This document shows, piece after piece, positions 1 through 64,000 of a DNA stretch of 64,000 bases. The DNA comes from a virus (taxonomy: Duplodnaviria; Caudoviricetes): positions 1 through 64,000 of IMG/VR virus record IMGVR_UViG_3300032218_002851, one strand, 5' to 3'. Within the stretch, counting starts at the first letter, position 1; the number at the start of each line of letters is the position of its first letter. The notes below the pieces were generated by a model. That model worked only from the letters and a program-made list of their open reading frames with translations. It made no database searches and was not told where the DNA came from. The position numbers were made by a program, and so were the translations under genes.

Positions 1-784
1 ATGTCTGTGTTGTATATGCGTTGACTTGTCCGTACTGAGCAACATTGGCTGTAGCAACAAAGTTTGGCGCAGCTGATGCAGTAGAAGTAGCATACGACAC
101 GCCATTCGACCAGAACAAGCCAGAACCACCCATGTATATATTACCTGAGTTACCGCCTGAGCCTATATAGATGTTGCCGCTTATGCCAACGCCGCCTGAT
201 ACTACCAATGCACCAGTTGATGCACTACCACTTGTTGTTGTTGAAGTGACTATTACATTACCCGGACTGTCACTGATAAACAGCCTAGTAGTGCTATTAG
301 TGTCTAATCGAAGGCCATTTAATGTGCCATCGCGAGAAATTCTTGTGCCGCCGTTATTGCTAAGATCTAAAAACTGGGTACTAGGAATATTAATACTGCC
401 GCCTACACCTAAACCACCTACTACAACAAGAGCACCAGTTGTTGTGCTGCTGCTCACAGCAGTGGAAGCAGCGACAATATTACCACCTGCTTGAATTACA
501 CCACCTACTCCTACGCCACCTGTGACCACTAGAGCACCAGTTGTTGTGCTGGTACTGGCTGCGCCTGAGCTTACATTAGCAGTAGTAGCAGCCACAGCAC
601 CCCAATGAGTTGTGCTTACTAGACCTGCAGGTGAAGTCAAATTACCTGAGGTAGCATTGAAAGTAAAGTCTGAATTGACACCTAGTGTTGTGTTGCCACT
701 TGTGGTAGCTGTGTTGCTGAATAAAGGATAAAATGTCTGTGTTGTATATGCGTTGACTTGTCCGTACTGAGCAACATTGGCTGT
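1..784. repeat. Internal direct repeat in fibre gene (1-52 identical to 733-784)
   Basis: atgtctgtgttgtatatgcgttgacttgtccgtactgagcaacattggctgt occurs twice, 732 nt apart (in frame); encodes TANVAQYGQVNAYTTQT. Confidence 0.9.
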
Positions 785-1912
785 GCTTGTAAAAGTTGGT
801 GCAGTTGATGTTGCATAAGAAACGCCATTTGACCAGAACAAGCCATCAGACATTATTATATTTCCACCTGCTATAATGTTTCCTTCTGAGCTTATGCCGC
901 CAGCAGTACGTATTGCACCAGTGGTACTACTTGTGCTTGGTGTCGTGTTCACTGACCAAAATTCACCAAACTTACCCGTGCCATATACACCACCAGTAAT
1001 TATACCAGAAGTTTCAACACCAGCGCCGTAATATTCTAAATGTGTAGTATCATTGGCCCAGACTAAGGCTGCTCTAGATGCGCCGGTGCCTACTTTATAG
1101 TAATTGAATACTAAACCTATATCATAACCGTCATCAACGCTCAATGAACCAGTATACGGTTTATGAAGATCCATCAGTGAATCACTTGTAGAAAATGTAC
1201 CTACTGAAAATGAAGCTGATGATGCTAGATTGAAGGACGTTAAGATACTGAGATTTCCTACAGTGATATTACCTTGAACGTTTAGATTTTGCCCAACTCC
1301 TACGCCACCGGTTACAACTAACGCACCATTGTTGTATGCTGTTGATACAGTAGAAGAACCAACTGACACCACATCGCTTGTATTAACAGAGGCAAGAGTG
1401 GTAGAACCATCAACATTTAGATTTTGGCCAATAAATGCATTTTTTGCTACACCCAATCCACCTGCAATCTGTACTGCGCCTGTGGTAGAAGTTGTGCTGT
1501 TTGTGGCATTTGAAAACACGCCGTATCCGCCAACATTTAAGGTTTTACCGATTCCAACACCACCATACGGCACATACAGAGCGCCATTAGTTGTAGTAGT
1601 ACTCTGAGTTGAGTTAGAGAAGTTAGCTACAAGCGGTACCACGCCGCCAGGAAATGTGGTTCCGACAGTCGCAACCGGGCTATCGTTGATATACATTGTA
1701 CCGATCATGCGAACATCGCTGACTATGTTGTCAATTGCTACGTTTGAAAAATGTGCGTAAATTGTATTTGCATATGTACTGTTGATGTTATTAACCAAGA
1801 TCTGGGTGTTGGAAAAATTATTATTGACCTTAGTAAAAGCACCGCGGATTGATTCGCCAGTCTGGTCGTCAGCTGCTGCGCCTATATTGATTTGTGAAAT
1901 GTCTAGACCCAT
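1..1912 (-). CDS. Tail fibre / virion structural protein (partial, runs off window start)
   Basis: Not in ORF track. ATG at 1912 reads MGLDISQINIGAAADDQTGESIRGAFTKVNNNFSN, a typical T4-like fibre/baseplate N-terminus. Repeated STTTGALVVTGGVGVG-type motifs. The window-start segment is in the same frame (whole frame not checked codon by codon). Confidence 0.8.
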   Translation of the reverse strand, partial: MGLDISQINIGAAADDQTGESIRGAFTKVNNNFSNTQILVNNINSTYANTIYAHFSNVAIDNIVSDVRMIGTMYINDSPVATVGTTFPGGVVPLVANFSNSTQSTTTTNGALYVPYGGVGIGKTLNVGGYGVFSNATNSTTSTTGAVQIAGGLGVAKNAFIGQNLNVDGSTTLASVNTSDVVSVGSSTVSTAYNNGALVVTGGVGVGQNLNVQGNITVGNLSILTSFNLASSASFSVGTFSTSDSLMDLHKPYTGSLSVDDGYDIGLVFNYYKVGTGASRAALVWANDTTHLEYYGAGVETSGIITGGVYGTGKFGEFWSVNTTPSTSSTTGAIRTAGGISSEGNIIAGGNIIMSDGLFWSNGVSYATSTAPTFTSTANVAQYGQVNAYTTQTFYPLFSNTATTSGNTTLGVNSDFTFNATSGNLTSPAGLVSTTHWGAVAATTANVSSGAASTSTTTGALVVTGGVGVGGVIQAGGNIVAASTAVSSSTTTGALVVVGGLGVGGSINIPSTQFLDLSNNGGTRISRDGTLNGLRLDTNSTTRLFISDSPGNVIVTSTTTSGSASTGALVVSGGVGISGNIYIGSGGNSGNIYMGGSGLFWSNGVSYATSTASAAPNFVATANVAQYGQVNAYTTQT

Positions 1913-1943
1913 GTTATTCCTTCATCCAGATTGTTTTTTATAT

Positions 1944-2267
1944 TTATCCGCCCAGATTGTGTATTCTAAGCGCCAATTGATCTAATGCTTGTGATATTGT
2001 AGTTACTGAGCCATTCCAATTTAAAACGTTCGCTGGTGTGTATAATTGCCGTTGTATGTTTGCTGATGTGACACCACCGCTTATGTCATTGATCGACAAT
2101 ACTATGTTGCCTATTCTGCCGGCTACACTCATCACTGGTGCGTTCACGGTGAGATTGCCATTGGCAATGTTTGCAAAGTTATTGTTGACCTTGATGAAAG
2201 CTGTCCGAAGTGGATCGCCAGTTCCGTCCGCTGGTTGATTGCCTACGTTAATATTAGCGAAATTCAT
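1944..2267 (-). CDS. Short virion protein, paralog of fibre N-terminus
   Basis: MNFANINVGNQPADGTGDPLRTAFIKVNNNF resembles N-terminus of 1..1912; ATG 2267 with GGAG RBS. Confidence 0.75.
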   Translation of the reverse strand: MNFANINVGNQPADGTGDPLRTAFIKVNNNFANIANGNLTVNAPVMSVAGRIGNIVLSINDISGGVTSANIQRQLYTPANVLNWNGSVTTISQALDQLALRIHNLGG

Positions 2268-2276
2268 GAAAAAATC

Positions 2277-2303
2277 TCCGTATGCAGTATTTAGCAATAC
2301 GGA
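2277..2303 (-). promoter_or_regulatory. Late promoter TAAATA in loop of RBS-sequestering hairpin
   Basis: Minus strand TCCGTATTGC-TAAATACT-GCATACGGA-gattttttc-ATG; GGAG overlaps the 3' arm. Confidence 0.6.
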
Positions 2304-2326
2304 CGACTATTACGATGTGATGAAGG

Positions 2327-2872
2327 TCAGAGTCTTTGGCTGAGTACTTCCCAATTCATGATTTTCCAAAGGCTATCAATATATTTTCCTTTGTTAGAAC
2401 CATAGTCACGTTGATATGCATGTTCCCACATGTCTATCAACAAGACTATATCAGTTCGCTTTTCATGATTTGGTATTGTTTTGATACTGCCTGAGCGAGA
2501 TAGATATATCCACGCCGAGCCTTGCACCTTAAGTGCATGTTCGCGCATTTCTTTCTTGAAATCAGTGATGTTATCAAACTTATTTTCAATAAACTCTAGA
2601 ATACGACCTTGTGGTCGTTTATTGGATGCATGATCTTTGAATTGGGTAAACCATAGTTCATGCAGAAACGCACCAGCTTCATTAAAGCGGTCGTCGCCCT
2701 CATCGTTATTAAATCGATCTACATAGCCTTTGTACAAGGTACCATAGTGAAAGTCTATGGTAGATGCACTCATGCTCGGAGCAAGTTGATTTCGACTGTA
2801 GGGCAGTTTGACTTGCGTCAGTTTTCGACTGCTTTTAGCTTCTATGAGATTGATAGTATCACGTAGTTCCAT
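2327..2872 (-). CDS. sod: Fe/Mn superoxide dismutase (compact)
   Basis: LPY..LAP.MS..T..FH, FLH.LWF and DMWEHAY motifs retain four metal ligands. Confidence 0.9.
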   Translation of the reverse strand: MELRDTINLIEAKSSRKLTQVKLPYSRNQLAPSMSASTIDFHYGTLYKGYVDRFNNDEGDDRFNEAGAFLHELWFTQFKDHASNKRPQGRILEFIENKFDNITDFKKEMREHALKVQGSAWIYLSRSGSIKTIPNHEKRTDIVLLIDMWEHAYQRDYGSNKGKYIDSLWKIMNWEVLSQRL

Positions 2873-2876
2873 GATA

Positions 2877-3095
2877 CTATTTATTACGATATACGATCCT
2901 TCCCCTATTTAGATCATAAGGACTCATTTCGATTTCAACGGAGTCGCCTTGAGTCAGACGAATATTATTTTGACGTAATTTACCACTGATAGAGGCAGTA
3001 ATAATATGATTGTTTTCTAGCTTGACCCTAAAGACAGTATTTGGCAATACATCGTCAATAGTTCCGGTCAGCTTGATAGCTTCTTCTTTAGGCAC
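2877..3095 (-). CDS. infA: Translation initiation factor IF-1
   Basis: [28 protein letters not shown]...[30 protein letters not shown], the IF-1 signature. Confidence 0.95.
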
Positions 3096-3174
3096 AGATT
3101 TTTAGTTTCCTTCTTATTAAATTATATTCTTGAAAGTGATTATAGCAACCTATTTATATCAATATATAGGATTA

Positions 3175-3627
3175 TTACAATGCGTTGTCTTGAGTGTGTT
3201 GAAATTTTTTGACACGTTCGGAACGTATTTTAGCAACATCTTCTACCGCTTGGCGTAGAGTTTCTGCATAGTTTAATGCTTGTTGCTGATTTAACAATGT
3301 AGTTGATTCATATGTAACATAGCCTTTGAACCAAACATGACAGGTGATTCGTGCACGATTGTAAATGCCGTTAATCCATCTTGCAATAGCATACCATTGT
3401 TTTTCTAAAAATCTGTTCTTGATGTCACGGTGTTCATCCACAATACTTTGCCAGTATGAGGTAGTTTGTCGAGTAGAGATTTGTACAGTAATTGCATATT
3501 CATCTGCTTCTACATAAACGTTTTGGATACAGTCATTATTGCCACATTCGCATGATACTTTGTATGACTTGCAATCGCCAAAATCTTGGCTTTTAAGAAT
3601 ACCAGTTGCTGGTTGTTGCGCTTCCAT
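3175..3627 (-). CDS. Hypothetical phage protein
   Basis: ORF track; fits operon packing. Confidence 0.6.
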   Translation of the reverse strand: MEAQQPATGILKSQDFGDCKSYKVSCECGNNDCIQNVYVEADEYAITVQISTRQTTSYWQSIVDEHRDIKNRFLEKQWYAIARWINGIYNRARITCHVWFKGYVTYESTTLLNQQQALNYAETLRQAVEDVAKIRSERVKKFQHTQDNAL

Positions 3628-3971
3628 TAAATCTCCAATTTTTTTAAATTTTCGTGGTTAATATCTAGTACTTCAAAGTTAGGACCTACCATCATCTTGT
3701 TGTTGCCAATCAAGAAGACATGACGGGGGAATCTAGCTCTCAAGGTTTCTCTGATCTCAATATAGGTTTTACCCTGGGCAAGAAACTTCTCATTTTCGCT
3801 ATCAAACCAGTAATAGCAATCTCCATATTGCTCTTGTCTAACTGGACGAATAAACTCAGCAATATGTTTTTTAAAATTTTTGTCATTTTGGTTTTTCTTG
3901 ACCAGCAATAAACCATAGATAGTGTTCAATAGTAAAAACATCGTAATAAAATAGAAAATAAAATCTGCCAT
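3627..3971 (-). CDS. Hypothetical protein with N-terminal TM helix
   Basis: Hydrophobic N-terminus; start/stop overlap with neighbour. Confidence 0.6.
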   Translation of the reverse strand: MADFIFYFITMFLLLNTIYGLLLVKKNQNDKNFKKHIAEFIRPVRQEQYGDCYYWFDSENEKFLAQGKTYIEIRETLRARFPRHVFLIGNNKMMVGPNFEVLDINHENLKKLEI

Positions 3972-3979
3972 AAAGATAT

Positions 3980-4747
3980 TTAAACCTCAAATACAAAACT
4001 AGGATCAAAGCTAGCTGCCAGCGGTTCGTAGCGATGATATCCACGAGGATTACTCAACACTCGTGTGTTGCCAACTAGATAATCACTTCGACTGTGCATA
4101 TGTCCATGAACCCAGTAGGTAATTTCTGGATGCGAGTAAATCAAATTTTCTAAATCAGAAAAATAAGCACCATTACCGTGGAAATCGTCTTTGTAATATT
4201 CAGATACACTTTGAATACTGGGTGCATGATGCGTGATTACTACTATTGGTCCAGTATGTGCTGTTTTAGCAAGTTTGTTTAGGGTGTTCTTGATATATTC
4301 TCGACTTGCCTTGTGTGTTTCGATAGTATTTGATGGTGTTAAAGGAAGGCTACCGTGTGCATAATTGATCAAACGATAATCATTCATCATTTTCGAGATG
4401 TCAAACATGCTGACTGGATTTTCCTTATTCATGTCAGTCCATAGTGTCGCGCCAATGAACAACACATCATCTATTTTTACTGATTCATTTTCCAGTATGA
4501 TAACATTATCCGGCATTCGCTGTTTGATAAAATCATATGTTTCATTGAATGCGCCCAGATAATGCTCGTGATTACCCATTACATACAACACATGATTGTA
4601 TTTGGCGCACTCTTCAGTGAAGAACTTAATGTGTCGGTTTAAATTCACTGCTTCACAAATGTCGCCAGCCAAGATCAAAATATCTCCGCCTGGCAATTCA
4701 ATATTACCAAACTCCAAATGTAAATCTGAGCAAAGAGAAATTTTCAT
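3980..4747 (-). CDS. Calcineurin-like metallophosphoesterase
   Basis: SDLHLE, LAGDI, GNHEHY, THHAP and HGHMH motifs; start adjusted to MKISLCSD. Confidence 0.9.
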   Translation of the reverse strand: MKISLCSDLHLEFGNIELPGGDILILAGDICEAVNLNRHIKFFTEECAKYNHVLYVMGNHEHYLGAFNETYDFIKQRMPDNVIILENESVKIDDVLFIGATLWTDMNKENPVSMFDISKMMNDYRLINYAHGSLPLTPSNTIETHKASREYIKNTLNKLAKTAHTGPIVVITHHAPSIQSVSEYYKDDFHGNGAYFSDLENLIYSHPEITYWVHGHMHSRSDYLVGNTRVLSNPRGYHRYEPLAASFDPSFVFEV

Positions 4748-4748
4748 T

Positions 4749-5405
4749 TTAATCCCACAGGTCTCCGTAATATTTACCAAACAAACGTAGCCCATTGTCA
4801 ATACGTGACTGATGGGCTTTCATGCCATCCCAATCAGTTTCCAGCGTGTGATTTGGGCCATATATCATTCGAGATAGTTTTTCGCTCTTGCCAGTGAGCG
4901 GATCTGTATATTCTTCGTCTGTGGATTCAAATTGATAATCAGCCTCACCTGTGTGATATTTTTGTTGCCAATCACAATCTGGCTGCAGTTGTTCAAAAGC
5001 CCAAATCATCTCGTCAAGAACCCAATCCCAACGAAGATGAAAGTTATCATCAGTATCCCATTCATTTTCCTTGGCTGGCGCACTGGTGCTGCGTAGTTCT
5101 TGTGGTACATCGTCATCATCTACAAATCCGCTGCCGTGCTTGGTATTTTGTAATTGCTTTAGCATTGGCAATACAATCAGGGCCAATGTATCATTCATGT
5201 TCCATGTATCATACTTGTCGATACGAACTCGGATTCGACGCTGCTTTAACCCATCTAGTTTAGCGCAAACAGTACTAACCCAAGTCTCGCTAAGCCATTT
5301 TCCAATCTTGTCACATCGATCTTTGCTAACCCCAACTTTCTGTAATAAATCAGCCAGCTGATACGGTCCAATCCAGTTTTTATATGGGCCGATATAGATT
5401 TTCAT
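4749..5405 (-). CDS. Conserved phage hypothetical protein
   Basis: MKIYIGPY...DTWNM..TLA.I..PML.QL...WDWVLDEMIWAFE...FGKYY.DLWD pattern. Confidence 0.7.
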   Translation of the reverse strand: MKIYIGPYKNWIGPYQLADLLQKVGVSKDRCDKIGKWLSETWVSTVCAKLDGLKQRRIRVRIDKYDTWNMNDTLALIVLPMLKQLQNTKHGSGFVDDDDVPQELRSTSAPAKENEWDTDDNFHLRWDWVLDEMIWAFEQLQPDCDWQQKYHTGEADYQFESTDEEYTDPLTGKSEKLSRMIYGPNHTLETDWDGMKAHQSRIDNGLRLFGKYYGDLWD

Positions 5406-5647
5406 TTGGTGTCCTTTAAAACGTTCCAGGTTTTTTCTTGCGTATAAAGATAGAATTCATATTTAGAACGCATAAAGTCATAAAATGAGCGCAGTGCAAA
5501 TACGGTTGAAATTATTCCAATGAAAACTGCAGTAATTATGCTGTAGGGCTTGGGTACAGCAACGATCACAACAATGCTGATGATAAAACAAAGCAGCGGC
5601 GCTATTTCCCGAGCTACGAACTTCCAAAATTTGACATCGATATTCAT
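5402..5647 (-). CDS. Small 2-TM membrane protein
   Basis: Two hydrophobic segments; follows sigma70 promoter. Confidence 0.6.
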   Translation of the reverse strand: MNIDVKFWKFVAREIAPLLCFIISIVVIVAVPKPYSIITAVFIGIISTVFALRSFYDFMRSKYEFYLYTQEKTWNVLKDTK

Positions 5648-5676
5648 TAATATTGCCTATTATTTAGATTGATTCT

Positions 5677-5706
5677 AGTATACACTATCTGTATATATTT
5701 TGTCAA
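5677..5706 (-). promoter_or_regulatory. sigma70-type early promoter
   Basis: TTGACA-18-TATACT on minus strand. Confidence 0.75.
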
Positions 5707-6026
5707 GACTTTTTGGTAAGCTCTGTCACAGTAATATATCGCTGGTAAGCTGTTTCTAGCTCTTGCCTAGCTTGTTCTGCAGCTGCATGTTCTGATGGTG
5801 GCCATGAGCCGTCACGGAGGTTTTGGTACCAAGATTTAGGATTTTCTGGCGTCCAAAAGACTACATTTTGTGTTCCTTCATTGTTTTTCCATTGTTGGAA
5901 TGCACTATGATAGCGGCAGTATTTAATTTCATTGCCACCTGTCATCATAGAACCAACCATGCACAGATAATAATCATCTTTTTTAGGTAAATTCTCAGTA
6001 ACATGATACCACGCTGTTAAGATCAT
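5703..6026 (-). CDS. Hypothetical protein
   Basis: Start adjusted to MILTAW (ATGA overlap with upstream stop). Confidence 0.55.
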   Translation of the reverse strand: MILTAWYHVTENLPKKDDYYLCMVGSMMTGGNEIKYCRYHSAFQQWKNNEGTQNVVFWTPENPKSWYQNLRDGSWPPSEHAAAEQARQELETAYQRYITVTELTKKS

Positions 6027-6241
6027 GTCCACCTCAGGTACCATAATAAATGATCACTGTCAGTTTCAAATTCAACAAAATAACCTTTATTGTATAATAA
6101 TCTAGCATTAAATTTGTTTAGTTCCAGCGCAATAGTTTCATCGCTGACATCAACTACTTTGTCATCTTGCATAAACGTGATCATGTTTTGCCATGCTGCT
6201 GGGCAATCAAAAAATGTTTCAGCTAAATTAATTATAACCAC
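6023..6241 (-). CDS. Small protein of C-terminal L-x-W family
   Basis: DCPAAWQNMI...LLWYLRWT; paralog of 11194..11403. Confidence 0.6.
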   Translation of the reverse strand: MVIINLAETFFDCPAAWQNMITFMQDDKVVDVSDETIALELNKFNARLLYNKGYFVEFETDSDHLLWYLRWT

Positions 6242-6474
6242 TTTAATGCAAACAATGTTTCTAGTTTTGTGTTAGAAATTTCAATATCCCACGCTATATT
6301 GTCTTCGTACTTATTGGTATCAAATATAGTGGTAACAACAATGTTCCACCCTTCTCCTTTAATAAAACGTGTAGGAATCGTTGTTGGTTTTACCATACCT
6401 ACATATTGATTTAGCCAGTCTATTATTTCTTTTCCATTTGGATTTATTATTATCATGCCCAACTTATTTGTCAT
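6232..6474 (-). CDS. Small protein of C-terminal L-x-W family
   Basis: Ends LFALKWL; ATGA overlap. Confidence 0.55.
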   Translation of the reverse strand: MTNKLGMIIINPNGKEIIDWLNQYVGMVKPTTIPTRFIKGEGWNIVVTTIFDTNKYEDNIAWDIEISNTKLETLFALKWL

Positions 6475-6680
6475 GTCCACTTCCACTTTAGCAAAAAAAA
6501 GGTGATTTCTTCTTCGGTGGCAAATTTGAAGGTGTCAAATGATGTTCTGCAGCCACAGCCCGTTGCATTGCACCATTCCCCAATCGGATCCAGATCTTTT
6601 TCTGTGAGCCAGTCTCCGTAAGACACTAACCTCAGCTGACCGAGCGGTGCTTTTTGCCAGTTTATTCGGCGAGTTGACAT
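6471..6680 (-). CDS. Small protein of C-terminal L-x-W family
   Basis: Ends FFLLKWKWT. Confidence 0.6.
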   Translation of the reverse strand: MSTRRINWQKAPLGQLRLVSYGDWLTEKDLDPIGEWCNATGCGCRTSFDTFKFATEEEITFFLLKWKWT

Positions 6681-6686
6681 TATATA

Positions 6687-6923
6687 TCAATGCGGAAGTA
6701 GATGTGAAAATTTTAACTGTAACATGCAATAATCTTGTTCAGAAAATTTCGCTATATACCTTAGTTCATGAACTAAGGTATTATGTGAAAACGAGAAAAA
6801 AGTTTCTACCTTCTGGCTGTGTTCTACCACCCATTTACCCAATTCACTATTAAGCCATTTTTGATAAAACGTATTATCGTCATTGTCAACGATAAATTCT
6901 TTAAAAACACAAACCTTGATCAT
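6687..6923 (-). CDS. Small hypothetical protein
   Basis: ATGA overlap; ends MLQLKFS. Confidence 0.55.
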   Translation of the reverse strand: MIKVCVFKEFIVDNDDNTFYQKWLNSELGKWVVEHSQKVETFFSFSHNTLVHELRYIAKFSEQDYCMLQLKFSHLLPH

Positions 6924-7261
6924 GCTGCATCATCCGGCTGATCACTTAGAATATTCCATATACGACATTTTTCAGAAAGTTCAGCTTCTAATTCTCGATA
7001 CTGATCTCCTAATTTTCTAAGTTCTTCAAACTGTGATTCTATATGGAGATTGGGTCTAAGCATAGCAAGTCTTTGTTCTATTTTTGATAATGCATCCATG
7101 ATGTTGACACCGTTAACTTCTAACGTTCCAGTAATTCTTACACCCGGTGATGAATTTACGCCGATGTTTAAATGATTATGTGCGTTCTTACTGGTACTGA
7201 TGTTACCTCCGCCTTGAAGCACTTGGTATTTTGAATTGTATGTTGTATATTTGTTACTCAT
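6920..7261 (-). CDS. Hypothetical coiled-coil protein
   Basis: IEQRLAMLRPN...FEELRKLGDQYRELE pattern. Confidence 0.6.
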   Translation of the reverse strand: MSNKYTTYNSKYQVLQGGGNISTSKNAHNHLNIGVNSSPGVRITGTLEVNGVNIMDALSKIEQRLAMLRPNLHIESQFEELRKLGDQYRELEAELSEKCRIWNILSDQPDDAA

Positions 7262-7296
7262 TTAATCAGTCTATAACAAACATAAAGAAAAATCAA

Positions 7297-7665
7297 TCAG
7301 ATCTGGATATATCGACAAGTCAACAATATCCATCCTAAATTATCTAGGTCATATTGTATTTGCTCAGTGATATAACCTTCATCTACATAGCCAATTTGCT
7401 CAGCGTATTCTCGAAATCTAGGACCAGAGCGATACCATTGACTTCGATCTTCTTGCCGTAGTTCAGCAATGATAGTGGCTGCATCATACCACGTACAGTT
7501 CCAACGTAGATTTTTTAACAATGCCCATGTGTCTTTGGGAGCATACTCGTTGTTACAAAGTGCTGCATAAAGATTTTGTGCGTAAATACGCTCTCGTTGG
7601 ACCTTTCTTATCACATCAGGGTGAGTTCGGAGGTCTAGTTCTAGATTAAACGCTCGTCTGGGCAT
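7297..7665 (-). CDS. Hypothetical protein (YAxxLYAALCNN family)
   Basis: Paralog of 8126..8494. Confidence 0.65.
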   Translation of the reverse strand: MPRRAFNLELDLRTHPDVIRKVQRERIYAQNLYAALCNNEYAPKDTWALLKNLRWNCTWYDAATIIAELRQEDRSQWYRSGPRFREYAEQIGYVDEGYITEQIQYDLDNLGWILLTCRYIQI

Positions 7666-7688
7666 ATAGATATTTAACCTGCCCAAGA

Positions 7689-7711
7689 AAAAAGGCGCCA
7701 AAGCGCCTTTA
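7689..7711 (-). terminator. Rho-independent terminator
   Basis: aaaggcgc-caaa-gcgccttt stem with U-tract on minus strand after 7733..8032. Confidence 0.65.
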
Positions 7712-7732
7712 AACTCACTCTATCGAGCAACC

Positions 7733-8032
7733 TTAGGCGTTTGAGCCCATTTCAGCTACCTTGGACTTTAGCAGATAGTATTCTGCAACCATCTTTCGAC
7801 TAGCTTCACCATGGCGATACTCAGTAACCTCATGACCATTGCCAGCAACTCGACGCTTAGCATAGATAGCGAATCCACGCTGACGGATCGTGCTGATCTG
7901 AGCGGTTGGATTCTTCAGACCAAAACGCTTGGTCATCTGTGCTTCAGTAAGCGTTTCACGATCTAGGACCAGTGCCTTGAATAGCTTGCCCTGCTTGGTT
8001 TCGAGATTGAACTTCTTTAGATTGATTGACAT
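7733..8032 (-). CDS. Putative winged-HTH DNA-binding protein
   Basis: LT..QM.KRFGLKNPTAQISTIRQRGFAIY; start adjusted to MSINLKK. Confidence 0.55.
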   Translation of the reverse strand: MSINLKKFNLETKQGKLFKALVLDRETLTEAQMTKRFGLKNPTAQISTIRQRGFAIYAKRRVAGNGHEVTEYRHGEASRKMVAEYYLLKSKVAEMGSNA

Positions 8033-8125
8033 TGATGATTTCTCCTTATTTGTAACAGCTGTGTTCAACAGCATTTATGTATTGTGCGTGACTAGTTAGA
8101 AACTAGCAAGCACTTGTTTTACCTT

Positions 8126-8494
8126 TTAATCAGTATCATCGATTACAATCCAGCCTAAACGCAATAGGTCTGCTCGGATCTCATCAGTGCATAGTCCTTC
8201 GTTGCCTGAGAGATACCAATCCATGTAGTTGCCCGTGCCACGCATGTCAGCGATGATTCTGCCAGCACCACGCCAGCTCCGAGCCCATCGTTCACCCTTC
8301 AACAAAGGCCACACATCGTTTTTAATGAAATAATTATTACAAAGTGCCGCATATAAATATTTGGCATAGTCATCACTAACACGCACCTTTTCCAAGATCC
8401 AATCAGTGCTGAGTAAATCGAACTCTAGATCGTTTGCCACTGGTTCTGCGAGTTCTGTCACCGGATCAACAAACGCCCTACTGATCTTGATCAT
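8126..8494 (-). CDS. Hypothetical protein (YAxxLYAALCNN family)
   Basis: DYAKYLYAALCNN...SWRGAGRIIADMR..G.YMDWY. Confidence 0.65.
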   Translation of the reverse strand: MIKISRAFVDPVTELAEPVANDLEFDLLSTDWILEKVRVSDDYAKYLYAALCNNYFIKNDVWPLLKGERWARSWRGAGRIIADMRGTGNYMDWYLSGNEGLCTDEIRADLLRLGWIVIDDTD

Positions 8495-8660
8495 GCTTTT
8501 TCTTTAGGCTCACATCACCATTGTCAGCTACATTCCAAACAAGAGCATCGCCTTCGGTCCAACCTAGTTCAGTCAACAAACCAGGTGGAAAGATCATGAC
8601 CAAATCTCCGGTCTCAGGATCTTCTTCCACATCAGCGAACCAGTGCTTTTTAATTTCCAT
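8478..8660 (-). CDS. AbrB/MazE/SpoVT-like small DNA-binding protein
   Basis: GDLVMIFPPGLLTELGWTEGDALVW swapped-hairpin pattern. Confidence 0.6.
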   Translation of the reverse strand: MEIKKHWFADVEEDPETGDLVMIFPPGLLTELGWTEGDALVWNVADNGDVSLKKKHDQDQ

Positions 8661-8997
8661 TGATCACCTTTACATGAGTTACATTGGCTACTTTGAAGCT
8701 GCGCCATGCTTGCTTATCAGTACACCAGGCACTGAGATTATGTTCAGACTTGACTCGTACCCTAGGTTGCTTAGATTCAGTAATATTAAGTGTGGTATTA
8801 GTAGCCTTCAAAGTAGGACGCGGCGAATAAGGAATCTTACTCGCGTCCATTGTGCAAGGCATCGTCCGTAAAGTGCCATCTACTTTAGTAAAAGTGACTT
8901 CGCATACACTCTTTTTTAAGAGGTTTTCAATTTCTTGTTTGCGAGTATCTAATTCTACACCAGTGGCATGCGTTTCATAAAGAATCTCAAAGCTCAT
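8650..8997 (-). CDS. WYL-like SH3 beta-barrel protein
   Basis: VTFTKVDGTLRTMPCT...WCTDKQAWRSFKV. Confidence 0.7.
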   Translation of the reverse strand: MSFEILYETHATGVELDTRKQEIENLLKKSVCEVTFTKVDGTLRTMPCTMDASKIPYSPRPTLKATNTTLNITESKQPRVRVKSEHNLSAWCTDKQAWRSFKVANVTHVKVINGN

Positions 8998-9239
8998 ATA
9001 TTTTCCTTTATAAGTTCAGACATTACCATTTCTTTAGCTCGTTGTGCGTCTTCAGCAGTGACAGCACTGAGTAGACTGGGAGCTATCATGTTTATCAATG
9101 ATATTACAGCGCATTCTCCTTCAGCTGTCAAGGCTGGTTTATCAAAAGAATACACTGCTTTTTTATAATACTTATTACTAAGCAGCAGTGAACGAACAGC
9201 ACCGTATAAGATATAACCATAATCTTCTGGCGTAGTCAT
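8994..9239 (-). CDS. Hypothetical protein
   Basis: ORF track; ATGA overlap. Confidence 0.55.
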   Translation of the reverse strand: MTTPEDYGYILYGAVRSLLLSNKYYKKAVYSFDKPALTAEGECAVISLINMIAPSLLSAVTAEDAQRAKEMVMSELIKENI

Positions 9240-9276
9240 GTTAACCTCAGATTTTTTCGAATGTTTAATGGTTCAT

Positions 9277-9516
9277 TCAATGCAGTTTCCTACTAACTAG
9301 ATTATTAATTACTTGTTCGTAAAGTTCTGGATCTGATTCTTTAAGTTCAGATAGATCCATCAGAAGATCATTATGTTGTAAGTCTTCTAAGGTCATGTTA
9401 GAGAACAGTTCCTGTACTTCTCTGATCATTTCATTCATTTCTTCTTGAGTGCCTTCAAATGAGTCAAACGCGCCGGGCGCAAACTCTACTTTAAATTTAA
9501 TTTTCTTATCAGTCAT
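9277..9516 (-). CDS. Acidic hypothetical protein
   Basis: KVEFAPGAFDSFEGTQEE; RBS AAGGA. Confidence 0.6.
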   Translation of the reverse strand: MTDKKIKFKVEFAPGAFDSFEGTQEEMNEMIREVQELFSNMTLEDLQHNDLLMDLSELKESDPELYEQVINNLVSRKLH

Positions 9517-9529
9517 TTAAAGGTCCTTT

Positions 9530-9791
9530 CTATGTTAGCGCCTCTGATTATAAAATGCTTTCCCTGTGCGGCGGTACTAATTAGCGTATCCAAAGCTTTC
9601 ATGCGTCGTCTGGTATCGCAAAAGGGGGTAACCCGGATGCGACCATCAGCCTACTCACTCTCTCAACTACGCCTTCCATCCGCTCCAACGACCACAGGAA
9701 ACTATCGAGTGCCATCGCTCTTCTCTACCTAAGAGTAAGGTCCTGCAGCTGCGACACTGCTTCAATCATGCGGACGCACACTAGTCGATGG
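9530..9791 (-). ncRNA. Candidate structured non-coding RNA
   Basis: GC-richer intergenic gap with CCAUCG/CGAUGG-closed multi-hairpin, then a long rod (UUUCCUGUG/CACAGGGAAA, AGCG/CGCU, UGGUCGCA/UGCGAUACCA, GGG-UUAC-CCC). Family unknown. Confidence 0.45.
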
Positions 9792-10019
9792 CTACTCGAC
9801 ACGTTCGTACCACTGAGTATCTTTTGATGACTGCTTGAGCAGTATCAAAAGATATTCTCCTGGATGATTAGGTTTATTATATGAGTCATGAGATACTTTA
9901 TCGTAACACTTGGGGCAAAAGTAACCACTGATACCAAAGTAATTTCTCAAACCCCACCATTGTCCTTTATTGGAATCGGTTCCGCAGTTGGTGCAACTCC
10001 TGGCATGGTGTGTTTTCAT
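9792..10019 (-). CDS. Small zinc-finger protein
   Basis: CxxC ... CxxC. Confidence 0.6.
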   Translation of the reverse strand: MKTHHARSCTNCGTDSNKGQWWGLRNYFGISGYFCPKCYDKVSHDSYNKPNHPGEYLLILLKQSSKDTQWYERVE

Positions 10020-10054
10020 ATTAATGTTTCTTTTTTTAAGGACTTGAACTCACA

Positions 10055-10516
10055 TTATTGATTTTCTTGGGTTTTTACTAGTGCACAGATTGTCAGAAAG
10101 TGTTCATACGCCTGGCGCACTGACTCGTGTTTCATAGCCTTTTCAGCTTCTTCGCGGAACGCAGTCAGGGCAGCCTCAGCGATATCACGGGCACTGGCAG
10201 AGGTGATAGGAGCCAGATCGTCGCCCAAGGCTTTGGCTAGCTTCCGCCATGCGTTTAACTGTTCTGGTGTTAGTTCTTTCCTAGATGGACGATATTCACT
10301 AGCTTTGGTTATTGCCTCACAAATAGAATCTTCTGCCAACATGCCGGCTGCGATCATCGGTGCAAAAGCAGGATCGATATGAAATCGTCGGCTGGTTGAG
10401 CCATATTTGGCTACCACCATGGTAGCACCATATGGATAAGAGTCCATTAACTGCTGGTCATATTCGGCCACTGGCACATAACGCCGACCCTTCTTGCGAT
10501 AGAGAACGGTACTCAT
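10055..10516 (-). CDS. Hypothetical protein
   Basis: Start adjusted to MSTVLYRKKGRRY. Confidence 0.6.
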   Translation of the reverse strand: MSTVLYRKKGRRYVPVAEYDQQLMDSYPYGATMVVAKYGSTSRRFHIDPAFAPMIAAGMLAEDSICEAITKASEYRPSRKELTPEQLNAWRKLAKALGDDLAPITSASARDIAEAALTAFREEAEKAMKHESVRQAYEHFLTICALVKTQENQ

Positions 10517-10872
10517 GTTATTTTCTCCTGTAATATCTTCCATGCTTTGTCTTGTTCTTGTTTTAATAACATAGCTGCGATACGCGCAGCTTCACGCTTT
10601 TCACCTTCAGCACGCTTTTTGTCGTCGCTGATTCGTATCATTCTATCATAATCTCGTGCCCAGATGACACCGTTCAGCCAATTTTCAACTGCGTCTAAGT
10701 CACCTATCATAAGTTCTACATCTCTAGCATAGATGGGCAGACTATCGTCATTAAACGATATTAGACTGATAGTATCTGTGCGTGAAAATCTACCTCGACT
10801 AAAATCTAAACCAATTAGGTTAGCTAGCTCGCGGAGACGAACAATACGTTCAACGGTATTCATTCCAATCAT
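10513..10872 (-). CDS. Hypothetical protein
   Basis: ORF track. Confidence 0.55.
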   Translation of the reverse strand: MIGMNTVERIVRLRELANLIGLDFSRGRFSRTDTISLISFNDDSLPIYARDVELMIGDLDAVENWLNGVIWARDYDRMIRISDDKKRAEGEKREAARIAAMLLKQEQDKAWKILQEKIT

Positions 10873-11015
10873 GGCTTTTTTCTATATCTCAGTTTGATCA
10901 TTCTCGGAATATCTAAAATAGAAGCTAGTATGAGAAATATAATAGCAAGAAAAACAAACCAAATAATTGATAAAAATTTGATTATTTTTTGTGCAACAGT
11001 TCTACTCATGCGTAG

Positions 11016-11044
11016 ATCTTACACGACATCAAAAGACTTGTCAA
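11016..11044 (-). promoter_or_regulatory. sigma70-type early promoter
   Basis: TTGACA-17-TAAGAT. Confidence 0.7.
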
Positions 11045-11067
11045 GTCACCAGCAATAAATATTTTCT

Positions 11068-11184
11068 GGCATCAATGTGCTGCTCAGACAAGTTTCTTTC
11101 AAGCAATTTATACTAAGTGATTGATTTTTATAGTTTTTTTCTCAGGACTGAATAAAAAGATAGTCTGATTAAGTTATTGATTTT
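11068..11184. repeat. Fixed-spacing intergenic element, copy 1 of 3
   Basis: ATCAATGTGCTGCT (11071), TTTCAAG, TAAGTGATTGAT, CAGGACTGA (+72), TAAGTTATTGATTT (+99). Confidence 0.85.
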
Positions 11185-11193
11185 GCAGTACTT

Positions 11194-11403
11194 TTATGAC
11201 CATCGCAACGTCCACAGTAAGTATCCAGACTCGTCTGTAAATTCGATTTGATCACGACGATTCATTTTGCCTCCGTACTCAGACAATGTTAAATTTATCT
11301 TGTGAATTGTAACCTTTTGTCCGTCATACTGTTGGAGATCAAGTATCATATTTTTCCATGCAAGAGGACAATCAGCTACAGTAGGTCCAAGCTGAACTAT
11401 CAA
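11194..11403 (-). CDS. Small protein of C-terminal L-x-W family
   Basis: DCPLAWKNMI...LLWTLRWS. Confidence 0.6.
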   Translation of the reverse strand: MIVQLGPTVADCPLAWKNMILDLQQYDGQKVTIHKINLTLSEYGGKMNRRDQIEFTDESGYLLWTLRWS

Positions 11404-11439
11404 GTACCCCCCCTGCTCATTTAAACTTCTGGTTGTTTT

Positions 11440-11919
11440 TCACTCATCATCGACGGTTTCTTCATCTTCATCATTTTCTTCGTTTAAAAGATTGCGAAGG
11501 TCACCGTATTCTATCAGGTCTTCGGGAATCTCTTCAATGTCTCCGTCAGTATCATAACATTCATCTACTCCATCATGATACTTACCAATAAAGCCTACAC
11601 CGTCTTCATGGTAAAGGGCATCAATTTGATAACCTTGTTCTGTCATAAAATCATATAGGGCAATCGGAGGTGACCATGCAGAATTAAAAGAAAAGGAAAG
11701 TGAACCATCATTATGCAATTCCCAGTCTTCGGGTTCTATATCCCATTTAGTCCCCCAATTATCACGACACCAACTATATGATTCTTTTTCAGTCTCAGGA
11801 ACAGGACGAATTAAATTGAAAAGTTCAGGAATTTTTTTCTGAAGTTCAGCAACAAGAACCTCAATCTTGCTTTTGTCAGGGTGAGTTACAGTTACATTAT
11901 TCCAGCACCAATTTGGCAT
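11440..11919 (-). CDS. MPNWC-family (ferredoxin-like fold) phage protein
   Basis: MPNWCWN...WCRDNWGTKWDI...FNSAWSPP; paralog of 39765..40274. Confidence 0.7.
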   Translation of the reverse strand: MPNWCWNNVTVTHPDKSKIEVLVAELQKKIPELFNLIRPVPETEKESYSWCRDNWGTKWDIEPEDWELHNDGSLSFSFNSAWSPPIALYDFMTEQGYQIDALYHEDGVGFIGKYHDGVDECYDTDGDIEEIPEDLIEYGDLRNLLNEENDEDEETVDDE

Positions 11920-12075
11920 GTTAGAATCCTTTGTTGTATTGAGTATGTGGACGTAGAGTAAAGATCGTTCCTATTGGAGAAGTCATTCGCCCGAGGCAGT
12001 ACCGAAAAGCAGAAGTCGCCATCAGCCCGTTCATGCCCCATGCTTCTTCGAGCGTCAATTCTGGTTTAATCTTTT

Positions 12076-12258
12076 TCACTTTTTATCCTCTGGAATTGCA
12101 ATTATCACACATTTTTGATCTCTAGGTAAAGATTTTTCACATTGTTTTAGGGCATCTGTTGCTTGCGTGAATGAATCCGGGCAAAGTGCAATAAGCAAAC
12201 AAACAGTAACTACTATGCCACCTAGAAACCCTATAGCACCTACAATATCTTCTTTCAT
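12076..12258 (-). CDS. Small membrane protein
   Basis: N-terminal TM, C-terminal CEKSLPRDQKC. Confidence 0.55.
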   Translation of the reverse strand: MKEDIVGAIGFLGGIVVTVCLLIALCPDSFTQATDALKQCEKSLPRDQKCVIIAIPEDKK

Positions 12259-12259
12259 A

Positions 12260-12538
12260 TCAAATTCCTCGGTTAATCACTTCAAGCATAAATTTAATTC
12301 GACCAGGGCAATTCCATCGGTCAGAGATATACCGCAACTGAGCCTTTACACTATCCATATCTTCAATAATGTCTAGGTAATACGCATCGTATTCAGTTAA
12401 TTCAGGGTCAGTCTTACGAAACCATTCTAATCGTTTCTCCAGATGATTCTTACACTTCTGAAAATGACTTAGATAGTTATCACGAGCAAACCGTTTGAAT
12501 GCAAGACTGACATTACGATTGATTTCTTGTGGTCTCAT
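12260..12538 (-). CDS. Hypothetical protein
   Basis: ORF track. Confidence 0.5.
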   Translation of the reverse strand: MRPQEINRNVSLAFKRFARDNYLSHFQKCKNHLEKRLEWFRKTDPELTEYDAYYLDIIEDMDSVKAQLRYISDRWNCPGRIKFMLEVINRGI

Positions 12539-12774
12539 TGTTCATTCCCAAAGTGTTCCCAAATTCTCGCCGCAGCTTCATATGCTGGGCCATTTTCATC
12601 TTTCCTAACTTGTGCAATACATTCTCGCACAATCAACTCAGCGAACTTTTGCAAATCTTCTTTTTGAAAAATTACAAGATTTTGCCATTCCTCATCGCCG
12701 CCTTCACCACTTGGATATCCCAATGGATACCATGCGTTAGCCCGTTCAGCAAGTTCTTTAATTCGTTCATTCAT
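12535..12774 (-). CDS. MNERI-family small protein
   Basis: MNERIKELA...KFAELIVREC. Confidence 0.65.
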   Translation of the reverse strand: MNERIKELAERANAWYPLGYPSGEGGDEEWQNLVIFQKEDLQKFAELIVRECIAQVRKDENGPAYEAAARIWEHFGNEQ

Positions 12775-12974
12775 TCTTCAATGTTCTCCAAAAACAGTTT
12801 GACTTGTTTTATTTTTACCCCGCAACGCTTTGCGATAACAGACAAACCCATATTATGCTCCACTCGCAGGTGGACGATCATTAGCCTTAAAGCCAATGTC
12901 TCTGCACTTTTTGCAGCGTTGGTGGCATGAGCCGCAGCATTAGAATGCAGATTGTATAACTGAACTTCATTCAT
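12771..12974 (-). CDS. Small HTH-like protein
   Basis: GLSVIAKRCGVKIKQVK; start adjusted to MNEVQ. Confidence 0.5.
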   Translation of the reverse strand: MNEVQLYNLHSNAAAHATNAAKSAETLALRLMIVHLRVEHNMGLSVIAKRCGVKIKQVKLFLENIEE

Positions 12975-13153
12975 TCTGCAACCTCGTGCTCTTCCAGCCA
13001 ATAATTGCCGCCTAGGATTTGGCGATTTAGATTCGTATCATAAGACTGTCCCAGTGAACCAAACCGTTCTGCAATGGCTTCTTCACTAAAAAAGACACCC
13101 TCAACCGTTTGACCATATCCACGGTCTTTTTGGAAGACGATATAGACCTTCAT
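12971..13153 (-). CDS. Small hypothetical protein
   Basis: MKVYIVF...VEGVF...A. Confidence 0.55.
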   Translation of the reverse strand: MKVYIVFQKDRGYGQTVEGVFFSEEAIAERFGSLGQSYDTNLNRQILGGNYWLEEHEVAE

Positions 13154-13245
13154 TCTTCAATCCTCGTTTCAATTTATAAGTCAATTATAATTTATAAATT
13201 AAAAAAAGTAAACAACTTTCTTTCTTGTAAAATCAATAACTTAGG

Positions 13246-13533
13246 TTATGCGGAAGTGGTGTCTGGAAAAAGAGAAATATAGCGTTGTTTCAATTCCATC
13301 TTTGGCGACAAGAAATGATTAACGTGCCCAACTTTATTGAGTCGCAATCCATCTTCATATTCTTCTGCAAAATCCAGATAAGGAATTAAATCAATGTTTG
13401 AACCGTCACCCCTGATCTCTACTGGACGCCGAACGCAATAGTGATCAAAATCAGCAGGGTTACTAAGATGTTCTCCAATAATCGCCTTTCCATTTTTCAA
13501 CACAAAAATTTGAATATTCATAAGGTGTTCCAT
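13246..13533 (-). CDS. Hypothetical (Sm-like beta protein)
   Basis: IFVLKNGKAIIGE...LIPYLDFA. Confidence 0.5.
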   Translation of the reverse strand: MEHLMNIQIFVLKNGKAIIGEHLSNPADFDHYCVRRPVEIRGDGSNIDLIPYLDFAEEYEDGLRLNKVGHVNHFLSPKMELKQRYISLFPDTTSA

Positions 13534-13550
13534 ATTGTAAAATCAATGAC

Positions 13551-13955
13551 TTACGATTGTCTATCGCGAGGATCCATTCCACCATCGCTGATAATGTCAC
13601 TGTATTTGTCACTATATTTGCTGACAGTTTTTTCTTTTAATGTTCTTACGACTTCTTTTTCTATTTCTTCCGAAGTCCAAATGCAATTATGGATTGTCAA
13701 GAACCCTGACATTTGAGCCACCGCATAGGATTCAGGACCAAATCCAAACACATCGTATAACATACCACGATAGCTTCGATCTTCTTCAATCTCACCTTTA
13801 TACAATCGGCGCATCACTGCACAAAAAGCCTGTAGCTGTTGCTCTTCGCTAAGAGAGTTCCAAAACTCTTCTGATTCTTTTTCTTCTTTTGCCATTGCTT
13901 CTTGAAATACAGGACGAAGCTCGTCAAGAGTTTCAATCAGTGTTTTGTCAGTCAT
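13551..13955 (-). CDS. Hypothetical protein
   Basis: FWNSLSEEQQLQAFCAVMRR...SYRGMLYDVFGF. Confidence 0.65.
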   Translation of the reverse strand: MTDKTLIETLDELRPVFQEAMAKEEKESEEFWNSLSEEQQLQAFCAVMRRLYKGEIEEDRSYRGMLYDVFGFGPESYAVAQMSGFLTIHNCIWTSEEIEKEVVRTLKEKTVSKYSDKYSDIISDGGMDPRDRQS

Positions 13956-14274
13956 TATTCTTCCCCTCCTCCGCTGCCCTCAACGCCGCCCACGCCCTTC
14001 CCGCCATCTCCACCATCTCTTCCGCCAAGTAGGTCGCCGCCCGCGCCGCCGCCAGCGCCGCGTCGTCTTCGGGCGATTCAGGGAAGCTAGCCCACACCGC
14101 CTCTGACACAGGCACCCACGCCACATCCGCCGCCTGTTCCGCCGCGTAAGCCGCCTCCCACACTGTGTCCTGCGTTCTCTCTTCGCGCATCCGTGCCCAC
14201 TCTGAGCCGAAGCCATGAGCGTCAGCAAATGGCTGGTACTGGGCTAAACGTTCCCACATTTCATCAAGTGTCAT
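13948..14274 (-). CDS. Ala/Glu-rich hypothetical protein, GC-rich
   Basis: MTLDEMWERLAQYQPFAD; visibly higher GC than flanks. Confidence 0.55.
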   Translation of the reverse strand: MTLDEMWERLAQYQPFADAHGFGSEWARMREERTQDTVWEAAYAAEQAADVAWVPVSEAVWASFPESPEDDAALAAARAATYLAEEMVEMAGRAWAALRAAEEGKNND

Positions 14275-14669
14275 TATTCCTCTCCCACACGATGGCAAGA
14301 ATCACATCGAGTCGTAATCCAACCATCATTTCTGATCTTGCCTTTGTCACCACAAAGCTCACAGATACGCATACTCATTGATTCAGCCATTGTGATCAGT
14401 CCGATGATATATTCATCTTCACCGTCAACATAGAACCTAAGCGCACCAAACTTTTCTTTGACTTGCATAACGACGACTTGAGGAGCATCACCGCCTCGAC
14501 CATATACTATATGATTCTTAATGTTAGCGCATAGAATGTTGATAAGATCATACCATCCATCGCCACAGTCAAACCCCCAACACATAGCAGTTTCTTGGGG
14601 AGAACCGTTTCTCTGAGCAAAGAGTACAGGATACTTTTCGCACAGTTGTTTATCTAGTTCTGGACTCAT
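14274..14669 (-). CDS. Conserved phage protein with C-terminal Zn ribbon
   Basis: GFDCGDGWYDLI...QVKEKFGALRFY...CELCG...CDSC. Confidence 0.75.
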   Translation of the reverse strand: MSPELDKQLCEKYPVLFAQRNGSPQETAMCWGFDCGDGWYDLINILCANIKNHIVYGRGGDAPQVVVMQVKEKFGALRFYVDGEDEYIIGLITMAESMSMRICELCGDKGKIRNDGWITTRCDSCHRVGEE

Positions 14670-14677
14670 TTTTTCGT

Positions 14678-14920
14678 TTACTCGTCGCCGTCTTTGATTA
14701 TTTGGCTTTGGTATTCAACTTTGCCAACAACAATCTCAAACTGAGAATCGTCTATCCAGCACTTAACCAAAATCCATTCCTGCCCTTTGTCATTAGGCAT
14801 CATCCAATCAACATCTTCACATATCAAACGATCAATGCACTCACGAACAAAATTCGGAAAATGCGACGGATATTTTGGTCGGCCAAACTTACCTTTCTTC
14901 ACTACGTCACTATCATTCAT
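14678..14920 (-). CDS. Hypothetical protein
   Basis: ORF track. Confidence 0.5.
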   Translation of the reverse strand: MNDSDVVKKGKFGRPKYPSHFPNFVRECIDRLICEDVDWMMPNDKGQEWILVKCWIDDSQFEIVVGKVEYQSQIIKDGDE

Positions 14921-14936
14921 TCTTCAATCTCCTTTT

Positions 14937-15164
14937 TCATTCTTCAATTCCAAAATGTTGTTTAATGCGTTCACCAATTATGCTTTTGCCATTTTCAACA
15001 GAATGATCTGCAACAGCAACACACTCTTGAATAATGAATTGAGCAAAATCTATGACCTCTTGTTGATCTGCATAACCTGAGACAAAGTAGTTCCGAGGAG
15101 TTTCGTTGTCAATGTAATTTAAAAGATGTGCCTTCAGTCCAAGTTCAATAATTCGTTCGTTCAT
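14937..15164 (-). CDS. MNERI-family small protein (tandem copy A)
   Basis: Near-identical N-terminal 48 aa to 15220..15465. Confidence 0.7.
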   Translation of the reverse strand: MNERIIELGLKAHLLNYIDNETPRNYFVSGYADQQEVIDFAQFIIQECVAVADHSVENGKSIIGERIKQHFGIEE

Positions 15165-15465
15165 TCTTCAACCCTTGTTTCAATTTATAAGTCAATTATA
15201 ATCTATAGCTTATAAAACGTCAATAATTTTTTTTAATACCAAAACGATCTTTAATCACACTAATAGGATGCGGATATTCTTCACCGGGAAGACTCCAACT
15301 ATATGGTGTGATTATATCGACACATTCTTGAATAATGAATTGAGCAAAATCTATGACCTCTTGTTGATCTGCATAACCTGAGACAAAGTAGTTCGGAGGA
15401 GTTTCGTTGTCAATGTAATTTAAGAGATGTGCCTTGAGTCCAAGTTCAATAATTCGTTTGTTCAT
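15021..15465. repeat. Direct repeat ~144 bp (15021-15164 vs 15322-15465)
   Basis: Near-identical DNA at offset 301. Confidence 0.9.
15220..15465 (-). CDS. MNERI-family small protein (tandem copy B)
   Basis: MNKRIIELGLKAHLLNYIDNETP. Confidence 0.7.
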   Translation of the reverse strand: MNKRIIELGLKAHLLNYIDNETPPNYFVSGYADQQEVIDFAQFIIQECVDIITPYSWSLPGEEYPHPISVIKDRFGIKKNY

Positions 15466-15671
15466 CGTAATTCCTTTAACAGTTCTGTAAATGTAAATGA
15501 ACGACCAGTAGTATAAACAATGTCAAAACTATCATTCGCAATGTATTTCCGATTGCGATTACAATTTACATATTCACCTCGATCATCAATATAAACCTGT
15601 CGCATCTGGGTGAAGGTGTGATCCACATCACCGTCAAGAACGACTCGGGTAGTAATTTTGCGTTTGGTCAT
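15462..15671 (-). CDS. Small hypothetical protein
   Basis: ATGA overlaps at both ends. Confidence 0.55.
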   Translation of the reverse strand: MTKRKITTRVVLDGDVDHTFTQMRQVYIDDRGEYVNCNRNRKYIANDSFDIVYTTGRSFTFTELLKELR

Positions 15672-16159
15672 TCTTCAATCCTTGCGCGGATTGCATCACC
15701 ATAGGTTCCGCCACCTTCACATAAGATATGATCGACTAATTGAGCGCACGCCTCCCGCTCTTTCTCTCGTTCTTCTTTTAGTCTATCAGCAAACTTTTCT
15801 GCAAGAGCATCAAAGAACACTTTAGCACTCTCTTCAGCATCTCCTTCAAACACCATCACACCACCATTAAAGTCAAGTCTCCCAATCCGGCGACCATCAA
15901 TGTGAAACTCAACATTATAATCTGGTTTCAAATCAAAAAGAGAAAGGGAGTTAGTATTGGTGTGTGCTACTAAGTCCTTGATATTCATAGGATAATCAGT
16001 AATTTCTGTAATTTCTTTCATAGATTCTTTGCCTTTATTCTGTTCTTCCATCCAGCGAACAGCCATCGTAAAGATATAGAGTTCGCTTAGACGATACGCA
16101 GGATAGTTAGAAAAACGCTTAAATGCTTCTAGGATTTCTTCTTCGGATAGTTCTTTCAT
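15668..16159 (-). CDS. Hypothetical protein
   Basis: Ends EREACAQL...IRARIEE; start adjusted to MKELSEEE. Confidence 0.55.
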   Translation of the reverse strand: MKELSEEEILEAFKRFSNYPAYRLSELYIFTMAVRWMEEQNKGKESMKEITEITDYPMNIKDLVAHTNTNSLSLFDLKPDYNVEFHIDGRRIGRLDFNGGVMVFEGDAEESAKVFFDALAEKFADRLKEEREKEREACAQLVDHILCEGGGTYGDAIRARIEE

Positions 16160-16368
16160 TTTTTGATACCAAATCGATTCACACGCAACCATTCTAACTG
16201 ATTAGCAGCTTCATCGTGTCCGTGGAAAAAAAGATTGTCAATACACTCTTGAATGATCAACTCAACAAATCGTCCAGTTTGTTGCCACGCTTCTTCGGTA
16301 GCCATTCCTAACACATAGGATTTGATTCCGGCTTGAATTGCGAGGTCTTCAATTTTTTGTCTTGTCAT
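16156..16368 (-). CDS. MNERI-family-like small protein
   Basis: LAIQAG...FVELIIQEC...RFGIK. Confidence 0.6.
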   Translation of the reverse strand: MTRQKIEDLAIQAGIKSYVLGMATEEAWQQTGRFVELIIQECIDNLFFHGHDEAANQLEWLRVNRFGIKK

Positions 16369-16553
16369 TATGAACCTCTTAGTCTAAAGATATCACGACA
16401 TAGCTTCTGATTCAACTCAGACACCTTGAGTTCCAGTTCTTCAATCCTGTTAGCGGCTTCTGCAATACAAGCATTTGCCACACCATCATCAGACTGAACA
16501 TCCTCTGATAAGATTCTGAGCGCTTTGATGAGGGTGTTAGATTTAGTTTTCAT
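16368..16553 (-). CDS. Small hypothetical protein
   Basis: DDGVANACIAEAANRIEEL. Confidence 0.55.
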   Translation of the reverse strand: MKTKSNTLIKALRILSEDVQSDDGVANACIAEAANRIEELELKVSELNQKLCRDIFRLRGS

Positions 16554-16779
16554 TTTTCATCCAAGAAGGTTCAAACCAACCTAGAGTCGTCTTCAAAGCA
16601 AGAAGATGGTTTTCAATCTCTACGATATCCTTCTCACGGTCGCTAGTAAAGACGCCAAAAGAATTGCCATTACGGTTACGGTTATCCAGTTCCATCTCAA
16701 GCAATGCAATAGTGTCTTTGAGTTCATCAACTACAATTTGACTTACTTGGTCTTCAAACAATGTGATTGTCACTTCCAT
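16543..16779 (-). CDS. Small hypothetical protein
   Basis: ORF track. Confidence 0.55.
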   Translation of the reverse strand: MEVTITLFEDQVSQIVVDELKDTIALLEMELDNRNRNGNSFGVFTSDREKDIVEIENHLLALKTTLGWFEPSWMKNEN

Positions 16780-16788
16780 CTTAATCTC

Positions 16789-17151
16789 CTATTCGTTACA
16801 GATACCGCAGCAATCAGAGTCACCACAGAGAGGGTCTAGTTCTTGATGAATCTTAGAAAGCTCTTCTAAAGCTTCTTCTTTGTAATCAATCTTCTTGACA
16901 AACTCAAACTTCTTCTCATCAGACCAATCTCTAAGATAATGGTTATCCTCATCAAAGAGCTTCAAATATTCGTCATCATCAATTTCACGAACAGAAGAGA
17001 GTACCTCGTCAACATGATACTGAGAGAATTCATCAAAGTTAGTATCATGAAGACGCATCACCACTTCATCAGTCGCATGAGTCGCTTCCTTAGCTTCTAC
17101 AACATAGCGCATCCGAAAGATGCTAACAGTCTCAACCATGTACTTGTTCAT
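16789..17151 (-). CDS. Conserved T4-like hypothetical protein
   Basis: YMVETVSIFRMRYVVEA...EFSQYHVDE. Confidence 0.65.
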   Translation of the reverse strand: MNKYMVETVSIFRMRYVVEAKEATHATDEVVMRLHDTNFDEFSQYHVDEVLSSVREIDDDEYLKLFDEDNHYLRDWSDEKKFEFVKKIDYKEEALEELSKIHQELDPLCGDSDCCGICNE

Positions 17152-17418
17152 ATATACCTCTTTAAATATAATTGCCACTTATTTATTATACTGAGACATA
17201 ACATAATCATGTCTGTGTCTAATGAAAATTATTCTTCTCCGCGACATCCAATAAAGTCATTTCAAAAAAATTTTCATACTTCAATCCTTATTTCAGGGAT
17301 AAGCTATAGTATCATAATTGCAAGTAATATCCACCACGGACTATAAGGACTTTGTATAATCCAAGCTGTAAACACCAGCAATGCCAGTGCTCTTACTAGG
17401 CGACTGTCGTTCAAGTAA

Positions 17419-17724
17419 TTAATCTCCACTATCAATAGTATGATAATCGCCACAATGCTTACATGTATAACCATTGTAACAATTGCTAATATTTTTTGAT
17501 GTATATTCATGCACACACGGTGTGCCATCTACTCGTAGATTAACCATTCCTGTCGGCTTACCCCATTGTAATTGACCACCGCAATTAGTGCAATCGCAGC
17601 AATCATCTTCTTTTCTATAACCGTACCAGCCGTATTTCACTGCATATACACGAAGACGGTCAGGAGTAGACATACGACCTGTGCCATTACAAATTGAACA
17701 AATGCCTTGCTTTGCGATTTCCAT
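17419..17724 (-). CDS. DnaJ-like zinc-finger protein
   Basis: CSICNGTG, CTNCGGQ and CKHCGD motifs. Confidence 0.65.
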   Translation of the reverse strand: MEIAKQGICSICNGTGRMSTPDRLRVYAVKYGWYGYRKEDDCCDCTNCGGQLQWGKPTGMVNLRVDGTPCVHEYTSKNISNCYNGYTCKHCGDYHTIDSGD

Positions 17725-17778
17725 ATTAGTTTACCTCAGTATTAACCTGATCTATATGTTTGCAGTGTCCGCGAAATT

Positions 17779-18000
17779 TTAATCCTGAACACGAACAACA
17801 GGTTCAGCATAGCCCCAACTATTCTTTACTTCCTTAAACTTGCGATTCTTAGTGCTAAAGGTCACCGACTTCTTAAACACGATAAGATCGTCTGTGTCGT
17901 GCTTCACGTAGCCGATAGCTCGGCTACGGTCGTCATTCAAAAGATAAACATGGTTGGGCGTGTTGCCTTGCCACTGGGTGAGTTCCTGGTAGAACTTCAT
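17779..18000 (-). CDS. Hypothetical protein
   Basis: MKFYQELTQW...PNHVYLL. Confidence 0.6.
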   Translation of the reverse strand: MKFYQELTQWQGNTPNHVYLLNDDRSRAIGYVKHDTDDLIVFKKSVTFSTKNRKFKEVKNSWGYAEPVVRVQD

Positions 18001-18002
18001 GC

Positions 18003-18272
18003 TTAGTTGCTCCAATATGATTCAGAGTCTACCCGGCAGCACCACGGCGTGTTCGAGTCGATTTCAACTTCCTTGCCGCTCATGAGGTTTTTGATCCGAA
18101 TTTTCTTGACTACCTGTTGATCGTACAGATCAACAGGCGCGGACATAGCGGCATAGCGATTGCTGCCAGTGTTACGATTACGACACGTGGCAGAGCGGCG
18201 AGCCGCACTGAGGACATCGAAATACTGCAGGACAATAGTGCTTTGAGTATCATAGACTACGAATTTTTTCAT
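18003..18272 (-). CDS. Early protein of SNTPxCC family
   Basis: NLMSGKEVEIDSNTPWCCRVDSESYWS; paralog of 23085..23345. Confidence 0.7.
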   Translation of the reverse strand: MKKFVVYDTQSTIVLQYFDVLSAARRSATCRNRNTGSNRYAAMSAPVDLYDQQVVKKIRIKNLMSGKEVEIDSNTPWCCRVDSESYWSN

Positions 18273-18305
18273 TTTGCTGCCTCCGACCTTGTTCAATATG
18301 TGTGT

Positions 18306-18334
18306 ATAGTACACATCCAAAATCTGCTTGTCAA
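18306..18334 (-). promoter_or_regulatory. sigma70-type early promoter
   Basis: aacggTTGACA-17-TACTAT. Confidence 0.75.
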
Positions 18335-18364
18335 CCGTTTGGCAAAAAATAATTTTGGACACTC

Positions 18365-18484
18365 GGCAGTATCAATGTGCTGCTCGCCGACATGCTTTTC
18401 AAGCAATTTAAGTTAAGTGATTGATTTTGTTAAATTTTTGTGCAGGACTGAGCCTGTTACAGATATAGATAAGTGATTGATTTT
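18365..18484. repeat. Fixed-spacing intergenic element, copy 2 of 3
   Basis: ATCAATGTGCTGCT (18371), CAGGACTGA (18443, +72), TAAGTGATTGATTT (18470, +99). Confidence 0.85.
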
Positions 18485-18559
18485 GTTTGAATTTCAACCG
18501 GCAAATATCCTATCGTTTAAAGCAAGATTATTTATTTAAATGGGTTTGTGAATAGAATA

Positions 18560-18890
18560 AGTGATGGTTGTATTGAGTAATAAGGAACAACCATCAAGAA
18601 CCCCAATTACAATCAGGCTGCTAAGGCCATCTCGTAATGGTCGTCATTAGATGCGACATTTATATTTTTTGCTTGATTTACGGTCATCGCCTACCGAGTT
18701 GTCCATATCAGTATCTTACCCTGTCGAATCTAGTCACCCCCATCAAAAGCATACTTACGAAACATTTATTGATTGCTGAACCAGTGTGTTTCGACAGCAT
18801 CATATTTACAATATGCTTTTGGTGGAGGTGGGGAGAATCGCACTCCCGTCCAGAATACCTTCCCTTTACTTCATACAACTATAAAACCAT
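18560..18890 (-). ncRNA. ssrA: Circularly permuted (two-piece) tmRNA; tag ASNDDHYEMALAA
   Basis: Minus order: T-arm GGGAG-TGCGATT-CTCCC plus CACCTCCACCA (ends 18820); intervening hairpin; 5' end GGGGGTGACTAGATTCGAC (starts 18741) with G3-U70; tag 18654..18613. Outer limits approximate. Confidence 0.9.
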
Positions 18891-18902
18891 ATTTAGTTAC
18901 TA

Positions 18903-19151
18903 TTACGCATCTATCGGTTTGAAAGTCGTAGAATTAATTCTACAAATAACCTTTTTCATCACAATCTTACCGTGCAAGTGATCGTAAGTATAAAAGTCAT
19001 CAATTATATTTTTAATCGATACAGAAAGATCTGGATTGATTACCGTTACAAAGTGCTGTACTTGCATTTCAGCAACCTTAGGTTCTGCAACCTTCGGAGT
19101 TGCGTAAGTGGGGTGTACCTGCTGAATCGAATATCTCGGATCTATATGCAT
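18903..19151 (-). CDS. Hypothetical protein
   Basis: ORF track. Confidence 0.4.
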   Translation of the reverse strand: MHIDPRYSIQQVHPTYATPKVAEPKVAEMQVQHFVTVINPDLSVSIKNIIDDFYTYDHLHGKIVMKKVICRINSTTFKPIDA

Positions 19152-19160
19152 TTTAATGTC

Positions 19161-19322
19161 CTATCTAATAACCGTCCACCGGACGTTAAATGGCTTATCG
19201 TCTTGTTTATGTTTAAACACTTTCTTGAATTCTTTCTGACCCAACTCAAGCTGCCTTTCTCTATCATGATCGAGGCACGCTTTATACATTTCCTTGACTA
19301 GATTTTTTTGTTTCATAGACAT
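19161..19322 (-). CDS. Small basic hypothetical protein (53 aa)
   Basis: Read manually: MSMKQKNLVKEMYKACLDHD; AAGGA RBS and TAAATA upstream. Confidence 0.5.
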   Translation of the reverse strand: MSMKQKNLVKEMYKACLDHDRERQLELGQKEFKKVFKHKQDDKPFNVRWTVIR

Positions 19323-19350
19323 CCTTATGTTAAGGTTATAAGAATATTTA

Positions 19351-19899
19351 TTATTCCAAGTTAGCGTGCCACTCTCTGAGATTGTCTTCTTCTAATGCAA
19401 GTTTTTCCATAAGATTAAGAATCACAGTTTCAAAGAATATCATAGTAGCAAGTTCAAATCTACTACCAAGAGGAAGATTCTTGTTCGTAGATAAAACTCT
19501 ACTAGATGGACCAATCTGAAAAGTTTTATCAGCCATCTTGCCAAGAGTAGACTCAGGATTTCCAGTGACGAGTAACACTTGAGATTCCTCAGATTTTGCC
19601 TTCTCAGCAAAAGCAATCAACTGCTTGGTTTCACCTGAACCAGAAACAAGAAGAAGTGAATCGCGAATTTCTATAGGTTTGGTAGTAGTTTCTCCAACTA
19701 CTTGAACACTCAAGCCGCAATGCAGCAATCGCATTGCAAACATATTAGCGACCATTTTTGATCTACCTGCGCCTGCCACAAAGATTCGAGGAACCATATA
19801 TGGCGCATAGAGTGCATCGATAAAATCGGTACACATTTCTTTTTCCGTGTAGAGCAGTTCGTCTCTTAGAATATCAAGAACATCAGAGTAATTAGCCAC
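19351..19899 (-). CDS. hxlB: 6-phospho-3-hexuloisomerase (Phi, SIS domain)
   Basis: RIFVAGAGRS, VVGETTT, VSGSGET, PLGSRFE and HANLE motifs; GTG start at 19899 overlaps hps stop. Confidence 0.93.
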   Translation of the reverse strand: MANYSDVLDILRDELLYTEKEMCTDFIDALYAPYMVPRIFVAGAGRSKMVANMFAMRLLHCGLSVQVVGETTTKPIEIRDSLLLVSGSGETKQLIAFAEKAKSEESQVLLVTGNPESTLGKMADKTFQIGPSSRVLSTNKNLPLGSRFELATMIFFETVILNLMEKLALEEDNLREWHANLE

Positions 19900-20530
19900 G
19901 TTCAACAGCTTCCCGAATTTCAGCAGCAGCGCGAACAGGGTCAGCAGCACCATAGATTGCAGCACCTACTACAACGATATCAGCACCAGCATCGATAACT
20001 TGGCGAACGGTATCCTTGTTAATGCCGCCAGCCACTGAGACCATTACTGGTAGGCTTAGACCAACGATTGCCTTGAGGTCCTCGAATGGCGTCTGTCCTC
20101 TCGCCTGAGCATCTAGTCCAGTATGTACGCCGATGATGTGGGCACCTAACTCGGCAACCTGGAAAGCTTTTTCCATCTTATTTGGAACGCTAATCAAGTC
20201 AACCTGTGCCATACCACCTTCTCTAAGCTTTGCTGCTTCAATAACACCAGAGATGGTTCCCACGTCCGCAGCACCAAGTACTGTAACGATATCTGCGCCA
20301 ACTTTAAAGAAAGGCGACGCTTCGTACAATCCGGCGTCCATTGTCTTGAGGTCCGCTAGAACCTTACGTGTAATAGAATACGCTCGTACAGTTTCGACAA
20401 CGCGAATTCCGTTAACCTTAACGCATGGAGTACCGAGTTCGATGATGTCTACATAGGGTGAGATAAGTTGAGCTAGACGAATTGTGTGTTCATAGTCTAG
20501 AGTATCGAGTGCTGCTTGAATTAATGCCAT
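19892..20530 (-). CDS. hxlA: 3-hexulose-6-phosphate synthase (Hps)
   Basis: IQAALD, IIELGTP, ADLKTMDAG.YEA, GVHTGLDAQARGQTPF, VAGGI and VVGAAIYG motifs; methanotroph-like type. Confidence 0.95.
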   Translation of the reverse strand: MALIQAALDTLDYEHTIRLAQLISPYVDIIELGTPCVKVNGIRVVETVRAYSITRKVLADLKTMDAGLYEASPFFKVGADIVTVLGAADVGTISGVIEAAKLREGGMAQVDLISVPNKMEKAFQVAELGAHIIGVHTGLDAQARGQTPFEDLKAIVGLSLPVMVSVAGGINKDTVRQVIDAGADIVVVGAAIYGAADPVRAAAEIREAVERG

Positions 20531-20683
20531 TCTTGTTTCTCCTTTTTATTAAAATTGCAGATAAAGAGATGCCGTGGTTCAAACAACCTATTGGGAATTT
20601 ATAACTATTCCTAAGTTGGCAGACATCTCTCGCTCAACGTAGCTAACTATTTAGTACTTAATTAAACAGTTCATAATTAGTGC

Positions 20684-20792
20684 CTGTCTCGGTGAAGATG
20701 CCTGCTGTCCAACATACAGGACAGGAATTCAGCCCCTCAGGTCAGTATAAATGACCGTACTTGGTACCCATCATCTAACTTCACCGAGACAG
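20684..20792. ncRNA. Candidate structured RNA closed by a 14-bp stem
   Basis: ctgtctcggtgaag / cttcaccgagacag enclosing three small hairpins. Confidence 0.4.
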
Positions 20793-20803
20793 TGCGCTGA
20801 TAT

Positions 20804-21205
20804 TTAGGCTTCTTCAGCCTCTTCGTCAGCATCCTCGACCATCACCTTGGCCACTGCACGAGCCTTCAGGTCTTCCATGTTAGGCTTGCTCTTAGCCTTG
20901 GTCTTGGTCTTGGAAGGTTTCGCAGCCTTAGCCTTGACAAGTGTTTCTCCGTTGTACTTCTCGTCAGCGTTGTCAATCGCCTCACGATACAGCGGGTTCT
21001 GATATAGTTCAGAGGTCTTGAGGAACTCAACCAGCTCAGGCTTTGACATCGGACGCGGAAGTTCCATCAAAGTTGCTTCCGAGTACTTCTTGAGTAGGCG
21101 CTTGATACGGCCCATATCGTTGGCGAATCGCACCTTGAAGGTCTTTGCAGGCACGCTCTGGTCCGTAGAAGAAACACCAGCAACAGTAAAGATTTTGTCA
21201 GTCAT
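20804..21205 (-). CDS. Conserved T4-like hypothetical protein, Lys/Ala-rich tail
   Basis: FTVAGVS...KVRFAND..R.K.L...ELP.PM.K. Confidence 0.65.
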   Translation of the reverse strand: MTDKIFTVAGVSSTDQSVPAKTFKVRFANDMGRIKRLLKKYSEATLMELPRPMSKPELVEFLKTSELYQNPLYREAIDNADEKYNGETLVKAKAAKPSKTKTKAKSKPNMEDLKARAVAKVMVEDADEEAEEA

Positions 21206-21257
21206 AACACACTCCAATATTTTTTTAATTTATTCGCGCCAGCATCAGCGCGAAGAA

Positions 21258-21287
21258 AGTATAGCACAGCGGATGCTCGCTTGTCAA
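21258..21287 (-). promoter_or_regulatory. sigma70-type early promoter
   Basis: TTGACA-18-TATACT. Confidence 0.7.
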
Positions 21288-21295
21288 GCGGTATT

Positions 21296-21496
21296 TTAAT
21301 AAATTGGAAATGCGTTTGCGGCCCGGCAGTTAGTCGAACCACCAAACATACTTTCTACAATACGACAAGCCTGACTAGGATCACCAGCTTCCACCACCAT
21401 CTTGAGATTGTTGATGTCTGTGCGACTAACAAAAGTGCCGCCAGTACGCTGATACGGATCGGGGTGGGCTAACGCATAAGTTACAGTATATTTCAT
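21296..21496 (-). CDS. Small hypothetical protein
   Basis: VVEAGDPSQACRIVESMFGG. Confidence 0.55.
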   Translation of the reverse strand: MKYTVTYALAHPDPYQRTGGTFVSRTDINNLKMVVEAGDPSQACRIVESMFGGSTNCRAANAFPIY

Positions 21497-21532
21497 ATAA
21501 TTTTCCTCTTTTTAGTTTCTAGTGAGATGTTT

Positions 21533-21811
21533 TTAACAGATTTCCAATAGGCTAGCTGGAACATTATATCTACCGTTGGACGGAGTATGAACAACCACAT
21601 TCTTGATCTTGATACGTTCAACAATACCCTGCACAGTAGTTCCGTTGCGAGTGCGGAATTTTACAATATCGCCTGGATGTAACTTACGGCAAGTCTGTCG
21701 AGTCTGTTGTGCACGATTGTATTTGATCGCTTGAATAAAATTATTCATCTCGTCAGTAGTCCAGCTATTGTGGGCAATCGCGCTAACAATATCTTGTGCA
21801 GTAATATTCAT
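21533..21811 (-). CDS. SH3/KOW-like early protein
   Basis: LHPGDIVKF...G.VERIKIKNVVV...YNVPASLL. Confidence 0.6.
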   Translation of the reverse strand: MNITAQDIVSAIAHNSWTTDEMNNFIQAIKYNRAQQTRQTCRKLHPGDIVKFRTRNGTTVQGIVERIKIKNVVVHTPSNGRYNVPASLLEIC

Positions 21812-21840
21812 GCTAATGTCTCCTTTTTTTCAACCTTGAG

Positions 21841-22053
21841 TTAGTCAATCTCACTGAGCGAGATTGACCACAGCTTGTTGGTCAAATCAAACACGCGAAT
21901 GCGATAGTCAGCCAGTTCGGTCTGGAGATCCTTGATATCCTCTCGGCTTTTAGCCTGATTCAACTTGTTCATGGTCGCCAAAATCAAACCGTCCACATAA
22001 TCAATCTGCTGCTGGATCTTGTTTTGAGCAGTCTCCAGATCGATATCACTCAT
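21841..22053 (-). CDS. Small coiled-coil protein
   Basis: ORF track; GGAG RBS. Confidence 0.55.
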   Translation of the reverse strand: MSDIDLETAQNKIQQQIDYVDGLILATMNKLNQAKSREDIKDLQTELADYRIRVFDLTNKLWSISLSEID

Positions 22054-22080
22054 GCTGTTCTCCTAACAAAATATGTGCCT

Positions 22081-22109
22081 ATATTAACAGGTTGAACCAG
22101 CGTTGTCAA
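22081..22109 (-). promoter_or_regulatory. sigma70-type early promoter
   Basis: aacggTTGACA-17-TAATAT. Confidence 0.75.
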
Positions 22110-22470
22110 CCGTTTCATTAAAGAATTTGAGAATTTCTTGGAACTTGGAGAATGCTTCATCGTTCTGAGCACTGGTAACATTACCATAAGGTGAATTATT
22201 AGCAGTAAACCAAATTTCAATCAGTGTCGGTAGAGCGTCATGACTGCCAACGAAGTGTCCATGGTCATCATACTCATGAACTTCGATCAACGGCTGATTT
22301 TGCTTATATCGAATGGTATTAGCCAAACCAGTGCCGCTGACTGGACAGATAGCTGACTTGAATCTTTTCCATTTTTTCTTGGCCTGCTGCCAACTAGCAA
22401 CAGGTTTGCCAACCGAGGGATCTGACAAATATGAATTTAAAATCGGGTCAAATGCGACATAAGTTGCCAT
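22084..22470 (-). CDS. Hypothetical protein
   Basis: Start adjusted to MATYVAFD. Confidence 0.5.
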   Translation of the reverse strand: MATYVAFDPILNSYLSDPSVGKPVASWQQAKKKWKRFKSAICPVSGTGLANTIRYKQNQPLIEVHEYDDHGHFVGSHDALPTLIEIWFTANNSPYGNVTSAQNDEAFSKFQEILKFFNETVDNAGSTC

Positions 22471-22480
22471 GATATTTTCC

Positions 22481-22678
22481 TTAAATCTTGCGGTCAATAA
22501 CGTTGTTGATAACTTGCTCAAGGGCAGCGTGAGCCTCCGTGCCGTGGCAGACATGCAGCATCATATCAATAATGGCAAGGTATCGGCCACTCACCAGCGC
22601 ATACTTGCGAGCGAGATCAGGTTCATCAGCCAGTTGCTGCATTACCACTGAATCCATTTTTTGTGTAATATATTGCAT
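22481..22678 (-). CDS. Small hypothetical protein
   Basis: ORF track. Confidence 0.5.
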   Translation of the reverse strand: MQYITQKMDSVVMQQLADEPDLARKYALVSGRYLAIIDMMLHVCHGTEAHAALEQVINNVIDRKI

Positions 22679-22702
22679 AAAAATTTCCTCAGGTTTACTG
22701 TT

Positions 22703-23083
22703 CTAGTCTTGCCAACGATTTTTCATGCGCTGGATAGCTGAATCAGGCACACCGTGAATGTTCTGCCACTGTCCGCGAGCAGTGATGATTTCCAACTTGG
22801 CACCCAATTCCTCGGCCATTTTTACATAGGATTCCATTTCCCAATGCTGGGTAAAGGTGTTGCTGACAATCACATCCAAGCCAGCTTCCAATGCTGCACG
22901 AGTCTTACGCTGGCACCACTCATGTGCCTGTTTAATCTTCTTAGGATCAAACAGATAACTGCCACCAGGTTTCTCAAAGTACATGTCAGCTTCATAATGA
23001 CGAGTGCTTGGCGTCATCATGCTCTTGGCCATAGTGGTCTTGCCCGAACCAGGCAAACCACGAATAAGGATCAGTTTCAGCAT
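22703..23083 (-). CDS. AAA_33-type P-loop kinase (PNK-like)
   Basis: LIRGLPGSGKTT, EADMYF, AHEWCQ, VSNTF and NIHGVP motifs. Confidence 0.85.
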   Translation of the reverse strand: MLKLILIRGLPGSGKTTMAKSMMTPSTRHYEADMYFEKPGGSYLFDPKKIKQAHEWCQRKTRAALEAGLDVIVSNTFTQHWEMESYVKMAEELGAKLEIITARGQWQNIHGVPDSAIQRMKNRWQD

Positions 23084-23084
23084 T

Positions 23085-23345
23085 TTACATGCTCCAATAA
23101 GTTTCCGAACTCGGGTCGCAGCACAGCGGCGTGTTGCTGTCGATCTCGATTTCCTTGCCAGTCATGAGGTTCTTGACCTTCTTCTTGGTCACTACTTTGC
23201 TGTAATAAACAAAATCGTTTGTATAAGCGTACTCTGTAGAACCAGCATTGCGATTGGCGCAAGTAGTGCTGCGCCGAGCCGAGGTTTCATTGCCAAAACT
23301 CTTGAGCTTCTGGGTGCTGGAAATATGATACACGATGTAGTTCAT
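23085..23345 (-). CDS. Early protein of SNTPxCC family
   Basis: NLMTGKEIEIDSNTPLCCDPSSETYWSM. Confidence 0.75.
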   Translation of the reverse strand: MNYIVYHISSTQKLKSFGNETSARRSTTCANRNAGSTEYAYTNDFVYYSKVVTKKKVKNLMTGKEIEIDSNTPLCCDPSSETYWSM

Positions 23346-23376
23346 GAGTAGCTCCGTATCTTGATTTTACAAGTGT

Positions 23377-23405
23377 ATTATACGGTGTGCTGAACCGTTT
23401 GTCAA
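23377..23405 (-). promoter_or_regulatory. sigma70 consensus early promoter
   Basis: aacggTTGACAaacggtt...-17-TATAAT. Confidence 0.85.
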
Positions 23406-23445
23406 CCGTTTTTGTAAAAATTAAATTTTGTTTAAAATCAATAAT

Positions 23446-23670
23446 TTACAGAAACTTGGCAACTAGCCCCACTGAATAGATACTCAGCAACACGGCATTG
23501 ATCACAATCAGACTCCATTCTCGCCAAATAATAGCCACACCCAGCCAAAGTAAACTGCCCAAATTCAGAAAGATTGGGCCTAGCGGATAGCTGTTCATGC
23601 TGGTAAAGATTGCGCCGATGATGGTTACCGCCACCGCACTCCATTTTAGATAAAAGCTTAATTTTTTCAT
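23446..23670 (-). CDS. Small 3-TM membrane protein
   Basis: LKWSAVAVTIIGA...YPLGP...REWSLIVIN. Confidence 0.65.
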   Translation of the reverse strand: MKKLSFYLKWSAVAVTIIGAIFTSMNSYPLGPIFLNLGSLLWLGVAIIWREWSLIVINAVLLSIYSVGLVAKFL

Positions 23671-23677
23671 GATCGAA

Positions 23678-23707
23678 ACTCTAGCACAAACAAACCAGGA
23701 TTGTCAA
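23678..23707 (-). promoter_or_regulatory. sigma70-type promoter
   Basis: TTGACA-18-TAGAGT. Confidence 0.55.
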
Positions 23708-23737
23708 GATCAATATTGTCAAACAATTACAATGTGG

Positions 23738-26266
23738 CTAAAGATCTTGATTTTGCAATAATTTTTTAATAATTTGTTGAACAAAAGGATCCGACAACGG
23801 CAGTATTTTATGCTCAGCAGTGACTACACCAGTGATGTAGTACAATCGCCATAAAGTATCGCTTGAAATCTTTTGAAAAAACAAAGAATTATAATCTTGA
23901 TATGAGGTTGGTATCAAACGATAACTGAAAAAATTAGAATATTCAGGATAGTCTTTTTTAATTTTGCTGTCAGCAGAATCTGGAATAGAAATAATGTTAA
24001 GTCTTTCATGACGCATAAAATCACGCCGAAAAATAAAATTTTGGTCATAATTTAATTGACTCAGTAAATGTTCTAGCACAAGTCTTTTATTTTTAGAGTT
24101 GCAATATACGGTGAAATCAACCACCGGCATACCTTTTTCTCGAATTCCAGCAACTATCTTTTGCTTGTCAGTTAGTACACTGCCAAAAATTTTCGGATTG
24201 TTTTGGCCTACAAGCTGCACAAGTTTCTTGAGATATTCTTCTCGATAAGCATTTGGATCACTGGCTATTTGAATCGCACGAACAAATCTGCCGACTGAGT
24301 TTTTGACATCCTGTTGGCTTTCAAGATAATTGTTGCCAGCATGTCTGAAACTTATATATGTTTTATTTTTTTCTTTGCTTATACTTGCATAATGAGCATT
24401 AGTGATTGATTTGACTATTTTTTGCAAATACTTTTCGGCTTGTGCAATATTTTTTATTTTGGGTGTTTGTGCGTTTTTCAAATCTTGCAGCACACTGCGT
24501 GCAAATTCATTGTTTTCTCGATCAAACATTTGTAATATATAGCGGTCTCCGCTGAACAAAACCAGCTTCATTAAATCAATAGATTCTGGAATACTAACAT
24601 TAATATGTAAGCCGGTGCTTTCATTGGTATAAAGGTCTAACTCGTCAGCCAGATCATAAAACTTATCCAACCATGACATAGCAGTGTCAGGATCTACTGG
24701 TGGACTGACAATTTCCATGGTAGCGCCATAATGATCGCCAGGAGCATTCTCTAAACTTCCGTCAGGTTCTATATAAAAATCAGTGATATTTTTTTTACGT
24801 TGTTTGGTAGTACTGAACACATGCACAGGTCTGTTGTATACCCCAGACAGCTTGTTTTTGACTAACTGTTGTGCTAACAAACTTGAGTCTCTGGTAGCAA
24901 TAATCAATGAATCAATGCCTAAGACCCTATCTACATTTTTGGCATCATAATAAAAATAATCATCAAAATTATCATAAAATCTAGCAGGTAATTTAAGCAA
25001 TTTAGCAATATCAGTAGGATCTGAAAAAGTATTAGCTAAAATACTCAAGTCGTTAAAGTACTTGTAACCTCGGACACCAAGTACATGATCACGAAAGATG
25101 TTTCTATAATATCTCAATACGTATTGAGCGCGTGCCAACAATTTTGAATCTTTGACCAAGGTTTTCGGAGCTGATTCAATATGCTTTCTAGCTTCGCGTG
25201 CATAAGCAGCATCTAGTTTTGGTTCAATTGATATAATTTTCTTTTTGATGTTATCTACATACTTTTCGTATTTTACAAGTTTTGCTTCAAATGCTTCACT
25301 GGCAGTTTTGGAGTCAGGCGATTTACCGATCAAATGAAAAACGCGATCCCATAATTCTGGTGTTAACCGATCTGCGAGGTTATAATAGACATGATGCATG
25401 GACATTATCTGACCTATGCTTGAATCAGAATTTTTAACAAGATCATGAATCATATAGCCGTACATACAAACTTCAAATTCGAATCCTACCAACACTCCTT
25501 GTTCAGTGCCTTGTTGTATGCTTGTTTGAAAAGTCCTGGGACTCATTCTCACTTCATGTATTTCATTTTCATCAAGACTAAGTTCAGCATCTTGTTGTTT
25601 GCGACGAGCAACAACTAGTTTTTCTATATAGCCCTCGTTGCGTAAAATCTTGAAGGTTAGATTTTCTGGTCCAAATTCACCAGTGGCAGCCAAACCATTT
25701 TTGCGCATGCGTTTGATTTTGTTGAACAGATTGCCCATTTCTTCCTGATCATTGGATGCAATGGACTTTTGTATACGCATGATCAGATCTTGTACTTTGT
25801 GATTTACATCTTGATCATTTATTTTTGGCGGATTATATTCTGGTTTTTTAATCCAACGATTATCGAGAATGCTGTAAATTCCACCGCTGACCGGGGGTGT
25901 TTCCACATCTTCCACATACAGTTCAGCTTCGTGGCCACGAATCTTGATATCGTGTTCATCGTTCCAGATTTTTTTCTTGGCAGTATAGAATGCTTCTGCT
26001 AGGTCGTCACATTGCAAATCACTGTAACGTGTGACTACATGAATATCAAAGTCTGAATAATCAGTGTAGTTATAGTTAGCCATGCTGCCAGTCAGCACAA
26101 TATCCAATGTTTCAAAATCAGGAATATCCAGTGATTCACGAAATACAGTGGCAATCTGCATGAGTTTTTTGCGAACTTCAGGTCGTAGTTTTTCGCCCTG
26201 CCATGCCAAAGGACAAAGTTTACTGTGGTATTCTACATTGCTTTTGGTGTAATCATCAAGTCTCAT
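23738..26266 (-). CDS. Nucleotidyltransferase fused to amidoligase-like domain
   Basis: N-terminal GSMANY..YSDFDIH (Pol-beta NTase); C-terminal GFEFE, EPDGSL, MEIVSPP, STGLHINVS and FRHAG. Confidence 0.75.
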   Translation of the reverse strand: MRLDDYTKSNVEYHSKLCPLAWQGEKLRPEVRKKLMQIATVFRESLDIPDFETLDIVLTGSMANYNYTDYSDFDIHVVTRYSDLQCDDLAEAFYTAKKKIWNDEHDIKIRGHEAELYVEDVETPPVSGGIYSILDNRWIKKPEYNPPKINDQDVNHKVQDLIMRIQKSIASNDQEEMGNLFNKIKRMRKNGLAATGEFGPENLTFKILRNEGYIEKLVVARRKQQDAELSLDENEIHEVRMSPRTFQTSIQQGTEQGVLVGFEFEVCMYGYMIHDLVKNSDSSIGQIMSMHHVYYNLADRLTPELWDRVFHLIGKSPDSKTASEAFEAKLVKYEKYVDNIKKKIISIEPKLDAAYAREARKHIESAPKTLVKDSKLLARAQYVLRYYRNIFRDHVLGVRGYKYFNDLSILANTFSDPTDIAKLLKLPARFYDNFDDYFYYDAKNVDRVLGIDSLIIATRDSSLLAQQLVKNKLSGVYNRPVHVFSTTKQRKKNITDFYIEPDGSLENAPGDHYGATMEIVSPPVDPDTAMSWLDKFYDLADELDLYTNESTGLHINVSIPESIDLMKLVLFSGDRYILQMFDRENNEFARSVLQDLKNAQTPKIKNIAQAEKYLQKIVKSITNAHYASISKEKNKTYISFRHAGNNYLESQQDVKNSVGRFVRAIQIASDPNAYREEYLKKLVQLVGQNNPKIFGSVLTDKQKIVAGIREKGMPVVDFTVYCNSKNKRLVLEHLLSQLNYDQNFIFRRDFMRHERLNIISIPDSADSKIKKDYPEYSNFFSYRLIPTSYQDYNSLFFQKISSDTLWRLYYITGVVTAEHKILPLSDPFVQQIIKKLLQNQDL

Positions 26267-26648
26267 TGCGTAAATCTTTTAGTAAATCAGGATGTGCATG
26301 ATCGAAATGACGCATAACAATACCAGCCACCGAATTTGCTTCGTTTTCTTGAGGACTGCCAGTGTGACCAGCTTTTGGACCAAGTTCGCCGCGCAATTCT
26401 TGTCGCCAATGTACCAATTCATGTGCTAGAGTGCGAAGTACATCAATCACATGGCGATTGCCTGCTACAACTCTGATATTACCATCATGATACTTGCCGA
26501 AAGTTCCGTCTAGGCCAGTGTCTAGAAAAATAATTTTAGGCAGTTCTTTTATTCCCAGTCTTTTTTGGGCAAAAGGTATAAATCTCACAAGAATTTTTTC
26601 TAATTTGGGGTGGCTTACACCTTCGATGCTGAAATCATTTGCTCTCAT
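26256..26648 (-). CDS. HExxH zinc metallopeptidase-like protein
   Basis: VLRTLAHELVHWRQ...GSPQENEANSVAG. Confidence 0.7.
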   Translation of the reverse strand: MRANDFSIEGVSHPKLEKILVRFIPFAQKRLGIKELPKIIFLDTGLDGTFGKYHDGNIRVVAGNRHVIDVLRTLAHELVHWRQELRGELGPKAGHTGSPQENEANSVAGIVMRHFDHAHPDLLKDLRNET

Positions 26649-26658
26649 AATGATATAT

Positions 26659-28536
26659 TTAGTTTCGCTTACGCATTATATCAATTGCTTTGGCTGTTCG
26701 TTTGGTCATTTGTTCACGATCAATAAAATCTGTTATATCCATTGTTCGCAAGTCATAGTCTGTTTGTTTTAGATTGTTGTCGTTAATAAATATTAATGCC
26801 TCAATGCGAGCCTCAGGCCAAATTGTACCGGGAAAATACGCAACAGCTTGCGTTGGGTTTGTCTTTTTAACTAATTTATATCCCTCTGATGCTTTTCCAG
26901 CAGTTTTTTCTCTGACCACTTCACTTGCCCAAAGCTTTTTAAATGTGCTGATGTTTATTTTTTTAGAAAAGTATTGGCTGATCAGCGTGGACATATAGTT
27001 AGAAGGCACATCTGGCTGCAAAATTTTATACAGCTTTTTTGCATATTCTTCTTGGGCAGCATTTGGATCATTGGCAATTGTCATGGCTTTGGCAACTCTT
27101 AGTAACACAAAATTCAGTTTTTCTACATCATCAAAGTAGTTTGGAGCAGCACTAGCAGTGGGCTGGCCGTCTTTGGCTGCATCATACGCATGACCCACGC
27201 TGCGTATTTCTACATAGTCCTTTCGTGGATTAATACTGAAGTATTTGCCAAAATCAAACTGTATCAAAGCTTGTTGTATACTTTGGTAATACCCATCGCG
27301 CAATGCTGAAATAGCCTGGTTTATGTTTTCAGTATTTTGAGATGCGAGTTTCTCAACAAATGATTGTGTAAAGTTATTGCTTAGTCGTCTAAAAAGAGAG
27401 AGTATTTGTTTGTCGCCGAGAAATACAGCGAATTTCACCAAGTCTATATTCATCACAGGCAAGCTGACGTTTATGTGAAATCCTGTGCTGGGATTGCTTT
27501 TGCCGCCGCATTCTTTCACCCAATCAAAAAATTTAGGTAATATAGCAAGACAACTTTGCAGTGACATAGGTGGAGAAACAATCTCACACGGCAGTTCATT
27601 TGGCGCATAATCCTTGATACTGGAATCTGGTTCTATTATCCATGTATCTTTGATTCTTGGTATGCCGTGATAAGCACTACTGAAATCTACTTTTACACCT
27701 AGATATTCGCGCAAAGAATCAGCTATTGTGGCAGCATTGGCGTTGGAAAAACCTAATGCAGAGTCAAGATTGCCACTCAGAGTTAAATATGGCCAAGGTA
27801 GATCTAATATATTGGCTGCACTCTTCATATCCACAATTCTTTTTGTCTCTAAAAAATGCGTTAAAAATTCGGGTGCATCATACCGTTCATAATAGGATTC
27901 TGTAAATTTTTTCTTTACTCTTTGATATAATTCATTTTTCGTAGAAATAGCATCTTCAATTACATTTTCTAGTTCAACCAATGCATCCCGGCGTGCTTGA
28001 AGATATCTGTTAGCCAAGTCGTTTTGTTCAACATTTAGATTGTCGCTGCCATCGTTCTTCCAATTCTGATAAGATTGGTGCGCAAGTTTAATTTGTTTAT
28101 CACTGAGCCCTTGAGATTTTAGTAGGTCGTGGGTTGTCTTTTCTCGTAATCCGTTGTTTCTAAGAACCTCGTCAAACACTTTTCGATATTCATGAAAGGC
28201 AAAATCTGATTCTATTTTATCCACGAACCAAGATTTATATAACAGCTTTAACGCATCGACTTTTTTTTGTACCAGTGAGCGTGGCGTGCGGACAGAACCG
28301 GTGGCTGATGAGAAAAAATCAATGATCTTATTCCAGCTTACGCCAGCCTCTGGATTTAATAATTTATTTTTAGAATAGTCTGGACTTTCTTTTTTTTGTA
28401 ATCCGGTTTGAGTTAATATCAACTCTGCTTCAAATCCAACTTTAATACCTTCTGTTGCCTTGCCCTGAGCAAATTTTTCCAAAGTCTTTGGCGTAATTTT
28501 GATTTCACTCAGAGGTTTGATTTCACCATATCTCAT
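26659..28536 (-). CDS. Amidoligase-like (COOH-NH2 ligase) protein
   Basis: GFEAE, EPDSSI, EIVSPP, STGFHINVS, KYFSIN and VEIRS. Confidence 0.75.
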   Translation of the reverse strand: MRYGEIKPLSEIKITPKTLEKFAQGKATEGIKVGFEAELILTQTGLQKKESPDYSKNKLLNPEAGVSWNKIIDFFSSATGSVRTPRSLVQKKVDALKLLYKSWFVDKIESDFAFHEYRKVFDEVLRNNGLREKTTHDLLKSQGLSDKQIKLAHQSYQNWKNDGSDNLNVEQNDLANRYLQARRDALVELENVIEDAISTKNELYQRVKKKFTESYYERYDAPEFLTHFLETKRIVDMKSAANILDLPWPYLTLSGNLDSALGFSNANAATIADSLREYLGVKVDFSSAYHGIPRIKDTWIIEPDSSIKDYAPNELPCEIVSPPMSLQSCLAILPKFFDWVKECGGKSNPSTGFHINVSLPVMNIDLVKFAVFLGDKQILSLFRRLSNNFTQSFVEKLASQNTENINQAISALRDGYYQSIQQALIQFDFGKYFSINPRKDYVEIRSVGHAYDAAKDGQPTASAAPNYFDDVEKLNFVLLRVAKAMTIANDPNAAQEEYAKKLYKILQPDVPSNYMSTLISQYFSKKINISTFKKLWASEVVREKTAGKASEGYKLVKKTNPTQAVAYFPGTIWPEARIEALIFINDNNLKQTDYDLRTMDITDFIDREQMTKRTAKAIDIMRKRN

Positions 28537-30737
28537 CGGATTTGCCTGATATCCAGATCATCGAATGTCATGTTAGCAAACATATCTGCTGGATAAGGTT
28601 TTTTGATTGCTGCTTGCCAAGCATCGTGTTCATTAGCAGCATCTACTTCTAGATAACGAGTATCGTGATTAGTTCCTGCATAGCGTTTGAATCCCACCAT
28701 ATAGCGTTTTAGTTTGGTGGATGATTTTGGTTCGTCAGTCTTTTTTGAACTGCTGATTTTTTGGGCTAGTAGTTGGCGCTGAGTAGCAAGATCACTGATT
28801 TCACTGCCTTCTGCCTTGTTGATTTCATAACCATATTTTAAAAAGTCTCGTAGTGATCCATTGCCGTATTTGTTGAATGCTGCTCGCAATGCCTCCCACC
28901 CAATCATATCAGGTAAAAACATCACCTGCTCTTGATTTATATCAGATATAACCCAATCATGTTTTTTAAAGTCTGATGTATCTTGTTGTTCTTTGGGCTT
29001 GACAGATGCAAGTACCTTGTCGGCCCATTCTTTTTTAAGAGTGTTTGAATTGATCAACCCTACCATGTATTTGCAGAATAATCCAATGATATCATCCATT
29101 TCGGTTGGATCTACTGAAACTCTGGATCCTTTGGTTCTTACATCAGAAGAAGCAAATTTTGTCTGATGATATTTCGTAAAGCCTTTTGCGGTAGACTCAG
29201 GATCAGTGTCTTTTGGATTCCAATATTTCAGAATGGTCGGTGATAATACTTTATACAACTTCTTGAAGTATTCATTTCGTTCTGCTTCAGGATTTGCAGC
29301 AATATACATTGCCTGAGCATAGCGCATTAAAGTGTTTTTCAATTTGTCAATATCATCAAAATAATCTTTTCCGCCGGCGCTGCGAAATTCTACATAATTT
29401 GCTTTAGGATTAATACTGAAATATTTGCCAAATCCTTGGCCGCCAGCGGAACTCTGATGTATCATAAAATGTGATGCATCGGTTATTCCCTTGCGCAAAT
29501 CTTCAAATGCACGTATCAGCATTGCTGTGTCTCTGGCTGCATTGGCCGGGCTATGATTGGACCTTATATTTTTGATTGTGGTTTTTATTCTTTTTAAAAA
29601 ACTTTCTGCATATGTACTATTTTGTCTTTTAAACTGCTTTAGCACATATTCATCACCCAGAAATAATGCTAATTTAACGGTATCAAGATTTGCAGTAGTC
29701 TGACTAGACAAGCTGACACCCATGTGAAATCCTGTGCTTTTGTTTGAATAAGCATTATTATCTTTTGCCCATGCAAAAAATTCAGGCAACCAATACTCTA
29801 CTACTTCTTTCAACGGCTTGGGTGGACTTATAATTTCAATCGGTAAATCTCTCATATCATCAACGATAATACTGCTATCTGCTTCAAATACCCAGTTATT
29901 CCCGTCTCTTGTGGCAGTATGATAGCCTGAACTGACTTTAACGGTTTCCTCACGGAATGTGCGTCTAAAATCATCTGCCAAGTCTCTAGCAGAAGCTTCA
30001 ACATATTCGCCCTGTTCATCACCGACGGCTATAAAAGGCCATTCAAGATCGTATGCATTAGCTACTTCCATCATTGAATCATATGTCTGTTGTACCCAGT
30101 AATCTTCATCGAGATCAAACTCGTCGGTAAATTCATCTCTTGCTTGACTCCAGTATACTCCTTGGGATCTTATCTCATCTTCTACTTTTTCTTCAAACTC
30201 TGCGTTAGCAGCGTCATATGCTTCATCATAAGTTTCTCGGTCCACGCTGTCACCACGCCGTAAGATGCGTTCAACATCTTCTTCTGAATATTTGTTGCGT
30301 AGTTTATCAGCAACTTCGATTTCTTCGTCCCATGATTCTTGGCGCATTAGTTCAGTAACTAGTTCAAGTTCAGATTCTGCAAACGATTCATCAATTTGTT
30401 TATCAACCCAGACACGATATTCCTCTCGCATTTCATATTCTAATCTTTGTCTGCCAGTCCGCGCTAATCCAAGATTAAAATCATCATTTGAGAAGAAACG
30501 TAGTACGTCCGGGATGCTGACTGGTCTTTCATCCATTTCATAATCTGGCTCCCCTTGTATGTTTGAATCTTGCACACCCATTCCTTCAAATACCAATTCA
30601 GCTTCAAAGCCAGCCATCATGCCTTCAGCAGCAGGACTGTTCATGAACTTGGTAAGCGCGGTAGGATCCATGCGTACTTCATCTAAAATTTGCTCAGATT
30701 CTTTTTTTGGTGCTAACTTGAAGTCTTTAAATTTCAT
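28533..30737 (-). CDS. Amidoligase-like (COOH-NH2 ligase) protein with acidic insert
   Basis: GFEAE, EADSSI, EIISPP, STGFHMGVS, KYFSIN and VEFRSAGG. Confidence 0.75.
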   Translation of the reverse strand: MKFKDFKLAPKKESEQILDEVRMDPTALTKFMNSPAAEGMMAGFEAELVFEGMGVQDSNIQGEPDYEMDERPVSIPDVLRFFSNDDFNLGLARTGRQRLEYEMREEYRVWVDKQIDESFAESELELVTELMRQESWDEEIEVADKLRNKYSEEDVERILRRGDSVDRETYDEAYDAANAEFEEKVEDEIRSQGVYWSQARDEFTDEFDLDEDYWVQQTYDSMMEVANAYDLEWPFIAVGDEQGEYVEASARDLADDFRRTFREETVKVSSGYHTATRDGNNWVFEADSSIIVDDMRDLPIEIISPPKPLKEVVEYWLPEFFAWAKDNNAYSNKSTGFHMGVSLSSQTTANLDTVKLALFLGDEYVLKQFKRQNSTYAESFLKRIKTTIKNIRSNHSPANAARDTAMLIRAFEDLRKGITDASHFMIHQSSAGGQGFGKYFSINPKANYVEFRSAGGKDYFDDIDKLKNTLMRYAQAMYIAANPEAERNEYFKKLYKVLSPTILKYWNPKDTDPESTAKGFTKYHQTKFASSDVRTKGSRVSVDPTEMDDIIGLFCKYMVGLINSNTLKKEWADKVLASVKPKEQQDTSDFKKHDWVISDINQEQVMFLPDMIGWEALRAAFNKYGNGSLRDFLKYGYEINKAEGSEISDLATQRQLLAQKISSSKKTDEPKSSTKLKRYMVGFKRYAGTNHDTRYLEVDAANEHDAWQAAIKKPYPADMFANMTFDDLDIRQIR

Positions 30738-30750
30738 TTTTTATCTTCCT

Positions 30751-31560
30751 TTAGTCTGAGCTTGACCCACATTTCTGGCGCTTAAGATTAGTCAGCTGAC
30801 CATAATCAACAGGCCATTCTTTGCCCGGCTGAAGCTCTATTGCGCCTTCGGGAAATGCAAACCGAACGCCAGCTGCTTGTTCGATTTGGGCAATGGGTAA
30901 TCTGAACTTAGTAAGGTCTGTGCCTAACTTTTCTGCATGAGGAAATAACCAGCCTGCGACTTGTTTTGTTTGGTCATCTATTACAATCTTATAGAACGCA
31001 TGAGGAACTACAACATGATTTTTTCCAATCTGCTTGTCTTGGGCATTGTAGATACCACCTACATAAACAGTAAAGCTCTGATTTAACTGAACAGTCCATC
31101 CACGGACACTGGTTTCTAGTAACTTCCATATTGCCCTATTAAATCCAGGCAGCTGCGGACTCATATTAGTCATGAGAAATGATTCATATTCCACTTGTTG
31201 ATCCCAGCTTAGATCTCCGTCTGGACTCATATGACCTTTATCATAGCCAGTACCTGCATAATCGTCTGCAACAGCGCCGCCAGGTACACTTTGGTCAGCC
31301 ACAAAAGCATTAGTGCGTGCAACACAGCCTAGTGCATTTTGTGGACGTAGAGAATAAGTTACGAACTTAGGTAGTTTTGCTGCAGCGTCATATCCCACCA
31401 GATATGCTTGACGACAAATCGGAGCAACATCTGCTGTTTGTGGAAATCCATAAGGACTGTGTACCTGACATTCCTGTAAAGGCAAAGGCTGACGTTGAGT
31501 CCATGCGTGAACTGTTATTGTGCAAAACAATAACATAATAGAAACTACTAGATTTTTCAT
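30751..31560 (-). CDS. DNA/RNA non-specific endonuclease (NucA-type) with signal peptide
   Basis: YDKGHMSP, ESFLMTNMSPQ..FNR.IW..LE and VPHAFYKIV; start adjusted to MKNLV. Confidence 0.9.
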   Translation of the reverse strand: MKNLVVSIMLLFCTITVHAWTQRQPLPLQECQVHSPYGFPQTADVAPICRQAYLVGYDAAAKLPKFVTYSLRPQNALGCVARTNAFVADQSVPGGAVADDYAGTGYDKGHMSPDGDLSWDQQVEYESFLMTNMSPQLPGFNRAIWKLLETSVRGWTVQLNQSFTVYVGGIYNAQDKQIGKNHVVVPHAFYKIVIDDQTKQVAGWLFPHAEKLGTDLTKFRLPIAQIEQAAGVRFAFPEGAIELQPGKEWPVDYGQLTNLKRQKCGSSSD

Positions 31561-31594
31561 ACTTGATTCTCCAATATAAAGTATCAAGTATTTA
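31559..31594 (-). promoter_or_regulatory. Late promoter TAAATA overlapping 5' arm of start-codon hairpin
   Basis: atacttgat / atcaagtat 9-bp arms; TAAATA at 31589-31594. Confidence 0.5.
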
Positions 31595-31618
31595 TCTGCT
31601 AGCTACTGTCGGCTTATT

Positions 31619-32110
31619 CTAACATTTAGAGAGGTCCTGGTATTTGAACCATTTATGTGCGTCGTGCACTGTTTTTAAATATAATCCGTTCATGGCTAAT
31701 CGCTCACGCCATGCAAAAAAACTAGGTCCATGTCCGTTGCCGCCAGTGTATATATCTCTCCCGTGCAGCTGACGATGTTCCCAACGATATATATCCCAAA
31801 CAAATTGGTGAACCATTTCATGCGCTAGTATGTTAATAAGCCATTGTTGGCAGAACCACTTGTCAGATAATCGCATCCAGCAATAGCTGCCAGTCTGTTG
31901 TAGATCATTTTCCCAATGACATACACCCCAAACCTTATGAATGCGACCGACAAATATAACAGGAGATTTTAGCTGACCGTCAAAACAGTTTTGGTTAATC
32001 AACTCGTAATAATAATCGATTTCGTCAAGAGATGGACGATATTGCAGTTTGCGTTGATAGGTCTTGCTGGGCAGTGGCTGTTGCATTAGCCTCTTGATAA
32101 GGTCAGACAT
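31619..32110 (-). CDS. SprT-like zinc metalloprotease
   Basis: YYELINQNCFDG.L...ILAHEMVHQ...GHGPSF. Confidence 0.85.
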   Translation of the reverse strand: MSDLIKRLMQQPLPSKTYQRKLQYRPSLDEIDYYYELINQNCFDGQLKSPVIFVGRIHKVWGVCHWENDLQQTGSYCWMRLSDKWFCQQWLINILAHEMVHQFVWDIYRWEHRQLHGRDIYTGGNGHGPSFFAWRERLAMNGLYLKTVHDAHKWFKYQDLSKC

Positions 32111-32112
32111 AT

Positions 32113-32150
32113 TGGTCCTCTTTGGTATTTACGTGAACCAAAGAGGACCA
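32113..32150 (-). promoter_or_regulatory. Late promoter in loop of 14-bp RBS-sequestering hairpin
   Basis: tggtcctctttggt / accaaagaggacca; TAAATA at 32126-32131; AGAGGA RBS in 3' arm. Confidence 0.75.
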
Positions 32151-32321
32151 TAATGTATGTAGTTTACGACATTCGTCGCTTGTAGTAAGTCACTGCGTCA
32201 ACCAATGCCTGTTCGGCAGTCTTTTTGTCAGTATTGCCTTCAGTCATGATATATCGCACAGCATCACGAGTGTTTAGCTGACGGTGAAAGGTAGCCTGGA
32301 TAGCTGCATTTTCGATATTGT

Positions 32322-32579
32322 TCATTTAGTCTTCTCCTTGTTGATAATACTTTTGGTCTTTAGTGCCTCGATAATAGTTTTGATATGTGACTTCAATACT
32401 GTATCGCTGATCTGATCAGGTATGCTAGATCGAGGCCATTCGATAAGAAATGGGCAGCAATCACGCCAGGATCCATTTTCAATATAGTGTTGAAACTCCT
32501 TGAGGTCCTCAAGATCATTGGGATTGAAATATCGTTTAGGTGCTGTAATCAGCACACTTGCGCCGGCAGGTTTATACAT
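32322..32579 (-). CDS. Conserved hypothetical protein
   Basis: KRYFNP..L.DL.EF..Y.....W...CPF.IEWP...IP. Confidence 0.65.
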   Translation of the reverse strand: MYKPAGASVLITAPKRYFNPNDLEDLKEFQHYIENGSWRDCCPFLIEWPRSSIPDQISDTVLKSHIKTIIEALKTKSIINKEKTK

Positions 32580-32884
32580 TAGTTCCTCAAAAAAATATTA
32601 CAGATACGTTGCGCATCACTGAGGTCCGTGACATTATCAGTCAATTCAAGCTCACGGACTACTAGCTCGTTTTTAGCACGCTGAAGTAATTCCAGTGCAT
32701 ATTCTAGATCGTCTAAACTAACCACTGTGGCCCATGCCTGCCACTGAGTATCAGTGCGGAGGCTTTGAAGGAAACGGAGGTTACTGAGGTCATGTTCATT
32801 GAAAGAAGAATAAAGATACATTTTAGCACACCAAATATTTACCGAATGCATCATGAAGATCGATGTTTGCCTCAAACCATTCAT
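32579..32884 (-). CDS. Hypothetical protein
   Basis: NLRFL...W.....DDLEYALELL; true start probably internal. Confidence 0.5.
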   Translation of the reverse strand: MNGLRQTSIFMMHSVNIWCAKMYLYSSFNEHDLSNLRFLQSLRTDTQWQAWATVVSLDDLEYALELLQRAKNELVVRELELTDNVTDLSDAQRICNIFLRN

Positions 32885-33021
32885 CAGTTCCCCACATACA
32901 TTGGTCTATAGCCGTCAACATGATTTGAAAATCATCTGACAGTTCAGTGGGGATCAGATAATGATTACAGTCGTAATCACGAACCTGAATTGCATCAATC
33001 ATAATATATTTCCTTTAACTG

Positions 33022-33438
33022 TTATTTGTCTGAATCAATTGCTTCTGATAGTTTACGGAATTCATCCCGGTCATCATAATCTACAAACCATTCACCACGC
33101 CAAATGTAATTGTACTCTTCAAAATGGCAATTTTGCTGATAGTCATTGAAATCATCGTATTGCTTTGTTGCTACACCAGCTTCTCCGCGATCGCGGCCGT
33201 AGTATACGGTGCAATCTGTCTCTGGAAAACTAAAAGAGTGCTTTTCAGTTTTTGGCTCAATGTACTTGCCCAGAACACTGATGTCACCCAGTTTGACAAG
33301 CTCAGTTGCCAGATTCTGGCTGTTGTAATGTTTCAAGAGAATTAATCCGTTGTGAGACAGGTAACCATCCCAATGACAATAGACCATTTGGATCTGTCCA
33401 TTGTCGAGTTCAACTGCGATAGTACTACGTGTGGCCAT
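33022..33438 (-). CDS. Conserved early phage protein (YCHWDGY family)
   Basis: MATRSTIAV...VYCHWDGY...YYGRDRGE. Confidence 0.75.
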   Translation of the reverse strand: MATRSTIAVELDNGQIQMVYCHWDGYLSHNGLILLKHYNSQNLATELVKLGDISVLGKYIEPKTEKHSFSFPETDCTVYYGRDRGEAGVATKQYDDFNDYQQNCHFEEYNYIWRGEWFVDYDDRDEFRKLSEAIDSDK

Positions 33439-33464
33439 TGTAATTGATCCTTTATTAACAGGAG

Positions 33465-33878
33465 TTAGATGAGTGCGTAGGGTTTGTTCCACTTGCCGAT
33501 GTTCACATCCACATACCAGCCCACATCAAAATAATCGCTCATGATATCACTGCGGTCATGATTGCCTGCATTTAGGGCGGGCACAACTTCCATGAGGAAA
33601 TTCAAGGCTTTGCCAGAGAAATGTTCGTGATACCAATACGGATTGACGCAGACGCTACCCACCGCCTTGTTAAAAACGCGACCTTGGTCACGGAAGCGAG
33701 CAAGTTCACCAGCGATTTCGTTGAAGTTGCTGATAAAGTCGATTGGACCTTGAGTTACCGTCAGCACCAAGGTCATGTGATTTTTAACGCTAATCGATCC
33801 TTTGAGGCCGTATTTCTTAAGGATAGCCTTGACCGTCGGCGCAATTTCCGCTTTCTTTTCTTGTGACATGTAAGCCAT
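33465..33878 (-). CDS. Conserved early phage protein
   Basis: MAYMSQEKKA.IA...SDIMSDYFDVGWYVDVNIGKWNKPY. Confidence 0.75.
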   Translation of the reverse strand: MAYMSQEKKAEIAPTVKAILKKYGLKGSISVKNHMTLVLTVTQGPIDFISNFNEIAGELARFRDQGRVFNKAVGSVCVNPYWYHEHFSGKALNFLMEVVPALNAGNHDRSDIMSDYFDVGWYVDVNIGKWNKPYALI

Positions 33879-33911
33879 TTTTGTGACCTCGTTCAGTGTT
33901 TCAGTGTGAAT

Positions 33912-33940
33912 ATATTAACAGATGAATGGTTGTTTGTCAA
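33912..33940 (-). promoter_or_regulatory. sigma70-type early promoter
   Basis: aacggTTGACA-17-TAATAT. Confidence 0.75.
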
Positions 33941-33945
33941 CCGTT

Positions 33946-34146
33946 TTAGAAAGTTCCTGAGCGAACCTTTTGATTGTACTGACTCATGAATGCGCAGATA
34001 AAATCTTCAACAGCCGCGTAGTCCAACTTGTCAGTGGGCTTCAGGCAGTGCCAGAAACGATATGTCGCAGTAGGAAAGTCTGACCGGCGAACGTCGATGA
34101 TATCAGTAACGCCACGCAGCTGGTCATAGCTAAAATCGTAGGACAT
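33946..34146 (-). CDS. Small hypothetical protein
   Basis: Follows promoter 34180-34208. Confidence 0.55.
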   Translation of the reverse strand: MSYDFSYDQLRGVTDIIDVRRSDFPTATYRFWHCLKPTDKLDYAAVEDFICAFMSQYNQKVRSGTF

Positions 34147-34179
34147 GATTTGCGCTCCGTCGTTATTCAGTATGTGTGT

Positions 34180-34208
34180 ATATTACACGACCGAGCCAAA
34201 TCTGTCAA
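34180..34208 (-). promoter_or_regulatory. sigma70-type early promoter
   Basis: TTGACA-17-TAATAT. Confidence 0.75.
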
Positions 34209-34239
34209 CCGGCGGAAAGCAAAAAGTTTTGAAGCATTT

Positions 34240-34357
34240 GCAGCATCAATGTGCTGCTTGGTAAGCTGCCTTTCAAGTATTTTTCGCTAAGTGTTTGATA
34301 TTGTTAGAAAAAGTGTCAGGACTGAGCCTGACACTTTTGTGTCTAAGTTGTTGATTT
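34240..34357. repeat. Fixed-spacing intergenic element, copy 3 of 3
   Basis: GCAGCATCAATGTGCTGC (ATCAATG at 34245), CAGGACTGA (34317, +72), TAAGTTGTTGATTT (34344, +99). Confidence 0.85.
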
Positions 34358-34359
34358 CT

Positions 34360-34575
34360 CTAGAGTTTTTCGCCGCAATGTTGACAACGTTTAGTGTTTT
34401 CATCTTTAATTGCTAGAATCAAATGCTTGAGTTCTTTGCATTCCTCAAGCATTCTTTTCAGATGCTGTTTCTTTCTATCTTTTTTAGGTTTCTTAATTTC
34501 TTCTTTAATCAACCCTTTGATCTTTTGAAACTGAGATTCCCAAACAGGAAGATAAGTTGGCAGCAACTTTTTCAT
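34360..34575 (-). CDS. Small basic protein with C-terminal CxHC
   Basis: ORF track. Confidence 0.55.
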   Translation of the reverse strand: MKKLLPTYLPVWESQFQKIKGLIKEEIKKPKKDRKKQHLKRMLEECKELKHLILAIKDENTKRCQHCGEKL

Positions 34576-34576
34576 A

Positions 34577-35524
34577 TTACTTAACCCATTCTTGTGCTTT
34601 TTGAGCTACTTTAGCGGGTAATGGAACATATCCATCTTTGACTACAATTTCTTGTCCAGTCTTTGATAGCACCATCTTCATAAATTCCTTTTCAAGAGGA
34701 GCAAGAGATTCATTAGGATGCTTGTTCACATAAACATACAAGTATCGAGCTAAAGGATACTTACCGGAAATAGCATTTTCTGGTGTTGGTTCAATAGCCT
34801 CTCCACCGTCTTTACGAGAAAGAGGAAGAGCTTTAACGCTTGCAGTCTTATAACCAATACCAGAGTACCCAATACCGTTCAATGATTTAGTAACACCTTG
34901 TACCACAGAAGCAGATCCGGGCTGCTCATTTACGTTACTCTTATAGTCGCCTTTACAAAGAGCAAACTCTTTAAAGTAACCGTATGTGCCTGATACTGAA
35001 TTACGACCAAACATCTGAATGCGCTGATTGCCAAGATCACCAGTTACTCCTAGACCGCTCCACTGGCTAATGTCGTTATCGTGACCGCAAGCTCTTGTTG
35101 CAGAATAGATTGCATCAACTTGTGGGATAGAGATAGATGTGATCGGATTATCCTTATGAACAAAGACGGCTAGAGCATCAATTGCTACTGGAATAGCCGT
35201 TGGCTTATATCCATACTTGCCTTCAAATGCCTCTACTTCTTCCGACTTCATCATACGACTCATCGGACCTAGTGTTGCCGTGCCTTCAGTTAGAGCAGGA
35301 GGAGCCGTAGCTGAACCTGCTGCTTGAATCTGTACTGTGACATTAGGATAGAGACGTTTAAATTCTTCTGCCCAAAGTGACATAAGATTTGCAAGAGTAT
35401 CAGACCCAACTGATGATAGCGTACCCGATACACCTTCTACTTTTTCGTAGGGAACAATCTCCGCATCGATTGCTGATGCGGAGAAAGAGATTGTGGCAAG
35501 AATACTAAGTAATAGTTTTTTCAT
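34577..35524 (-). CDS. pstS: Phosphate ABC transporter substrate-binding protein
   Basis: Signal peptide; [46 protein letters not shown] and YPLARYLY. Confidence 0.95.
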
Positions 35525-35533
35525 AAATGCTCC

Positions 35534-36940
35534 TTACCAGAATACTGCCATACGAGTAACGATTGCTGATGGTTCAGAACCAGCATACTTACCACCTTCT
35601 ACATCAAGAACCTTGACATAGTTAGTCTGGAAGCGAACGTTCTGTACTGGAAACCAATTAACGCCAACTGATAGATTCTTTTCACGACCACCAGTGATTA
35701 AATCGCTATTCAAGTCTGTATCCGAGAATCGACCAACAAGTTCCCAAGCACCCCATCCACCTTTACCAACAAGAGACTGTGGCTTGACTGAATCAAAGAT
35801 ACCTTCTTGAAACTTATATGGACGAGATTCACCAGTTAGGAACCAGCCAGCAGAGACATAATAACCTTGGAAGTAAGGATTGCCAGCAGCAGTATTCACT
35901 TGCATACCAAGATATTCACTTTGTAGAGTAAATGGTCCCTGTACTACAACAAACTCACCGTTCCAGCGAAGTAGATGATCAGCACCAAATTTACCAGTAT
36001 CAATTAGGCGAGTAGATGTTTCATTGACTTCCATTCTTTCGCGAAGCTGAACGTTGTTACCATCCTTAAATCCACGATAAGAGACACCAGAACCTAGATG
36101 AAGTACATGACCACCATCATGCCAAGGTGCCCAAGTTACACGTCCAGTAGCAGCATAACCATCATTGAAGTCACGAGGATTGGTTTCATCTGCACCCTTA
36201 TCGGAAATGGTTTCTTGCTGGCGAGTACCAAAGATACCCCCGCTATAGGTAAAGTGATCTGTCCAAGTAGTTAGCTTGATACCGGGATTACGTTCACCAA
36301 CATAGTTAGCAAGAGCATTGACTGGCATTGCACGTTCTACAAATAGACCATTGTTTGAGCTATTGATTAGATCAAAGCTAAATGGTTCGTGTGACTGACC
36401 AATCTTGACACTTGTAGGATGTGCTACTGCATCAATACCGGGAAGCTTACCAACATATTCAACATAGGCATCCTTTAGACCTTCAATGCCTTTGTCTGAT
36501 TCACGGAAATCGTATTCAGCTTTGAACTTCCAATTAGTATTCAGTGTACCAGCAACACCAAGTCTTAGACGACGAAACTGACCTGCATCTGCCTGATTGA
36601 ATCCACCGTCTTTATCAAAGAAGGCAGTATCATAATGAATACGACCAATTGTGCGCCAAGCAAAATCTCCGGGCTTGTCTTTTAGTTCAAACTTACCGGG
36701 AGTAAGACCGGGAGTACCTAGCTGAGCAAGAGACTGTTCGACCTTTTTACCAACTTCTGCGCCAGCAGCATTGTTAGTTTCTTCATCAGCTTGAGCGGCA
36801 GACTTAAGTTCCTCATACGATTTGGCGTCAAGGGTTCCTCTAGTCTTTAGAGTATCCAGTAGCTGGATCATCGCATCGTTTGCAGCAAATGCTGGCGCGC
36901 TTAATAGGCACGACAGTAATACTATTGTGGATTTTCTCAT
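35534..36940 (-). CDS. oprP: Phosphate-selective porin OprO/OprP family
   Basis: Signal peptide; GRIHYD, RRLRLG..G, FVERA, WFLTGESR.Y, WELVGRFS.DL and GVNW; C-terminal aromatic W. Confidence 0.9.
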   Translation of the reverse strand: MRKSTIVLLSCLLSAPAFAANDAMIQLLDTLKTRGTLDAKSYEELKSAAQADEETNNAAGAEVGKKVEQSLAQLGTPGLTPGKFELKDKPGDFAWRTIGRIHYDTAFFDKDGGFNQADAGQFRRLRLGVAGTLNTNWKFKAEYDFRESDKGIEGLKDAYVEYVGKLPGIDAVAHPTSVKIGQSHEPFSFDLINSSNNGLFVERAMPVNALANYVGERNPGIKLTTWTDHFTYSGGIFGTRQQETISDKGADETNPRDFNDGYAATGRVTWAPWHDGGHVLHLGSGVSYRGFKDGNNVQLRERMEVNETSTRLIDTGKFGADHLLRWNGEFVVVQGPFTLQSEYLGMQVNTAAGNPYFQGYYVSAGWFLTGESRPYKFQEGIFDSVKPQSLVGKGGWGAWELVGRFSDTDLNSDLITGGREKNLSVGVNWFPVQNVRFQTNYVKVLDVEGGKYAGSEPSAIVTRMAVFW

Positions 36941-36979
36941 AAATTCTCCTTAGTTTAATTTAGAATATATCGTGAATAT

Positions 36980-37019
36980 TTAATAATACTTGTACAGTGT
37001 TATTAAAATAGTGTGACAG
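36980..37019 (-). promoter_or_regulatory. Candidate Pho box upstream of oprP-pstS
   Basis: Minus strand CTGTCAC-ACTA-TTTTAAT-AACA-CTGTACA; half-sites on an 11/22-bp pitch, middle one degenerate. Confidence 0.45.
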
Positions 37020-37031
37020 CGGTCGCTTAGA

Positions 37032-37295
37032 TTAAAATTCTCTGCAAGGCACATAGACAGGCACAAAATTGCAGTCCTGTTTCCTATAACGTCGTTTTTG
37101 TTCTTCTTTAGCGTATACGCTGATGAATAGATCGCCGTATGCATACGGCGATCCGTCATTGTGAGACGGCCCAATAATGAACCACCCCACATGTTTCATA
37201 TTTCTGTTATGATCCTCTAGATCGATATGTTTCGCGTAGCTCTCGTTGCTTACGCTCCTCAATTCTCCGTTGTTCTCTCTTAGCACATTTCTCAC
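37032..37295 (-). CDS. Hypothetical protein
   Basis: ORF track. Confidence 0.45.
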   Translation of the reverse strand: MRNVLRENNGELRSVSNESYAKHIDLEDHNRNMKHVGWFIIGPSHNDGSPYAYGDLFISVYAKEEQKRRYRKQDCNFVPVYVPCREF

Positions 37296-37547
37296 AGTGT
37301 TTATCCTTGGATATCAAATGATCACATAGTCTATTTTTCATCACTGCCTCCTTTGCTGTTCAGCTACTGTTCAGCAAGTATTTATATTAGAGGCTCTGGT
37401 GATGGTAAACTACTAGAACGTATATTTATGTATCATTTCCAGTTGTTTCTCTGTTAATCTTTGGTAATACTCAGTAAGTTGTTGTCTAATCATACTGCGT
37501 ATTTGTTCTTTGCTCAGAGAAAATCATCTCTTGTCTAGTTTGAGACA

Positions 37548-38750
37548 TTACTTGATAGCCTTTAGTAACACGCAGTCTGCACCAATCCGACCATTGAACT
37601 TTTGCGATTTGGTCTTGATGCTGTCCATGAGCTTCTTCAATGTATTTTTATTACCGTCCAGCACCTGTTTGATAACAGCCTCAGGCTTGCGTACCTTTTT
37701 CTTGATGCTGCTGATTTCATCATAGTGGAGGATACTAGAACCCTTGATTGCCAACGTGGCAACGCCCAGATTGCCTGTGATATGATAAATCTGATTGGTC
37801 TTGGTGTTAAACACCCAGAGCTGGGTTGCCCCGATGATAGTCTCAGGAGGAATGCTCTTTATCTTGAGTTTGGCATATTCCTTCATGTAGTTCAGCTTGC
37901 TGATTTGCTTTTCTACACTCACTGGCTTTTTAGCCCGCGGCTTGCGTACCTTGGCTGCCTTGGCATTGCCAACAAAACGGTCAATATCGTCCAACACCGC
38001 CTTCAGCATGCGCAGGATTTCACGCTTGCTGGACAGCGGCAGATACTCATATGCTTCGTTCAACTGTTCATCCTTGAATCCCATCATCTCCTCATGCTCA
38101 GCTAGACGGTCTTCCACCACCTTGCGGATATGCTTGCATACATGAGTTGAAGGCTGGTGCTTCTGCAGATAGTTATAGAAGCTATAGTCAATCTTTTTCT
38201 TTCGGTCTTGAAACCATGAAGAGATTTCATCGTCTACCGCAATGATATGCGGCTCAGCACCGGCTTTGATGCGGTCTTGAATATTGATAACTTCTGCCAT
38301 TGGTTTCAGCGCAACTTTTGCGCCATCGTTATCATCATCAAACACCTCATGACTATCATATACTTCACTCAGAAGCAACGATTCAAGTTCGGAAACAATA
38401 ACGTTTTCACATTCACCAGTGAACTTGGTACCAAGATCCTGCATGCGAATTAGCTTACCCAAGGTGTCTTTTTTAACACTGCTGAGTTTTTTGAAATGTC
38501 GAATATCTGCCTTGTTGTAATTATTTTTACCCATCCAATTGATGACCCATTTTTCATAGGTATCCGAATCAACGCTGGATATTGCATACCAATTCAAGGC
38601 ACTGGCAAGAACAGCATCAGAACGGCTGCTGATTTCTCCCCAAGAAAGACTTTCGTCACCCAGCTTGCCTGCTTCTCCGCGAATTTTTTCACGCTGTTGA
38701 CGAGTGACGCGGATTCGTACTGGGTTTGATGATTTGCGTTTAACTGCCAT
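37548..38750 (-). CDS. Conserved T4-like hypothetical protein
   Basis: ALNWY, DEQLNEAY and LWVFNTKT...GSSI..YDE..S..KK.RKPE pattern. Confidence 0.7.
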   Translation of the reverse strand: MAVKRKSSNPVRIRVTRQQREKIRGEAGKLGDESLSWGEISSRSDAVLASALNWYAISSVDSDTYEKWVINWMGKNNYNKADIRHFKKLSSVKKDTLGKLIRMQDLGTKFTGECENVIVSELESLLLSEVYDSHEVFDDDNDGAKVALKPMAEVINIQDRIKAGAEPHIIAVDDEISSWFQDRKKKIDYSFYNYLQKHQPSTHVCKHIRKVVEDRLAEHEEMMGFKDEQLNEAYEYLPLSSKREILRMLKAVLDDIDRFVGNAKAAKVRKPRAKKPVSVEKQISKLNYMKEYAKLKIKSIPPETIIGATQLWVFNTKTNQIYHITGNLGVATLAIKGSSILHYDEISSIKKKVRKPEAVIKQVLDGNKNTLKKLMDSIKTKSQKFNGRIGADCVLLKAIK

Positions 38751-38943
38751 GATTTATCTCCTGGACTGAAGAATAACGATTATTCGCCACGCTTGGGATG
38801 TTTGTCTTTTCGCACATATTTGGTGCGGTCGCGCTGAACCTTGTGACGGAACAGGTTTCCTGTGCAATACAGTTCGGTAGCTCTGATTCGTTGAGGCTTA
38901 CTTTTCATGTTTTTCACCAACTATTTAGTATAGCAGAAGTCTA

Positions 38944-39237
38944 TCAACGGCAATCAGCTGTGTCAAGCAGTTTATCCATGATCAGATTGCGCTCGATTAT
39001 TTGCCAAACTTTGGCATCACGCTCTCGTTGTTCCACCTCGATTCTGGAACGCAAAAATTCCAAGGCGTGTTCACCGATTTTATCCAAGTTGGATGCTATT
39101 AGACGATATGCTTGGTCCATATCCATTTCAACGCTTTGCATCATATGCCTGATCCGATTCCATGTCGCAGTGATCACAATGGCCATGTTTGGCGCCGTGC
39201 TTGCAGGGCTTGTGCCCACACGGCTTACACAAGGCAT
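38944..39237 (-). CDS. Hypothetical protein (start uncertain)
   Basis: ORF track; overlaps 39128..39322. Confidence 0.35.
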   Translation of the reverse strand: MPCVSRVGTSPASTAPNMAIVITATWNRIRHMMQSVEMDMDQAYRLIASNLDKIGEHALEFLRSRIEVEQRERDAKVWQIIERNLIMDKLLDTADCR

Positions 39238-39322
39238 ATGCCCACGTGTTAGCCCATAATGCTTGTCCGCAGGACTGACAATAGTGCGTTGGGGCAGTGG
39301 GCTTGAATGCCATGATAATCAA
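39128..39322 (-). CDS. Small Cys/His-rich Zn-binding protein
   Basis: CQSCG, CKPCG, CKHG and CDHCD. Confidence 0.5.
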   Translation of the reverse strand: MIIMAFKPTAPTHYCQSCGQALWANTWAYALCKPCGHKPCKHGAKHGHCDHCDMESDQAYDAKR

Positions 39323-39696
39323 CCTCTTCTCATTTTAGCAACTTCTTCTGCTTCAGCCTGGCTAAAAACAGGTTGCAAACAGCTTTTATGCAGAACTGCA
39401 ATGCCGATCAACCGATCACCAGTGTAAAACAATGTTTCTTTTTTGGTGCAGGTATTCATGGTCATTTCGTGACTGGGAATCTTTGGTTTTTCCTCTCTAA
39501 ATGAGCGAGGCGGCACATATGTGGCTACATTTTTTGTAGATTTTACTTTTTTCGTGTCTTGAATACCGTTTTCTTTCTTGTATTCTTCATAGTCACGAAA
39601 ACGCTGAGCTTCAGCAGCAGAACGAAACTTTCGCTTGCGTCTGAATTTTTGCTTGCCAGTAGTAGTTAAAGCTGGATGTGTCAGATGAAAAGTCAT
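39319..39696 (-). CDS. Conserved T4-like basic protein
   Basis: YTGDRLIGIAVLHKSCLQPVFS..EA..VAKMRR; start adjusted to MTFHL. Confidence 0.7.
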   Translation of the reverse strand: MTFHLTHPALTTTGKQKFRRKRKFRSAAEAQRFRDYEEYKKENGIQDTKKVKSTKNVATYVPPRSFREEKPKIPSHEMTMNTCTKKETLFYTGDRLIGIAVLHKSCLQPVFSQAEAEEVAKMRRG

Positions 39697-39764
39697 AAAA
39701 TTCTCTGAACTATCTGTTGTGATGTGTGCAGTATATGCTACTGCACACAAGGTTGCCAATTGAT

Positions 39765-40274
39765 TTATACGGCGTCTTCTTGTGTGTCTTCTTCCCACAT
39801 TGCTTGAGAATTGACAATATCAAACTCTTGGTCGATGCATTCGGGCAGCATTTGGGCTGCGCTACCACTATCGCCCCACTCTTCATAATGCTGATCACTG
39901 CCATTGTGCCAAAGGCCAGCGAACTGCATGCCGGGCTCGTAGTAAAATGCACGAATATCAAATCCTTCGTGATTCACGAGATAATCATAAAACCCAATTG
40001 GCGGCGCCCAGGCACTGTCAAACTTCAATGCAAGCCGCTGTTGTTCTTGATCAAGCCAATCTGCCCAATCGCTGCCGTCATTGCCACCAACATCCCACTT
40101 GGTGCCCCAATGATCAATACACCAACTAAACCAACCTTCACCGTCATACAGTTCCGACGGGCAAGGCAAGAACTCTTGCATCATACGCCCTGCACGAAAA
40201 GCCGTGATCAGCCGATCAAGTTTCTCGCGGTCAACATGCGTGATATAAACACTGTTTGAACACCAATTTGGCAT
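39765..40274 (-). CDS. MPNWC-family phage protein
   Basis: MPNWCSN...WCIDHWGTKWDV...FDSAWAPP...YEPGMQFAG. Confidence 0.75.
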   Translation of the reverse strand: MPNWCSNSVYITHVDREKLDRLITAFRAGRMMQEFLPCPSELYDGEGWFSWCIDHWGTKWDVGGNDGSDWADWLDQEQQRLALKFDSAWAPPIGFYDYLVNHEGFDIRAFYYEPGMQFAGLWHNGSDQHYEEWGDSGSAAQMLPECIDQEFDIVNSQAMWEEDTQEDAV

Positions 40275-40311
40275 TGCGGATTCCTCTGTGCTGTTGTTTA
40301 AGTATGCGTGC

Positions 40312-40341
40312 AGTATAAGCTACTGCACGCAGTGCTGTCAA
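40312..40341 (-). promoter_or_regulatory. sigma70-type early promoter
   Basis: TTGACA-18-TATACT. Confidence 0.7.
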
Positions 40342-40449
40342 GTCATCACCGAATTTTCTCCTTATCGGTTTCCGAAGACGTAGACCGCACAGTACACGGC
40401 TATCGCAACCCCAATCATCAGTTCAGACACGTATTCCATGTTGTTCTCC

Positions 40450-40665
40450 TTAGATTTCGACAGAGATGTGACCGGCGAAGCTGAACTTCCGAGTACCGGG
40501 GATGTAGGCTAAGATATCGGTTTCGATATCGCCGTACTCGTCTTCCACACCGATGATAGTAATTACATTCCACTGTTTGAATTCAGTGTCGAAGACGATG
40601 CGGTCGGCTTCAGGAAAGCGGCGCAGCAGGATGGCTTTTTGTTCTTCGCGAGTCAGGTTAGTCAT
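40450..40665 (-). CDS. Small early protein
   Basis: Directly after promoter 40698-40726. Confidence 0.55.
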   Translation of the reverse strand: MTNLTREEQKAILLRRFPEADRIVFDTEFKQWNVITIIGVEDEYGDIETDILAYIPGTRKFSFAGHISVEI

Positions 40666-40697
40666 GATGTTTTCCTATTTTTCTGTTCAATATAAGG

Positions 40698-40726
40698 ATA
40701 TTACACAACGACGAACCGTTTGTCAA
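40698..40726 (-). promoter_or_regulatory. sigma70-type early promoter
   Basis: aacggTTGACAaacggtt...-17-TAATAT. Confidence 0.8.
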
Positions 40727-40783
40727 CCGTTTTTGAGAGATTTTGCAGGATTTTTTTCTCCTGCAAAATCAACAACTTACGCT

Positions 40784-41065
40784 TTACTTGCGCATAGCCT
40801 TTTCAAACATCGAATCTAGACGACTCTTTTGTTCAGCGCAGCAACCCTGAGCAGCATCGCCAGCAGCCTGGGCAGACGTAGCAGACTCCAGTGCCCTTCG
40901 GGCTAGCTTGTCAGTTTCGTTAACCTTGCTTGTTACTACGTCTAACTTGCCACCTAGCAATTCTACCTTGCTGCTAAGGACAGTAACGTCCTTTTGAGTA
41001 GCATAGCTACAACCACTGAGCGTAATAACACCTGTCAACACAGCGATACTAAACATCTTATTCAT
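40784..41065 (-). CDS. Lpp/OprI-like alanine-zipper outer-membrane lipoprotein
   Basis: Lipobox LSGC; Ala-rich heptads; ends CC..Q..RLD.MFEKAMRK. Confidence 0.8.
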   Translation of the reverse strand: MNKMFSIAVLTGVITLSGCSYATQKDVTVLSSKVELLGGKLDVVTSKVNETDKLARRALESATSAQAAGDAAQGCCAEQKSRLDSMFEKAMRK

Positions 41066-41120
41066 AAATTTTCTCCTTTAAATGATGAGCTTGTTATCTT
41101 AGCTTGTTTTGAACTGATGT

Positions 41121-41327
41121 TCAAATATTTTGGTCATCATAAGAGTCAAAAAGAACGCTTGGATCTTGTAGCCCGATCAATGATCCGCCTGGACCTTTGC
41201 GAAGAATACCTTTTTCTAGCCCGTGTTGTTTGATATTTTTCCATTCTTCTTCTAGAAGGTTGGTGAAATCTTCTTCGGAACCTAAAAATTCTTCAGGCCA
41301 TGGTTTGTTCTTTATTTTATTTTTCAT
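41121..41327 (-). CDS. Small hypothetical protein
   Basis: ORF track. Confidence 0.45.
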   Translation of the reverse strand: MKNKIKNKPWPEEFLGSEEDFTNLLEEEWKNIKQHGLEKGILRKGPGGSLIGLQDPSVLFDSYDDQNI

Positions 41328-42324
41328 TTGCTACACACTCCGCGTGTTCAATAAATTGTCGCGCTGAATACCGCCAAGTCCAGCGTTCAGCAGTATACCT
41401 AACTCGTCGTCTATCTATATTAGCGCATTGGTCTAAGGCTGTTTGCAAGTCCGTGTTTATCCATCCGTTTATTCCGTTTTCAATTACTTCCAGCGGCCCT
41501 GGTTCTGGATATGCAGCTACTGGAGTGCCAGAAGCAATGGCTTCTAGCAGCACAATCCCAAACGTATCAGATTTACTGGGAAACACAAATGCATCAGCAT
41601 TGGCATACCATTTAGCCAATGCTGCACCTTCTTGATGACCCGGGAAAATAACATCTGGATATTTTCGCTTTAACGAAGCGAGATATGGGCCATCACCTAC
41701 CAAAACTTTTTGGGAATGATTCAATCGACAAAAATCATCCAAGCCTTTTTCCTTGCTAGCCCTACTCACGCACAAAATATAGCCACCAGTTGTTTGGTCT
41801 CTTTTATCCAAGGAAAATAACTTTCCATCCACACCTCTAGTCCATATAGAAGTGTTGTACATTCCGTGCTGGTGCAAACACTGTGCTAAACCTACAGTAG
41901 GACAAAGAATCGCTTGGCTATTTCGATGAAACCAACGAAAGTAAGGATATGTCAAGTGTGTCGGTATTCCCCAACGACGCTTAATAAGATCAGGAAACAG
42001 TGTATGAAAACCTGTGGTAAAAGGTATGGTGTTGCGCTTACAAAATCGCCGAGTCATGAGTCCGATAGGACCTTCGGTAGCTATGTGTATGTTCGTGTCG
42101 CTATCAACCCTTGATGAAAGTTCATTGGTTACTGCGGATAAATTACAAACATATTCGATTTCAGGATATGCTTTTAATATTCTACGTTTGAAAGCCGGCA
42201 GATACGGATGAATCACATCACAAGTCACACCTAACTCTGAAAAATAAGGCAAAATATTTTGATATGAGCGAATCACGCCATTTACTTGGGGAATCCAGGC
42301 ATCAGTAGCTATCAATATTTTCAT
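41317..42324 (-). CDS. agt: GT4 glycosyltransferase, Agt-like (glycolipid synthase)
   Basis: MKILIATDAWIPQVNGV, HIATEGPIG, WTRGVD and FPSKSDTFGIVLLEA.ASGTPVAAYP. Confidence 0.8.
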   Translation of the reverse strand: MKILIATDAWIPQVNGVIRSYQNILPYFSELGVTCDVIHPYLPAFKRRILKAYPEIEYVCNLSAVTNELSSRVDSDTNIHIATEGPIGLMTRRFCKRNTIPFTTGFHTLFPDLIKRRWGIPTHLTYPYFRWFHRNSQAILCPTVGLAQCLHQHGMYNTSIWTRGVDGKLFSLDKRDQTTGGYILCVSRASKEKGLDDFCRLNHSQKVLVGDGPYLASLKRKYPDVIFPGHQEGAALAKWYANADAFVFPSKSDTFGIVLLEAIASGTPVAAYPEPGPLEVIENGINGWINTDLQTALDQCANIDRRRVRYTAERWTWRYSARQFIEHAECVANEK

Positions 42325-43070
42325 GAACTCATGCTACTCCATTCGATAATACGCCAGTTGCCATTAAAATCTTCAACCAGTGCTGTGCAACTTTCCACAA
42401 AATCGCCGTCGTTCATGTATTCAACGCCATCAATCTGTTTGATTTCTGCATGGTGAATGTGTCCACAAATAATACCGTCATAACCTTTGCGACGACAATA
42501 CTCAGCCATGTTTTTCTCATAGCTTACAATATGACCTACTGCAGTTTTTACAGCCAACTTCAAATACTTGCTTAGACTCCAATAGCCAAATCCAAATTTG
42601 CGACGAATCCAGTTGAACTGCGTGTTTAGTCCTAAAATCATTTCATAAAGGTAATCTCCTAAGTAACTAATCCAACGATGATAATTCAAGATGCCATCAA
42701 ACATGTCGCCATGAATCAACAAATATCGTCGGCCATTAAGGGCAGTATATTCATAACGATTGTGGATCTTGATCAATCCAAAACTTAAGTCTAGTCCTAG
42801 AGTGGCTCGTAAAAATTCATCATGATTTCCTACGATATAATGAACTTTGGTTCCTTTTTTAGCGTGACTTAGAATCTTGCGAACTACATTGGTATGAGTT
42901 TGATCCCATCGCCATTTCTTCTGCTGTATCTTCCATCCGTCGATGATATCTCCGATCAAGAATAGATTTTCTGCTTGATTGTGTTTGAGAAAATCTAAAA
43001 GCAATAAGGACTTGCAATCCTTACTGCCTAAGTGCAGATCGCTGATACAAATAGTCTTATATCTGTTCAT
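42321..43070 (-). CDS. plcP: PlcP-like phospholipase C (LpxH-like metallophosphoesterase)
   Basis: ISDLHLG, GDIIDGW, GNHDE, IHGD.FD, GFGYWSLSKYLK, CGHIHH and YMNDGD.VESCTALVE; coupled to GT4 gene. Confidence 0.8.
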   Translation of the reverse strand: MNRYKTICISDLHLGSKDCKSLLLLDFLKHNQAENLFLIGDIIDGWKIQQKKWRWDQTHTNVVRKILSHAKKGTKVHYIVGNHDEFLRATLGLDLSFGLIKIHNRYEYTALNGRRYLLIHGDMFDGILNYHRWISYLGDYLYEMILGLNTQFNWIRRKFGFGYWSLSKYLKLAVKTAVGHIVSYEKNMAEYCRRKGYDGIICGHIHHAEIKQIDGVEYMNDGDFVESCTALVEDFNGNWRIIEWSSMSS

Positions 43071-43094
43071 GATATTATTGACGAACTCTATAAG

Positions 43095-43331
43095 TCATTC
43101 TGTATCTTCCTCTATTACAACGTAGTGTTTGCCAATATGAATAAAACCAGCATAGGTTACTGCATTTTTTAGTGCCTGTGCTTCTCCACAAGCCTCAGCT
43201 ATGCTAAGAAAAATCATAATCAGCACACCTAATGCTAAGCCAAGTAACACACTGTGCTTATCAAATTTAAACATTTCTCTGTCTGCTTTAGCTAATATTG
43301 TTATGTTCAGTGTTGCTATTTGATTCTTCAC
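43095..43331 (-). CDS. Small membrane protein
   Basis: Central TM helix. Confidence 0.45.
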   Translation of the reverse strand: MKNQIATLNITILAKADREMFKFDKHSVLLGLALGVLIMIFLSIAEACGEAQALKNAVTYAGFIHIGKHYVVIEEDTE

Positions 43332-43479
43332 TTTCGTCTACAAGATCAAATACCCAATTGATCGGAATATTTAAATTTTTCGCAATATCGCGAATTTTAA
43401 CACCAGCTTGATATGCGCACACAACTTCGATATATAAATCAGACATATTGCTCATAGTTTTGATTCTCGTTAGGTTCAA
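43288..43479 (-). CDS. Small HTH-like protein
   Basis: GVKIRDIAKNLNIPINWV. Confidence 0.5.
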   Translation of the reverse strand: MNLTRIKTMSNMSDLYIEVVCAYQAGVKIRDIAKNLNIPINWVFDLVDESEESNSNTEHNNIS

Positions 43480-43672
43480 ACATAGTCGGAATTGAAGGCA
43501 TTGTCATCCAATGCGTAATATCTAATGGTTTGTTATATTGATTATAAAAGGCAAAAGGCGTAACTCCCTTTACATCTCGGTATTGGAACCAAGCGATTTC
43601 AATAAATTCTCCATTGAACACCAAAAAATAACCGTTGAAGGTAGGTAGTCGATCTCTTACCTTAATCCACAT
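43439..43672 (-). CDS. DUF551-like phage protein
   Basis: MWIKVRDRLP...ITHWMTMP. Confidence 0.7.
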   Translation of the reverse strand: MWIKVRDRLPTFNGYFLVFNGEFIEIAWFQYRDVKGVTPFAFYNQYNKPLDITHWMTMPSIPTMFEPNENQNYEQYV

Positions 43673-43996
43673 CGAAGTTTTCCATGGGTCTAATCCTTTT
43701 TTTGTTCAAGACCTATTTAGTCAATCGATGATAATATCAGTAATCTTTCGATCACGAAATATATAATAACTGTTAACTAGATCATGATTGATTCAAATAC
43801 ATTCATTGCCAGGTCAAATCTCATAGTCTTCGATGTTGTTTTTACGCAGATCTTCAATGACCTTCAAGATATTAAATTCATTGTAATCTTGCATTTTCCT
43901 AACTCCAGTTCGTTGACTTCAAGTGTATATTACATCCATAACCTAGATTTGTAAATTACAACGGTAAAAGATGTATAGAATGTCCTGGTCTAGAAT

Positions 43997-44025
43997 GAAA
44001 AAGAGGCAGACTAATGTCTGCCTCT
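43997..44025 (-). terminator. Rho-independent terminator downstream of pqqA
   Basis: agaggcagac-taat-gtctgcctct 10-bp stem plus U-tract on minus strand. Confidence 0.8.
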
Positions 44026-44051
44026 CATTTATCGAAAGTTTGTGCTAAATC

Positions 44052-44126
44052 TCACCGAAATGAGACATAAGCGGTGATTTCGAAACCATTGCGAAGGTCT
44101 TGAAAAGAAGGTGTAGTCCACTGCAT
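44052..44126 (-). CDS. pqqA: PQQ precursor peptide PqqA (24 aa)
   Basis: Read manually: MQWTTPSFQDLRNGFEITAYVSFR; W..P.F.DLR.GFE(xxx)Y signature; RBS TAAGGAG. Confidence 0.9.
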   Translation of the reverse strand: MQWTTPSFQDLRNGFEITAYVSFR

Positions 44127-44150
44127 GTTAGTTCTCCTTAAATGCACTAT

Positions 44151-44156
44151 TATTTA
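44151..44156 (-). promoter_or_regulatory. Late-type promoter TAAATA for pqqA
   Basis: TAAATA 24 nt upstream of pqqA ATG; same motif precedes many late/structural genes here. Confidence 0.6.
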
Positions 44157-44252
44157 CCGTTGCTCTTCAGATAAGCCAACACTATCATCACGGACACGAG
44201 TTTTGAATACCACATTAGGCACAATTTCAGTTGTCATCTTTTTCTTCTTGAT

Positions 44253-44534
44253 TTATCGATTTATGCCATTGATCATTTTGCGCAAATCTGTTGAACTCAG
44301 CGGTCTGTACTCATGAAACCGAGAAGGCTTGCCGAGCATCACATAGTTTTGAACATCAATTTTGCTCATATAACACCACGGTGTAAAATCTGGTTCAATA
44401 ACTTCTCCAGATTCATCTAATACCAAATAGTGTCGTATACTAAATCCTTCAGTTGGTCCGCTTTTTTCTCTAGGTCTATAAGAATAATTTCCAACTCGAA
44501 ATCGAACCGCAGGCAATTTATCAATTTTCTTCAT
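44253..44534 (-). CDS. Hypothetical protein
   Basis: ORF track. Confidence 0.5.
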   Translation of the reverse strand: MKKIDKLPAVRFRVGNYSYRPREKSGPTEGFSIRHYLVLDESGEVIEPDFTPWCYMSKIDVQNYVMLGKPSRFHEYRPLSSTDLRKMINGINR

Positions 44535-44728
44535 TTTATCTGTATGGTATAATCCAAGCCGCGCACACGAGTGCTAGCAATATTACATTTTGGAATTAAG
44601 CTATCAATTAAACTTAACACGATATTTTGATCATTTTCATCTAAGAGCTTGAGAGTCCGAAGGTTTCGCAATGTAGTTCGCACTGTTGCAGTTGCCCGAT
44701 TGTTACCAATAGTAATCGTCAGATTCAT
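44531..44728 (-). CDS. Small hypothetical protein
   Basis: After promoter 44760-44788. Confidence 0.5.
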   Translation of the reverse strand: MNLTITIGNNRATATVRTTLRNLRTLKLLDENDQNIVLSLIDSLIPKCNIASTRVRGLDYTIQIK

Positions 44729-44759
44729 GGTCAGTCTCCTTAGTTGATGTTAGAAATTA

Positions 44760-44788
44760 ATTCTAGATGATTAGAATAGCTTTGTCAA
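44760..44788 (-). promoter_or_regulatory. sigma70-type promoter
   Basis: TTGACA-17-TAGAAT. Confidence 0.7.
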
Positions 44789-44801
44789 CTCTGACTCAGC
44801 C

Positions 44802-44827
44802 AACTGTGCGACAGACGCCGCACAGTT
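44802..44827. terminator. Hairpin, probable terminator
   Basis: aactgtgcg / cgcacagtt 9-bp stem. Confidence 0.5.
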
Positions 44828-44954
44828 ATTTATTATGGATATGATTATCCGATTAGTTTGACTACATTATGCATGTAGAAAGCCATTGCAGCAATGTCGA
44901 TAAAAATAATCGAAATTAATGATGGGTTAAGCTTGTTCATTTTATTCTCCTTTA

Positions 44955-45185
44955 TTATTTGGTTTTGTCAGCTTTATTGGTTGTTGGAAACCACTGTTCA
45001 GTAATTGAGTCAGTAGTATACTTGCATAGATCCACGGCGTTGTTAACCAACATCTTGGCGAATGCTGTTTGGGCATCGATAAAAGCATTTGCTGCTTTGT
45101 TCAGTGTCTTGTCAGTGAAAACACGATTAGTCACTATTTTTTTAGTATCTTGGAAAGTGTCAATGAAAAACTCAGGTGTAAACAT
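44955..45185 (-). CDS. Small helical protein (phasin-like?)
   Basis: FIDTFQ..KK......F....L......FIDAQT.FAK amphipathic pattern. Confidence 0.45.
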   Translation of the reverse strand: MFTPEFFIDTFQDTKKIVTNRVFTDKTLNKAANAFIDAQTAFAKMLVNNAVDLCKYTTDSITEQWFPTTNKADKTK

Positions 45186-45337
45186 AACTATCTCCTTTTT
45201 TTTCTAATATAACTTTATTTATACAAATTATATGTTGCAGTGCAAAATAATACTAGTGTTTTGGAGAAAAATATATTTCTAAATTATATGGCTAAATATT
45301 GTCACATCCATTCAATCAATCAGACAGGAGATCAATC

Positions 45338-45703
45338 ATGGAAAATATTTTAGGTGTCATTTTTTCGTTGGCAATATTATTGTTAGCTTATATTTTGTAT
45401 AGCTTTATTGCCAATCGTCTAACACAAGAACAATCAATCACCACACCAACAGAATCTGTAGTAACAGATGAGATACTTGAAGTATCTCAGCTTGAGACTG
45501 AAGTAAAACCAGCAGAAGAAGTTGTAGCTGAGTCTGTTGTAGAGAAACCCAAAGAAATTCTAGTTGTAAAGGCTGCCAAGCCTAAGAAGACTAAGGTAAT
45601 TGAACCTAAGAAGGAAAAAACTACCAAGACTTCCAAAGCACCTGTCACTAAAGCAAAACAAACAGCCAATGCTAAAAGCAAAAAGAAATCAGACAATACC
45701 TAA
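45338..45703 (+). CDS. Membrane-anchored protein with Lys/Ala-rich tail
   Basis: AGGAG RBS, TAAATA upstream on plus strand, N-terminal TM. Confidence 0.6.
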   Translation: MENILGVIFSLAILLLAYILYSFIANRLTQEQSITTPTESVVTDEILEVSQLETEVKPAEEVVAESVVEKPKEILVVKAAKPKKTKVIEPKKEKTTKTSKAPVTKAKQTANAKSKKKSDNT

Positions 45704-46720
45704 TTGTTCTGCACGCCTAGCTAGTTCTGCACTAGCTAGGTTCTTGCACTTACTTTCGGCTTGAATGTCAAACTCTGGCAAAAAACTCAAAGCCCAATCG
45801 TTTACTGCAGTGTTCCAATAGAAATCTGAATGCGCTCGCAGTTTGCTTTTACTAAAGCCATTGTTTAACAGAATTGTGTGGTCAGGCATCACATTTGTCT
45901 CATGATTTACCAGTACATCTTCACGACTTACGCTGTAATGCATGGCAGGACGTACACCACGCCAGCTGTCTAGCACACGCTTAACTCGATTGTCATCGGG
46001 TTGAATGTATTCACCTTCTCGAATCCAATTATGATGAATATCTAGCACAATAGGCAATAGATCAGACAGTGACAAACATTCTTCTAGTCCGTGACTCATT
46101 TCTTCATTTTCAATAGTGATGCAGTTGCGAGCCTCGGGCGAGAGTCTGGCATATGCTGTGCGAATACCTTCAGCACCTGCTCGGCCTGCAATATGCACGT
46201 TGATCTTAAAGTCTTGAAATGTCTTGCCATAGCCCATCCACCGAACCATGTTAGCGTGATATTCAAAATCTTCGATGCTGCGTTCTACAATTGCTGGTGT
46301 TTCGGATGCCAGCACTACAAATTGTCCAGGGTGAAAACTAAGACGTACATCATTAACGCGAGCGATCTCACCAATTTCAGCAAAACCATGCTCACAATGA
46401 GCAATTACATCTGCACGTTGCCAGAAATATCGCCAGTCTGGATGCGTGTACATTGGCAGAAGATCACTGCCGATACGCATCATACGAAGATGCGACGGAT
46501 TCTCGCCGACTAGTTTTACTAGCTTAAGAGTAACCGTGATATTTTCGGTCATTAAATTCCATAGCTTTTGTTCAGCAATGTCTCGTTTTTGGCGAGACAA
46601 CCAAGCTACGGTAGTTGAGCCAGTATTCAGTCCTTCCTTAGATTGAATACCTTTTTTAGGATGGCGTTCTACAAATTTGCAGCAGAAGCCGATTCGAGGA
46701 ATGCGTTTTAGTGTAGTCAT
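45689..46720 (-). CDS. uvsE: UV damage endonuclease
   Basis: RIGFCCK, MMRIGSD, RLSFHPGQF.VL.S, IENEE, VLDIHH, RPAMHYS and RAHSD. Confidence 0.9.
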   Translation of the reverse strand: MTTLKRIPRIGFCCKFVERHPKKGIQSKEGLNTGSTTVAWLSRQKRDIAEQKLWNLMTENITVTLKLVKLVGENPSHLRMMRIGSDLLPMYTHPDWRYFWQRADVIAHCEHGFAEIGEIARVNDVRLSFHPGQFVVLASETPAIVERSIEDFEYHANMVRWMGYGKTFQDFKINVHIAGRAGAEGIRTAYARLSPEARNCITIENEEMSHGLEECLSLSDLLPIVLDIHHNWIREGEYIQPDDNRVKRVLDSWRGVRPAMHYSVSREDVLVNHETNVMPDHTILLNNGFSKSKLRAHSDFYWNTAVNDWALSFLPEFDIQAESKCKNLASAELARRAEQLGIV

Positions 46721-46726
46721 GCTGTT

Positions 46727-46755
46727 ATGATAACATCATATAACCACACTGTCAA
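46727..46755 (-). promoter_or_regulatory. sigma70-type promoter of uvsE
   Basis: TTGACA-17-TATCAT. Confidence 0.7.
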
Positions 46756-46764
46756 CCTTTTTGG

Positions 46765-48027
46765 TTAATCAATGATACCAAAATTAGCCCAACGGGCAAG
46801 ACCTAAACTTACCCAACCAATAGGCCCTCCTAAATTAGGATTACTGTTGAATACAATTGCACCATTGGGAGCATCGTAGTTGGGCGGAATGGCACTACTA
46901 CTTACCATGGTGTCACCGATCTTTATAGCATTGACTGCGATATTACCATCTGGGGTACAAACAATGTTGTCTCGATTATTGCTACCCAATACTAAATTAC
47001 TGCTACGCTGAGCAGCGATACGGGCAGTGTTCTGCTTTTGCTTACCGATAGCCAGTTCAACTTCTTCGTCCCAAATGCTCAACGCAGTGACAGGATCCAT
47101 TGTATTCACGCCTACTCGATTTTTAGTAACATACAACGTCTCGCTGAGTAGATTTTCACCCTGCGTTTGCAAATCTCTTAACATGCCAACAGATTGTAGA
47201 TTACTATCGACGATGCCGTATGACAATTTCCTACCTTCTATTAGAGGTGAACCGTTGACAATAAGATTATTGACTTCAATGCCTTCATTTTTAATACGAT
47301 CAAACACACTCACTTGAAACGTATCAATAATCTCAGGCCCCATAATCTGTTTGACTCTGGCAGCAGAATCTCTTATCAAATCTTGAAATGCGCCACAAGA
47401 TTCAGGAATTTTTCCTTTTATCAGCAAATCGCCGTCAATCACTACATCGCCTTTTACTTCAATTCTTGAAGAATACAGCGTTTCTTCAAATACTACTCCT
47501 TGATCTAATATCGTCATTTTGCACGAATTTGCACGATCATCTATTCCAGAACTGCTGAAATTTTTAATTATGCCACCGTTGATATTATTTCCACTAATGA
47601 CAAACCCTTCTTTGTTGATCGCAGACCCTGGAATATAGTTGTCTGGAAAAAAACTTTTGTTTATGCTGGATAAAAATGTTCCGATATGATCTCTAGCGAT
47701 TCCTTTGACATCGATCGAGGTCAACATATTGTGTAGGGTTTTTTCTATCCTTTCGCGAGCTAGGGTATTCATTTGATCAACGATTACTAAAGACGCATTT
47801 TCTACTTTAGCATCAAACTTAGAAGGATCTGGCGCGAACTCATGAATACGCTGATCCACTCGATTTATTATTGTTCGGAATATTAAATCTGGTGTTACTA
47901 GTTCAGATATTCTCTGAGCAACTATGTCATTGATACTATTTTGTACTTGATCTCTAACTCTCGCTGTGACTTCTGTAGTCAACTCTCTTACTAGGGTATC
48001 AAAACTCTCATTTGTTGGCATTCTCAA
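46765..48027 (-). CDS. Probable virion structural protein
   Basis: GGIIKNFSSSGIDDRA, RVGVNT and C-terminal GDIVFNSNP..GG.IGWV-like motif. Confidence 0.55.
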   Translation of the reverse strand: MRMPTNESFDTLVRELTTEVTARVRDQVQNSINDIVAQRISELVTPDLIFRTIINRVDQRIHEFAPDPSKFDAKVENASLVIVDQMNTLARERIEKTLHNMLTSIDVKGIARDHIGTFLSSINKSFFPDNYIPGSAINKEGFVISGNNINGGIIKNFSSSGIDDRANSCKMTILDQGVVFEETLYSSRIEVKGDVVIDGDLLIKGKIPESCGAFQDLIRDSAARVKQIMGPEIIDTFQVSVFDRIKNEGIEVNNLIVNGSPLIEGRKLSYGIVDSNLQSVGMLRDLQTQGENLLSETLYVTKNRVGVNTMDPVTALSIWDEEVELAIGKQKQNTARIAAQRSSNLVLGSNNRDNIVCTPDGNIAVNAIKIGDTMVSSSAIPPNYDAPNGAIVFNSNPNLGGPIGWVSLGLARWANFGIID

Positions 48028-48754
48028 ATCTCATGGTTATAACATGTTCGTAATTCTTACGACACAGACCTTTATACATGAGGTTTTTATGTACTAAAAA
48101 TCCACTGGCTCCAGCATCACTGCTAAACTTAGCCAATTGTTTGAAATACATCGCTCGTCTATCAAAAGGTCCATGCACAGTTAACGAATCGTCTGGATCT
48201 ATCTGGTATATCTTGCTTTTCCAAGCATTTCTATCAGAGATACTCCAATCATGTGATTCAAGAAACACAGTAGTCAAATCCTTACTTTTAATGTTTATAG
48301 GAAAACTAAATTCTCGGTCTCGATAATCTTGATTTTTGTAATCTCTAAGTGTAGTTATCACATATTCACATGACAGATCAGAAATTTCTTTCACAAGTTG
48401 TCTTTGATCTTCGTCAGATTGAGCATAAGTAAAAAATTCATCTGCAGCTACTACCACATCAAATTGTTTATGGTAACGAGCTAGATCAGAGCGGTTAAGT
48501 CTAACGCACTGCACATTTTTAGATTCTAGATAAGCGTAAGTTTCATCATCTATGTCAGTGATGAATTTTCTACCGACATATTCAGCAAATACAAAACTGC
48601 TGAAACCTATAAAAAGAATGTTAGTAGGATCTAATTCATAAAAATCAGAAATATCATTTAATATTTCTTGTTTTTTAGATAGGATTTCTTCGCCACGCTG
48701 ATTAGAAATATAAGCTTGGACGTTTAGTCGTGATATTTGTTGGAATATAGACAT
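48008..48754 (-). CDS. Methyltransferase-like hypothetical protein
   Basis: FDVVVA.DE.FTYA...ITTLRDYKNQ. Confidence 0.45.
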   Translation of the reverse strand: MSIFQQISRLNVQAYISNQRGEEILSKKQEILNDISDFYELDPTNILFIGFSSFVFAEYVGRKFITDIDDETYAYLESKNVQCVRLNRSDLARYHKQFDVVVAADEFFTYAQSDEDQRQLVKEISDLSCEYVITTLRDYKNQDYRDREFSFPINIKSKDLTTVFLESHDWSISDRNAWKSKIYQIDPDDSLTVHGPFDRRAMYFKQLAKFSSDAGASGFLVHKNLMYKGLCRKNYEHVITMRFENANK

Positions 48755-48858
48755 AGTAGAGTATTTATATACAGCTTGCCTAAATCTAATTCCTAGCCGT
48801 TTTGCATAAATATTTGTATAATAATAACAATAACCTACAATATCAATAAGGAGCTAGC

Positions 48859-49140
48859 ATGGCAGATTTTTTCAAGCTAGTCGCAGAGGTGGGTTTTCCT
48901 ATCGCCGCGTCTATAGCTGCGGGCTATTTCGTTTTTCTTACTATGAAATTCATACTGGCTGGAGTTACATCCAGCGTAAAAGGCATGGCAGGCATCATCA
49001 CCGCTTTGGATAATCGAGTTAAAACTATGAACCACGATGTCATAAGAATCGATACAGTGGTCAGTAATGCACTCGGACTAAGGCCAGATGTAGAACGTAT
49101 AGCTAGAGCTGATGGTAAATCAGACGCTAGAAGAGATTGA
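48859..49140 (+). CDS. Small membrane protein (paralog pair, 1)
   Basis: VGFPIAAS.AAGYFVF...LDNRVKTMNHD.IRID. Confidence 0.65.
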   Translation: MADFFKLVAEVGFPIAASIAAGYFVFLTMKFILAGVTSSVKGMAGIITALDNRVKTMNHDVIRIDTVVSNALGLRPDVERIARADGKSDARRD

Positions 49141-49328
49141 TTTTTAAAAAAATATTAGGTAAATCAAATGAAAAACGAAGACTGTGTTATTCAACTTCAT
49201 AATATCGCTCGACTAATAGACGCTGAATATGGTTCTGGCGATAAAAGCCAAGGTGGACAATTGGCACCGGACATCAGAGCTGTTGCAGACAAACTAGCAG
49301 CCCTAATAAAAAAAAGTGAAGATAGTTA

Positions 49329-49535
49329 ATGATGTATATAGATTACCTGTGGGATCTAACACCCGCTGGTTTAATAATTGATAAAGAATTAAACACTAAA
49401 AAAATAGGTTGGAATCCAGGTGACTATTTTTGTTTGGTAGTTGATCAAGATGGACAGCAACGACTTGCTCGCCTTAACGTATTAGAAAATTTTTTGATTG
49501 ATGGCGTATTAAAAAAAGATAACAACAAAGATTAA
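49329..49535 (+). CDS. Small hypothetical protein
   Basis: DYLWDL...LGW.PGD.F. Confidence 0.5.
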   Translation: MMYIDYLWDLTPAGLIIDKELNTKKIGWNPGDYFCLVVDQDGQQRLARLNVLENFLIDGVLKKDNNKD

Positions 49536-49689
49536 AGATGAATTCAGGAGCTAGAAATGATTTTAAAAAAAGAAGGTGTACCCCTCCACACTAAAACTTG
49601 GCTGATCCGACAACCATTATGGTACGACCGAGATCTGTTGGCTTGTTCACTTATAAGTCTGACTGTTGGAATTATAGTGGGTGTCATGT

Positions 49690-50013
49690 ATGGGCTCTGA
49701 ACTTGCAGATTTAATAAACAAATACGGTTTTCCTATTGTAGCTGCTGGTGGAATGGCTTATTTTGTATTTTTCACATGGGAATGGGCGACAAAAGAAATA
49801 AAACCAGTATTAAGCGAAGCTAATTCTATTCTAATTGCGTTAATAGATAGAATCAGAATGTTGGATAACGATCTTATTCGACTTAACCAAAAAGTAAACA
49901 CCGTGTTGCATTTACGAGGTAAAACTATCGAATATGAACGAGTCCAAGCTGAGAAGAAAATCAATACTATTCATACAGAAGAAGATGCTGAAGCTGGTGC
50001 AGGCAGTTCGTAG
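49690..50013 (+). CDS. Small membrane protein (paralog pair, 2)
   Basis: YGFPIVAAGGM.YFVFF...LIDRIRMLDNDLIRL. Confidence 0.65.
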   Translation: MGSELADLINKYGFPIVAAGGMAYFVFFTWEWATKEIKPVLSEANSILIALIDRIRMLDNDLIRLNQKVNTVLHLRGKTIEYERVQAEKKINTIHTEEDAEAGAGSS

Positions 50014-50019
50014 GAGTCA

Positions 50020-50241
50020 ATGATGAATAAAAATAACATAATGCAGCCTTATTGTAAAGTTGAGAAATGGAAAGGCGATGAACATATAGCGATTAGCTGT
50101 AACGGAGAAAATTTTTTAATCGAGACACCAGAAGGACCAAGAATTATCTTCATTGGAGATTGGACAATGGGGCCTGGACCTGATGGAGAATTTTGGGTAG
50201 TTCCTGAAGATATATTTCAAAACAAATACAGTTTTTACTGA
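50020..50241 (+). CDS. Small hypothetical protein
   Basis: IETPEG...GDW..GP.GEFW.V..DIF..KY. Confidence 0.55.
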   Translation: MMNKNNIMQPYCKVEKWKGDEHIAISCNGENFLIETPEGPRIIFIGDWTMGPGPDGEFWVVPEDIFQNKYSFY

Positions 50242-50432
50242 TTATTTTTCTTAGGTTTAAAATTTTTCCCTGAATCCCACACATCAATGTATGAACCTTT
50301 TGGCAGGTCAGGTTCTTGCAATGCTCCCATTGCTTGTATCATTGCTTTGACTGGTTTGTAACGCTGGGTAGTTAAAACTTTATTATCGCTAGGTTTAATC
50401 TGTTTATTATTGTCAAAATCTTTAAATCTCAT
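50235..50432 (-). CDS. Small hypothetical protein
   Basis: MRFKDF N-terminus; ATGA overlap with cyclase. Confidence 0.5.
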   Translation of the reverse strand: MRFKDFDNNKQIKPSDNKVLTTQRYKPVKAMIQAMGALQEPDLPKGSYIDVWDSGKNFKPKKNNQ

Positions 50433-51448
50433 TTACTTGTTGCCCTATACGTTCCGTCCCAATCTTCTGGTTTACCTTCTTCCATACGTTCAATCATCGC
50501 TTCATAATACTTCTTCATTTCTTTATTTGTTTTAGAAAGCTTCTTCGCTATATTGATAGCTTCAGCCCAGCTACCTGCATAGTATTCTGAAAGGAATTTC
50601 TCTTGCATTGGTTCTTCCCCAAGAGTATATATCTTAACTCCCAACTTCTTACCTTTGACGGCAATACAATCTAACTCTACTACTTTGAATTCGTCTTTGA
50701 CTTGTTCCGCTGTAATTGGCCCCAATATAATTCGAACTCCATACGGTTTGGATTGACCTTCCAACCTTGAAGCAAGATTGACAGAATCGCCGAGACAGGT
50801 ATAATCAAAACGCTGAACGCTACCCATATTGCCAACGACAACAGTCCCAGTGTTAATACCCAAACCCATTCCAAAAGCAGGAATACCTTCAGGCTCAATT
50901 TGTCGATTAAATTCATCAAGACTCTCCATCATTTGTATTGCTGTTCTTACTGCATTTTTGGCGTGTTGTGGATCGTCTAAAGGAGCATTCCAAAATGCCA
51001 TCTGAGCGTCACCAATATACTTGTCAAGCGTACCATTGTTCTCAATAATCTTCTCTGTCATCGCCGTCATATATCGATTCATAATAGAGGTTAGACCTTG
51101 AACGTCTGCGCCATAATGCTCAGAGATCGCAGTAAACCCACGAACGTCTGTAAACATAATAGACAATTCTTTAGATTCACCACCGAGCTTCAATAGATCT
51201 GGATTCTTCTGTAGTTTCTCTACTAGTGCTGGACTTAAATATGTACCAAACTGCTTCTTTATTTGCAGTTTTTGATTCAATTCGGTTATAAAACGCACAA
51301 TATTGATATGCAAAGACACCAATATCACCGCAATGGTAGGAAGTGTAATATCTAACAGCATTCGGTATTCGTGATATGCATATCTAGACCCACTGTATAA
51401 CGCTGCCACGAACAGTACAGGCAATATATAACTCAAATGCTTGTTCAT
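50429..51448 (-). CDS. Class III adenylate/guanylate cyclase (C-terminal part)
   Basis: MFTDVRGFT, DKYIGDAQMAFWNAP, GLGINTG.VVVGNMGS and GDSVNLASRLEG; likely start MNKHL at 51448. Confidence 0.9.
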   Translation of the reverse strand: MNKHLSYILPVLFVAALYSGSRYAYHEYRMLLDITLPTIAVILVSLHINIVRFITELNQKLQIKKQFGTYLSPALVEKLQKNPDLLKLGGESKELSIMFTDVRGFTAISEHYGADVQGLTSIMNRYMTAMTEKIIENNGTLDKYIGDAQMAFWNAPLDDPQHAKNAVRTAIQMMESLDEFNRQIEPEGIPAFGMGLGINTGTVVVGNMGSVQRFDYTCLGDSVNLASRLEGQSKPYGVRIILGPITAEQVKDEFKVVELDCIAVKGKKLGVKIYTLGEEPMQEKFLSEYYAGSWAEAINIAKKLSKTNKEMKKYYEAMIERMEEGKPEDWDGTYRATSK

Positions 51449-52455
51449 CGACGCCTCCATACTGCAAAAAATACTAACAACAGTCCCATAACTAGCATGG
51501 CTAGTATTTCTGCACCATCTGCCCAATCAGGACGTTTTATATTAGATCCTGCGATCATGGTAGAAATCACAGCAGCTTGTAAATCCTGTGGCCATACACT
51601 ACCTACTGCTGTTGGAACTGGATTGGATATGCCAGCCGCACTAACGCCTACAATTACAACTGCACCTTCAAAGTTTTCTAATAAGTCAACTGCTGATACA
51701 GATTGAGCACGCTGACTCCAGTCGATCCATACACGCCCTAAGTTGTCAGTAGCTATTGGACCAAACTTAGGTATACGCATTTTTTCCACGCCAAGTGCAT
51801 TTAGTTTAACTTGGAAGGTAGTATCGCCGGCAGCAGCACGTAGAGCTTCCATTGCTAATGAAGGATATAGTTTCTTATCTACGGTGGCAATCAATGGTGC
51901 TCTACGAACAACGCCATCAACTTCTGGTAATGTATTAACGGTTCCTACACCGTATGCTCGATCTTCTAATAAGGATACATTAGATATGAGTCCTGGATAT
52001 TCTATTATGCGATCAAGAAACTCTGGCCCCATCACTGCGCTACCCGGCACATGCGCTTTGTTTTTGCTTTTTTCTGCGGGCATGTTAGCAAGCACCACTG
52101 GATTTTCATCTAGTACAGCAGCTAACGCTTTATCGCCGCCTTGACGATCTGTTTCAGGCATCATAACGTCCCATACTACTAATCCAGCTTTTCGGGCGTA
52201 GAGATCGCTGATTAGATCGGCGTATATTTCTCGATTAAAAGGCCACTGTCCATATTTGTCCAGTGTTGCTTCGTCTATGTTGATTGTGAATATATTTGTT
52301 GGTTTAGAGGGTTCACTGGTTATCAATGTGTCAAAATAACGCAGTCTTACTGATTCAACAAAGTTTGGATCTGCGATTCTAACTGATAATACTATGCCTA
52401 GTGTTGCTAGTGCTAGCCAAGGACTTACTAAAATTTTCAATAGTATTTTTTTCAT
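51445..52455 (-). CDS. CHASE2 sensor domain protein (N-terminal part of cyclase)
   Basis: INIDE.TL.KYGQWPFNR, DGVVRR.PL, PSLA.E.LR and V.P.DLQA. Confidence 0.85.
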   Translation of the reverse strand: MKKILLKILVSPWLALATLGIVLSVRIADPNFVESVRLRYFDTLITSEPSKPTNIFTINIDEATLDKYGQWPFNREIYADLISDLYARKAGLVVWDVMMPETDRQGGDKALAAVLDENPVVLANMPAEKSKNKAHVPGSAVMGPEFLDRIIEYPGLISNVSLLEDRAYGVGTVNTLPEVDGVVRRAPLIATVDKKLYPSLAMEALRAAAGDTTFQVKLNALGVEKMRIPKFGPIATDNLGRVWIDWSQRAQSVSAVDLLENFEGAVVIVGVSAAGISNPVPTAVGSVWPQDLQAAVISTMIAGSNIKRPDWADGAEILAMLVMGLLLVFFAVWRRR

Positions 52456-52470
52456 CTATACTATTTATTG

Positions 52471-53586
52471 TTAATTTCCTTGCGTTACGGTTATCTTAGG
52501 GCAACCTCCAGTTGTTGCGCAATTGAATTGAATACTATAGAACTGTTGAGTAGATCCAGATTGAGATAAGCTGAGGTCTACCGGCAATCCACTTAGACTA
52601 ATGCTGGCCATATGTGAAGCAGAACCTTGTTGAGTGATATCAACATTTTTATTTCCACCACTGAGATTTATTTCAGCATAATGACTACCTGAGTCTTTTT
52701 GAGTAACTATAAGACTATTATTATCATCGATTACTGTGGCAAATACACCTTTAGCTCCGCCAGTGCTTTGTTGTAAAAGTGTTGCAGTATTAGTATCACC
52801 GGTAATAGTAAGATCTGCATAATTAACTTGTGTACTGTTATTTCCTGATTGTGTTATAGATACTATATCGTTACTGCCATTGCCGGAATACTTTGCATAG
52901 TTATTTTTAGTTCCAGTTTGTTCCACGGTTACAATATTTTGATTTCCTACTTGTTCAACATAGACCTGGCTGTCTTGAGTCGTTCTTCCAACAAATGACA
53001 TAACCTTATTAACATTTTGTGAACTGGCACTGAATATACTTGCACTGCCTCCGCAGCACAAAGCAGGGACAGCGTTATAGTTTGTATCATATAAGAATGC
53101 AACTTCTGCTATCTGCATACTGTTAGAAGCATTGTCTTTGATCGTGGGAAAGATAATACGATAATAAAGAAAACTGGTGCTGTTAGTCAATGTATAAACA
53201 GAGCTTTCTGCATATCTGCTGTTACTGAGACTGATAGATTGATTAGCTGTCAATGTGGTCCATGTAGATCCATCATTTGAACCGTAAAGAGTAAAGCTGG
53301 TTGGATCTCGGCCTGGACTATCGTTTGCTGTTGTAAACTGCATTCCTTGCACTACTTCAGCTTGGCTGAGTTGCACAGTAAATCCAGCATTAAATTTGTC
53401 AAAGTTTAGATATTTACTGCCAACGTTGCCATCTACTGCATTTGGTGATCTTTCTGAAGCCGGACTATTTGAGCTAGTTGGTGTCACAGATGTAATAAAT
53501 GATCTTACATTTGCATAGTTAGGTTCGGTAGCTGATGCATTAATGCAGATAATTAACAATAACAATAACATTAACAGTGTTTTCAT
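52471..53586 (-). CDS. Secreted discoidin/F5-8-like domain plus curlin-like repeats
   Basis: DGN..SKYLNF, TANDSPGRDP.SF.L.GS and MQIAE; C-terminal Q-x-G-N repeats. Confidence 0.7.
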   Translation of the reverse strand: MKTLLMLLLLLIICINASATEPNYANVRSFITSVTPTSSNSPASERSPNAVDGNVGSKYLNFDKFNAGFTVQLSQAEVVQGMQFTTANDSPGRDPTSFTLYGSNDGSTWTTLTANQSISLSNSRYAESSVYTLTNSTSFLYYRIIFPTIKDNASNSMQIAEVAFLYDTNYNAVPALCCGGSASIFSASSQNVNKVMSFVGRTTQDSQVYVEQVGNQNIVTVEQTGTKNNYAKYSGNGSNDIVSITQSGNNSTQVNYADLTITGDTNTATLLQQSTGGAKGVFATVIDDNNSLIVTQKDSGSHYAEINLSGGNKNVDITQQGSASHMASISLSGLPVDLSLSQSGSTQQFYSIQFNCATTGGCPKITVTQGN

Positions 53587-54674
53587 TGTGGTCTTAACAC
53601 ACCTGTATTTTGTTTAATGTTAATTGCGTTACCGCCCGGTCCGCCGTCACCGATGATTTTAAATGCAGTGTTATCGTCTTGTGTAATACTTACATATGTG
53701 TTTGAACTATATCCAAGTGTCTTTACTTCTGCATAATGTTGAGTTTCAACGATTCGATATGCAATTCCTTTTCCTCGTCCTTTAATATCGTTGTTAGGCA
53801 TTTCCCACGCTACACAGACATTTTTATGTGGGTCGCATGATGGTTCATTAGGTGCTTGCATACGATTTAGTACCTCTGCTCTTTCGCTATTAGTGTGAGC
53901 AGCTTGACTTGCAAAATGTCTGACAAATTCTTCTAGATCTGCTTCAGTTTCCTTATCTTTATCTTTACCTGCACTGTCATGTCGTGCCTGTGTAATTTCT
54001 GGAGGCTGAGATAAGATCAAAAAGTTGTTGATTTTGCCTTCCGTGATATTCAGTATGCGAGGAGGTGTAGGCACGGTAGTTGGGTTAGCGGCAAACGTAC
54101 CTTGAAATGCTTGGTCTAGCGTTACCTTACCAGCTAGTGTTTCCACATCTATTTTGCCTACCTTGCAGGTATTTTCTTCTAGTTCGTATTCTTTCTTTTT
54201 CTCACCATCTTTACAACTGGGTAATAACACTATTAGGCTTTGCCCGGCTTCATCAACTGTCATTGTAAAGTCAGTGCCACGAACAGCAATGCTTGCAGCA
54301 GGTGTTTTTATATTAACTTTTTGCGGATTGTTTTTGGCGATTTGTCCGCTAGCATAACGAACCGTTCCCATACCTACTTTTAAGGCTAGTTTTCCAGCAT
54401 CACTTTGTTTTGGATCAAACACAAAATCGTCAATGAGTAATCTACTATTCTCGTTGACTTTCACCTTTGTATCATCTGTAAATGTAATATCGCTTTCACA
54501 TTTCCCGGTAACATAAGTGTCCATGCTTTCAATGCTGGCACCTTTGTCACCGGGTAGCTGCGACTTGTCTCTCTCAATTGAACAACTTGATCCTTTAGTT
54601 TCAGTAACAGAACCAATAGCACCCCAAGCTGGACCGGATAATAATATCAAGGCCAGTATTAGGGTGCGCATCAT
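53583..54674 (-). CDS. FecR-domain protein
   Basis: ITFTDDT.V.V.ENS.L.IDDFV.D...G.VRYASG...TP.A.IAVRGTDF. Confidence 0.85.
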   Translation of the reverse strand: MMRTLILALILLSGPAWGAIGSVTETKGSSCSIERDKSQLPGDKGASIESMDTYVTGKCESDITFTDDTKVKVNENSRLLIDDFVFDPKQSDAGKLALKVGMGTVRYASGQIAKNNPQKVNIKTPAASIAVRGTDFTMTVDEAGQSLIVLLPSCKDGEKKKEYELEENTCKVGKIDVETLAGKVTLDQAFQGTFAANPTTVPTPPRILNITEGKINNFLILSQPPEITQARHDSAGKDKDKETEADLEEFVRHFASQAAHTNSERAEVLNRMQAPNEPSCDPHKNVCVAWEMPNNDIKGRGKGIAYRIVETQHYAEVKTLGYSSNTYVSITQDDNTAFKIIGDGGPGGNAINIKQNTGVLRPQ

Positions 54675-55468
54675 TATCTAATCACTGCTGATACAGGGTT
54701 AGTAATTAAGGAGTTACTGGTCCTCACAGTGATAGTGTTGTGACTACCAGTTGTATCAATGTTTACCGTGGTATCATTGAATCCTTGTTGTTGTGTGGTT
54801 ATGCTGTTGTAGTCACCGGTTGTGTTTAACCACAGTGTATGACCAGTTGCACCAGCCGAATCAATTTGTTCTGATACAACAACATTATAGTTACCGTGAA
54901 TCACATCATCGCTAGTGCCATTAGTGCTAAGGAAATTGTTTGTAATTTGATTTCCGTTGCCAACAGCAGTGATATTATCAGTAATATCGTTGCCGGTGAC
55001 CTGTTGCAGCACCAAGTTATTGCTGCCAGTTAAAAACTCTGTAAACACGTTCCTGAGATTAGTAGGATGGGTTATGTCACCTACACTTAGATGTGTTTGG
55101 TTGTTATTGCCGATTACGAGGCTGGTATAGTTGTTGTTACTGCCTAGAATTTTATACTGTGCGCTGTTGGTGTCGCCATGTTGTGTCATGGTCAATATGT
55201 TATTGCTACCGTTAATAGTGCCGTAGTTTGTTGGACTCGGTACAGTAGGGCTTAGTGTAGTTAAATTGGTTTGTGTAGCTACACTTAGATTATCATTGGC
55301 TACGCCACCGATATTGTTTCCGCCGCCTACTTGTTCAATGGTCAGCAAGTTACTGTTACCTATTTGTTCAATATATACGTTATTTGGCCCCGAGCTTCCT
55401 GCAGCTGCAACTGCGACTGATAACAGTATACCAGCAAAGATCGCTGTCACTTTAAATATATTTTTCAT
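54674..55468 (-). CDS. Curlin-like repeat protein (CsgA/CsgB-like)
   Basis: Signal peptide; repeated N/Q/G units (NNVYIEQIGNSN, QHGDTN, TGDYN). Confidence 0.7.
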   Translation of the reverse strand: MKNIFKVTAIFAGILLSVAVAAAGSSGPNNVYIEQIGNSNLLTIEQVGGGNNIGGVANDNLSVATQTNLTTLSPTVPSPTNYGTINGSNNILTMTQHGDTNSAQYKILGSNNNYTSLVIGNNNQTHLSVGDITHPTNLRNVFTEFLTGSNNLVLQQVTGNDITDNITAVGNGNQITNNFLSTNGTSDDVIHGNYNVVVSEQIDSAGATGHTLWLNTTGDYNSITTQQQGFNDTTVNIDTTGSHNTITVRTSNSLITNPVSAVIR

Positions 55469-55491
55469 TTTATCCTGGCTCCTTTTTTATT

Positions 55492-56334
55492 CTAATTATT
55501 TTTGTTTTCTTTATAAGACCAATGTCCTTTACGGGCACCTTCTTTTATAGTTTCAATCACTGCTGCTTGTATAGCAATGTCTGTTGCTTTATTAATACTT
55601 TCATTAATACTGCCGCCTGCTTCGCCTTCAAATGCACTGGTATCTGCACCTATGGGCAATTTTCCATCGTCCACAAATCTTAATACCGTTAACTTATCCA
55701 AATAACTTAGAACAGTTTTTGTAATTGTAACTGTAGTCAATATTTCTCCTGATGCCACTGACACTGCGCGAAGAGAAACAGTTACAGTATCGCTTTGATA
55801 TTGCGTATTACCCCCAATACCAAAAACCCTAGCACCAATACCTCCTGTGGCAGTATTAGAATCATAACCTACAATACTGCCTTCCATTATAACACCAGCA
55901 AAAATCATAGGAGGCAAAGGTTTAGCGTCCTTGCCGTTATATTGTTCACGCATCTGGCGTATCATCTGTCTTTCTTTAATCAAATTATCTAGGCCCACAC
56001 GTTCTACTACAGTAAACCAACGTGCATTTCCCACATCCTGCAATGCTTTTATCAAGAATGTTTCAGCGCCTTGCGTAACTGCTGAACTTAAGCTGGCAAC
56101 ATTAGGCAACGATTTACGCTGTCCAGTGCGATCTTGGAAACTGTAGACCGCTACAGGTATTGGTCCATCTAACGGTGCAGGCAGTGTGGCCGATTTTTTT
56201 TTCAAGTAGCTCGATTGCTCAGCTACTGGTTCGTCAAACTGTTTGCCTGTTGCCTTTTCCCTCAGTGTGCTAGTCGTCGCGCAGCCACCAAGGAGGAATG
56301 GCAACATAACCAATCCTAATATGATTCTTCTCAT
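55492..56334 (-). CDS. csgG: Curli secretion channel CsgG
   Basis: Lipobox LGGC; VAVYSFQDRTGQRK, SAVTQG, WF.VVERVGL.NL.KERQ.IR and V.VSLR.V.V.SGE. Confidence 0.92.
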   Translation of the reverse strand: MRRIILGLVMLPFLLGGCATTSTLREKATGKQFDEPVAEQSSYLKKKSATLPAPLDGPIPVAVYSFQDRTGQRKSLPNVASLSSAVTQGAETFLIKALQDVGNARWFTVVERVGLDNLIKERQMIRQMREQYNGKDAKPLPPMIFAGVIMEGSIVGYDSNTATGGIGARVFGIGGNTQYQSDTVTVSLRAVSVASGEILTTVTITKTVLSYLDKLTVLRFVDDGKLPIGADTSAFEGEAGGSINESINKATDIAIQAAVIETIKEGARKGHWSYKENKNN

Positions 56335-56343
56335 TCATCGCTC

Positions 56344-56847
56344 CTAGAATCCAAAAGATCCTACTGGCACAGTCATATTCGTATACTGGCTAGGATCTAT
56401 GTTGTTAACCACACTGATCACGATATTTTTATTGTCGCTACTTAATGACCAAGTTATGGTATTTCCACCTACATCTAACGTACCCGTCGGACAAGTTGTA
56501 ACTCCACCGGCACTAGTGCAACTCAATCCACCAGAAGAGCCAAACAAACTATCAGTAATCTGCTTACTGAGCTGGGCATAAATTCTTGACTGGAGATTGG
56601 TCACAAATTGAGCTTGTGGAGTATTAGCAGCAGCATTTTCAGCTGCTGATTTTAGTGCGTCTGCGGCCGCTGTATTCTTTTCACGCTGTTGATCTTCTAG
56701 TTGTTTGAGCGTGAGAACATAGCTACCATATCCGCTGCCGTTAAACGACGGACTACTAAATTGGTACTGAAGCTCTGCTCCCTCCGAGGTGAAAGGTACA
56801 CCCAGGAGGAAGCTAGAAATCAGCAGAGTTATTTTTATTTTTTTCAT
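56344..56847 (-). CDS. csgF: Curli assembly protein CsgF
   Basis: ELQYQFSSPSFNGSG...F..NLQSRIY.QLS.Q. Confidence 0.85.
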   Translation of the reverse strand: MKKIKITLLISSFLLGVPFTSEGAELQYQFSSPSFNGSGYGSYVLTLKQLEDQQREKNTAAADALKSAAENAAANTPQAQFVTNLQSRIYAQLSKQITDSLFGSSGGLSCTSAGGVTTCPTGTLDVGGNTITWSLSSDNKNIVISVVNNIDPSQYTNMTVPVGSFGF

Positions 56848-56849
56848 TA

Positions 56850-56882
56850 CTCTAGCTCCCTTAATATTTAAGGGAGCTAGAG
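56850..56882 (-). promoter_or_regulatory. Late promoter in loop of perfect 15-bp RBS-sequestering hairpin
   Basis: ctctagctcccttaa-tat-ttaagggagctagag; TAAATA at 56865-56870; AAGGGAG RBS in 3' arm. Confidence 0.8.
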
Positions 56883-56924
56883 CGATAGATATATAGGTGT
56901 GTTATTTATTTGGAAATTAGAATT

Positions 56925-57452
56925 TTATTTAATTCCAAGGTCTCGATAAATCTTCTGTACAGCTTTAGCTTGACTGATACAATCAGCTAATGCGTTATGC
57001 AGATCTTCAGATAATTTATCACGAGGATCTCCGTGTACTCCAAATAAAGTTCGACTATCACGAATTTGCCAGTAATTCCATGGTGTAGGCCAACCATATT
57101 GATTGTACAGATTCTCTAGAATCATAATATCAAAAACTGCACCTTGTGCCCAGATAATATCTACGCCTACTAAAAACTTATTGAGTTGACGATATGTATC
57201 TTCTAGACTGTTGCGACCTTCATCACTGAAAGCCTCGATACGACTGGAATCACTTTGCTTAAGCCACCAAGACATTGTAGTTTCAGATGCATCTCGACCG
57301 TCAGCTAGTTGTTGATCTACATCAGGTCTAAGATAGATTCCTGGTCCTGGTTCTCGGAGAGAATAAGGATCAAATTTTACTGCACCAACAGTAAGTACTA
57401 CTGCATTGGGTTTGGTACTGAGAGTTTCAATATCTAACATGCAAGTAATCAT
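56925..57452 (-). CDS. DEDDh 3'-5' exonuclease
   Basis: MLDIETL, WAQG..FD..IL, RDSRT and HNALADC. Confidence 0.85.
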   Translation of the reverse strand: MITCMLDIETLSTKPNAVVLTVGAVKFDPYSLREPGPGIYLRPDVDQQLADGRDASETTMSWWLKQSDSSRIEAFSDEGRNSLEDTYRQLNKFLVGVDIIWAQGAVFDIMILENLYNQYGWPTPWNYWQIRDSRTLFGVHGDPRDKLSEDLHNALADCISQAKAVQKIYRDLGIK

Positions 57453-57462
57453 ATATTACTCC

Positions 57463-57930
57463 TTATCGAAGAATTTTAGATTCGGAGGCAACTACTCGTT
57501 TACGTAGATTACTACTGGAAAATGAATGATCTCGACCGTTGAATATCAGTTGAATTCCTCGTTTTTGACATTCTTCCCTGCCAGTAAAATCTTTATCTTG
57601 ATATTCTGTACCTAGTATACGCACATCTACAGGTAAAATCAATAATAGATCTGTCAAATCTTGTTCAGTTTGATAAACTACAATTTCATCCACGAAGCGT
57701 GTAGCACTAAGCTGTATTTGTCGTTCTACTATACTTTGAATAGGATAATTTTTAGTGTCCGGTCTATCGATTGTAGGATCAGTTTGTAACGCAGCAATAA
57801 GGTAATCGCAATGATTTTTAGCTTCTGATAGCATGGCTATGTGTCCGGCATGAAGTAAATCGAAGCAAGAAAATGTGATGCCAATCTTTAGGCCTTGTTC
57901 TTTAAGTTGTTTTACTTTATTGAATATCAT
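57463..57930 (-). CDS. Cytidylyltransferase (TagD-like)
   Basis: FSCFDLLHAGH, R.HSFSSS.LR. Confidence 0.85.
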   Translation of the reverse strand: MIFNKVKQLKEQGLKIGITFSCFDLLHAGHIAMLSEAKNHCDYLIAALQTDPTIDRPDTKNYPIQSIVERQIQLSATRFVDEIVVYQTEQDLTDLLLILPVDVRILGTEYQDKDFTGREECQKRGIQLIFNGRDHSFSSSNLRKRVVASESKILR

Positions 57931-58247
57931 TCTTGTTCTATCTTGATCTGCAAAGGGAAACCATGATTTCTAGCTAATAATGTTGCTTCTACGCCTTTTT
58001 GTTCAGCAATTTCATACGGCAAAGTAGCAACCACTGCAGAATTTTCTTCATGAATTCGCATGGTCAACTCTTCAGCTATTTCTTGAGAATGATTGAATAT
58101 ACCAGTCAATGTCTCTATTACAAAATCCATTGTAGTCACACTGTCATTCAAATAAATCACATTGTAACTTTTGGGAGATGATAGATCTGTATTTGGTGTA
58201 ATTCGAGGACGAACTTCTGTCTTATCTTTAATTTTAGCTTCTGACAT
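57927..58247 (-). CDS. clpS: ClpAP adaptor ClpS
   Basis: Y.VIYLND..T.MDFV...L...F...A...IH..G/SA.V....EIAEQK...PLQ. Confidence 0.9.
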   Translation of the reverse strand: MSEAKIKDKTEVRPRITPNTDLSSPKSYNVIYLNDSVTTMDFVIETLTGIFNHSQEIAEELTMRIHEENSAVVATLPYEIAEQKGVEATLLARNHGFPLQIKIEQE

Positions 58248-58265
58248 ATAATACCTATAGTTTGA

Positions 58266-58292
58266 TGTGGAGGCAGATTATCTGCCTCCACA
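58266..58292. terminator. Hairpin downstream of hsp20
   Basis: tgtggaggcaga-tta-tctgcctccaca. Confidence 0.6.
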
Positions 58293-58302
58293 ATTATGAA
58301 CA

Positions 58303-58746
58303 TCACTTGGTATAAGTGATAGCGATCTTACGAGGTTTCTTCTCGTCGGGAAGCACATGTTCTACAGCAATCGAGAGGATACCATTTTTTACCACTGCGC
58401 CACGAACTTCATGGTCTGGACCAAGAGTAAAGACTCGTTCCCAATCTCGTGCACTAATGCCACGATGTAGATACTCAGCAGCAGAGTCTGGCTCAGCTTT
58501 TTTTCCAGTTACCGTCAATCGCTGATCATTCAAAGACACATCCAATTCGTTTTCAGCAAATCCTGCAACTGCTACTTCCACAAGGAAATGAGTCTCGTCT
58601 AGTTTACTGATGTTATACGGAGGATATGTGCCAGCATTTCGGCTATTAGAAAATGTACGATTAATTTCATCAAACACTCGATCAAAGCCGATTACATGAC
58701 GGTGAAGAGTAGGTAGGTCTAGGGTTTTAAATTCAAATTGTGTCAT
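58303..58746 (-). CDS. ibpA: Small heat-shock protein Hsp20 (IbpA-like)
   Basis: IGFDR.F, YPPYNI, EVAVAGF, YLHRGIS.R.W.R.F.L and NGIL.I. Confidence 0.93.
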   Translation of the reverse strand: MTQFEFKTLDLPTLHRHVIGFDRVFDEINRTFSNSRNAGTYPPYNISKLDETHFLVEVAVAGFAENELDVSLNDQRLTVTGKKAEPDSAAEYLHRGISARDWERVFTLGPDHEVRGAVVKNGILSIAVEHVLPDEKKPRKIAITYTK

Positions 58747-58750
58747 CTTT

Positions 58751-58804
58751 ATTCTCCTTTCATTTTAAGCAAGAATGACTTGTAGACCCCAATCGGGCAT
58801 CTAC
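58751..58804 (-). promoter_or_regulatory. ROSE-like RNA thermometer in hsp20 leader
   Basis: AUUCUU(G)CUU pairs with AAGGAGAAU (SD) with bulged G; upstream GUAGA..UCUAC hairpin; TAAATA at 58810-58815. Confidence 0.65.
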
Positions 58805-58829
58805 GTTATTATTTATACACGAATAATTC

Positions 58830-59108
58830 TTACGTTTCAATCTTTTTGGGTATATCGCGGGCTAACTCTAATAAAATTTTGTATTGTTCCCAAGCAGCAC
58901 GAACACCGAGATTTTGTGCACGAATTTCTCTATCTACTTTATATTCTTCGTAGACCTGTTCTTTTTCAAGTAATTCGATCCAATAATGATTGTCAGATGT
59001 ATTAACTGTAATTGTACCAGTATTAGTCATTGATCCGTTCATATGTATATAATCTGGCGTCAACGAAATTGTATAGTTTGGATCAACGTCAAAATCGTAC
59101 ATAGACAT
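58830..59108 (-). CDS. Hypothetical protein
   Basis: E..IR..N..V..AWEQY..LL.LA. Confidence 0.55.
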   Translation of the reverse strand: MSMYDFDVDPNYTISLTPDYIHMNGSMTNTGTITVNTSDNHYWIELLEKEQVYEEYKVDREIRAQNLGVRAAWEQYKILLELARDIPKKIET

Positions 59109-59347
59109 TAGTAGTTTTTCTTTGGTAGAGTTTGCTGTTCTACTTGTTTCTGCCAGCGACGCTTGGCTTGATTTTTAGCTTTACGACGAGCTGTAGTGGG
59201 TTTTTCATAAAACTCTCGCTCACGTAATTCCTGCAGTATACCGCTTTCCATGACTTTTTTCTTAAATTTGCGTAGTGCCTTTTCAAATTGTCCATTGATA
59301 ACTGGAACTACTTTACCCTTGAGATTTGATTTGTTAAATGTTGACAT
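59108..59347 (-). CDS. rpsU: Ribosomal protein bS21
   Basis: [29 protein letters not shown]. Confidence 0.92.
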
Positions 59348-59380
59348 AGTACTGTATTTAGTTAATAAAGTTGGGTTATA

Positions 59381-61078
59381 TTAAAATTCTGTGTTTTTAT
59401 TTATTGATTGAATGTTTTGTAGTTCAAGTTCATTGAGGTCATCTAGACTATATTCACCTGAGCTAATCTTTTCTGCTAAAAAATTGATGTACTGCTCATT
59501 ATAACTATACGCATCAGTACTGTTCTTGTTGACTTCAATCCATTTTACACTATTCCATTTGAATAGTCTGCTAGGCTTAAAGTCTACTCGCATACACATG
59601 TCGCCACGCTTTGGATTAGCTGGAAATACTAGTCCAAAATCTACGCTTGGTTTTTCCAAGGGCAAAATGACAGTGGGTTCTGCAAGTGGTTCAACTATCG
59701 ACATAGATTCAACTACTGATTCAGGTTCGATCTGCATCTCAGAATTGTTAACCCGATTTGACTGTAACTCTAGTTCAATAGCCAATGAATCTGCTCGAAC
59801 CATTTCGTGACTGTGCGCAGCAAATAATAAATCTCGTTCTTCCAATAAGCGTGAGTTTTCAAGTAAAAGATTTTTAACCTGTTCTGCTAGATTGTCTGAA
59901 CGTGCTGCATACCAAACCTCAGTATCAACTTCTAAGCGAGTTTCTACGAGTTGCTCTTCAAGTTTATCTATCTTTTCTTGTAGCTTTAGATTACGACTCA
60001 GGGAAATATTGTGTTGTTCTTCCAATTGCTGGTAATCATTTCCAAGACTGGATAAAATATTTTCAGTTGCTTCGATTTTTTCACGCTGTGCATCAAGCTC
60101 AGCTAATAATTCTAAATTATCTTGAATTGATTGATCAGTGTCTCCAGATTCTGATTCATTTTGCTGCTCAGATTCAGATTGCTGTACAGGTTCAGATTTT
60201 ATGTACATAGGGGGCACACCATATGCATTTCCATCTAGGCCAGCTAGATACAAATTATTTGCATCATCATTTGATTTTTCTTCTGGAACGGTTAATATTG
60301 TATCAGATTTTTCTTTCTTTTCAGATTTAGTCAATTCGATTTGCTTGATACCGGCCAAGATCAAAATGATAGCCAGTGGATCAAATACAATAACAATTAA
60401 GATAATAACCCAACGTACTGCATGTTCTAGTACGTTAGTGTCAGGATTGTCGCTGTATATAAGTGCGGCAATATATTTAATTGGTCCAACATCAGCTTCT
60501 ACTTTTCGTACCTCCGCTGCAAGTGGCGCACGTTCTTCGCTAAGGGCAGAAATAGTTTTCTGTTCAGCCGCAAGCTCGGATTGAAGGCGGACACGTTCTT
60601 TTTGCTGTCCTCTACGTATAGCAATGGCTTTGTCAGCACCTTTTTCATCACTGCTTCGACCCATAACTTGGTCCACAGCTTCATCCATCTGTTTAAGCGC
60701 CCGACGATTTGCATCAATATTAGCCTTTGAGATTTTAATCTTTTCGTCGAATATGGCGACCCGAGCCATTGCGTCTCCTGACACAAGACTCTGATCACCG
60801 TGTGCTTTGCTTAGGAAACCAAAGATACCCATACTAGTCAGTAGCATGAGAAATACAATAGCAGGAACTAGGTACAGTTTGAATGCTACTCCCGCTCGCT
60901 TCCAGTTGTTATGGAGCCAAACAGTTGCAACGATCTTGCCTGCTTCCAGTGCGCCTCCCATGATCATCACGGGGATCACAGCGGCTGCAAAAATGGCAGC
61001 AAGCCCGGCGATTGAGTACCAGGCCGCGATAGACGAAATGATTACTGCAATGATTAGTATTAGATATCCAAATAGCAT
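59381..61078 (-). CDS. Multi-TM coiled-coil phage protein
   Basis: YYSI.GL.AIFA, MG..LE.GK, TSMGIFGFLSKAH, VGPIKYIA and IV.VFDPLA; C-terminal P.NP.RGD.C.R.DF.P.RLF.W. Confidence 0.7.
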   Translation of the reverse strand: MLFGYLILIIAVIISSIAAWYSIAGLAAIFAAAVIPVMIMGGALEAGKIVATVWLHNNWKRAGVAFKLYLVPAIVFLMLLTSMGIFGFLSKAHGDQSLVSGDAMARVAIFDEKIKISKANIDANRRALKQMDEAVDQVMGRSSDEKGADKAIAIRRGQQKERVRLQSELAAEQKTISALSEERAPLAAEVRKVEADVGPIKYIAALIYSDNPDTNVLEHAVRWVIILIVIVFDPLAIILILAGIKQIELTKSEKKEKSDTILTVPEEKSNDDANNLYLAGLDGNAYGVPPMYIKSEPVQQSESEQQNESESGDTDQSIQDNLELLAELDAQREKIEATENILSSLGNDYQQLEEQHNISLSRNLKLQEKIDKLEEQLVETRLEVDTEVWYAARSDNLAEQVKNLLLENSRLLEERDLLFAAHSHEMVRADSLAIELELQSNRVNNSEMQIEPESVVESMSIVEPLAEPTVILPLEKPSVDFGLVFPANPKRGDMCMRVDFKPSRLFKWNSVKWIEVNKNSTDAYSYNEQYINFLAEKISSGEYSLDDLNELELQNIQSINKNTEF

Positions 61079-61107
61079 GATTGTATTTACCCTAGGTTTA
61101 CTGGGAC

Positions 61108-61136
61108 AGTTTACAATAGCGTCTGGACGATGTCAA
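61108..61136 (-). promoter_or_regulatory. sigma70-type promoter
   Basis: TTGACA-17-TAAACT. Confidence 0.6.
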
Positions 61137-61145
61137 GCGTTTTGG

Positions 61146-61403
61146 TTAAGCTTCTTCAAGATAGTATCCGCAGCCGGGATATACTTGTCTTTGTAGGTTT
61201 TCCACTGTGGGGTAAATTTTACAACCGCTGAATCTGGTTTCGTATATCTTGCATTTCAATGCAACCGTATCCAGATATTCGCAGGGTTCTACTGTGTAGT
61301 TGCCTTGTGAATCAAATACTCGAACTTGGCAACATCCAGCACCACATCGACCGGAATCACAAGAGCCTTGGACCACAGGGTTGATCCAAATGACTTCCAT
61401 CAC
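61146..61403 (-). CDS. YkgJ-like cysteine-cluster protein
   Basis: C..C...CC...C.YL....C.IYE.R..GC..YP...CGY. Confidence 0.7.
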   Translation of the reverse strand: MMEVIWINPVVQGSCDSGRCGAGCCQVRVFDSQGNYTVEPCEYLDTVALKCKIYETRFSGCKIYPTVENLQRQVYPGCGYYLEEA

Positions 61404-63622
61404 ACAAAGGCAAAGTAGTTGATGTCCAGTGTGACACTAACGGCGCCGCCACTGTTGTTGGCATATTCAATGCTGACTGTGTTTAGGGCACTGGCCCAGG
61501 CCGCTGTTATGCTGAACTGGCGATCAGGCGTTACAGTACCAGAGGATATGATGATCTTGTGACTGGTAGTCAATCCGGTTATGGTGTATGTCACTGTGGC
61601 TACGGAGTTTTTAGGAACGCTGCCAGTGGCTGCAGACAGTTTTCCTGCCAGGAATGTTCCTATCGCTGTTGTACCTGCTGTGGCCAACTGTGTGGCTTTA
61701 CCAACAACATTACCATAATGTGCTGTGGCAATAACATTGCCTGCTGTGATATTACCGGTGGTATTGATTGTGGCAGTGGTTAGGTATGCGGCTGTGTTGG
61801 CATTGGCGCCTGTGGACAAACTGTTGATAGCTGTGTTGGCCGCTGTGATGTTAGCACGGAGTGCAGAAATGTATGTGTCTGTTTCGATGCCCAGTAGTGT
61901 ACCAGCAATGGTAGTAAATGTACCTTTGGTACCTGATACATTGCCTGTGGTAACATTGCCTGTGACTGCTAGACTGGTTAGCGTACCAACGCTTGTGATA
62001 TTGGTCTGTGCGCTTGCTGTAACTGTGGCGGCTGTGACTGCTGATGTTGCCTGTCCACTCAGTGCGGCTGTGATCACGTTGGCTGAGAAGTTGCCTGACG
62101 CATCACGACTCACAATAGCACCGGCTGTGTACGCACTGGTAGCATCTGTTGAAATAGTGATGGCACCAGTGGGCTGGTTAACTGATAGGTGTGTGCCAGC
62201 AGTTAGGCTGGTGAACAGGCCAAATGGTGGTACATAACTCCAAACAGAGCCGTTGTATATAACAAAGCCGCCTTGTGCATAGGCCTGACTACCGGCGCCT
62301 AGGTTTTGTGTGCCAGCCACGCTGATAGAATATTCCCAACCTGCTGTGCCTGATCCATTGGCCAACTCAGGAGTATTGGTGCTGGCATCCCAGGCACCTT
62401 TGTAGAGCACTCCTCCGATCAGGCTTGGTGGAATCTGTGCGGCTGTCAAGTAACCATTGCTGTCCAGGGTGGCCACACCCAGGCTGTTGCCTTTTTGTGT
62501 GAGTGGAATACCTGCTGTGGTCTGTGTTGTGTCATCAGTGACAAATGTAATAGCGTTGGCAGAGATGCCAGTAGTAGTAATACTGGCCACTTGTTGACTC
62601 ACATTACTGCCTATGGGTGTAGTCCAGAAGTTGATCTTTGAACCTTTGGCTGAGTCTGTGAAGTTTTCAACAGCCACTGATTCTATGCGTGTGCCGCCTG
62701 TACCCCATGTTGTTGCACCAAATCCATTTGAACTCAAACGACTTAGAATGTCATTTTGTTTTATTGCAGCAGGTGCAGCCACTGTGCCACGGGCCGCATA
62801 ACTGCCCCATACTGCATAACTGTTGTTGCCGCCAATGCTGTCAGTAGCACCATAGGCTCTCTGAATTACACGACTGTTTTTGTTAGGACGACCTACGGTC
62901 TGCATCACAGTGTCGGGTAAGATGGTCACAGGATCTGCTCCACCTGACGCATTCATGCTGACCATGGGTTCAGTTGGACTATATGTGGTATTGTCAAACT
63001 GTGCTTTACGCTTGATATAGAAAAATCCTGTGTCGTCGATAGCGCCAATTGAGATGTCGAGATTGTTGGTAGCACTGGTCAAGGTGGTGTCAACAATCAC
63101 CAGGTTGCCCACTGCCAGGTTCTGTGCGCCGTTTAGATACAGTGTACCGTTGTTAACAGTAAACGCAACATCAGCTCCGGTGGTTTCATCCTGCATGTGT
63201 AGACTGGCACGGCCAATCCATATATCACCCCAGCGATGACTACTGTTACCAATGCTTAGATTGCCATTGGTATATGCTGGCACCAGGTTATTAACCAAGC
63301 TGCTTGGCAGGTAAGGAACTGTTTGCGGATCAGGATAATCGCTGCCGTCAAAATAGATACCACCGTCGCCTAGATGAATATGATTCCAGCGCAGTGCACC
63401 AGTGCCAATGCCATAGATGTTGTCTGTCCCTGGAACCAGCGTGTCTGTAATAATGTTAACCGCTTCGATGCCAATTGGTTGTCCGCCGGGTGTAACGCCA
63501 TCACTTAATCGTAATACACCGGTGGCTTCGTCGTAGAAAAGTCGACCCTTCTCACCTATGTAGGTGTTACGGACGCCATTGATTCTAGTGCTCCAAACTT
63601 TTTGTAACTTAGCCACTGGCAA
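61400..63622 (-). CDS. Tail fibre / virion structural protein
   Basis: YIGEKGRLFYDE..G.LRLSDG.TPGG, RWGDIW.G, YKGAWDASTNTP.L and T.ASQ.NITSVGTL beta-repeat motifs. Confidence 0.75.
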   Translation of the reverse strand: MPVAKLQKVWSTRINGVRNTYIGEKGRLFYDEATGVLRLSDGVTPGGQPIGIEAVNIITDTLVPGTDNIYGIGTGALRWNHIHLGDGGIYFDGSDYPDPQTVPYLPSSLVNNLVPAYTNGNLSIGNSSHRWGDIWIGRASLHMQDETTGADVAFTVNNGTLYLNGAQNLAVGNLVIVDTTLTSATNNLDISIGAIDDTGFFYIKRKAQFDNTTYSPTEPMVSMNASGGADPVTILPDTVMQTVGRPNKNSRVIQRAYGATDSIGGNNSYAVWGSYAARGTVAAPAAIKQNDILSRLSSNGFGATTWGTGGTRIESVAVENFTDSAKGSKINFWTTPIGSNVSQQVASITTTGISANAITFVTDDTTQTTAGIPLTQKGNSLGVATLDSNGYLTAAQIPPSLIGGVLYKGAWDASTNTPELANGSGTAGWEYSISVAGTQNLGAGSQAYAQGGFVIYNGSVWSYVPPFGLFTSLTAGTHLSVNQPTGAITISTDATSAYTAGAIVSRDASGNFSANVITAALSGQATSAVTAATVTASAQTNITSVGTLTSLAVTGNVTTGNVSGTKGTFTTIAGTLLGIETDTYISALRANITAANTAINSLSTGANANTAAYLTTATINTTGNITAGNVIATAHYGNVVGKATQLATAGTTAIGTFLAGKLSAATGSVPKNSVATVTYTITGLTTSHKIIISSGTVTPDRQFSITAAWASALNTVSIEYANNSGGAVSVTLDINYFAFV

Positions 63623-63625
63623 TCC

Positions 63626-63973
63626 TTAAACGATGTCGTTTTCTTCGCCGCCGATATCCTGTATGATTACAGGAAGTCCGGCGTTTTGTTTGATAATATC
63701 TAATTCGTCGGGTTCGCACTCACAAGGATCGCAGCCGCAGTGTTCGCAGGATGCGTGTTCGTTATCATAGTAACTGTCAACCCCAGCAGCCTTCTTTAAC
63801 AATTCGTGCTTTTGTTGTAGCGGAGCAATCATCACTGTGGTATCAGTGTGATCTTCGTGATCTGCTGACATAGGTGTTAGTTTTGCTTGATTTGGACTAG
63901 CGTGTGATTGTCTGCCCATTTCTGCTTTGGCTACTATATCCGACAAGTTTCTTAGAATTTCTGAGGCTTTCAT
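63626..63973 (-). CDS. Hypothetical late protein
   Basis: MKASEILR...MIAPLQQKHELLKKAAG; TAAATA upstream. Confidence 0.6.
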   Translation of the reverse strand: MKASEILRNLSDIVAKAEMGRQSHASPNQAKLTPMSADHEDHTDTTVMIAPLQQKHELLKKAAGVDSYYDNEHASCEHCGCDPCECEPDELDIIKQNAGLPVIIQDIGGEENDIV

Positions 63974-64000
63974 ATTTTATCCTGTTTGTATATTTATTAC

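Follow-up and report, generated by a model that had tools for sequence, protein, structure and literature searches.

Genes for OprP-type porins and for the periplasmic phosphate-binding protein PstS have each been seen in phages, and a coupled pair of the two has not been seen previously. The porins Lc of phage PA-2 and NmpC of DLP12 belong to the OmpC/OmpF/PhoE general-porin family, are encoded by temperate phages and have been linked to lysogenic conversion. Phage pstS is a textbook phosphate auxiliary metabolic gene (AMG), although its product acts only in the periplasm. In cyanophage P-SSM2, PstS is reported to be abundant in infected cells and to be a high-affinity phosphate binder, and hosts take up more phosphate when infected (10.1101/2021.07.20.453049). 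Freshwater amoC-phages carry oprP, which was used to predict hosts among the Nitrosomonadaceae; pstS is not mentioned in the main text or in the consulted part of the supplements of that preprint (bioRxiv 10.64898/2026.06.18.733297, June 2026). Production in lakes is often phosphorus-limited, and for a phage, a genome of ~300-360 kb means a high phosphorus cost. A phage that also supplied entry through the outer membrane would show viruses rebuilding a whole envelope-spanning uptake route, and outer-membrane permeability would join the host traits reprogrammed during infection.

Here, we describe a porin-pstS cassette located in a window of 64,000 nucleotides (positions 1 to 64,000 of the Caudoviricetes record IMGVR_UViG_3300032218_002851). 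A sequence-only reading had proposed that the two genes form a phage operon for phosphate uptake, with pstS as a known phage AMG. The cassette is encoded on the minus strand. The OprP/OprO-family porin gene (35534..36940; 468 aa, PF07396) is separated by a 9-nt spacer (35525..35533) from pstS (34577..35524; 315 aa, TIGR02136). The ORFs are exact, the TAA stop codon of the porin gene overlaps the AAGGAG ribosome-binding site of pstS, and no terminator lies between the two genes; the proposed operon organisation is upheld. The pstS stop codon in turn overlaps the start (TAATATG) of a third gene of the unit, orf71 (34360..34575), a phage ORF encoding a basic protein of 71 aa. An intrinsic terminator follows on the same strand (34308..34334; stem GUGUCAGG/CCUGACAC, then a U-run), with a hairpin of -19 kcal/mol and a z-score of -4.3 that was matched in stability by 0 of 200 shuffles. 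Two exact TTGACA-N17-TAATAT promoters are found beyond it, at 34208-34180 and 33940-33912. The porin gene, pstS and orf71 thus appear to be built as one transcription unit closed by the hairpin. The product of orf71 matched no Pfam family, and every one of the ESM Atlas clusters closest to it is made up of viral hypothetical proteins. The gene accompanies pstS in related phages, with copies 83-90% identical downstream of pstS in contigs L092 and L093.

The region upstream of the porin gene (36941..37031) consists of 91 AT-rich nucleotides without a consensus sigma-70 promoter on the minus strand. The promoter search returned TATTAAATA once, which is not above chance. Promoter-like sites exist farther upstream of the cassette, for example at 38966-38938, and since the stretch from 39602 to 36900 has no called terminator, the cassette may be read through from them. 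The transcription start could be further upstream than 36940.

The viral record has a size of 89.9 kb and an estimated completeness of 25%, and the contig is part of the genome of a giant freshwater phage. Both cassette genes are situated mid-contig, and the genes on both sides, which are on the same strand, include PHROG-annotated phage nucleases, tail proteins, RNR, DnaB and primase. Bacterial homologues of both genes are clear, with 61-78% identity, as would be expected if bacterial DNA had been misjoined to, or misbinned with, the phage contig. To this explanation we assign a negligible probability. GC3 of the cassette genes is 29%, as opposed to 72-77% in the nearest bacterial orthologues, and the GC content of the host loci is 59-68%. 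The porin and PstS trees each show a distinct phage-only clade, and low-GC contigs from other samples (L002, L093 and L099) hold the same cassette. Among the phage copies, dN/dS is 0.04-0.12 for both genes, which are under purifying selection. Composition, selection, flanks and recurrence rule out host contamination, and the view that the element is phage-borne is borne out by the viral record, the phage genes on both flanks and the composition. With viral genes on both sides, a cellular origin, a distinct viral clade and purifying selection, the two genes qualify as AMGs.

The phage PstS sequences form a monophyletic clade (support 99) that is sister to a clade from the metagenome-assembled genomes (MAGs) G001-G004, and the phage porin clade (support 99) is nested within the porins of the same MAG group. 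The phylogenetic comparison, which had been suggested as a check, placed distinct phage clades beside or inside one group of freshwater Gammaproteobacteria. Both genes derive from this uncultured group, in which the porin gene and pstS are unlinked and each is located behind a canonical Pho box. The nearest bacterial porins are those of high-GC Gammaproteobacteria with a divergent CuMMO operon. Among named genomes, a full-length CuMMO C subunit was found in four (Nitrosomonas mobilis, Methylomicrobium, Methylobacter and Methylosinus), and the donor MAG copy is only ~50% identical to these. A close hps (58%) is present in only one of five donor MAGs, and G002 and G003 gave no rpoB. The donor pstS is the first gene of a run ordered pstS-pstC-pstA-pstB-phoU, with a PhoB-like response regulator alongside; within this run only the two permeases were checked by Pfam. 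Donor MAGs carry the standard tmRNA RF00023 (G001, G010 and G004, on loci L155, L156 and L158, respectively), whereas the tmRNA of the phage record is of the permuted beta type.

The cassette is also found in other phages. The 9-nt coupling of porin and pstS was seen directly in L099, a separate assembly, and further porin/pstS pairs are inferred to be linked from contigs of equal size (P0004/P0131, P0005/P0149 and P0243/P0146). Contigs L092 and L100 keep pstS and have no porin gene, which indicates that the porin is dispensable; some related phages have lost the porin and kept pstS. In L092, pstS is preceded by the same ribosome-binding site context in spite of the absence of the porin gene. 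Other viral OprP-family matches (L003-L006, with 29% identity, and L161-L162) were excluded from the set of phage porins. One of them, L004, is probably a bacterial flank because genes for a CHASE2 cyclase, FecR and CsgG adjoin its porin gene. The GenBank phage collection yielded only one weak porin match (27% identity), in an 8.5-kb fecal contig.

In the manner of cyanophage pstS, the cassette could be controlled by host PhoB through a Pho box and expressed only in phosphate-starved hosts. A perfect CTGTCAC half-site at 37019-37013, with CTGTACA 22 bp downstream, speaks for such control. However, a weight matrix built from five host Pho boxes gave this site 4.8 bits, rank 317 in the phage record, while the host boxes themselves scored 21-24 bits. 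The strict pattern GTCAY-N6-GTCAY marks all porin and pstS promoters of the hosts: 113.6 kb of host loci contain eight copies, all of them immediately in front of pstS or of the first porin gene (the latter in L007-L010 and L017). It is absent across the whole 89.9-kb phage record. Furthermore, L002 and L092 do not conserve the region upstream of the cassette genes; in both contigs the genes adjoin upstream phage ORFs directly. A canonical host Pho box upstream of the cassette was therefore rejected, and control by host PhoB is improbable. The bacterial orthologues, being preceded by Pho boxes, appear to be Pho-regulated; because a host-type box is missing from the phage, expression of the cassette would instead follow the phage programme.

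The identity of the porin was established by profile and fold. It matches Pfam PF07396 (Porin_O_P) with E 8.7e-66 and 223.1 bits (cut-off 20.9), residues 99-444 aligning with profile positions 5-344 of 370, and its profile matches that of OprP (2O4V) with E 2e-67. As read from the sequence, it has a Sec-type signal peptide ending in APAFA|AND and a C-terminus ending in VFW; an N-terminal helical extension (~19-74) and an OprP-like beta-barrel (~76-468) follow the signal peptide. The AlphaFold2 model (pLDDT 85.2) has 2O4V as its top Foldseek match, with TM 0.81 and E 1.8e-27. The best matches (2O4V, 4RJW and 4RJX) have E ~1e-27 and TM 0.76-0.81, and the next porins E ~5e-12. The porin is thus modeled with the OprP fold.

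The constriction was compared with that of OprP by profile alignment to 2O4V. The core residues R34, R59, R60, R133, S124 and S125 of OprP are kept as R100, R123, R124, R203, S194 and S195. In an alignment of 44 family sequences R100 and R123 are invariant, and R124, R203, S194 and S195 are kept in at least 90%. PMC5877670 assigns eight residues to the two central phosphate sites of OprP, and only R34, R133, S124 and S125 of these are kept; D94, Y62, K121 and K126 are replaced by K156, R126, L191 and N196. The replacements are found in all five phage sequences. In 13 close bacterial sequences, N196 and R126 are present in 13, L191 in 12, and position 156 is K in nine and R in four; the pore-lining residues are identical between the phage and bacterial clades. 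In the arginine ladder only R220 (R300) is kept. R218 and R226 are replaced by Q298 and N306, and R242 of OprP sits in a loop without a counterpart in the phage porin, in which the basic residues R302 and R311 are near the extracellular ladder positions.

A phosphate-selective porin, as the sequence-only reading had it, is therefore supported by the fold and the core arginines and weakened by the four differences among the eight central-site residues, K121 included. With the core arginines and serines kept and K121, D94, Y62 and K126 replaced, phosphate selectivity is plausible but unproven. Such a channel could instead carry pyrophosphate or polyphosphate, as OprO does, another oxyanion or a small polar solute, in which case porin and PstS would be linked less tightly than in a two-step phosphate path. 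Besides the central-site differences, including the change of K121 to L, this possibility is favored by positions 62 and 114, which separate OprP from OprO (mutated according to the title of the 4RJX entry) and which, as R126 and H184, match neither protein. The database label "phosphate-selective porin" can also be wrong, as for ExtI (PMC5877670). Nonetheless, we consider a different substrate unlikely, although it deserves some weight. The bacterial orthologues with the same pore residues stand behind canonical Pho boxes, as does pstS in those genomes, and the phage porin gene is joined in an operon with pstS. Moreover, the replacements are mostly basic (R126, K156 and H184), from which a strongly anion-attracting constriction would be retained.

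The porin could also serve chiefly to remodel the cell surface, for example for superinfection exclusion or receptor replacement, with the adjacency of pstS being incidental. Phage porins such as Lc of PA-2 and NmpC of DLP12 do alter host porin composition, and the relatives of this phage differ in having or lacking the porin. This explanation is nevertheless very improbable: independent assemblies again show the porin coupled to pstS across 9 nt, the pore-lining residues are constrained as in bacteria, dN/dS is ~0.1, and no evidence ties the phage porin to a receptor function. Phosphate uptake remains the preferred function of the pair.

The second protein of the cassette is identified by TIGR02136 of NCBIfam (279.7 bits, cut-off 206.6; residues 1-302 on profile positions 1-295 of 295) and by PF12849 (E 7.6e-36). 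It matches P. aeruginosa PstS (4OMB) with E 1.3e-142 and ~70% identity over residues 14-310, and two stretches of 17 and 11 residues are common to both proteins. A Sec-type signal peptide (ASA|I) was read from its sequence. The phage PstS is thus predicted to be a bona fide high-affinity phosphate-binding protein of the Pseudomonas-like type. A search of the 89.9-kb record (~25% of the genome) for pstC, pstA and pstB yielded none of the three genes and no BPD_transp_1 permease.

Taken together, the locus is probably a host-derived auxiliary-metabolic cassette for phosphate uptake, that has become fixed in one lineage of large phages from fresh water. In the infected cell, the porin gene, pstS and orf71 would be transcribed as one mRNA ending at the 34308-34334 hairpin, as part of the phage's own programme and not under host PhoB. 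Both the porin and PstS would be exported by Sec, and the host BAM machinery would place the porin in the outer membrane, where it would form an anion channel lined with arginines, as OprP does. PstS would bind orthophosphate in the periplasm and, docking on host PstCA, pass it to the host PstCAB importer. The presumed benefit to the phage is a quicker capture of phosphate by the infected cell under phosphorus limitation, which would supply the synthesis of a very large genome. A metallophosphoesterase gene and a GT4 gene form a pair 4.4 kb upstream of the cassette. We tentatively entertain, at slightly less than even chances, the broader proposal that a giant lytic phage equips the cell with an outer-membrane phosphate channel and a periplasmic phosphate receptor of its own, timed by the phage and not by host PhoB. 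The two would belong to a larger programme of phosphorus scavenging, with the nearby PlcP-Agt-like lipid-remodelling pair as another part of it. If true, this would be the first phage to remake the permeability of the outer membrane for nutrient uptake with a whole operon, and that operon would have been put together from two host genes not linked to each other in the donor lineage. Sister phages with and without the porin, and a porin clade that differs from the OprP constriction at defined residues, provide a natural experiment.

As with Lc and NmpC of lambdoid phages, the porin described here is phage-encoded and would be inserted in the host envelope; unlike it, the lambdoid porins are not OprP-family channels and are not in an operon with a transporter component. 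The phage resembles the amoC-phages in being large (155-338 kb in their case), low-GC and freshwater, and in carrying a host-derived OprP-family porin. For their porin groups A and B, identity to the host homologues is 60-76%, a distance similar to that observed here. Identity with the amoC-phages was rejected, since no amoC gene or AmoC product was found within the 90-kb fragment and the phage porin is only ~30% identical to the porins of Nitrosomonas and Nitrosospira. Like pstS of cyanophage P-SSM2, the phage gene encodes a periplasmic phosphate binder expected to work with host PstCA(B). It differs in that its product is a Pseudomonas-type PstS (TIGR02136, 70% to 4OMB) of a large phage of a freshwater proteobacterium, and in that it is translationally coupled to a porin gene with no host-type Pho box detected. 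The porin shares with P. aeruginosa OprP and OprO (2O4V, 4RJW) the Pfam family, the predicted barrel fold (TM 0.81, rmsd 3.0 A), and residues R34, R59, R60, R133, S124, S125, K74 and K109; its bacterial orthologues, with their Pho boxes, also appear to be Pho-regulated. It departs from them in its ~24% identity, in the replacement of K121, D94, Y62, K126 and Y114 by L, K, R, N and H, in its partial outer arginine ladder, in an extra N-terminal helical extension of ~55 residues and in being encoded by a phage.

The porin and pstS genes were found in a compact unit on the minus strand of the window (34308-37031). The porin ORF (468 aa, 36940..35534) is followed by pstS (315 aa, 35524..34577) and orf71, an ORF of 71 aa (34575..34360). 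Only 9 nt separate the porin stop codon, which overlaps an AAGGAG ribosome-binding site, from the pstS start, and the pstS stop is overlapped by the orf71 ATG (TAATATG). No family could be assigned to orf71, and its look-alikes were viral only. A hairpin on the same strand (GUGUCAGG-loop-CCUGACAC, followed by a U-run; 34334-34308) had a folding energy of -19 kcal/mol (z -4.3), and none of 200 shuffled sequences was equally stable. Since this stable structure is followed immediately by two exact TTGACA-N17-TAATAT promoters, it was taken as a genuine transcription-unit boundary. Four such sites are present on the window's minus strand (22081-22109, 33912-33940, 34180-34208 and 40698-40726; 0.09 expected), each with a TG placed one base before the second hexamer (TGTTAATAT or TGTGTAATAT); they are probably the sigma-70-type promoters of the phage. 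No terminator was called in the window between 39602 and 36900, and therefore the cassette may be transcribed by read-through from promoter-like sites further upstream.

The virus record has 89,857 bases and an estimated completeness of 25% (IMG/VR), which corresponds to a genome of about 300-360 kb. Nearly all ORFs are on one strand, and the cassette is flanked on both sides by PHROG families that include nucleases, tail proteins, ribonucleotide reductase, DnaB helicase, primase and many phage-only unknowns. The porin and pstS genes have 42-44% GC and a GC3 of 0.29 in a phage of 40.5% GC, whereas the nearest bacterial orthologues have GC3 values of 0.72-0.77 and are located in loci of 59-68% GC. 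The dN/dS between phage copies was 0.04-0.12 for both genes. The same cassette, with 96% nucleotide identity, is present in an independent metagenome contig (L099), and two IMG/VR contigs of another sample end in a 90%-identical porin (L002) and a 92%-identical PstS (L093). These independent lines of evidence (record type, flanks, composition, dN/dS and recurrence) exclude for practical purposes the host contamination that the sequence-only reading had named as a possible refutation, and indicate that the region is phage DNA. The genes flanking the cassette also include an Endonuclease_NS DNA/RNA non-specific endonuclease (30751-31587), a SprT-like protein (31619-32110) and a UvdE UV-endonuclease homologue (45689-46720), all on the minus strand. 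Elsewhere in the record are genes for the subunits of class Ia ribonucleotide reductase, a DnaB-like helicase and a primase (L097 5335-9418, G000 69335-73418; L098 14778-17186, G000 84777-87185), a combination consistent with a large lytic phage that supplies its own nucleotides.

Both proteins named in the sequence-only reading, an outer-membrane porin and PstS, were confirmed. The porin matched Pfam Porin_O_P (E 8.7e-66), and a profile of 44 relatives aligned to Pseudomonas aeruginosa OprP (2O4V) across the entire barrel (E 2e-67). OprP and OprO were by far the top structural matches of its AlphaFold2 model (pLDDT 85.2), with E ~1e-27, TM 0.76-0.81 and rmsd 3.0 Å, followed by general porins (E ~5e-12). 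The protein has a Sec signal peptide (…APAFA/AND) and an N-terminal helical extension, and its C-terminus reads …VFW; it was placed in Porin_O_P as an OprP-like member rather than an orthologue of OprP/OprO. PstS scored 279.7 bits against NCBIfam TIGR02136 (PstS family; curated cut-off 206.6), shares about 70% identity with the solved P. aeruginosa PstS (4OMB; 297 residues, E 1.3e-142) and carries its own signal peptide (…SASA/IDA). It would presumably dock on PstCA.

The two central phosphate sites of OprP comprise D94, Y62, S124, S125, K121, K126, R34 and R133 (PMC5877670). In the profile alignment, R34, R59, R60, R133, S124 and S125 are kept as R100, R123, R124, R203, S194 and S195, and K74 and K109 are likewise conserved. 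D94, Y62, K121, K126 and Y114 are replaced by K156, R126, L191, N196 and H184, and R220 alone is retained from the outer arginine ladder. Because these states are common to all five phage proteins and almost all of 13 close bacterial porins, the phage copy keeps the pore of its clade and is not decaying. The constriction remains strongly basic, so the protein is likely an anion channel. A specificity for orthophosphate is supported by the genetic context, not by residue identity.

Database searches recovered phage-type groups of porins (84-93% identical, 467-468 aa) and PstS proteins (86-100%, 312-317 aa), separated by a gap from the best bacterial porins (54-68%) and PstS (72-78%). For both proteins, the top genome matches were one and the same group of MAGs from uncultured freshwater Gammaproteobacteria, binned from Lake Baikal and other lakes (hereafter donor MAGs). 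The phylogenetic comparison with hosts proposed from the sequence resolved distinct phage clades akin to these MAGs: phage PstS is monophyletic (99*) and sister to donor-MAG PstS, and the phage porin clade (99*) is nested inside donor-MAG porins. A bacterium-to-phage transfer fits this nesting. The two genes are unlinked in the donor MAGs, and thus their joining in one orientation, 9 nt apart, is a phage arrangement. Donor-MAG pstS is first in a run of pstS-pstC-pstA-pstB-phoU order beside a PhoB-like response regulator (Pfam check of the two permeases and the regulator only); the porin gene is on a separate contig with unrelated neighbours, often as a tandem pair. The phage pair could stem from a single capture, from a donor not yet sampled, or from two. 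In two phage-type loci, L092 and L100, pstS and orf71 lie directly behind other phage ORFs without the porin. Their PstS is 88% identical to that of the window and identical to P0164 (a protein cluster seen on 50 contigs). Downstream, their synteny with L099, which does bear the porin, is 78%. The PstS tree places them within the porin-associated sequences, which favours loss of the porin in this sublineage. Homology between the window and its relatives stops at ~36950 and ~34360, indicating that the three-gene module occupies different neighbourhoods.

Eight strict Pho boxes (GTCAY-N6-GTCAY) are present in 113.6 kb of donor-MAG loci, always on the right strand and just upstream of pstS (three loci) or the first porin gene (five loci). 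From this distribution, the bacterial orthologues are very probably members of the Pho regulon. The bacterial porin copies in tandem are about 60% identical (L009 6001-9183, L010 5980-9168 and L011), and only the first is preceded by a Pho box. Control of the cassette by host PhoB was not supported: the phage record has no strict box, a CTGTCAC half-site at 37019-37013 scored 4.8 bits (rank 317th) versus 21-24 bits for host boxes, and the region upstream of the porin gene is not conserved in relatives.

Other features were observed in the phage and the donor MAGs. The minus strand also encodes, at 43070..41317 and thus 4.4 kb upstream of the porin, a 249-aa metallophosphoesterase (Metallophos) whose gene shows translational coupling to that of a 335-aa GT4 glycosyltransferase; the domains of both were confirmed, and donor-MAG phosphoesterases are 40-48% identical to the former. 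If this pair were a PlcP-Agt lipid-remodelling module, the phage would bear two separate phosphorus-scavenging modules. An AmoC-family gene was found in three of five donor MAGs searched. The Lake Baikal MAG with the closest porin and PstS homologues (G002) has it in a complete CuMMO operon with A and B subunits (AmoC, AMO and Monooxygenase_B domains; L163, G002:C65:6000-16000, 2850-5854, minus strand). The C subunit of this operon shares only ~50% identity with Nitrosomonas AmoC and methanotroph PmoC, which points to a divergent monooxygenase lineage. A phage tmRNA was detected by ARAGORN (tag VASNDDHYEMALAA) and Rfam on the minus strand at 18562-18931, with 122.5 bits for tmRNA_permuted and 102.1 for beta_tmRNA, the betaproteobacterial two-piece family (cut-off 84). 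The phage tmRNA is permuted, whereas donor MAGs have the standard form (RF00023).

Phage pstS is well known, and P-SSM2 PstS is reported to bind phosphate and infection to raise uptake (10.1101/2021.07.20.453049). In our literature search, the sole mention of a phage-borne phosphate-selective porin was in a June 2026 preprint on freshwater amoC-phages of Nitrosomonadaceae, which with one exception carry oprP, a gene used there to predict hosts (10.64898/2026.06.18.733297); pstS is absent from its text and examined supplements. Among 50,697 GenBank phage records, the lone porin match was 27% identical, in an 8.5-kb fecal contig. The remaining IMG/VR matches were rejected as phage porins as they resemble bacterial flanks. 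One of these regions (L004 7563-16125, IMGVR_UViG_3300042400_000624) has a 29%-identical Porin_O_P gene next to CHASE2 adenylate cyclase, FecR and CsgG genes; it appears to be bacterial DNA that flanks a provirus or was misclassified as viral. Since pstS is known in phages and a porin with pstS is not reported in the literature searched, the coupled operon is a new form among the already known phage phosphate AMGs. The amoC-phages and the phage described here have an OprP-family porin gene in common, but of the two the coupling to pstS was seen only in the latter. Compared to OprP, the phage porin shares the core arginines and serines and differs at D94, Y62, K121, K126 and Y114, and its bacterial orthologues very probably belong, as OprP and OprO do, to the Pho regulon.

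Follow-up and report, generated by a model that had tools for sequence, protein, structure and literature searches.

A phage-encoded plcP-agt gene pair and its possible role in the capture of phosphorus from the host membrane

Here we describe two phage genes, identified as plcP and agt, whose products retain intact catalytic and substrate residues, which are organised as an operon among phage genes and whose relatives are widely conserved in viral contigs. We consider it probable that with this pair the phage encodes its own version of the plcP-agt lipid-renovation operon of bacteria, through which phosphorus would be captured from the host membrane. The order of the genes, plcP followed by agt, corresponds to "type 2" in Sebastian et al. 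2015 and is described in PMC4796936.

Results and discussion

The gene pair and its probable transcription unit

The stretch of DNA analysed (64,000 nucleotides, hereafter the window) comes from a large uncultured phage, whose IMG/VR record is 89.9 kb long with an estimated completeness of 25%. An earlier reading of the letters of the window (the sequence-only reading) had placed a phage-encoded plcP-agt cassette at 41317-43070, and this observation is confirmed: two minus-strand open reading frames that overlap in an ATGA lie exactly there, inside the phage record. The features considered are the following:

34577..35524, minus strand: pstS, phosphate-binding protein of 315 aa (TIGR02136, 279.7 bits, cut-off 206.6; Pfam PBP_like_2; phrog_5385)
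35534..36940, minus strand: oprO/oprP-type phosphate-selective porin of 468 aa (Pfam Porin_O_P, 223 bits, cut-off 20.9)
41317..42324, minus strand: agt (protein P0001), 335 aa, predicted Agt1/GTcp-type GT4 diacylglycerol glycosyltransferase (from Pfam, residues and tree)
42321..42324, minus strand: ATGA overlap of the plcP stop and the agt start, read directly from the sequence
42321..43070, minus strand: plcP (protein P0002), 249 aa, predicted PlcP-type Mn-dependent metallophosphoesterase, a phospholipase C (from Pfam, scores, tree and motifs)
43095..43672, minus strand: three small co-oriented open reading frames (DUF551, 63 aa and 78 aa) immediately upstream of plcP
44001..44026, minus strand: terminator-like hairpin after pqqA (11-bp stem containing 6 GC pairs, then a run of T)

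The overlap would couple the translation of agt to that of plcP, and an identical 4-nt overlap joins the PA3219/PA3218-type genes of P. aeruginosa (locus L015, 3465-4277 and 4274-5329). The gap between plcP and the nearest small frame is only 24 nt, the DUF551 match of the small upstream frame scores 35.8 bits, and the related contig L009 shows the same order of DUF551, two small frames and plcP-agt; the small frames and the pair probably share one transcription unit. The upstream boundary of this unit is likely to be the hairpin at 44001..44026, with a promoter-like TTTACA-17-TAATAT at 43955-43927, hairpin and promoter being consensus matches only. A gene for an Lpp/OprI lipoprotein lies two genes downstream of plcP-agt and is also found in L009.

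The esterase is of the PlcP type

P0002 matches the Pfam family Metallophos with 52 bits, and its best NCBIfam matches are two LpxH models, both far under their cut-offs (NF003743, 51.4 bits against 134; TIGR01854, 38.5 bits against 190.35). These top matches, together with LpxH being its best PDB fold match (17-23% identity), could be read as indicating a divergent LpxH accompanied by an LPS or cell-wall glycosyltransferase, with which the phage would alter lipid A or LPS synthesis. This is the label used by databases and virome surveys: source annotations read "LpxH", and PMC10653327 lists lpxH among the auxiliary genes for LPS. Direct comparison of the proteins points the other way. P0002 shares 51% identity (269 bits) with the P. 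aeruginosa PA3219-type protein and 48% (254 bits) with the S. meliloti PlcP-type protein, these references being strain orthologues of validated proteins picked by species and gene context, against 27% (20 bits) with E. coli LpxH; the LpxH sequences of the PDB match it only at E ~1e-4. The named cellular references were taken from chromosome-sized records of a plasmid collection. Identity to the named PlcP-type proteins (46-51%) is on a par with the 46-47% that validated PlcPs share among themselves (PMC8528852), which we count in favour of a PlcP identity.

The motifs of P0002 (ISDLHLG, GDIIDGW, GNHDEFLR, HGDMFDG and CGHIHHA) make up the complete binuclear-metal set (DxH, GD, GNH[D/E], H, GH, GHxH), and D11/H13, D41, N82/H83, H120, H204 and H206 are invariant across 20 homologues. 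All five proteobacterial LpxH proteins compared have GNRD and HGHTH, in place of which P0002 has GNHDEFLR and CGHIHHA. Its AF2 model consists of an MPP core and a helical lid. A phylogeny separating PlcP from LpxH had been named in the sequence-only reading as one check of its PlcP assignment, and the assignment holds: in the IQ-TREE analysis the LpxH and PlcP-type clades are split at 100/99, and a 99/99 clade holds P0002 together with the PA3219-type protein of P. aeruginosa and that of S. meliloti. A Ralstonia replicon holds both a PlcP-like gene with a GT4 and, elsewhere, a true LpxH, and it is the PlcP-like gene that P0002 matches. A search of genome contigs with the single protein gave only a distant Lutibacter LpxH-like gene among the matches listed. 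On these comparisons P0002 is a PlcP and not an LpxH, the latter being rejected from scores, motifs and tree, and it is predicted to act as a Mn-dependent phospholipase C that releases diacylglycerol from PE, PG or PC.

The glycosyltransferase is of the Agt1/GTcp type

The Pfam domains of P0001, Glyco_transf_4 in the N-terminal half and Glycos_transf_1 in the C-terminal half, are those of a GT4 enzyme of GT-B architecture, and its length of 335 aa compares with 334 aa for GTcp of SAR11 (PMC8231724). It is 37% identical to the PA3218-type Agt1 of P. aeruginosa; identity to the plcP-adjacent GT4s of Ralstonia and Methylobacterium is 40-44%. Every residue shown to be essential in SAR11 GTcp (PMC8231724) is matched in P0001, positions having been mapped by motif and not by alignment with the GTcp sequence; P0001 has G16, G85, G88, H107, T162-R163, R188, K193, D253-T254-F255-G256, E261 and W317. 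The His-Asp catalytic dyad is present (with H107, and with Asp replacing the usual Glu of GT4 enzymes), the UDP-sugar motifs GRVAxEKN and FPSxTDTFG of GTcp appear as SRASKEKG (R188, K193) and FPSKSDTFG (D253-G256) with E261, and the diacylglycerol-binding T162, R163 and W320 of GTcp correspond to T162, R163 and W317, the last being invariant in an alignment of seven phage and bacterial Agts. In the tree P0001, the PA3218-type Agt1 of P. aeruginosa and the plcP-adjacent GT4s make up one clade (100/100), and Agt2 (PA0842-type) and the GT4s found beside PAP2 genes fall outside it.

Residues and tree agree with the Agt assignment of the sequence-only reading, P0001 being an Agt1/GTcp-type enzyme, and its product would be MGDG and/or GADG, formed from diacylglycerol and a UDP-sugar. 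A glycosyltransferase that falls with Agt1 and carries diacylglycerol-binding residues also speaks against a role of the pair in lipid A or LPS synthesis, a possibility that already appears contradicted by the esterase comparisons and that we hold to be very improbable.

Phage context and distribution of the module

Nearly all genes of the window are on one strand, and PHROG tail and structural matches flank the operon on both sides. The GC3 of plcP and agt resembles that of the other phage genes, which we count as support for a long residence of the pair in the phage. This context bears on whether the pair is simply bacterial DNA, that is, an ordinary host operon that reached the record by mis-binning of a contig, in a chimera or from the flank of a prophage. 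IMG/VR includes some false positives, and one related contig, L007, is named "MAG: Proteobacteria bacterium" by NCBI; however, L007 has many small open reading frames besides an S-AdoMet lyase and a protein of the pectate-lyase type, and other plcP-carrying contigs have UvsX/DnaB, RNR and NadV-type genes. All eight related contigs whose neighbourhoods were read (L007, L009, L010, L033, L034, L035, L120 and L121) look phage-like, and P0002 belongs to an environmental clade whose members, as far as examined, are all on phage contigs. We reject bacterial contamination on gene context and hold it to be extremely improbable that this DNA is bacterial.

The sequence-only reading had treated the module as a single case. 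The instance is real, but hundreds of viral contigs carry the module: a relative of plcP is encoded on at least 572 IMG/VR contigs, and a glycosyltransferase lies directly downstream on the same strand in 69 of the 70 loci with at least 1.2 kb of sequence 3' of the plcP-like gene (28 GT4 and 41 GT2). The pair recurs in the related phage contigs L005, L007 and L009; with the 69 loci that have a glycosyltransferase, this shows that the pairing is not due to chance. The plcP partner in most viral loci is a 239-aa GT2 rather than Agt. Two cultured phages encode homologues in the same clade as P0002: Mosig_00120 of Pelagibacter phage Mosig EXVC030M (50% identical to P0002), which adjoins pstS, and that of Synechococcus phage S-SRM01 (37% identical), both annotated as UDP-2,3-diacylglucosamine hydrolase/diphosphatase. 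By this analysis, the predicted plcP of hundreds of phage contigs carries a wrong label, that of the lipid A gene lpxH. A megablast of positions 40000-46000 against GenBank phages gave no match, and our literature search found no paper that describes a phage plcP and none that treats the Mosig gene as PlcP; the S-SRM01 paper mentions neither the gene nor lipids.

Whether plcP with a glycosyltransferase (an Agt-type GT4 or the 239-aa GT2) forms a widespread and hitherto undescribed auxiliary metabolic module, filed as "lpxH / LPS biosynthesis", by which large freshwater and marine phages turn host phospholipids into glycolipids and direct the released phosphorus to genome replication, is a proposal to which we give an even chance.

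Phosphate genes and host

The genes for the OprP-type porin and PstS lie 5.4 kb from plcP-agt. A search for the Pho box CTGTCAT-N4-CTGTCAT with up to three mismatches gave four occurrences in the window against 8.2 expected, none of them 5' of plcP, although the PhoB site of the host may differ. An alignment of the upstream regions of the window and of L009 gave no common promoter motif. A CTGTCAC half-site only is seen about 80 nt upstream of oprP.

The phage record carries hps of the RuMP pathway, pqqA and a tmRNA of the betaproteobacterial permuted type, which together suggest a methylotrophic host. The sequence-only reading had proposed a methanotroph and had argued from its extensive intracytoplasmic membranes; that part is unsupported, since hps and pqqA indicate a methylotroph only, the tmRNA is betaproteobacterial and pmoC (PF04896), like phoH (PF02562), was absent from the 90-kb record. 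Because this record is estimated to hold about 25% of the genome, the missing pmoC and phoH are not proof of absence. The best named cellular matches of hps, from Methylobacillus, Methylotenera and a Methylococcaceae MAG, each share about 63% identity with it and do not discriminate between hosts, and no host signal came from the ESM Atlas. The hps and pqqA genes and the beta-type tmRNA would be consistent with a host resembling Methylophilaceae.

A proposed model for phosphorus capture

We propose that during infection PlcP would work on the inner membrane from its cytoplasmic side. As a phosphoesterase with a binuclear metal site and a helical lid for binding lipid, it would remove the phosphorylated head groups of host glycerophospholipids (PE, PG and PC), leaving diacylglycerol. 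Agt, coupled to it in translation, would use a UDP-sugar to glycosylate the diacylglycerol at once, monoglycosyl- and/or glucuronosyl-diacylglycerol being the product, so that the bilayer would last until lysis. Phosphatases, probably those of the host, would convert the head-group phosphate to Pi for nucleotides, and the phage OprP porin and PstS would increase the uptake of external phosphate; with membrane-lipid phosphate and OprP/PstS uptake the phage would tap two sources of phosphorus. We infer what the enzymes do, when they are expressed and how the phage gains from them, and we regard the mining of membrane phosphorus with the membrane kept intact as plausible, the interpretation given in the sequence-only reading being supported in part.

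The same enzymes could serve another purpose, the exchange of phospholipids for glycolipids altering the envelope (for example superinfection exclusion, receptor display, resistance to membrane-active stress or timing of lysis) and the gain in phosphorus being incidental. Viral plcP is nearly always coupled to a glycosyltransferase, as if the glycolipid product mattered, though such coupling is equally expected for avoiding the accumulation of toxic diacylglycerol. The Lpp/OprI gene, present in L009 as well, and the failure to find a Pho box would also fit this purpose, and PMC9938194 and PMC9457565 tie bacterial lipid remodelling to changed phage attachment and grazing. Conversely, pstS and the OprP porin in the window and pstS beside plcP in Mosig argue for a phosphate economy, and we think an envelope purpose unlikely.

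Several observations weigh against phosphorus capture as the best explanation. The search for a canonical Pho box lends no support to phosphate-responsive control here; plcP stands without an adjacent glycosyltransferase in Mosig and S-SRM01; the partner in most viral loci is the GT2 and not Agt; the Lpp/OprI gene would fit a general role in envelope modification too; and a phage-encoded phosphatase acting on the freed head groups was not identified.

Significance

Phage production is limited by phosphorus in many lakes and oceans, and to our knowledge the known phage responses act on external phosphate (pstS and related genes). If the model is true, the virus would encode its own route to phosphorus stored inside the cell, in the membrane phospholipids, and this would amount to a new mechanism by which viruses capture resources. 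By an order-of-magnitude reckoning from textbook figures, the phospholipid phosphates of a bacterial membrane number in the millions and a single copy of a genome of about 360 kb takes up some 0.7 million. Under the model, the lipid composition of the membrane in infected cells would be specified by the virus, field ratios of glycolipid to phospholipid could partly mirror infection and not just the phosphate stress of hosts, and viral "lpxH", now counted as an auxiliary gene of LPS biosynthesis, would need relabelling. The cultured phage Mosig, as carrier of a PlcP homologue, makes the idea directly testable, as does heterologous expression.

Comparison with known systems

The lipid-renovation pathway of bacteria is represented by S. 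meliloti SMc00171, by P. aeruginosa PA3219/PA3218 (PMC8528852), by PlcP with Agt/GTcp of SAR11 HTCC7211 (PMC4796936, PMC8231724) and by plcP-agt of Methylosinus trichosporium OB3b (PMC9239053). The phage pair is like these bacterial systems in its enzyme families and gene order, and the metal-binding, UDP-sugar and diacylglycerol-binding residues are all conserved; it differs in being phage-encoded and in having no recognisable Pho box, and the phage PlcP (249 aa) is shorter than those of P. aeruginosa and S. meliloti, whose 20-30 aa N-terminal extension it does not share. With LpxH the phage esterase has in common a metallophosphoesterase fold of the calcineurin type, into which a helical lid is inserted, but it is only 17-27% identical to it, fails both curated models, falls in a separate clade (100/99) and has GNHD and CGHIHHA at the places of the LpxH motifs GNRD and HGHTHR. 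The cultured phages Mosig and S-SRM01 encode a PlcP-type protein as the window does, but without an adjoining glycosyltransferase. Like the phosphate-stress genes of cyanophages and pelagiphages (pstS and others), plcP-agt would be host-derived, carried on a lytic-type phage genome and directed at the phosphorus supply; whereas those genes boost the uptake or scavenging of external phosphate, plcP-agt would tap the membrane of the host, and plcP, unlike pstS-type genes, would need a second enzyme to keep that membrane intact.

Identity of the phosphoesterase and its coupled glycosyltransferase

The phosphoesterase and GT4 pair at 41317-43070, which the sequence-only reading had taken for a phage-encoded plcP-agt cassette of membrane-lipid remodelling, was found at exactly these coordinates as two minus-strand ORFs, the plcP stop and the agt start sharing an ATGA overlap:

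42321-43070, minus strand, plcP, calcineurin-like metallophosphoesterase (P0002, 249 aa)
41317-42324, minus strand, agt, GT4 glycosyltransferase (P0001, 335 aa)

Clustering with LpxH, the UDP-2,3-diacylglucosamine diphosphatase of lipid A synthesis, had been set beforehand as the refuting test for the PlcP identity of the esterase. The phylogeny (IQ-TREE, 35 sequences) set LpxH and the PlcP-type clade apart at 100/99 and placed P0002 within a 99/99 clade with the PlcP-type proteins of P. aeruginosa, S. meliloti, Methylobacterium, Sphingomonas and Ralstonia. P0002 scored 51 and 38 bits against two curated LpxH models having cut-offs of 134 and 190, and matched LpxH sequences of the PDB at E about 1e-4 only, in the N-terminal half. 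It had a single match in a chromosome-sized S. meliloti record (48% identity, 254 bits) and in a P. aeruginosa record (51%, 269 bits), and its sole match in the E. coli K-12 chromosome was LpxH (27%, 20 bits, E 5.6e-4). One Ralstonia replicon carries both a PlcP-like gene with an adjoining GT4 and a genuine LpxH about 0.94 Mb away, and P0002 pairs with the former (49% identity). The motifs GNHDEFLR, HGDxFD and CGHIHHA are common to all PlcP-type sequences compared, P0002 included, while five proteobacterial LpxH sequences show GNRDFL, HGDxLCT and HGHTHR instead. Virome papers place viral lpxH under LPS biosynthesis; this reading of P0002 fails on model scores, replicon searches, tree and motifs, and was rejected. 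The AlphaFold model of P0002 (pLDDT 77) has a confident metallophosphoesterase core and a helical insertion at 125-182 of low confidence; its best fold match in the PDB is LpxH (17-23% identity), as expected for a sister family that acts on lipids.

The P. aeruginosa plcP-type gene is overlapped at its 3' end by 4 nt of a glycosyltransferase gene, and an adenylate cyclase gene, which we take to be cyaB (PA3217), comes next. Because this overlap and this neighbour match, we took the reference gene as the counterpart of PA3219 in the PA3219-PA3218 operon, which was shown to encode PlcP and Agt1 (PMC8528852).

The SAR11 glycosyltransferase GTcp has a His104-Asp256 dyad, in which Asp stands where GT4 enzymes usually have Glu, together with the motifs GRVAxEKN and FPSxTDTFG and the diacylglycerol-binding residues T162, R163 and W320, all essential in mutagenesis (Wei et al. 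2021, PMC8231724). Their counterparts, matched by motif and not by alignment to the GTcp sequence, are intact in P0001: H107, SRASKEKG (R188, K193), FPSKSDTFG (D253-G256), E261, T162-R163 and W317. P0001 shares 37% identity with the Agt1-type protein of P. aeruginosa and 40-44% with the GT4s following plcP in Ralstonia and Methylobacterium, and forms a 100/100 group with them. The PA0842-type Agt2, recognised by its location beside plcH-plcR, and the GT4s adjoining PAP2 genes fall apart from P0001 in the same tree. The proposal that the GT4 is an Agt is borne out by clustering and by motif.

Genomic context and host

The source IMG/VR virus record, whose initial 64 kb make up the window, spans 89,857 bp at a completeness of 25% (CheckV estimate), pointing to a genome size near 360 kb. 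The minus strand holds almost all ORFs of the window, and among the PHROG matches are families of tail and virion structural proteins, nucleases and endonucleases. Three small ORFs in the same orientation lie 5' of plcP, as also in the syntenic contig L009, and beyond them stands pqqA with its own terminator-like hairpin (44001-44026). Features bearing on the host are:

44052-44126, minus strand, pqqA, 24 codons (Pfam PqqA, 33.8 bits vs 21.1)
19892-20530, minus strand, 3-hexulose-6-phosphate synthase (HPS) of the RuMP pathway (TIGR03128, 226.6 bits vs cut-off 200)
18562-18931, minus strand, permuted two-piece tmRNA (Rfam tmRNA_permuted 122 bits; beta_tmRNA 102 bits vs gathering score 84)

The HPS and PqqA genes indicate a methylotroph host. 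Close hps homologues (76-95% identity) come from other environmental contigs, and the best named cellular matches (Methylobacillus and Methylotenera of the Methylophilaceae, and a Methylococcaceae MAG) all stand at about 63%. ARAGORN gives the tmRNA tag peptide as VASNDDHYEMALAA. The methanotroph host first proposed is not supported, since hps and pqqA point to methylotrophy only, the tmRNA is of beta type, the HPS matches are level, and no pmoC was found in the 89,857-bp record (estimated 25% complete). Our best guess, which we favour slightly, is a betaproteobacterial methylotroph. At the place of pqqA, L009 has a similar small ORF with an E-x-x-x-Y pattern (by alignment).

Other features of the window are:

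40784-41065, minus strand, Lpp/OprI-family alanine-zipper outer-membrane lipoprotein, two genes 3' of agt (NF040598, 51.9 bits vs 43); L009 likewise has an Alanine_zipper gene downstream of the pair
45689-46720, minus strand, UvdE-type UV damage endonuclease (Pfam, 136 bits), in the same relative position in L009
2327-2872, minus strand, Fe/Mn superoxide dismutase; in the 359-kb phage contig L010/L055 such a gene lies 0.9 kb downstream of plcP-GT2
3980-4801, minus strand, second, unrelated metallophosphoesterase (phrog_1649)
23738-30737, minus strand, three very large ORFs of 842 aa (sole match phrog_36119, a family of unknown function), 625 aa and 734 aa (weak Amidoligase_2 matches in both)
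50429-52455, minus strand, possible frameshift, programmed shift or split gene

Proposed role in phosphorus supply

Phosphate genes lie 5.4 kb from plcP-agt, the porin gene directly upstream of pstS:

34577-36940, minus strand, oprO/P-type phosphate-selective porin (468 aa; Porin_O_P, 223 bits) and pstS (315 aa; TIGR02136, 280 bits, above cut-off)

Together these would form an outer-membrane plus periplasmic phosphate-uptake pair. No canonical Pho box was found in the window; upstream of oprP there is a CTGTCAC half-site only. The best-supported reading is lipid renovation with phosphorus supply; the data establish the identity of the genes, their intact residues, the operon structure and its conservation, and from these we infer enzyme activity, timing and benefit. 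PlcP would strip host phospholipids of their phosphorylated head groups, the coupled Agt would add sugar to the diacylglycerol and so keep the membrane intact, the released phosphorus would feed replication of a very large genome, and OprP and PstS would increase uptake of external phosphate. The main rival, that the glycolipid product serves envelope modification and not phosphorus supply, we regard as unlikely.

Distribution and comparison with known phages

The nearest relatives of P0002 and P0001 adjoin each other on phage-looking contigs. We inspected eight neighbourhoods: L009, L007 (with S-AdoMet lyase), L010 (359 kb), L033 (513 kb), L034 (210 kb), L035 (RNR and methylase), L120 (NadV-type genes) and L121 (UvsX and DnaB). 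A profile scan found a relative in at least 572 IMG/VR viral contigs. Among the best 80 of these loci, 70 had at least 1.2 kb downstream, and directly 3' of plcP stood an Agt-type GT4 (28/70), a 239-aa GT2 (41/70) or nothing (1/70). This GT2 (for example L010:8907-9626, and in loci L039, L042 and L044) matches Glycos_transf_2 and, weakly, Glyco_transf_21, and may take the place of Agt in glycosylating diacylglycerol. The nearest ESM Atlas clusters are mostly viral. The GC3 of plcP and agt resembles that of other phage genes, so the pair is not a recent capture. A reading as bacterial contamination is contradicted by the evidence reported here and was rejected.

A full-text literature search returned no description of a phage-encoded PlcP, although most subscription journals lay outside its coverage, so this absence is not proof; the S-SRM01 paper does not mention a plcP-type gene. 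Synechococcus phage S-SRM01 has a homologue (37% identity) without a neighbouring glycosyltransferase, and that of Pelagibacter phage Mosig (50% identity) adjoins pstS, likewise with no glycosyltransferase beside it.

Follow-up and report, generated by a model that had tools for sequence, protein, structure and literature searches.

A stand-alone pqqA gene in an uncultured phage that also carries formaldehyde-fixation genes

Can a gene of 24 codons be a working part of a phage's metabolic repertoire, and what would the phage gain from carrying it? The question is raised by a short reading frame on the minus strand (44126..44052) of the stretch of viral DNA analysed here (hereafter, the window), which comprises the first 64 kb of an 89,857-bp IMG/VR virus record classed as linear. 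A first-pass annotation, made from the letters alone, had read this frame as a hidden pqqA, the gene for the peptide precursor of the cofactor PQQ, and had proposed that a phage copy could sustain methanol oxidation during infection. PqqA is a substrate rather than a catalyst: PqqD binds its leader, and the region of Glu16 and Tyr20 meets PqqE, which cross-links these two residues (PMC10906245). One peptide is consumed for each PQQ made (PMC10906245, PMC9851590), and methylotrophs keep several pqqA copies, some of them stand-alone and highly expressed, with copy number raising the supply of precursor (PMC9851590).

A PqqA-family gene among phage genes

Translation of the minus-strand reading frame, 24 codons plus stop with an ATG start, gave exactly the peptide that the first-pass annotation had quoted, its ExxxY core included; the annotation had placed the ORF correctly at 44052-44126 but had assigned it no strand. 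The PqqA profile search that it had called for placed the 24-residue peptide above both curated cut-offs, at 33.8 bits against PF08042 (gathering threshold 21.1) and 36 bits against the NCBIfam model TIGR02107, an equivalog model with a cut-off of 20. A six-frame search of all 89,857 bp of the record gave this PqqA match and no other; its E-value for the record is 5.7e-9, and it is therefore not a chance match. The peptide falls within the length range of the family (about 20-40 residues), and Trp3-x-x-Pro6, Arg12-x-Gly14 and Glu16-x-x-x-Tyr20 are all intact, the Glu and Tyr of the last motif being the residues from which the cofactor is made. Judged by its sequence, the 24-codon ORF is a genuine PqqA-family gene in a phage.

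The surroundings of the gene are those of a phage. Nearly all ORFs lie on the minus strand, and several proteins of the record match PHROG families, tail proteins among them. Upstream of pqqA, at a distance of 1.6 kb, is a UvdE-like gene with relatives in 257 viral contigs, several being 0.26-0.40 Mb long; the best 80 of these 257 relatives are 60-66% identical to it. We take the record to be a virus because it was catalogued as one in IMG/VR, because of its tail-protein PHROG matches and because it carries genes common to 257 viral contigs; pqqA thus has phage genes around it and not flanking DNA of a host. CheckV estimated the record to be ~25% complete, which implies a genome of ~0.36 Mb. 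A blastn search with the 3 kb around pqqA found no match among GenBank phages.

The annotation's description of the gene as stand-alone held for the DNA in hand. No match to PqqB, PqqC, PqqD, PqqE, a radical-SAM domain or a PQQ-dependent alcohol or methanol dehydrogenase was found in the 89.9-kb record, and pqqA does not lie beside pqqB-E as in a pqq operon; since the record represents ~25% of the genome, stand-alone status refers to these 90 kb. The window does carry, 24 kb from pqqA, two genes for formaldehyde fixation by the RuMP pathway (19351..20530, minus strand): hps, for 3-hexulose-6-phosphate synthase (Hps; 226.6 bits against TIGR03128, equivalog cut-off 200), and phi, for 6-phospho-3-hexuloisomerase (Phi; 165 bits against TIGR03127, equivalog cut-off 160). 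Their presence in the same window gives independent support for a C1 context of pqqA.

Several other minus-strand features of the window were noted. Family matches identify an LpxH-like (PlcP-like) metallophosphoesterase overlapping a GT4 glycosyltransferase (41317-43070); the same arrangement recurs in three related loci (L243, L244 and L250), and the two form a candidate PlcP-Agt lipid-remodelling pair. A PstS-family phosphate-binding protein (279.7 bits) adjoins a 468-residue protein with no NCBIfam match (34577-36940), and a signalling-type run encodes CHASE2, adenylate/guanylate cyclase, F5/8 type C and FecR domain proteins (50429-54674). Three large paralogous proteins are clustered at 23738-30737, syntenic with the related loci L248 and L249; the counterparts of this cluster in L248 (1-6480) give weak or faint Amidoligase_2 matches.

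Relatives of the locus and its predicted expression signals

Searches with the PlcP-like protein and with Hps recovered two loci, L243 and L244, that are closer relatives of the window than those in IMG/VR, and the survey of small ORFs in related phages that the first-pass annotation had suggested yielded an intact pqqA in each: at the same place in L243, and beside hps-phi in L244. The 18.4-kb L243 contig keeps the gene order of the window (UvdE, small ORFs, a 93-codon ORF, a micro-ORF, pqqA, a terminator stem, DUF551, PlcP-like and GT4), and its neighbouring proteins are 55-81% identical to those of the window. Its pqqA has 23 codons, scores 32.2 bits against TIGR02107 and encodes a peptide 62.5% identical to the window's. 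Both peptides retain Trp, Pro, Arg, Gly, Phe, Glu, Thr and Tyr, and 8 of the 15 residues identical between them are encoded by different synonymous codons, a pattern that fits purifying selection on the peptide.

L244, whose Hps is 95% identical to that of the window, encodes a 24-codon pqqA (44.1 bits against TIGR02107), and Trp3, Pro6, Arg12 and Gly14 are present in the peptides of both relatives. There, ~130 bp free of any terminator-like site separate pqqA from hps-phi downstream (L244:137-976, plus strand), an arrangement that suggests a putative co-transcribed pqqA-hps-phi module and ties pqqA to the C1 genes. Hps relatives 76-95% identical to the window's were also seen on metagenome contigs that resemble related phages (L244 and L246-L249), and the loci taken around Hps in L246-L249 span 10 kb, ending short of the pqqA region.

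Further out, the gene drops away. No pqqA was found within 8 kb at the best 80 of the 257 UvdE-sharing loci, nor anywhere in three near-complete distant relatives of 0.33-0.40 Mb, which marks pqqA as accessory, not core, and as belonging to one sub-lineage. In four distant giant relatives (G001 and G003-G005), a conserved protein is just ~30% identical to its counterpart here, and no Hps was found; one of the four, G001, carries a Methylophilaceae-type pqqA in an unrelated place. Two further related loci, L250 and L251, extend 1.3 kb beyond the PlcP-like gene on its upstream side, and no pqqA was found in that interval.

Predicted signals for translation and termination flank pqqA. A Shine-Dalgarno sequence, AAGGAG (44139..44134, minus strand), lies 7 nt 5' of the ATG, in agreement with the strong ribosome-binding site (RBS) that had been claimed, and AGGAG or GGAGG occupies the matching place in L243 and L244. 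Fold and conservation likewise bear out the claim that the gene has its own terminator. This predicted intrinsic terminator (43993..44026, minus strand) comprises an 11-bp G+C-rich stem, a 4-nt loop and a T run, with the hairpin itself (44026..44001) starting 25 nt 3' of the stop codon; its folding energy is -21.5 kcal/mol (z = -4.8 relative to shuffled sequences), and the stem sequence is unique in the window and identical in L243.

Initiation is less clearly marked. An AT-rich 19-nt block (44138..44156, minus strand), of which 17 of 19 bases are the same in L243, may be a phage promoter or regulatory site and contains the motif TAAATA (44156..44151). We considered whether the full block is a repeated element of the window and ruled this out, as it occurs there once. 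TAAATA itself precedes pqqA in all three members of the lineage (the window, L243 and L244), in L244 despite the different position of the gene, and, across the record, 18 of 140 minus-strand ORF starts have it 8-60 nt upstream, compared with 4.4 +/- 2.2 at random positions, an excess to which intergenic AT-richness may contribute. Between pqqA and the upstream ORF there is no sigma-70-like promoter, and counts of promoter-like sequences in the region are those of chance. Of the late-type TAAATA promoter that had been proposed, then, a conserved and enriched motif remains, and its promoter function is putative; given its retention in all three lineage members and its enrichment upstream of ORF starts, it is plausible that pqqA has its own promoter there.

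Transcription may also arrive from upstream. Directly 5' of pqqA lies a 27-codon micro-ORF (44154..44237, minus strand), which shares a conserved core of ~13 residues with a 32-codon micro-ORF of L243 (7397-7495, plus strand), and before it a 93-residue ORF (44253..44534, minus strand) whose L243 counterpart is 66.7% identical and holds the same place in the order. The 93-codon ORF is likely the start of the same transcription unit. The gaps from it to the micro-ORF and from the micro-ORF to pqqA are 15 and 27 nt, and these short distances between same-strand ORFs indicate that pqqA may be the last gene of a small unit, reached by read-through. When sequencing data sets were searched for the stretch, it turned up in DNA contigs of a single study, probably the source, and in no RNA run.

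Viral pqqA elsewhere and the likely host

How unusual is a pqqA gene in a phage? A tblastn search of GenBank phages with the peptide matched nine records of Methylophilales or Methylophilaceae phages: Melnitz (four records), P19250A, Venkman, MEP301, MEP401 and MEP402. Five loci were examined (Melnitz-1, P19250A, Venkman, MEP402 and MEP301, which cover six of the nine records), and each has, behind an RBS, an intact ORF of 23-24 codons that passes TIGR02107 (5/5). The gene lies in an unannotated gap in P19250A, Venkman, MEP301 and MEP402, whereas in Melnitz-1 an antisense ORF is annotated over it (L003:3967-4075), just as a 64-codon antisense ORF is called over pqqA in L243 (7478-7672). Since gene calls in GenBank and in metagenomes omit phage pqqA or show an antisense ORF in its place, the gene is undercounted when viral auxiliary genes are surveyed; it goes unmentioned in the Melnitz paper. 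Like the gene of the window, these copies in cultured phages are stand-alone, lack pqqB-E and were missed by callers. Their peptides, in contrast, are near-identical to the Methylophilaceae host type and ~50% identical to the present one, and the phages themselves (35-142 kb) are unrelated to the present phage.

One apparent phage example was rejected. The same search gave two matches, the top match among them, to 'Acinetobacter phage MD-2021a', but both are bacterial contigs with a full pqq operon; L002 (CAKLQF020000010.1), for instance, carries fur, ppk, entB and pqqBCDE. The presence of this record in phage collections can yield false 'phage' matches. The operon PqqA of L002, from a pqqABCDE(F) arrangement in Acinetobacter, is of the same family and length as the window's, has the same core motifs and is 62.5% identical to it; the phage gene differs in having no adjacent pqq genes and a polar residue at position 13.

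A wider viral survey used a degenerate DNA pattern for the PqqA motifs, carrying ~42 bits of information. At least 120 IMG/VR contigs matched it; every listed match was an intact ORF of 23-25 codons, and the listed matches were mostly of the Methylophilaceae type. No PqqB-E homologue was detected in the 991 kb flanking the 120 listed loci; among bacterial loci, pqqB-E lay near pqqA in 25 of 34.

The proposal that this is an undescribed phage auxiliary gene did not survive the literature. PqqA was reported in 2020 in the Lake Baikal virus population VP_266, which has a predicted Methylophilaceae host, and was interpreted there as supporting methanol oxidation (Coutinho et al. 2020, Microbiome 8:163, PMC7678222); the same study found radical-SAM genes in a different methylotroph phage population. 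A 2026 study of reservoir sediment described virus-encoded pqqA, pqqD and pqqE (PMC13188868). In both cases, as here, the carrier of the PQQ precursor gene is an uncultured phage and the gene was read as an auxiliary metabolic gene (AMG) for methanol oxidation; the present record differs in being a fragment of a genome with an implied size of ~0.36 Mb, in carrying hps-phi, in having no methanol dehydrogenase gene and in the divergence of its 24-residue PqqA, which has Asn ahead of the invariant Gly. With viral PqqA both published and widespread, the gene described here is a divergent further example of an already reported phage auxiliary gene, and it adds little as a discovery, since neither this kind of gene nor the role proposed for it is new to the literature.

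Precedent for a pqqA away from its operon also exists in bacterial chromosomes. Strain FJNU-6 and Methylovorus sp. MP688 have orphan pqqA genes, with five copies, three of them stand-alone (PMC9851590). Like the phage gene, these are small genes apart from pqqB-E whose product would depend on the enzymes of the operon for processing in trans, but they are chromosomal and host-regulated, whereas the present pqqA is phage-borne, preceded by a phage-type motif and followed by its own terminator.

On the strength of its hps and phi genes, the phage points to a C1-using host, most likely a RuMP-type methylotroph or methanotroph. The closest named homologues of its Hps, at ~61-63% identity, belong to Methylobacillus, Methylotenera and a Methylococcaceae metagenome-assembled genome (MAG). 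Two other routes to the host led nowhere. Assignment by similarity of PqqA itself was dropped: in a sample of 401 genomes, drawn by class and including four unpublished ones (G303, G315, G148 and G046) that enter the tallies only, the best bacterial peptides shared at most 15 of 24 residues with the phage's, and Hps is missing from all ten sampled genomes whose PqqA is most similar, two of the ten having an AMO/pMMO subunit. Sampled bacterial genomes held up to eight pqqA copies, and a pattern for the E-I-T-A-Y core matched four bacterial species, none of them close overall.

The second route was a phage tmRNA gene (18562-18931, minus strand; 122.5 bits against Rfam tmRNA_permuted and 102 bits against beta_tmRNA, gathering threshold 84), whose tag, as predicted by ARAGORN, ends in ...YEMALAA. 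A beta_tmRNA-type gene above cut-off is absent from two sampled RuMP genomes that have 6-8 pqqA copies and two Hps genes, so that the tmRNA type gives no lead to either of them.

What the phage peptide may do

Four points are established. The peptide belongs to the PqqA family; its gene is intact and conserved and has signals for translation and termination; it stands alone in the available DNA; and the same phage carries C1 genes. From these we infer, with a probability of roughly three in four, that a functional phage pqqA supplies the consumable PQQ precursor to the PqqB-E of the host, most likely for methanol dehydrogenase; expression, processing by the host, benefit and the identity of the host are the deduced parts of this reading. 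The phage would carry only the consumable part of the PQQ pathway. PqqA would be translated from a phage transcript ending at the gene's own terminator; host PqqD would bind the N-terminal leader of the peptide, host PqqE would cross-link Glu16 to Tyr20, and a host peptidase, PqqB and PqqC would complete the cofactor. In this way, the longer-lived host enzymes could keep PQQ-dependent periplasmic dehydrogenases supplied once host transcription fails. Since the phage has its own hps and phi, the dehydrogenase served would most likely be the methanol dehydrogenase of a RuMP-type C1 user.

A partial analogy is provided by cyanophage psbA, where the phage likewise carries only the fast-turnover, consumable part of a host energy system. 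The protein and the pathway are unrelated, and the function of psbA during infection has been demonstrated by experiment, whereas the role of pqqA is a proposed one. One consideration weighs against precursor supply: enzyme-bound PQQ is re-used, which counts against a need for fresh PQQ within one infection cycle.

Could the precursor be supplied to a host that does not live on C1 compounds, with PQQ serving a glucose, ethanol or other alcohol dehydrogenase? Most viral copies are of the Methylophilaceae type and the phage peptide is not; over its N-terminal half it looks like the P-[AS]-[FY]-x-D-L-R type of the Acinetobacter contig, and the absence of Hps from the ten genomes with the most similar PqqA points the same way. 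A 24-residue peptide, however, holds little phylogenetic signal, while phage hps and phi make sense only where formaldehyde is made; in L244 pqqA adjoins these very genes, and the closest named Hps homologues are the Methylobacillus, Methylotenera and Methylococcaceae sequences above. We therefore consider a non-methylotroph host unlikely.

The sole feature that keeps this pqqA from being routine is position 13, between the conserved Arg and Gly, which is Asn in the window and Gln in L243, where position 11 is also Asn. All other PqqA peptides collected (~120 viral and ~35 bacterial) have a hydrophobic residue there (Phe, Leu, Ile, Tyr or other), and L244, of the same lineage, has the usual Phe. 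Hydrophobicity between Arg and Gly is thus a near-universal trait that lies outside the formal definition of PqqA, and the window's peptide departs from it. A pattern requiring Asn had no match in representative genomes of 185,579 bacterial and archaeal species; one allowing Asn, Lys, His or Gln had none in IMG/VR and, in JGI metagenome contigs, only two chance matches, both with in-frame stops.

Because position 13 is polar here and otherwise hydrophobic in all collected peptides, processing by host enzymes could be impaired or altered. We found no residue-level requirement at this position in PMC10906245. The polar residue may be a tolerated change or an adaptation to a particular host PqqD; less likely, it signals a change of function, for instance to a decoy. 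The broader proposal that it marks an altered PqqA, whether a decoy for PqqD/PqqE or a peptide adapted to some unusual maturase of host or phage rather than plain extra substrate, strikes us as quite improbable.

Nor is the gene easily dismissed as a neutral passenger, a captured fragment of host DNA that is unexpressed or brings no benefit. Its accessory status, with no copy in the three near-complete relatives or at the 80 related loci, would fit such an origin. Yet the ORF, the RBS and the terminator stem were kept while the neighbouring proteins diverged to 55-81% identity, changes at conserved PqqA residues are synonymous, and at least 120 viral contigs, as well as several unrelated types of cultured phage, have intact copies that stand alone. 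This makes a passenger very unlikely.

Taken as a decoy in the strict sense, the variant peptide would bind host PqqD or PqqE, serve as a poor substrate and throttle PQQ synthesis by the host. The residues Asn13 in the window and Gln13 with Asn11 in L243, which have no counterpart in the large collections scanned, are what such a reading draws on. It sits poorly with the conservation of the cross-linked residues and the rest of the PqqA core, with Phe at position 13 elsewhere in the lineage and with the lack of a requirement at this position in the source cited above, and the formaldehyde-assimilation genes of the phage fit boosting C1 flux, not blocking it; we regard a decoy as highly improbable.

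Most improbable of all is that the remaining, unsequenced DNA of the phage encodes a maturase for the peptide, yielding all-phage PQQ or a different product: the missing ~75% could hold other pqq genes, and radical-SAM genes in another methylotroph phage (PMC7678222) and viral pqqD and pqqE (PMC13188868) have been reported, but 90 kb of this phage gave no match to radical-SAM, PqqD, PqqB or PqqC and the 991 kb around the 120 listed viral pqqA genes hold no pqqB-E.

Supply of precursor to the host's own pathway remains our preferred reading, and two consequences follow from the locus. A genuine metabolic gene can hide below the thresholds of ORF calling. Beyond the single gene, pqqA, hps and phi together suggest a C1 helper set, in which a cofactor precursor for methanol oxidation is paired with formaldehyde fixation and which could bear on the flow of carbon through methylotrophs or methanotrophs in the source habitat.
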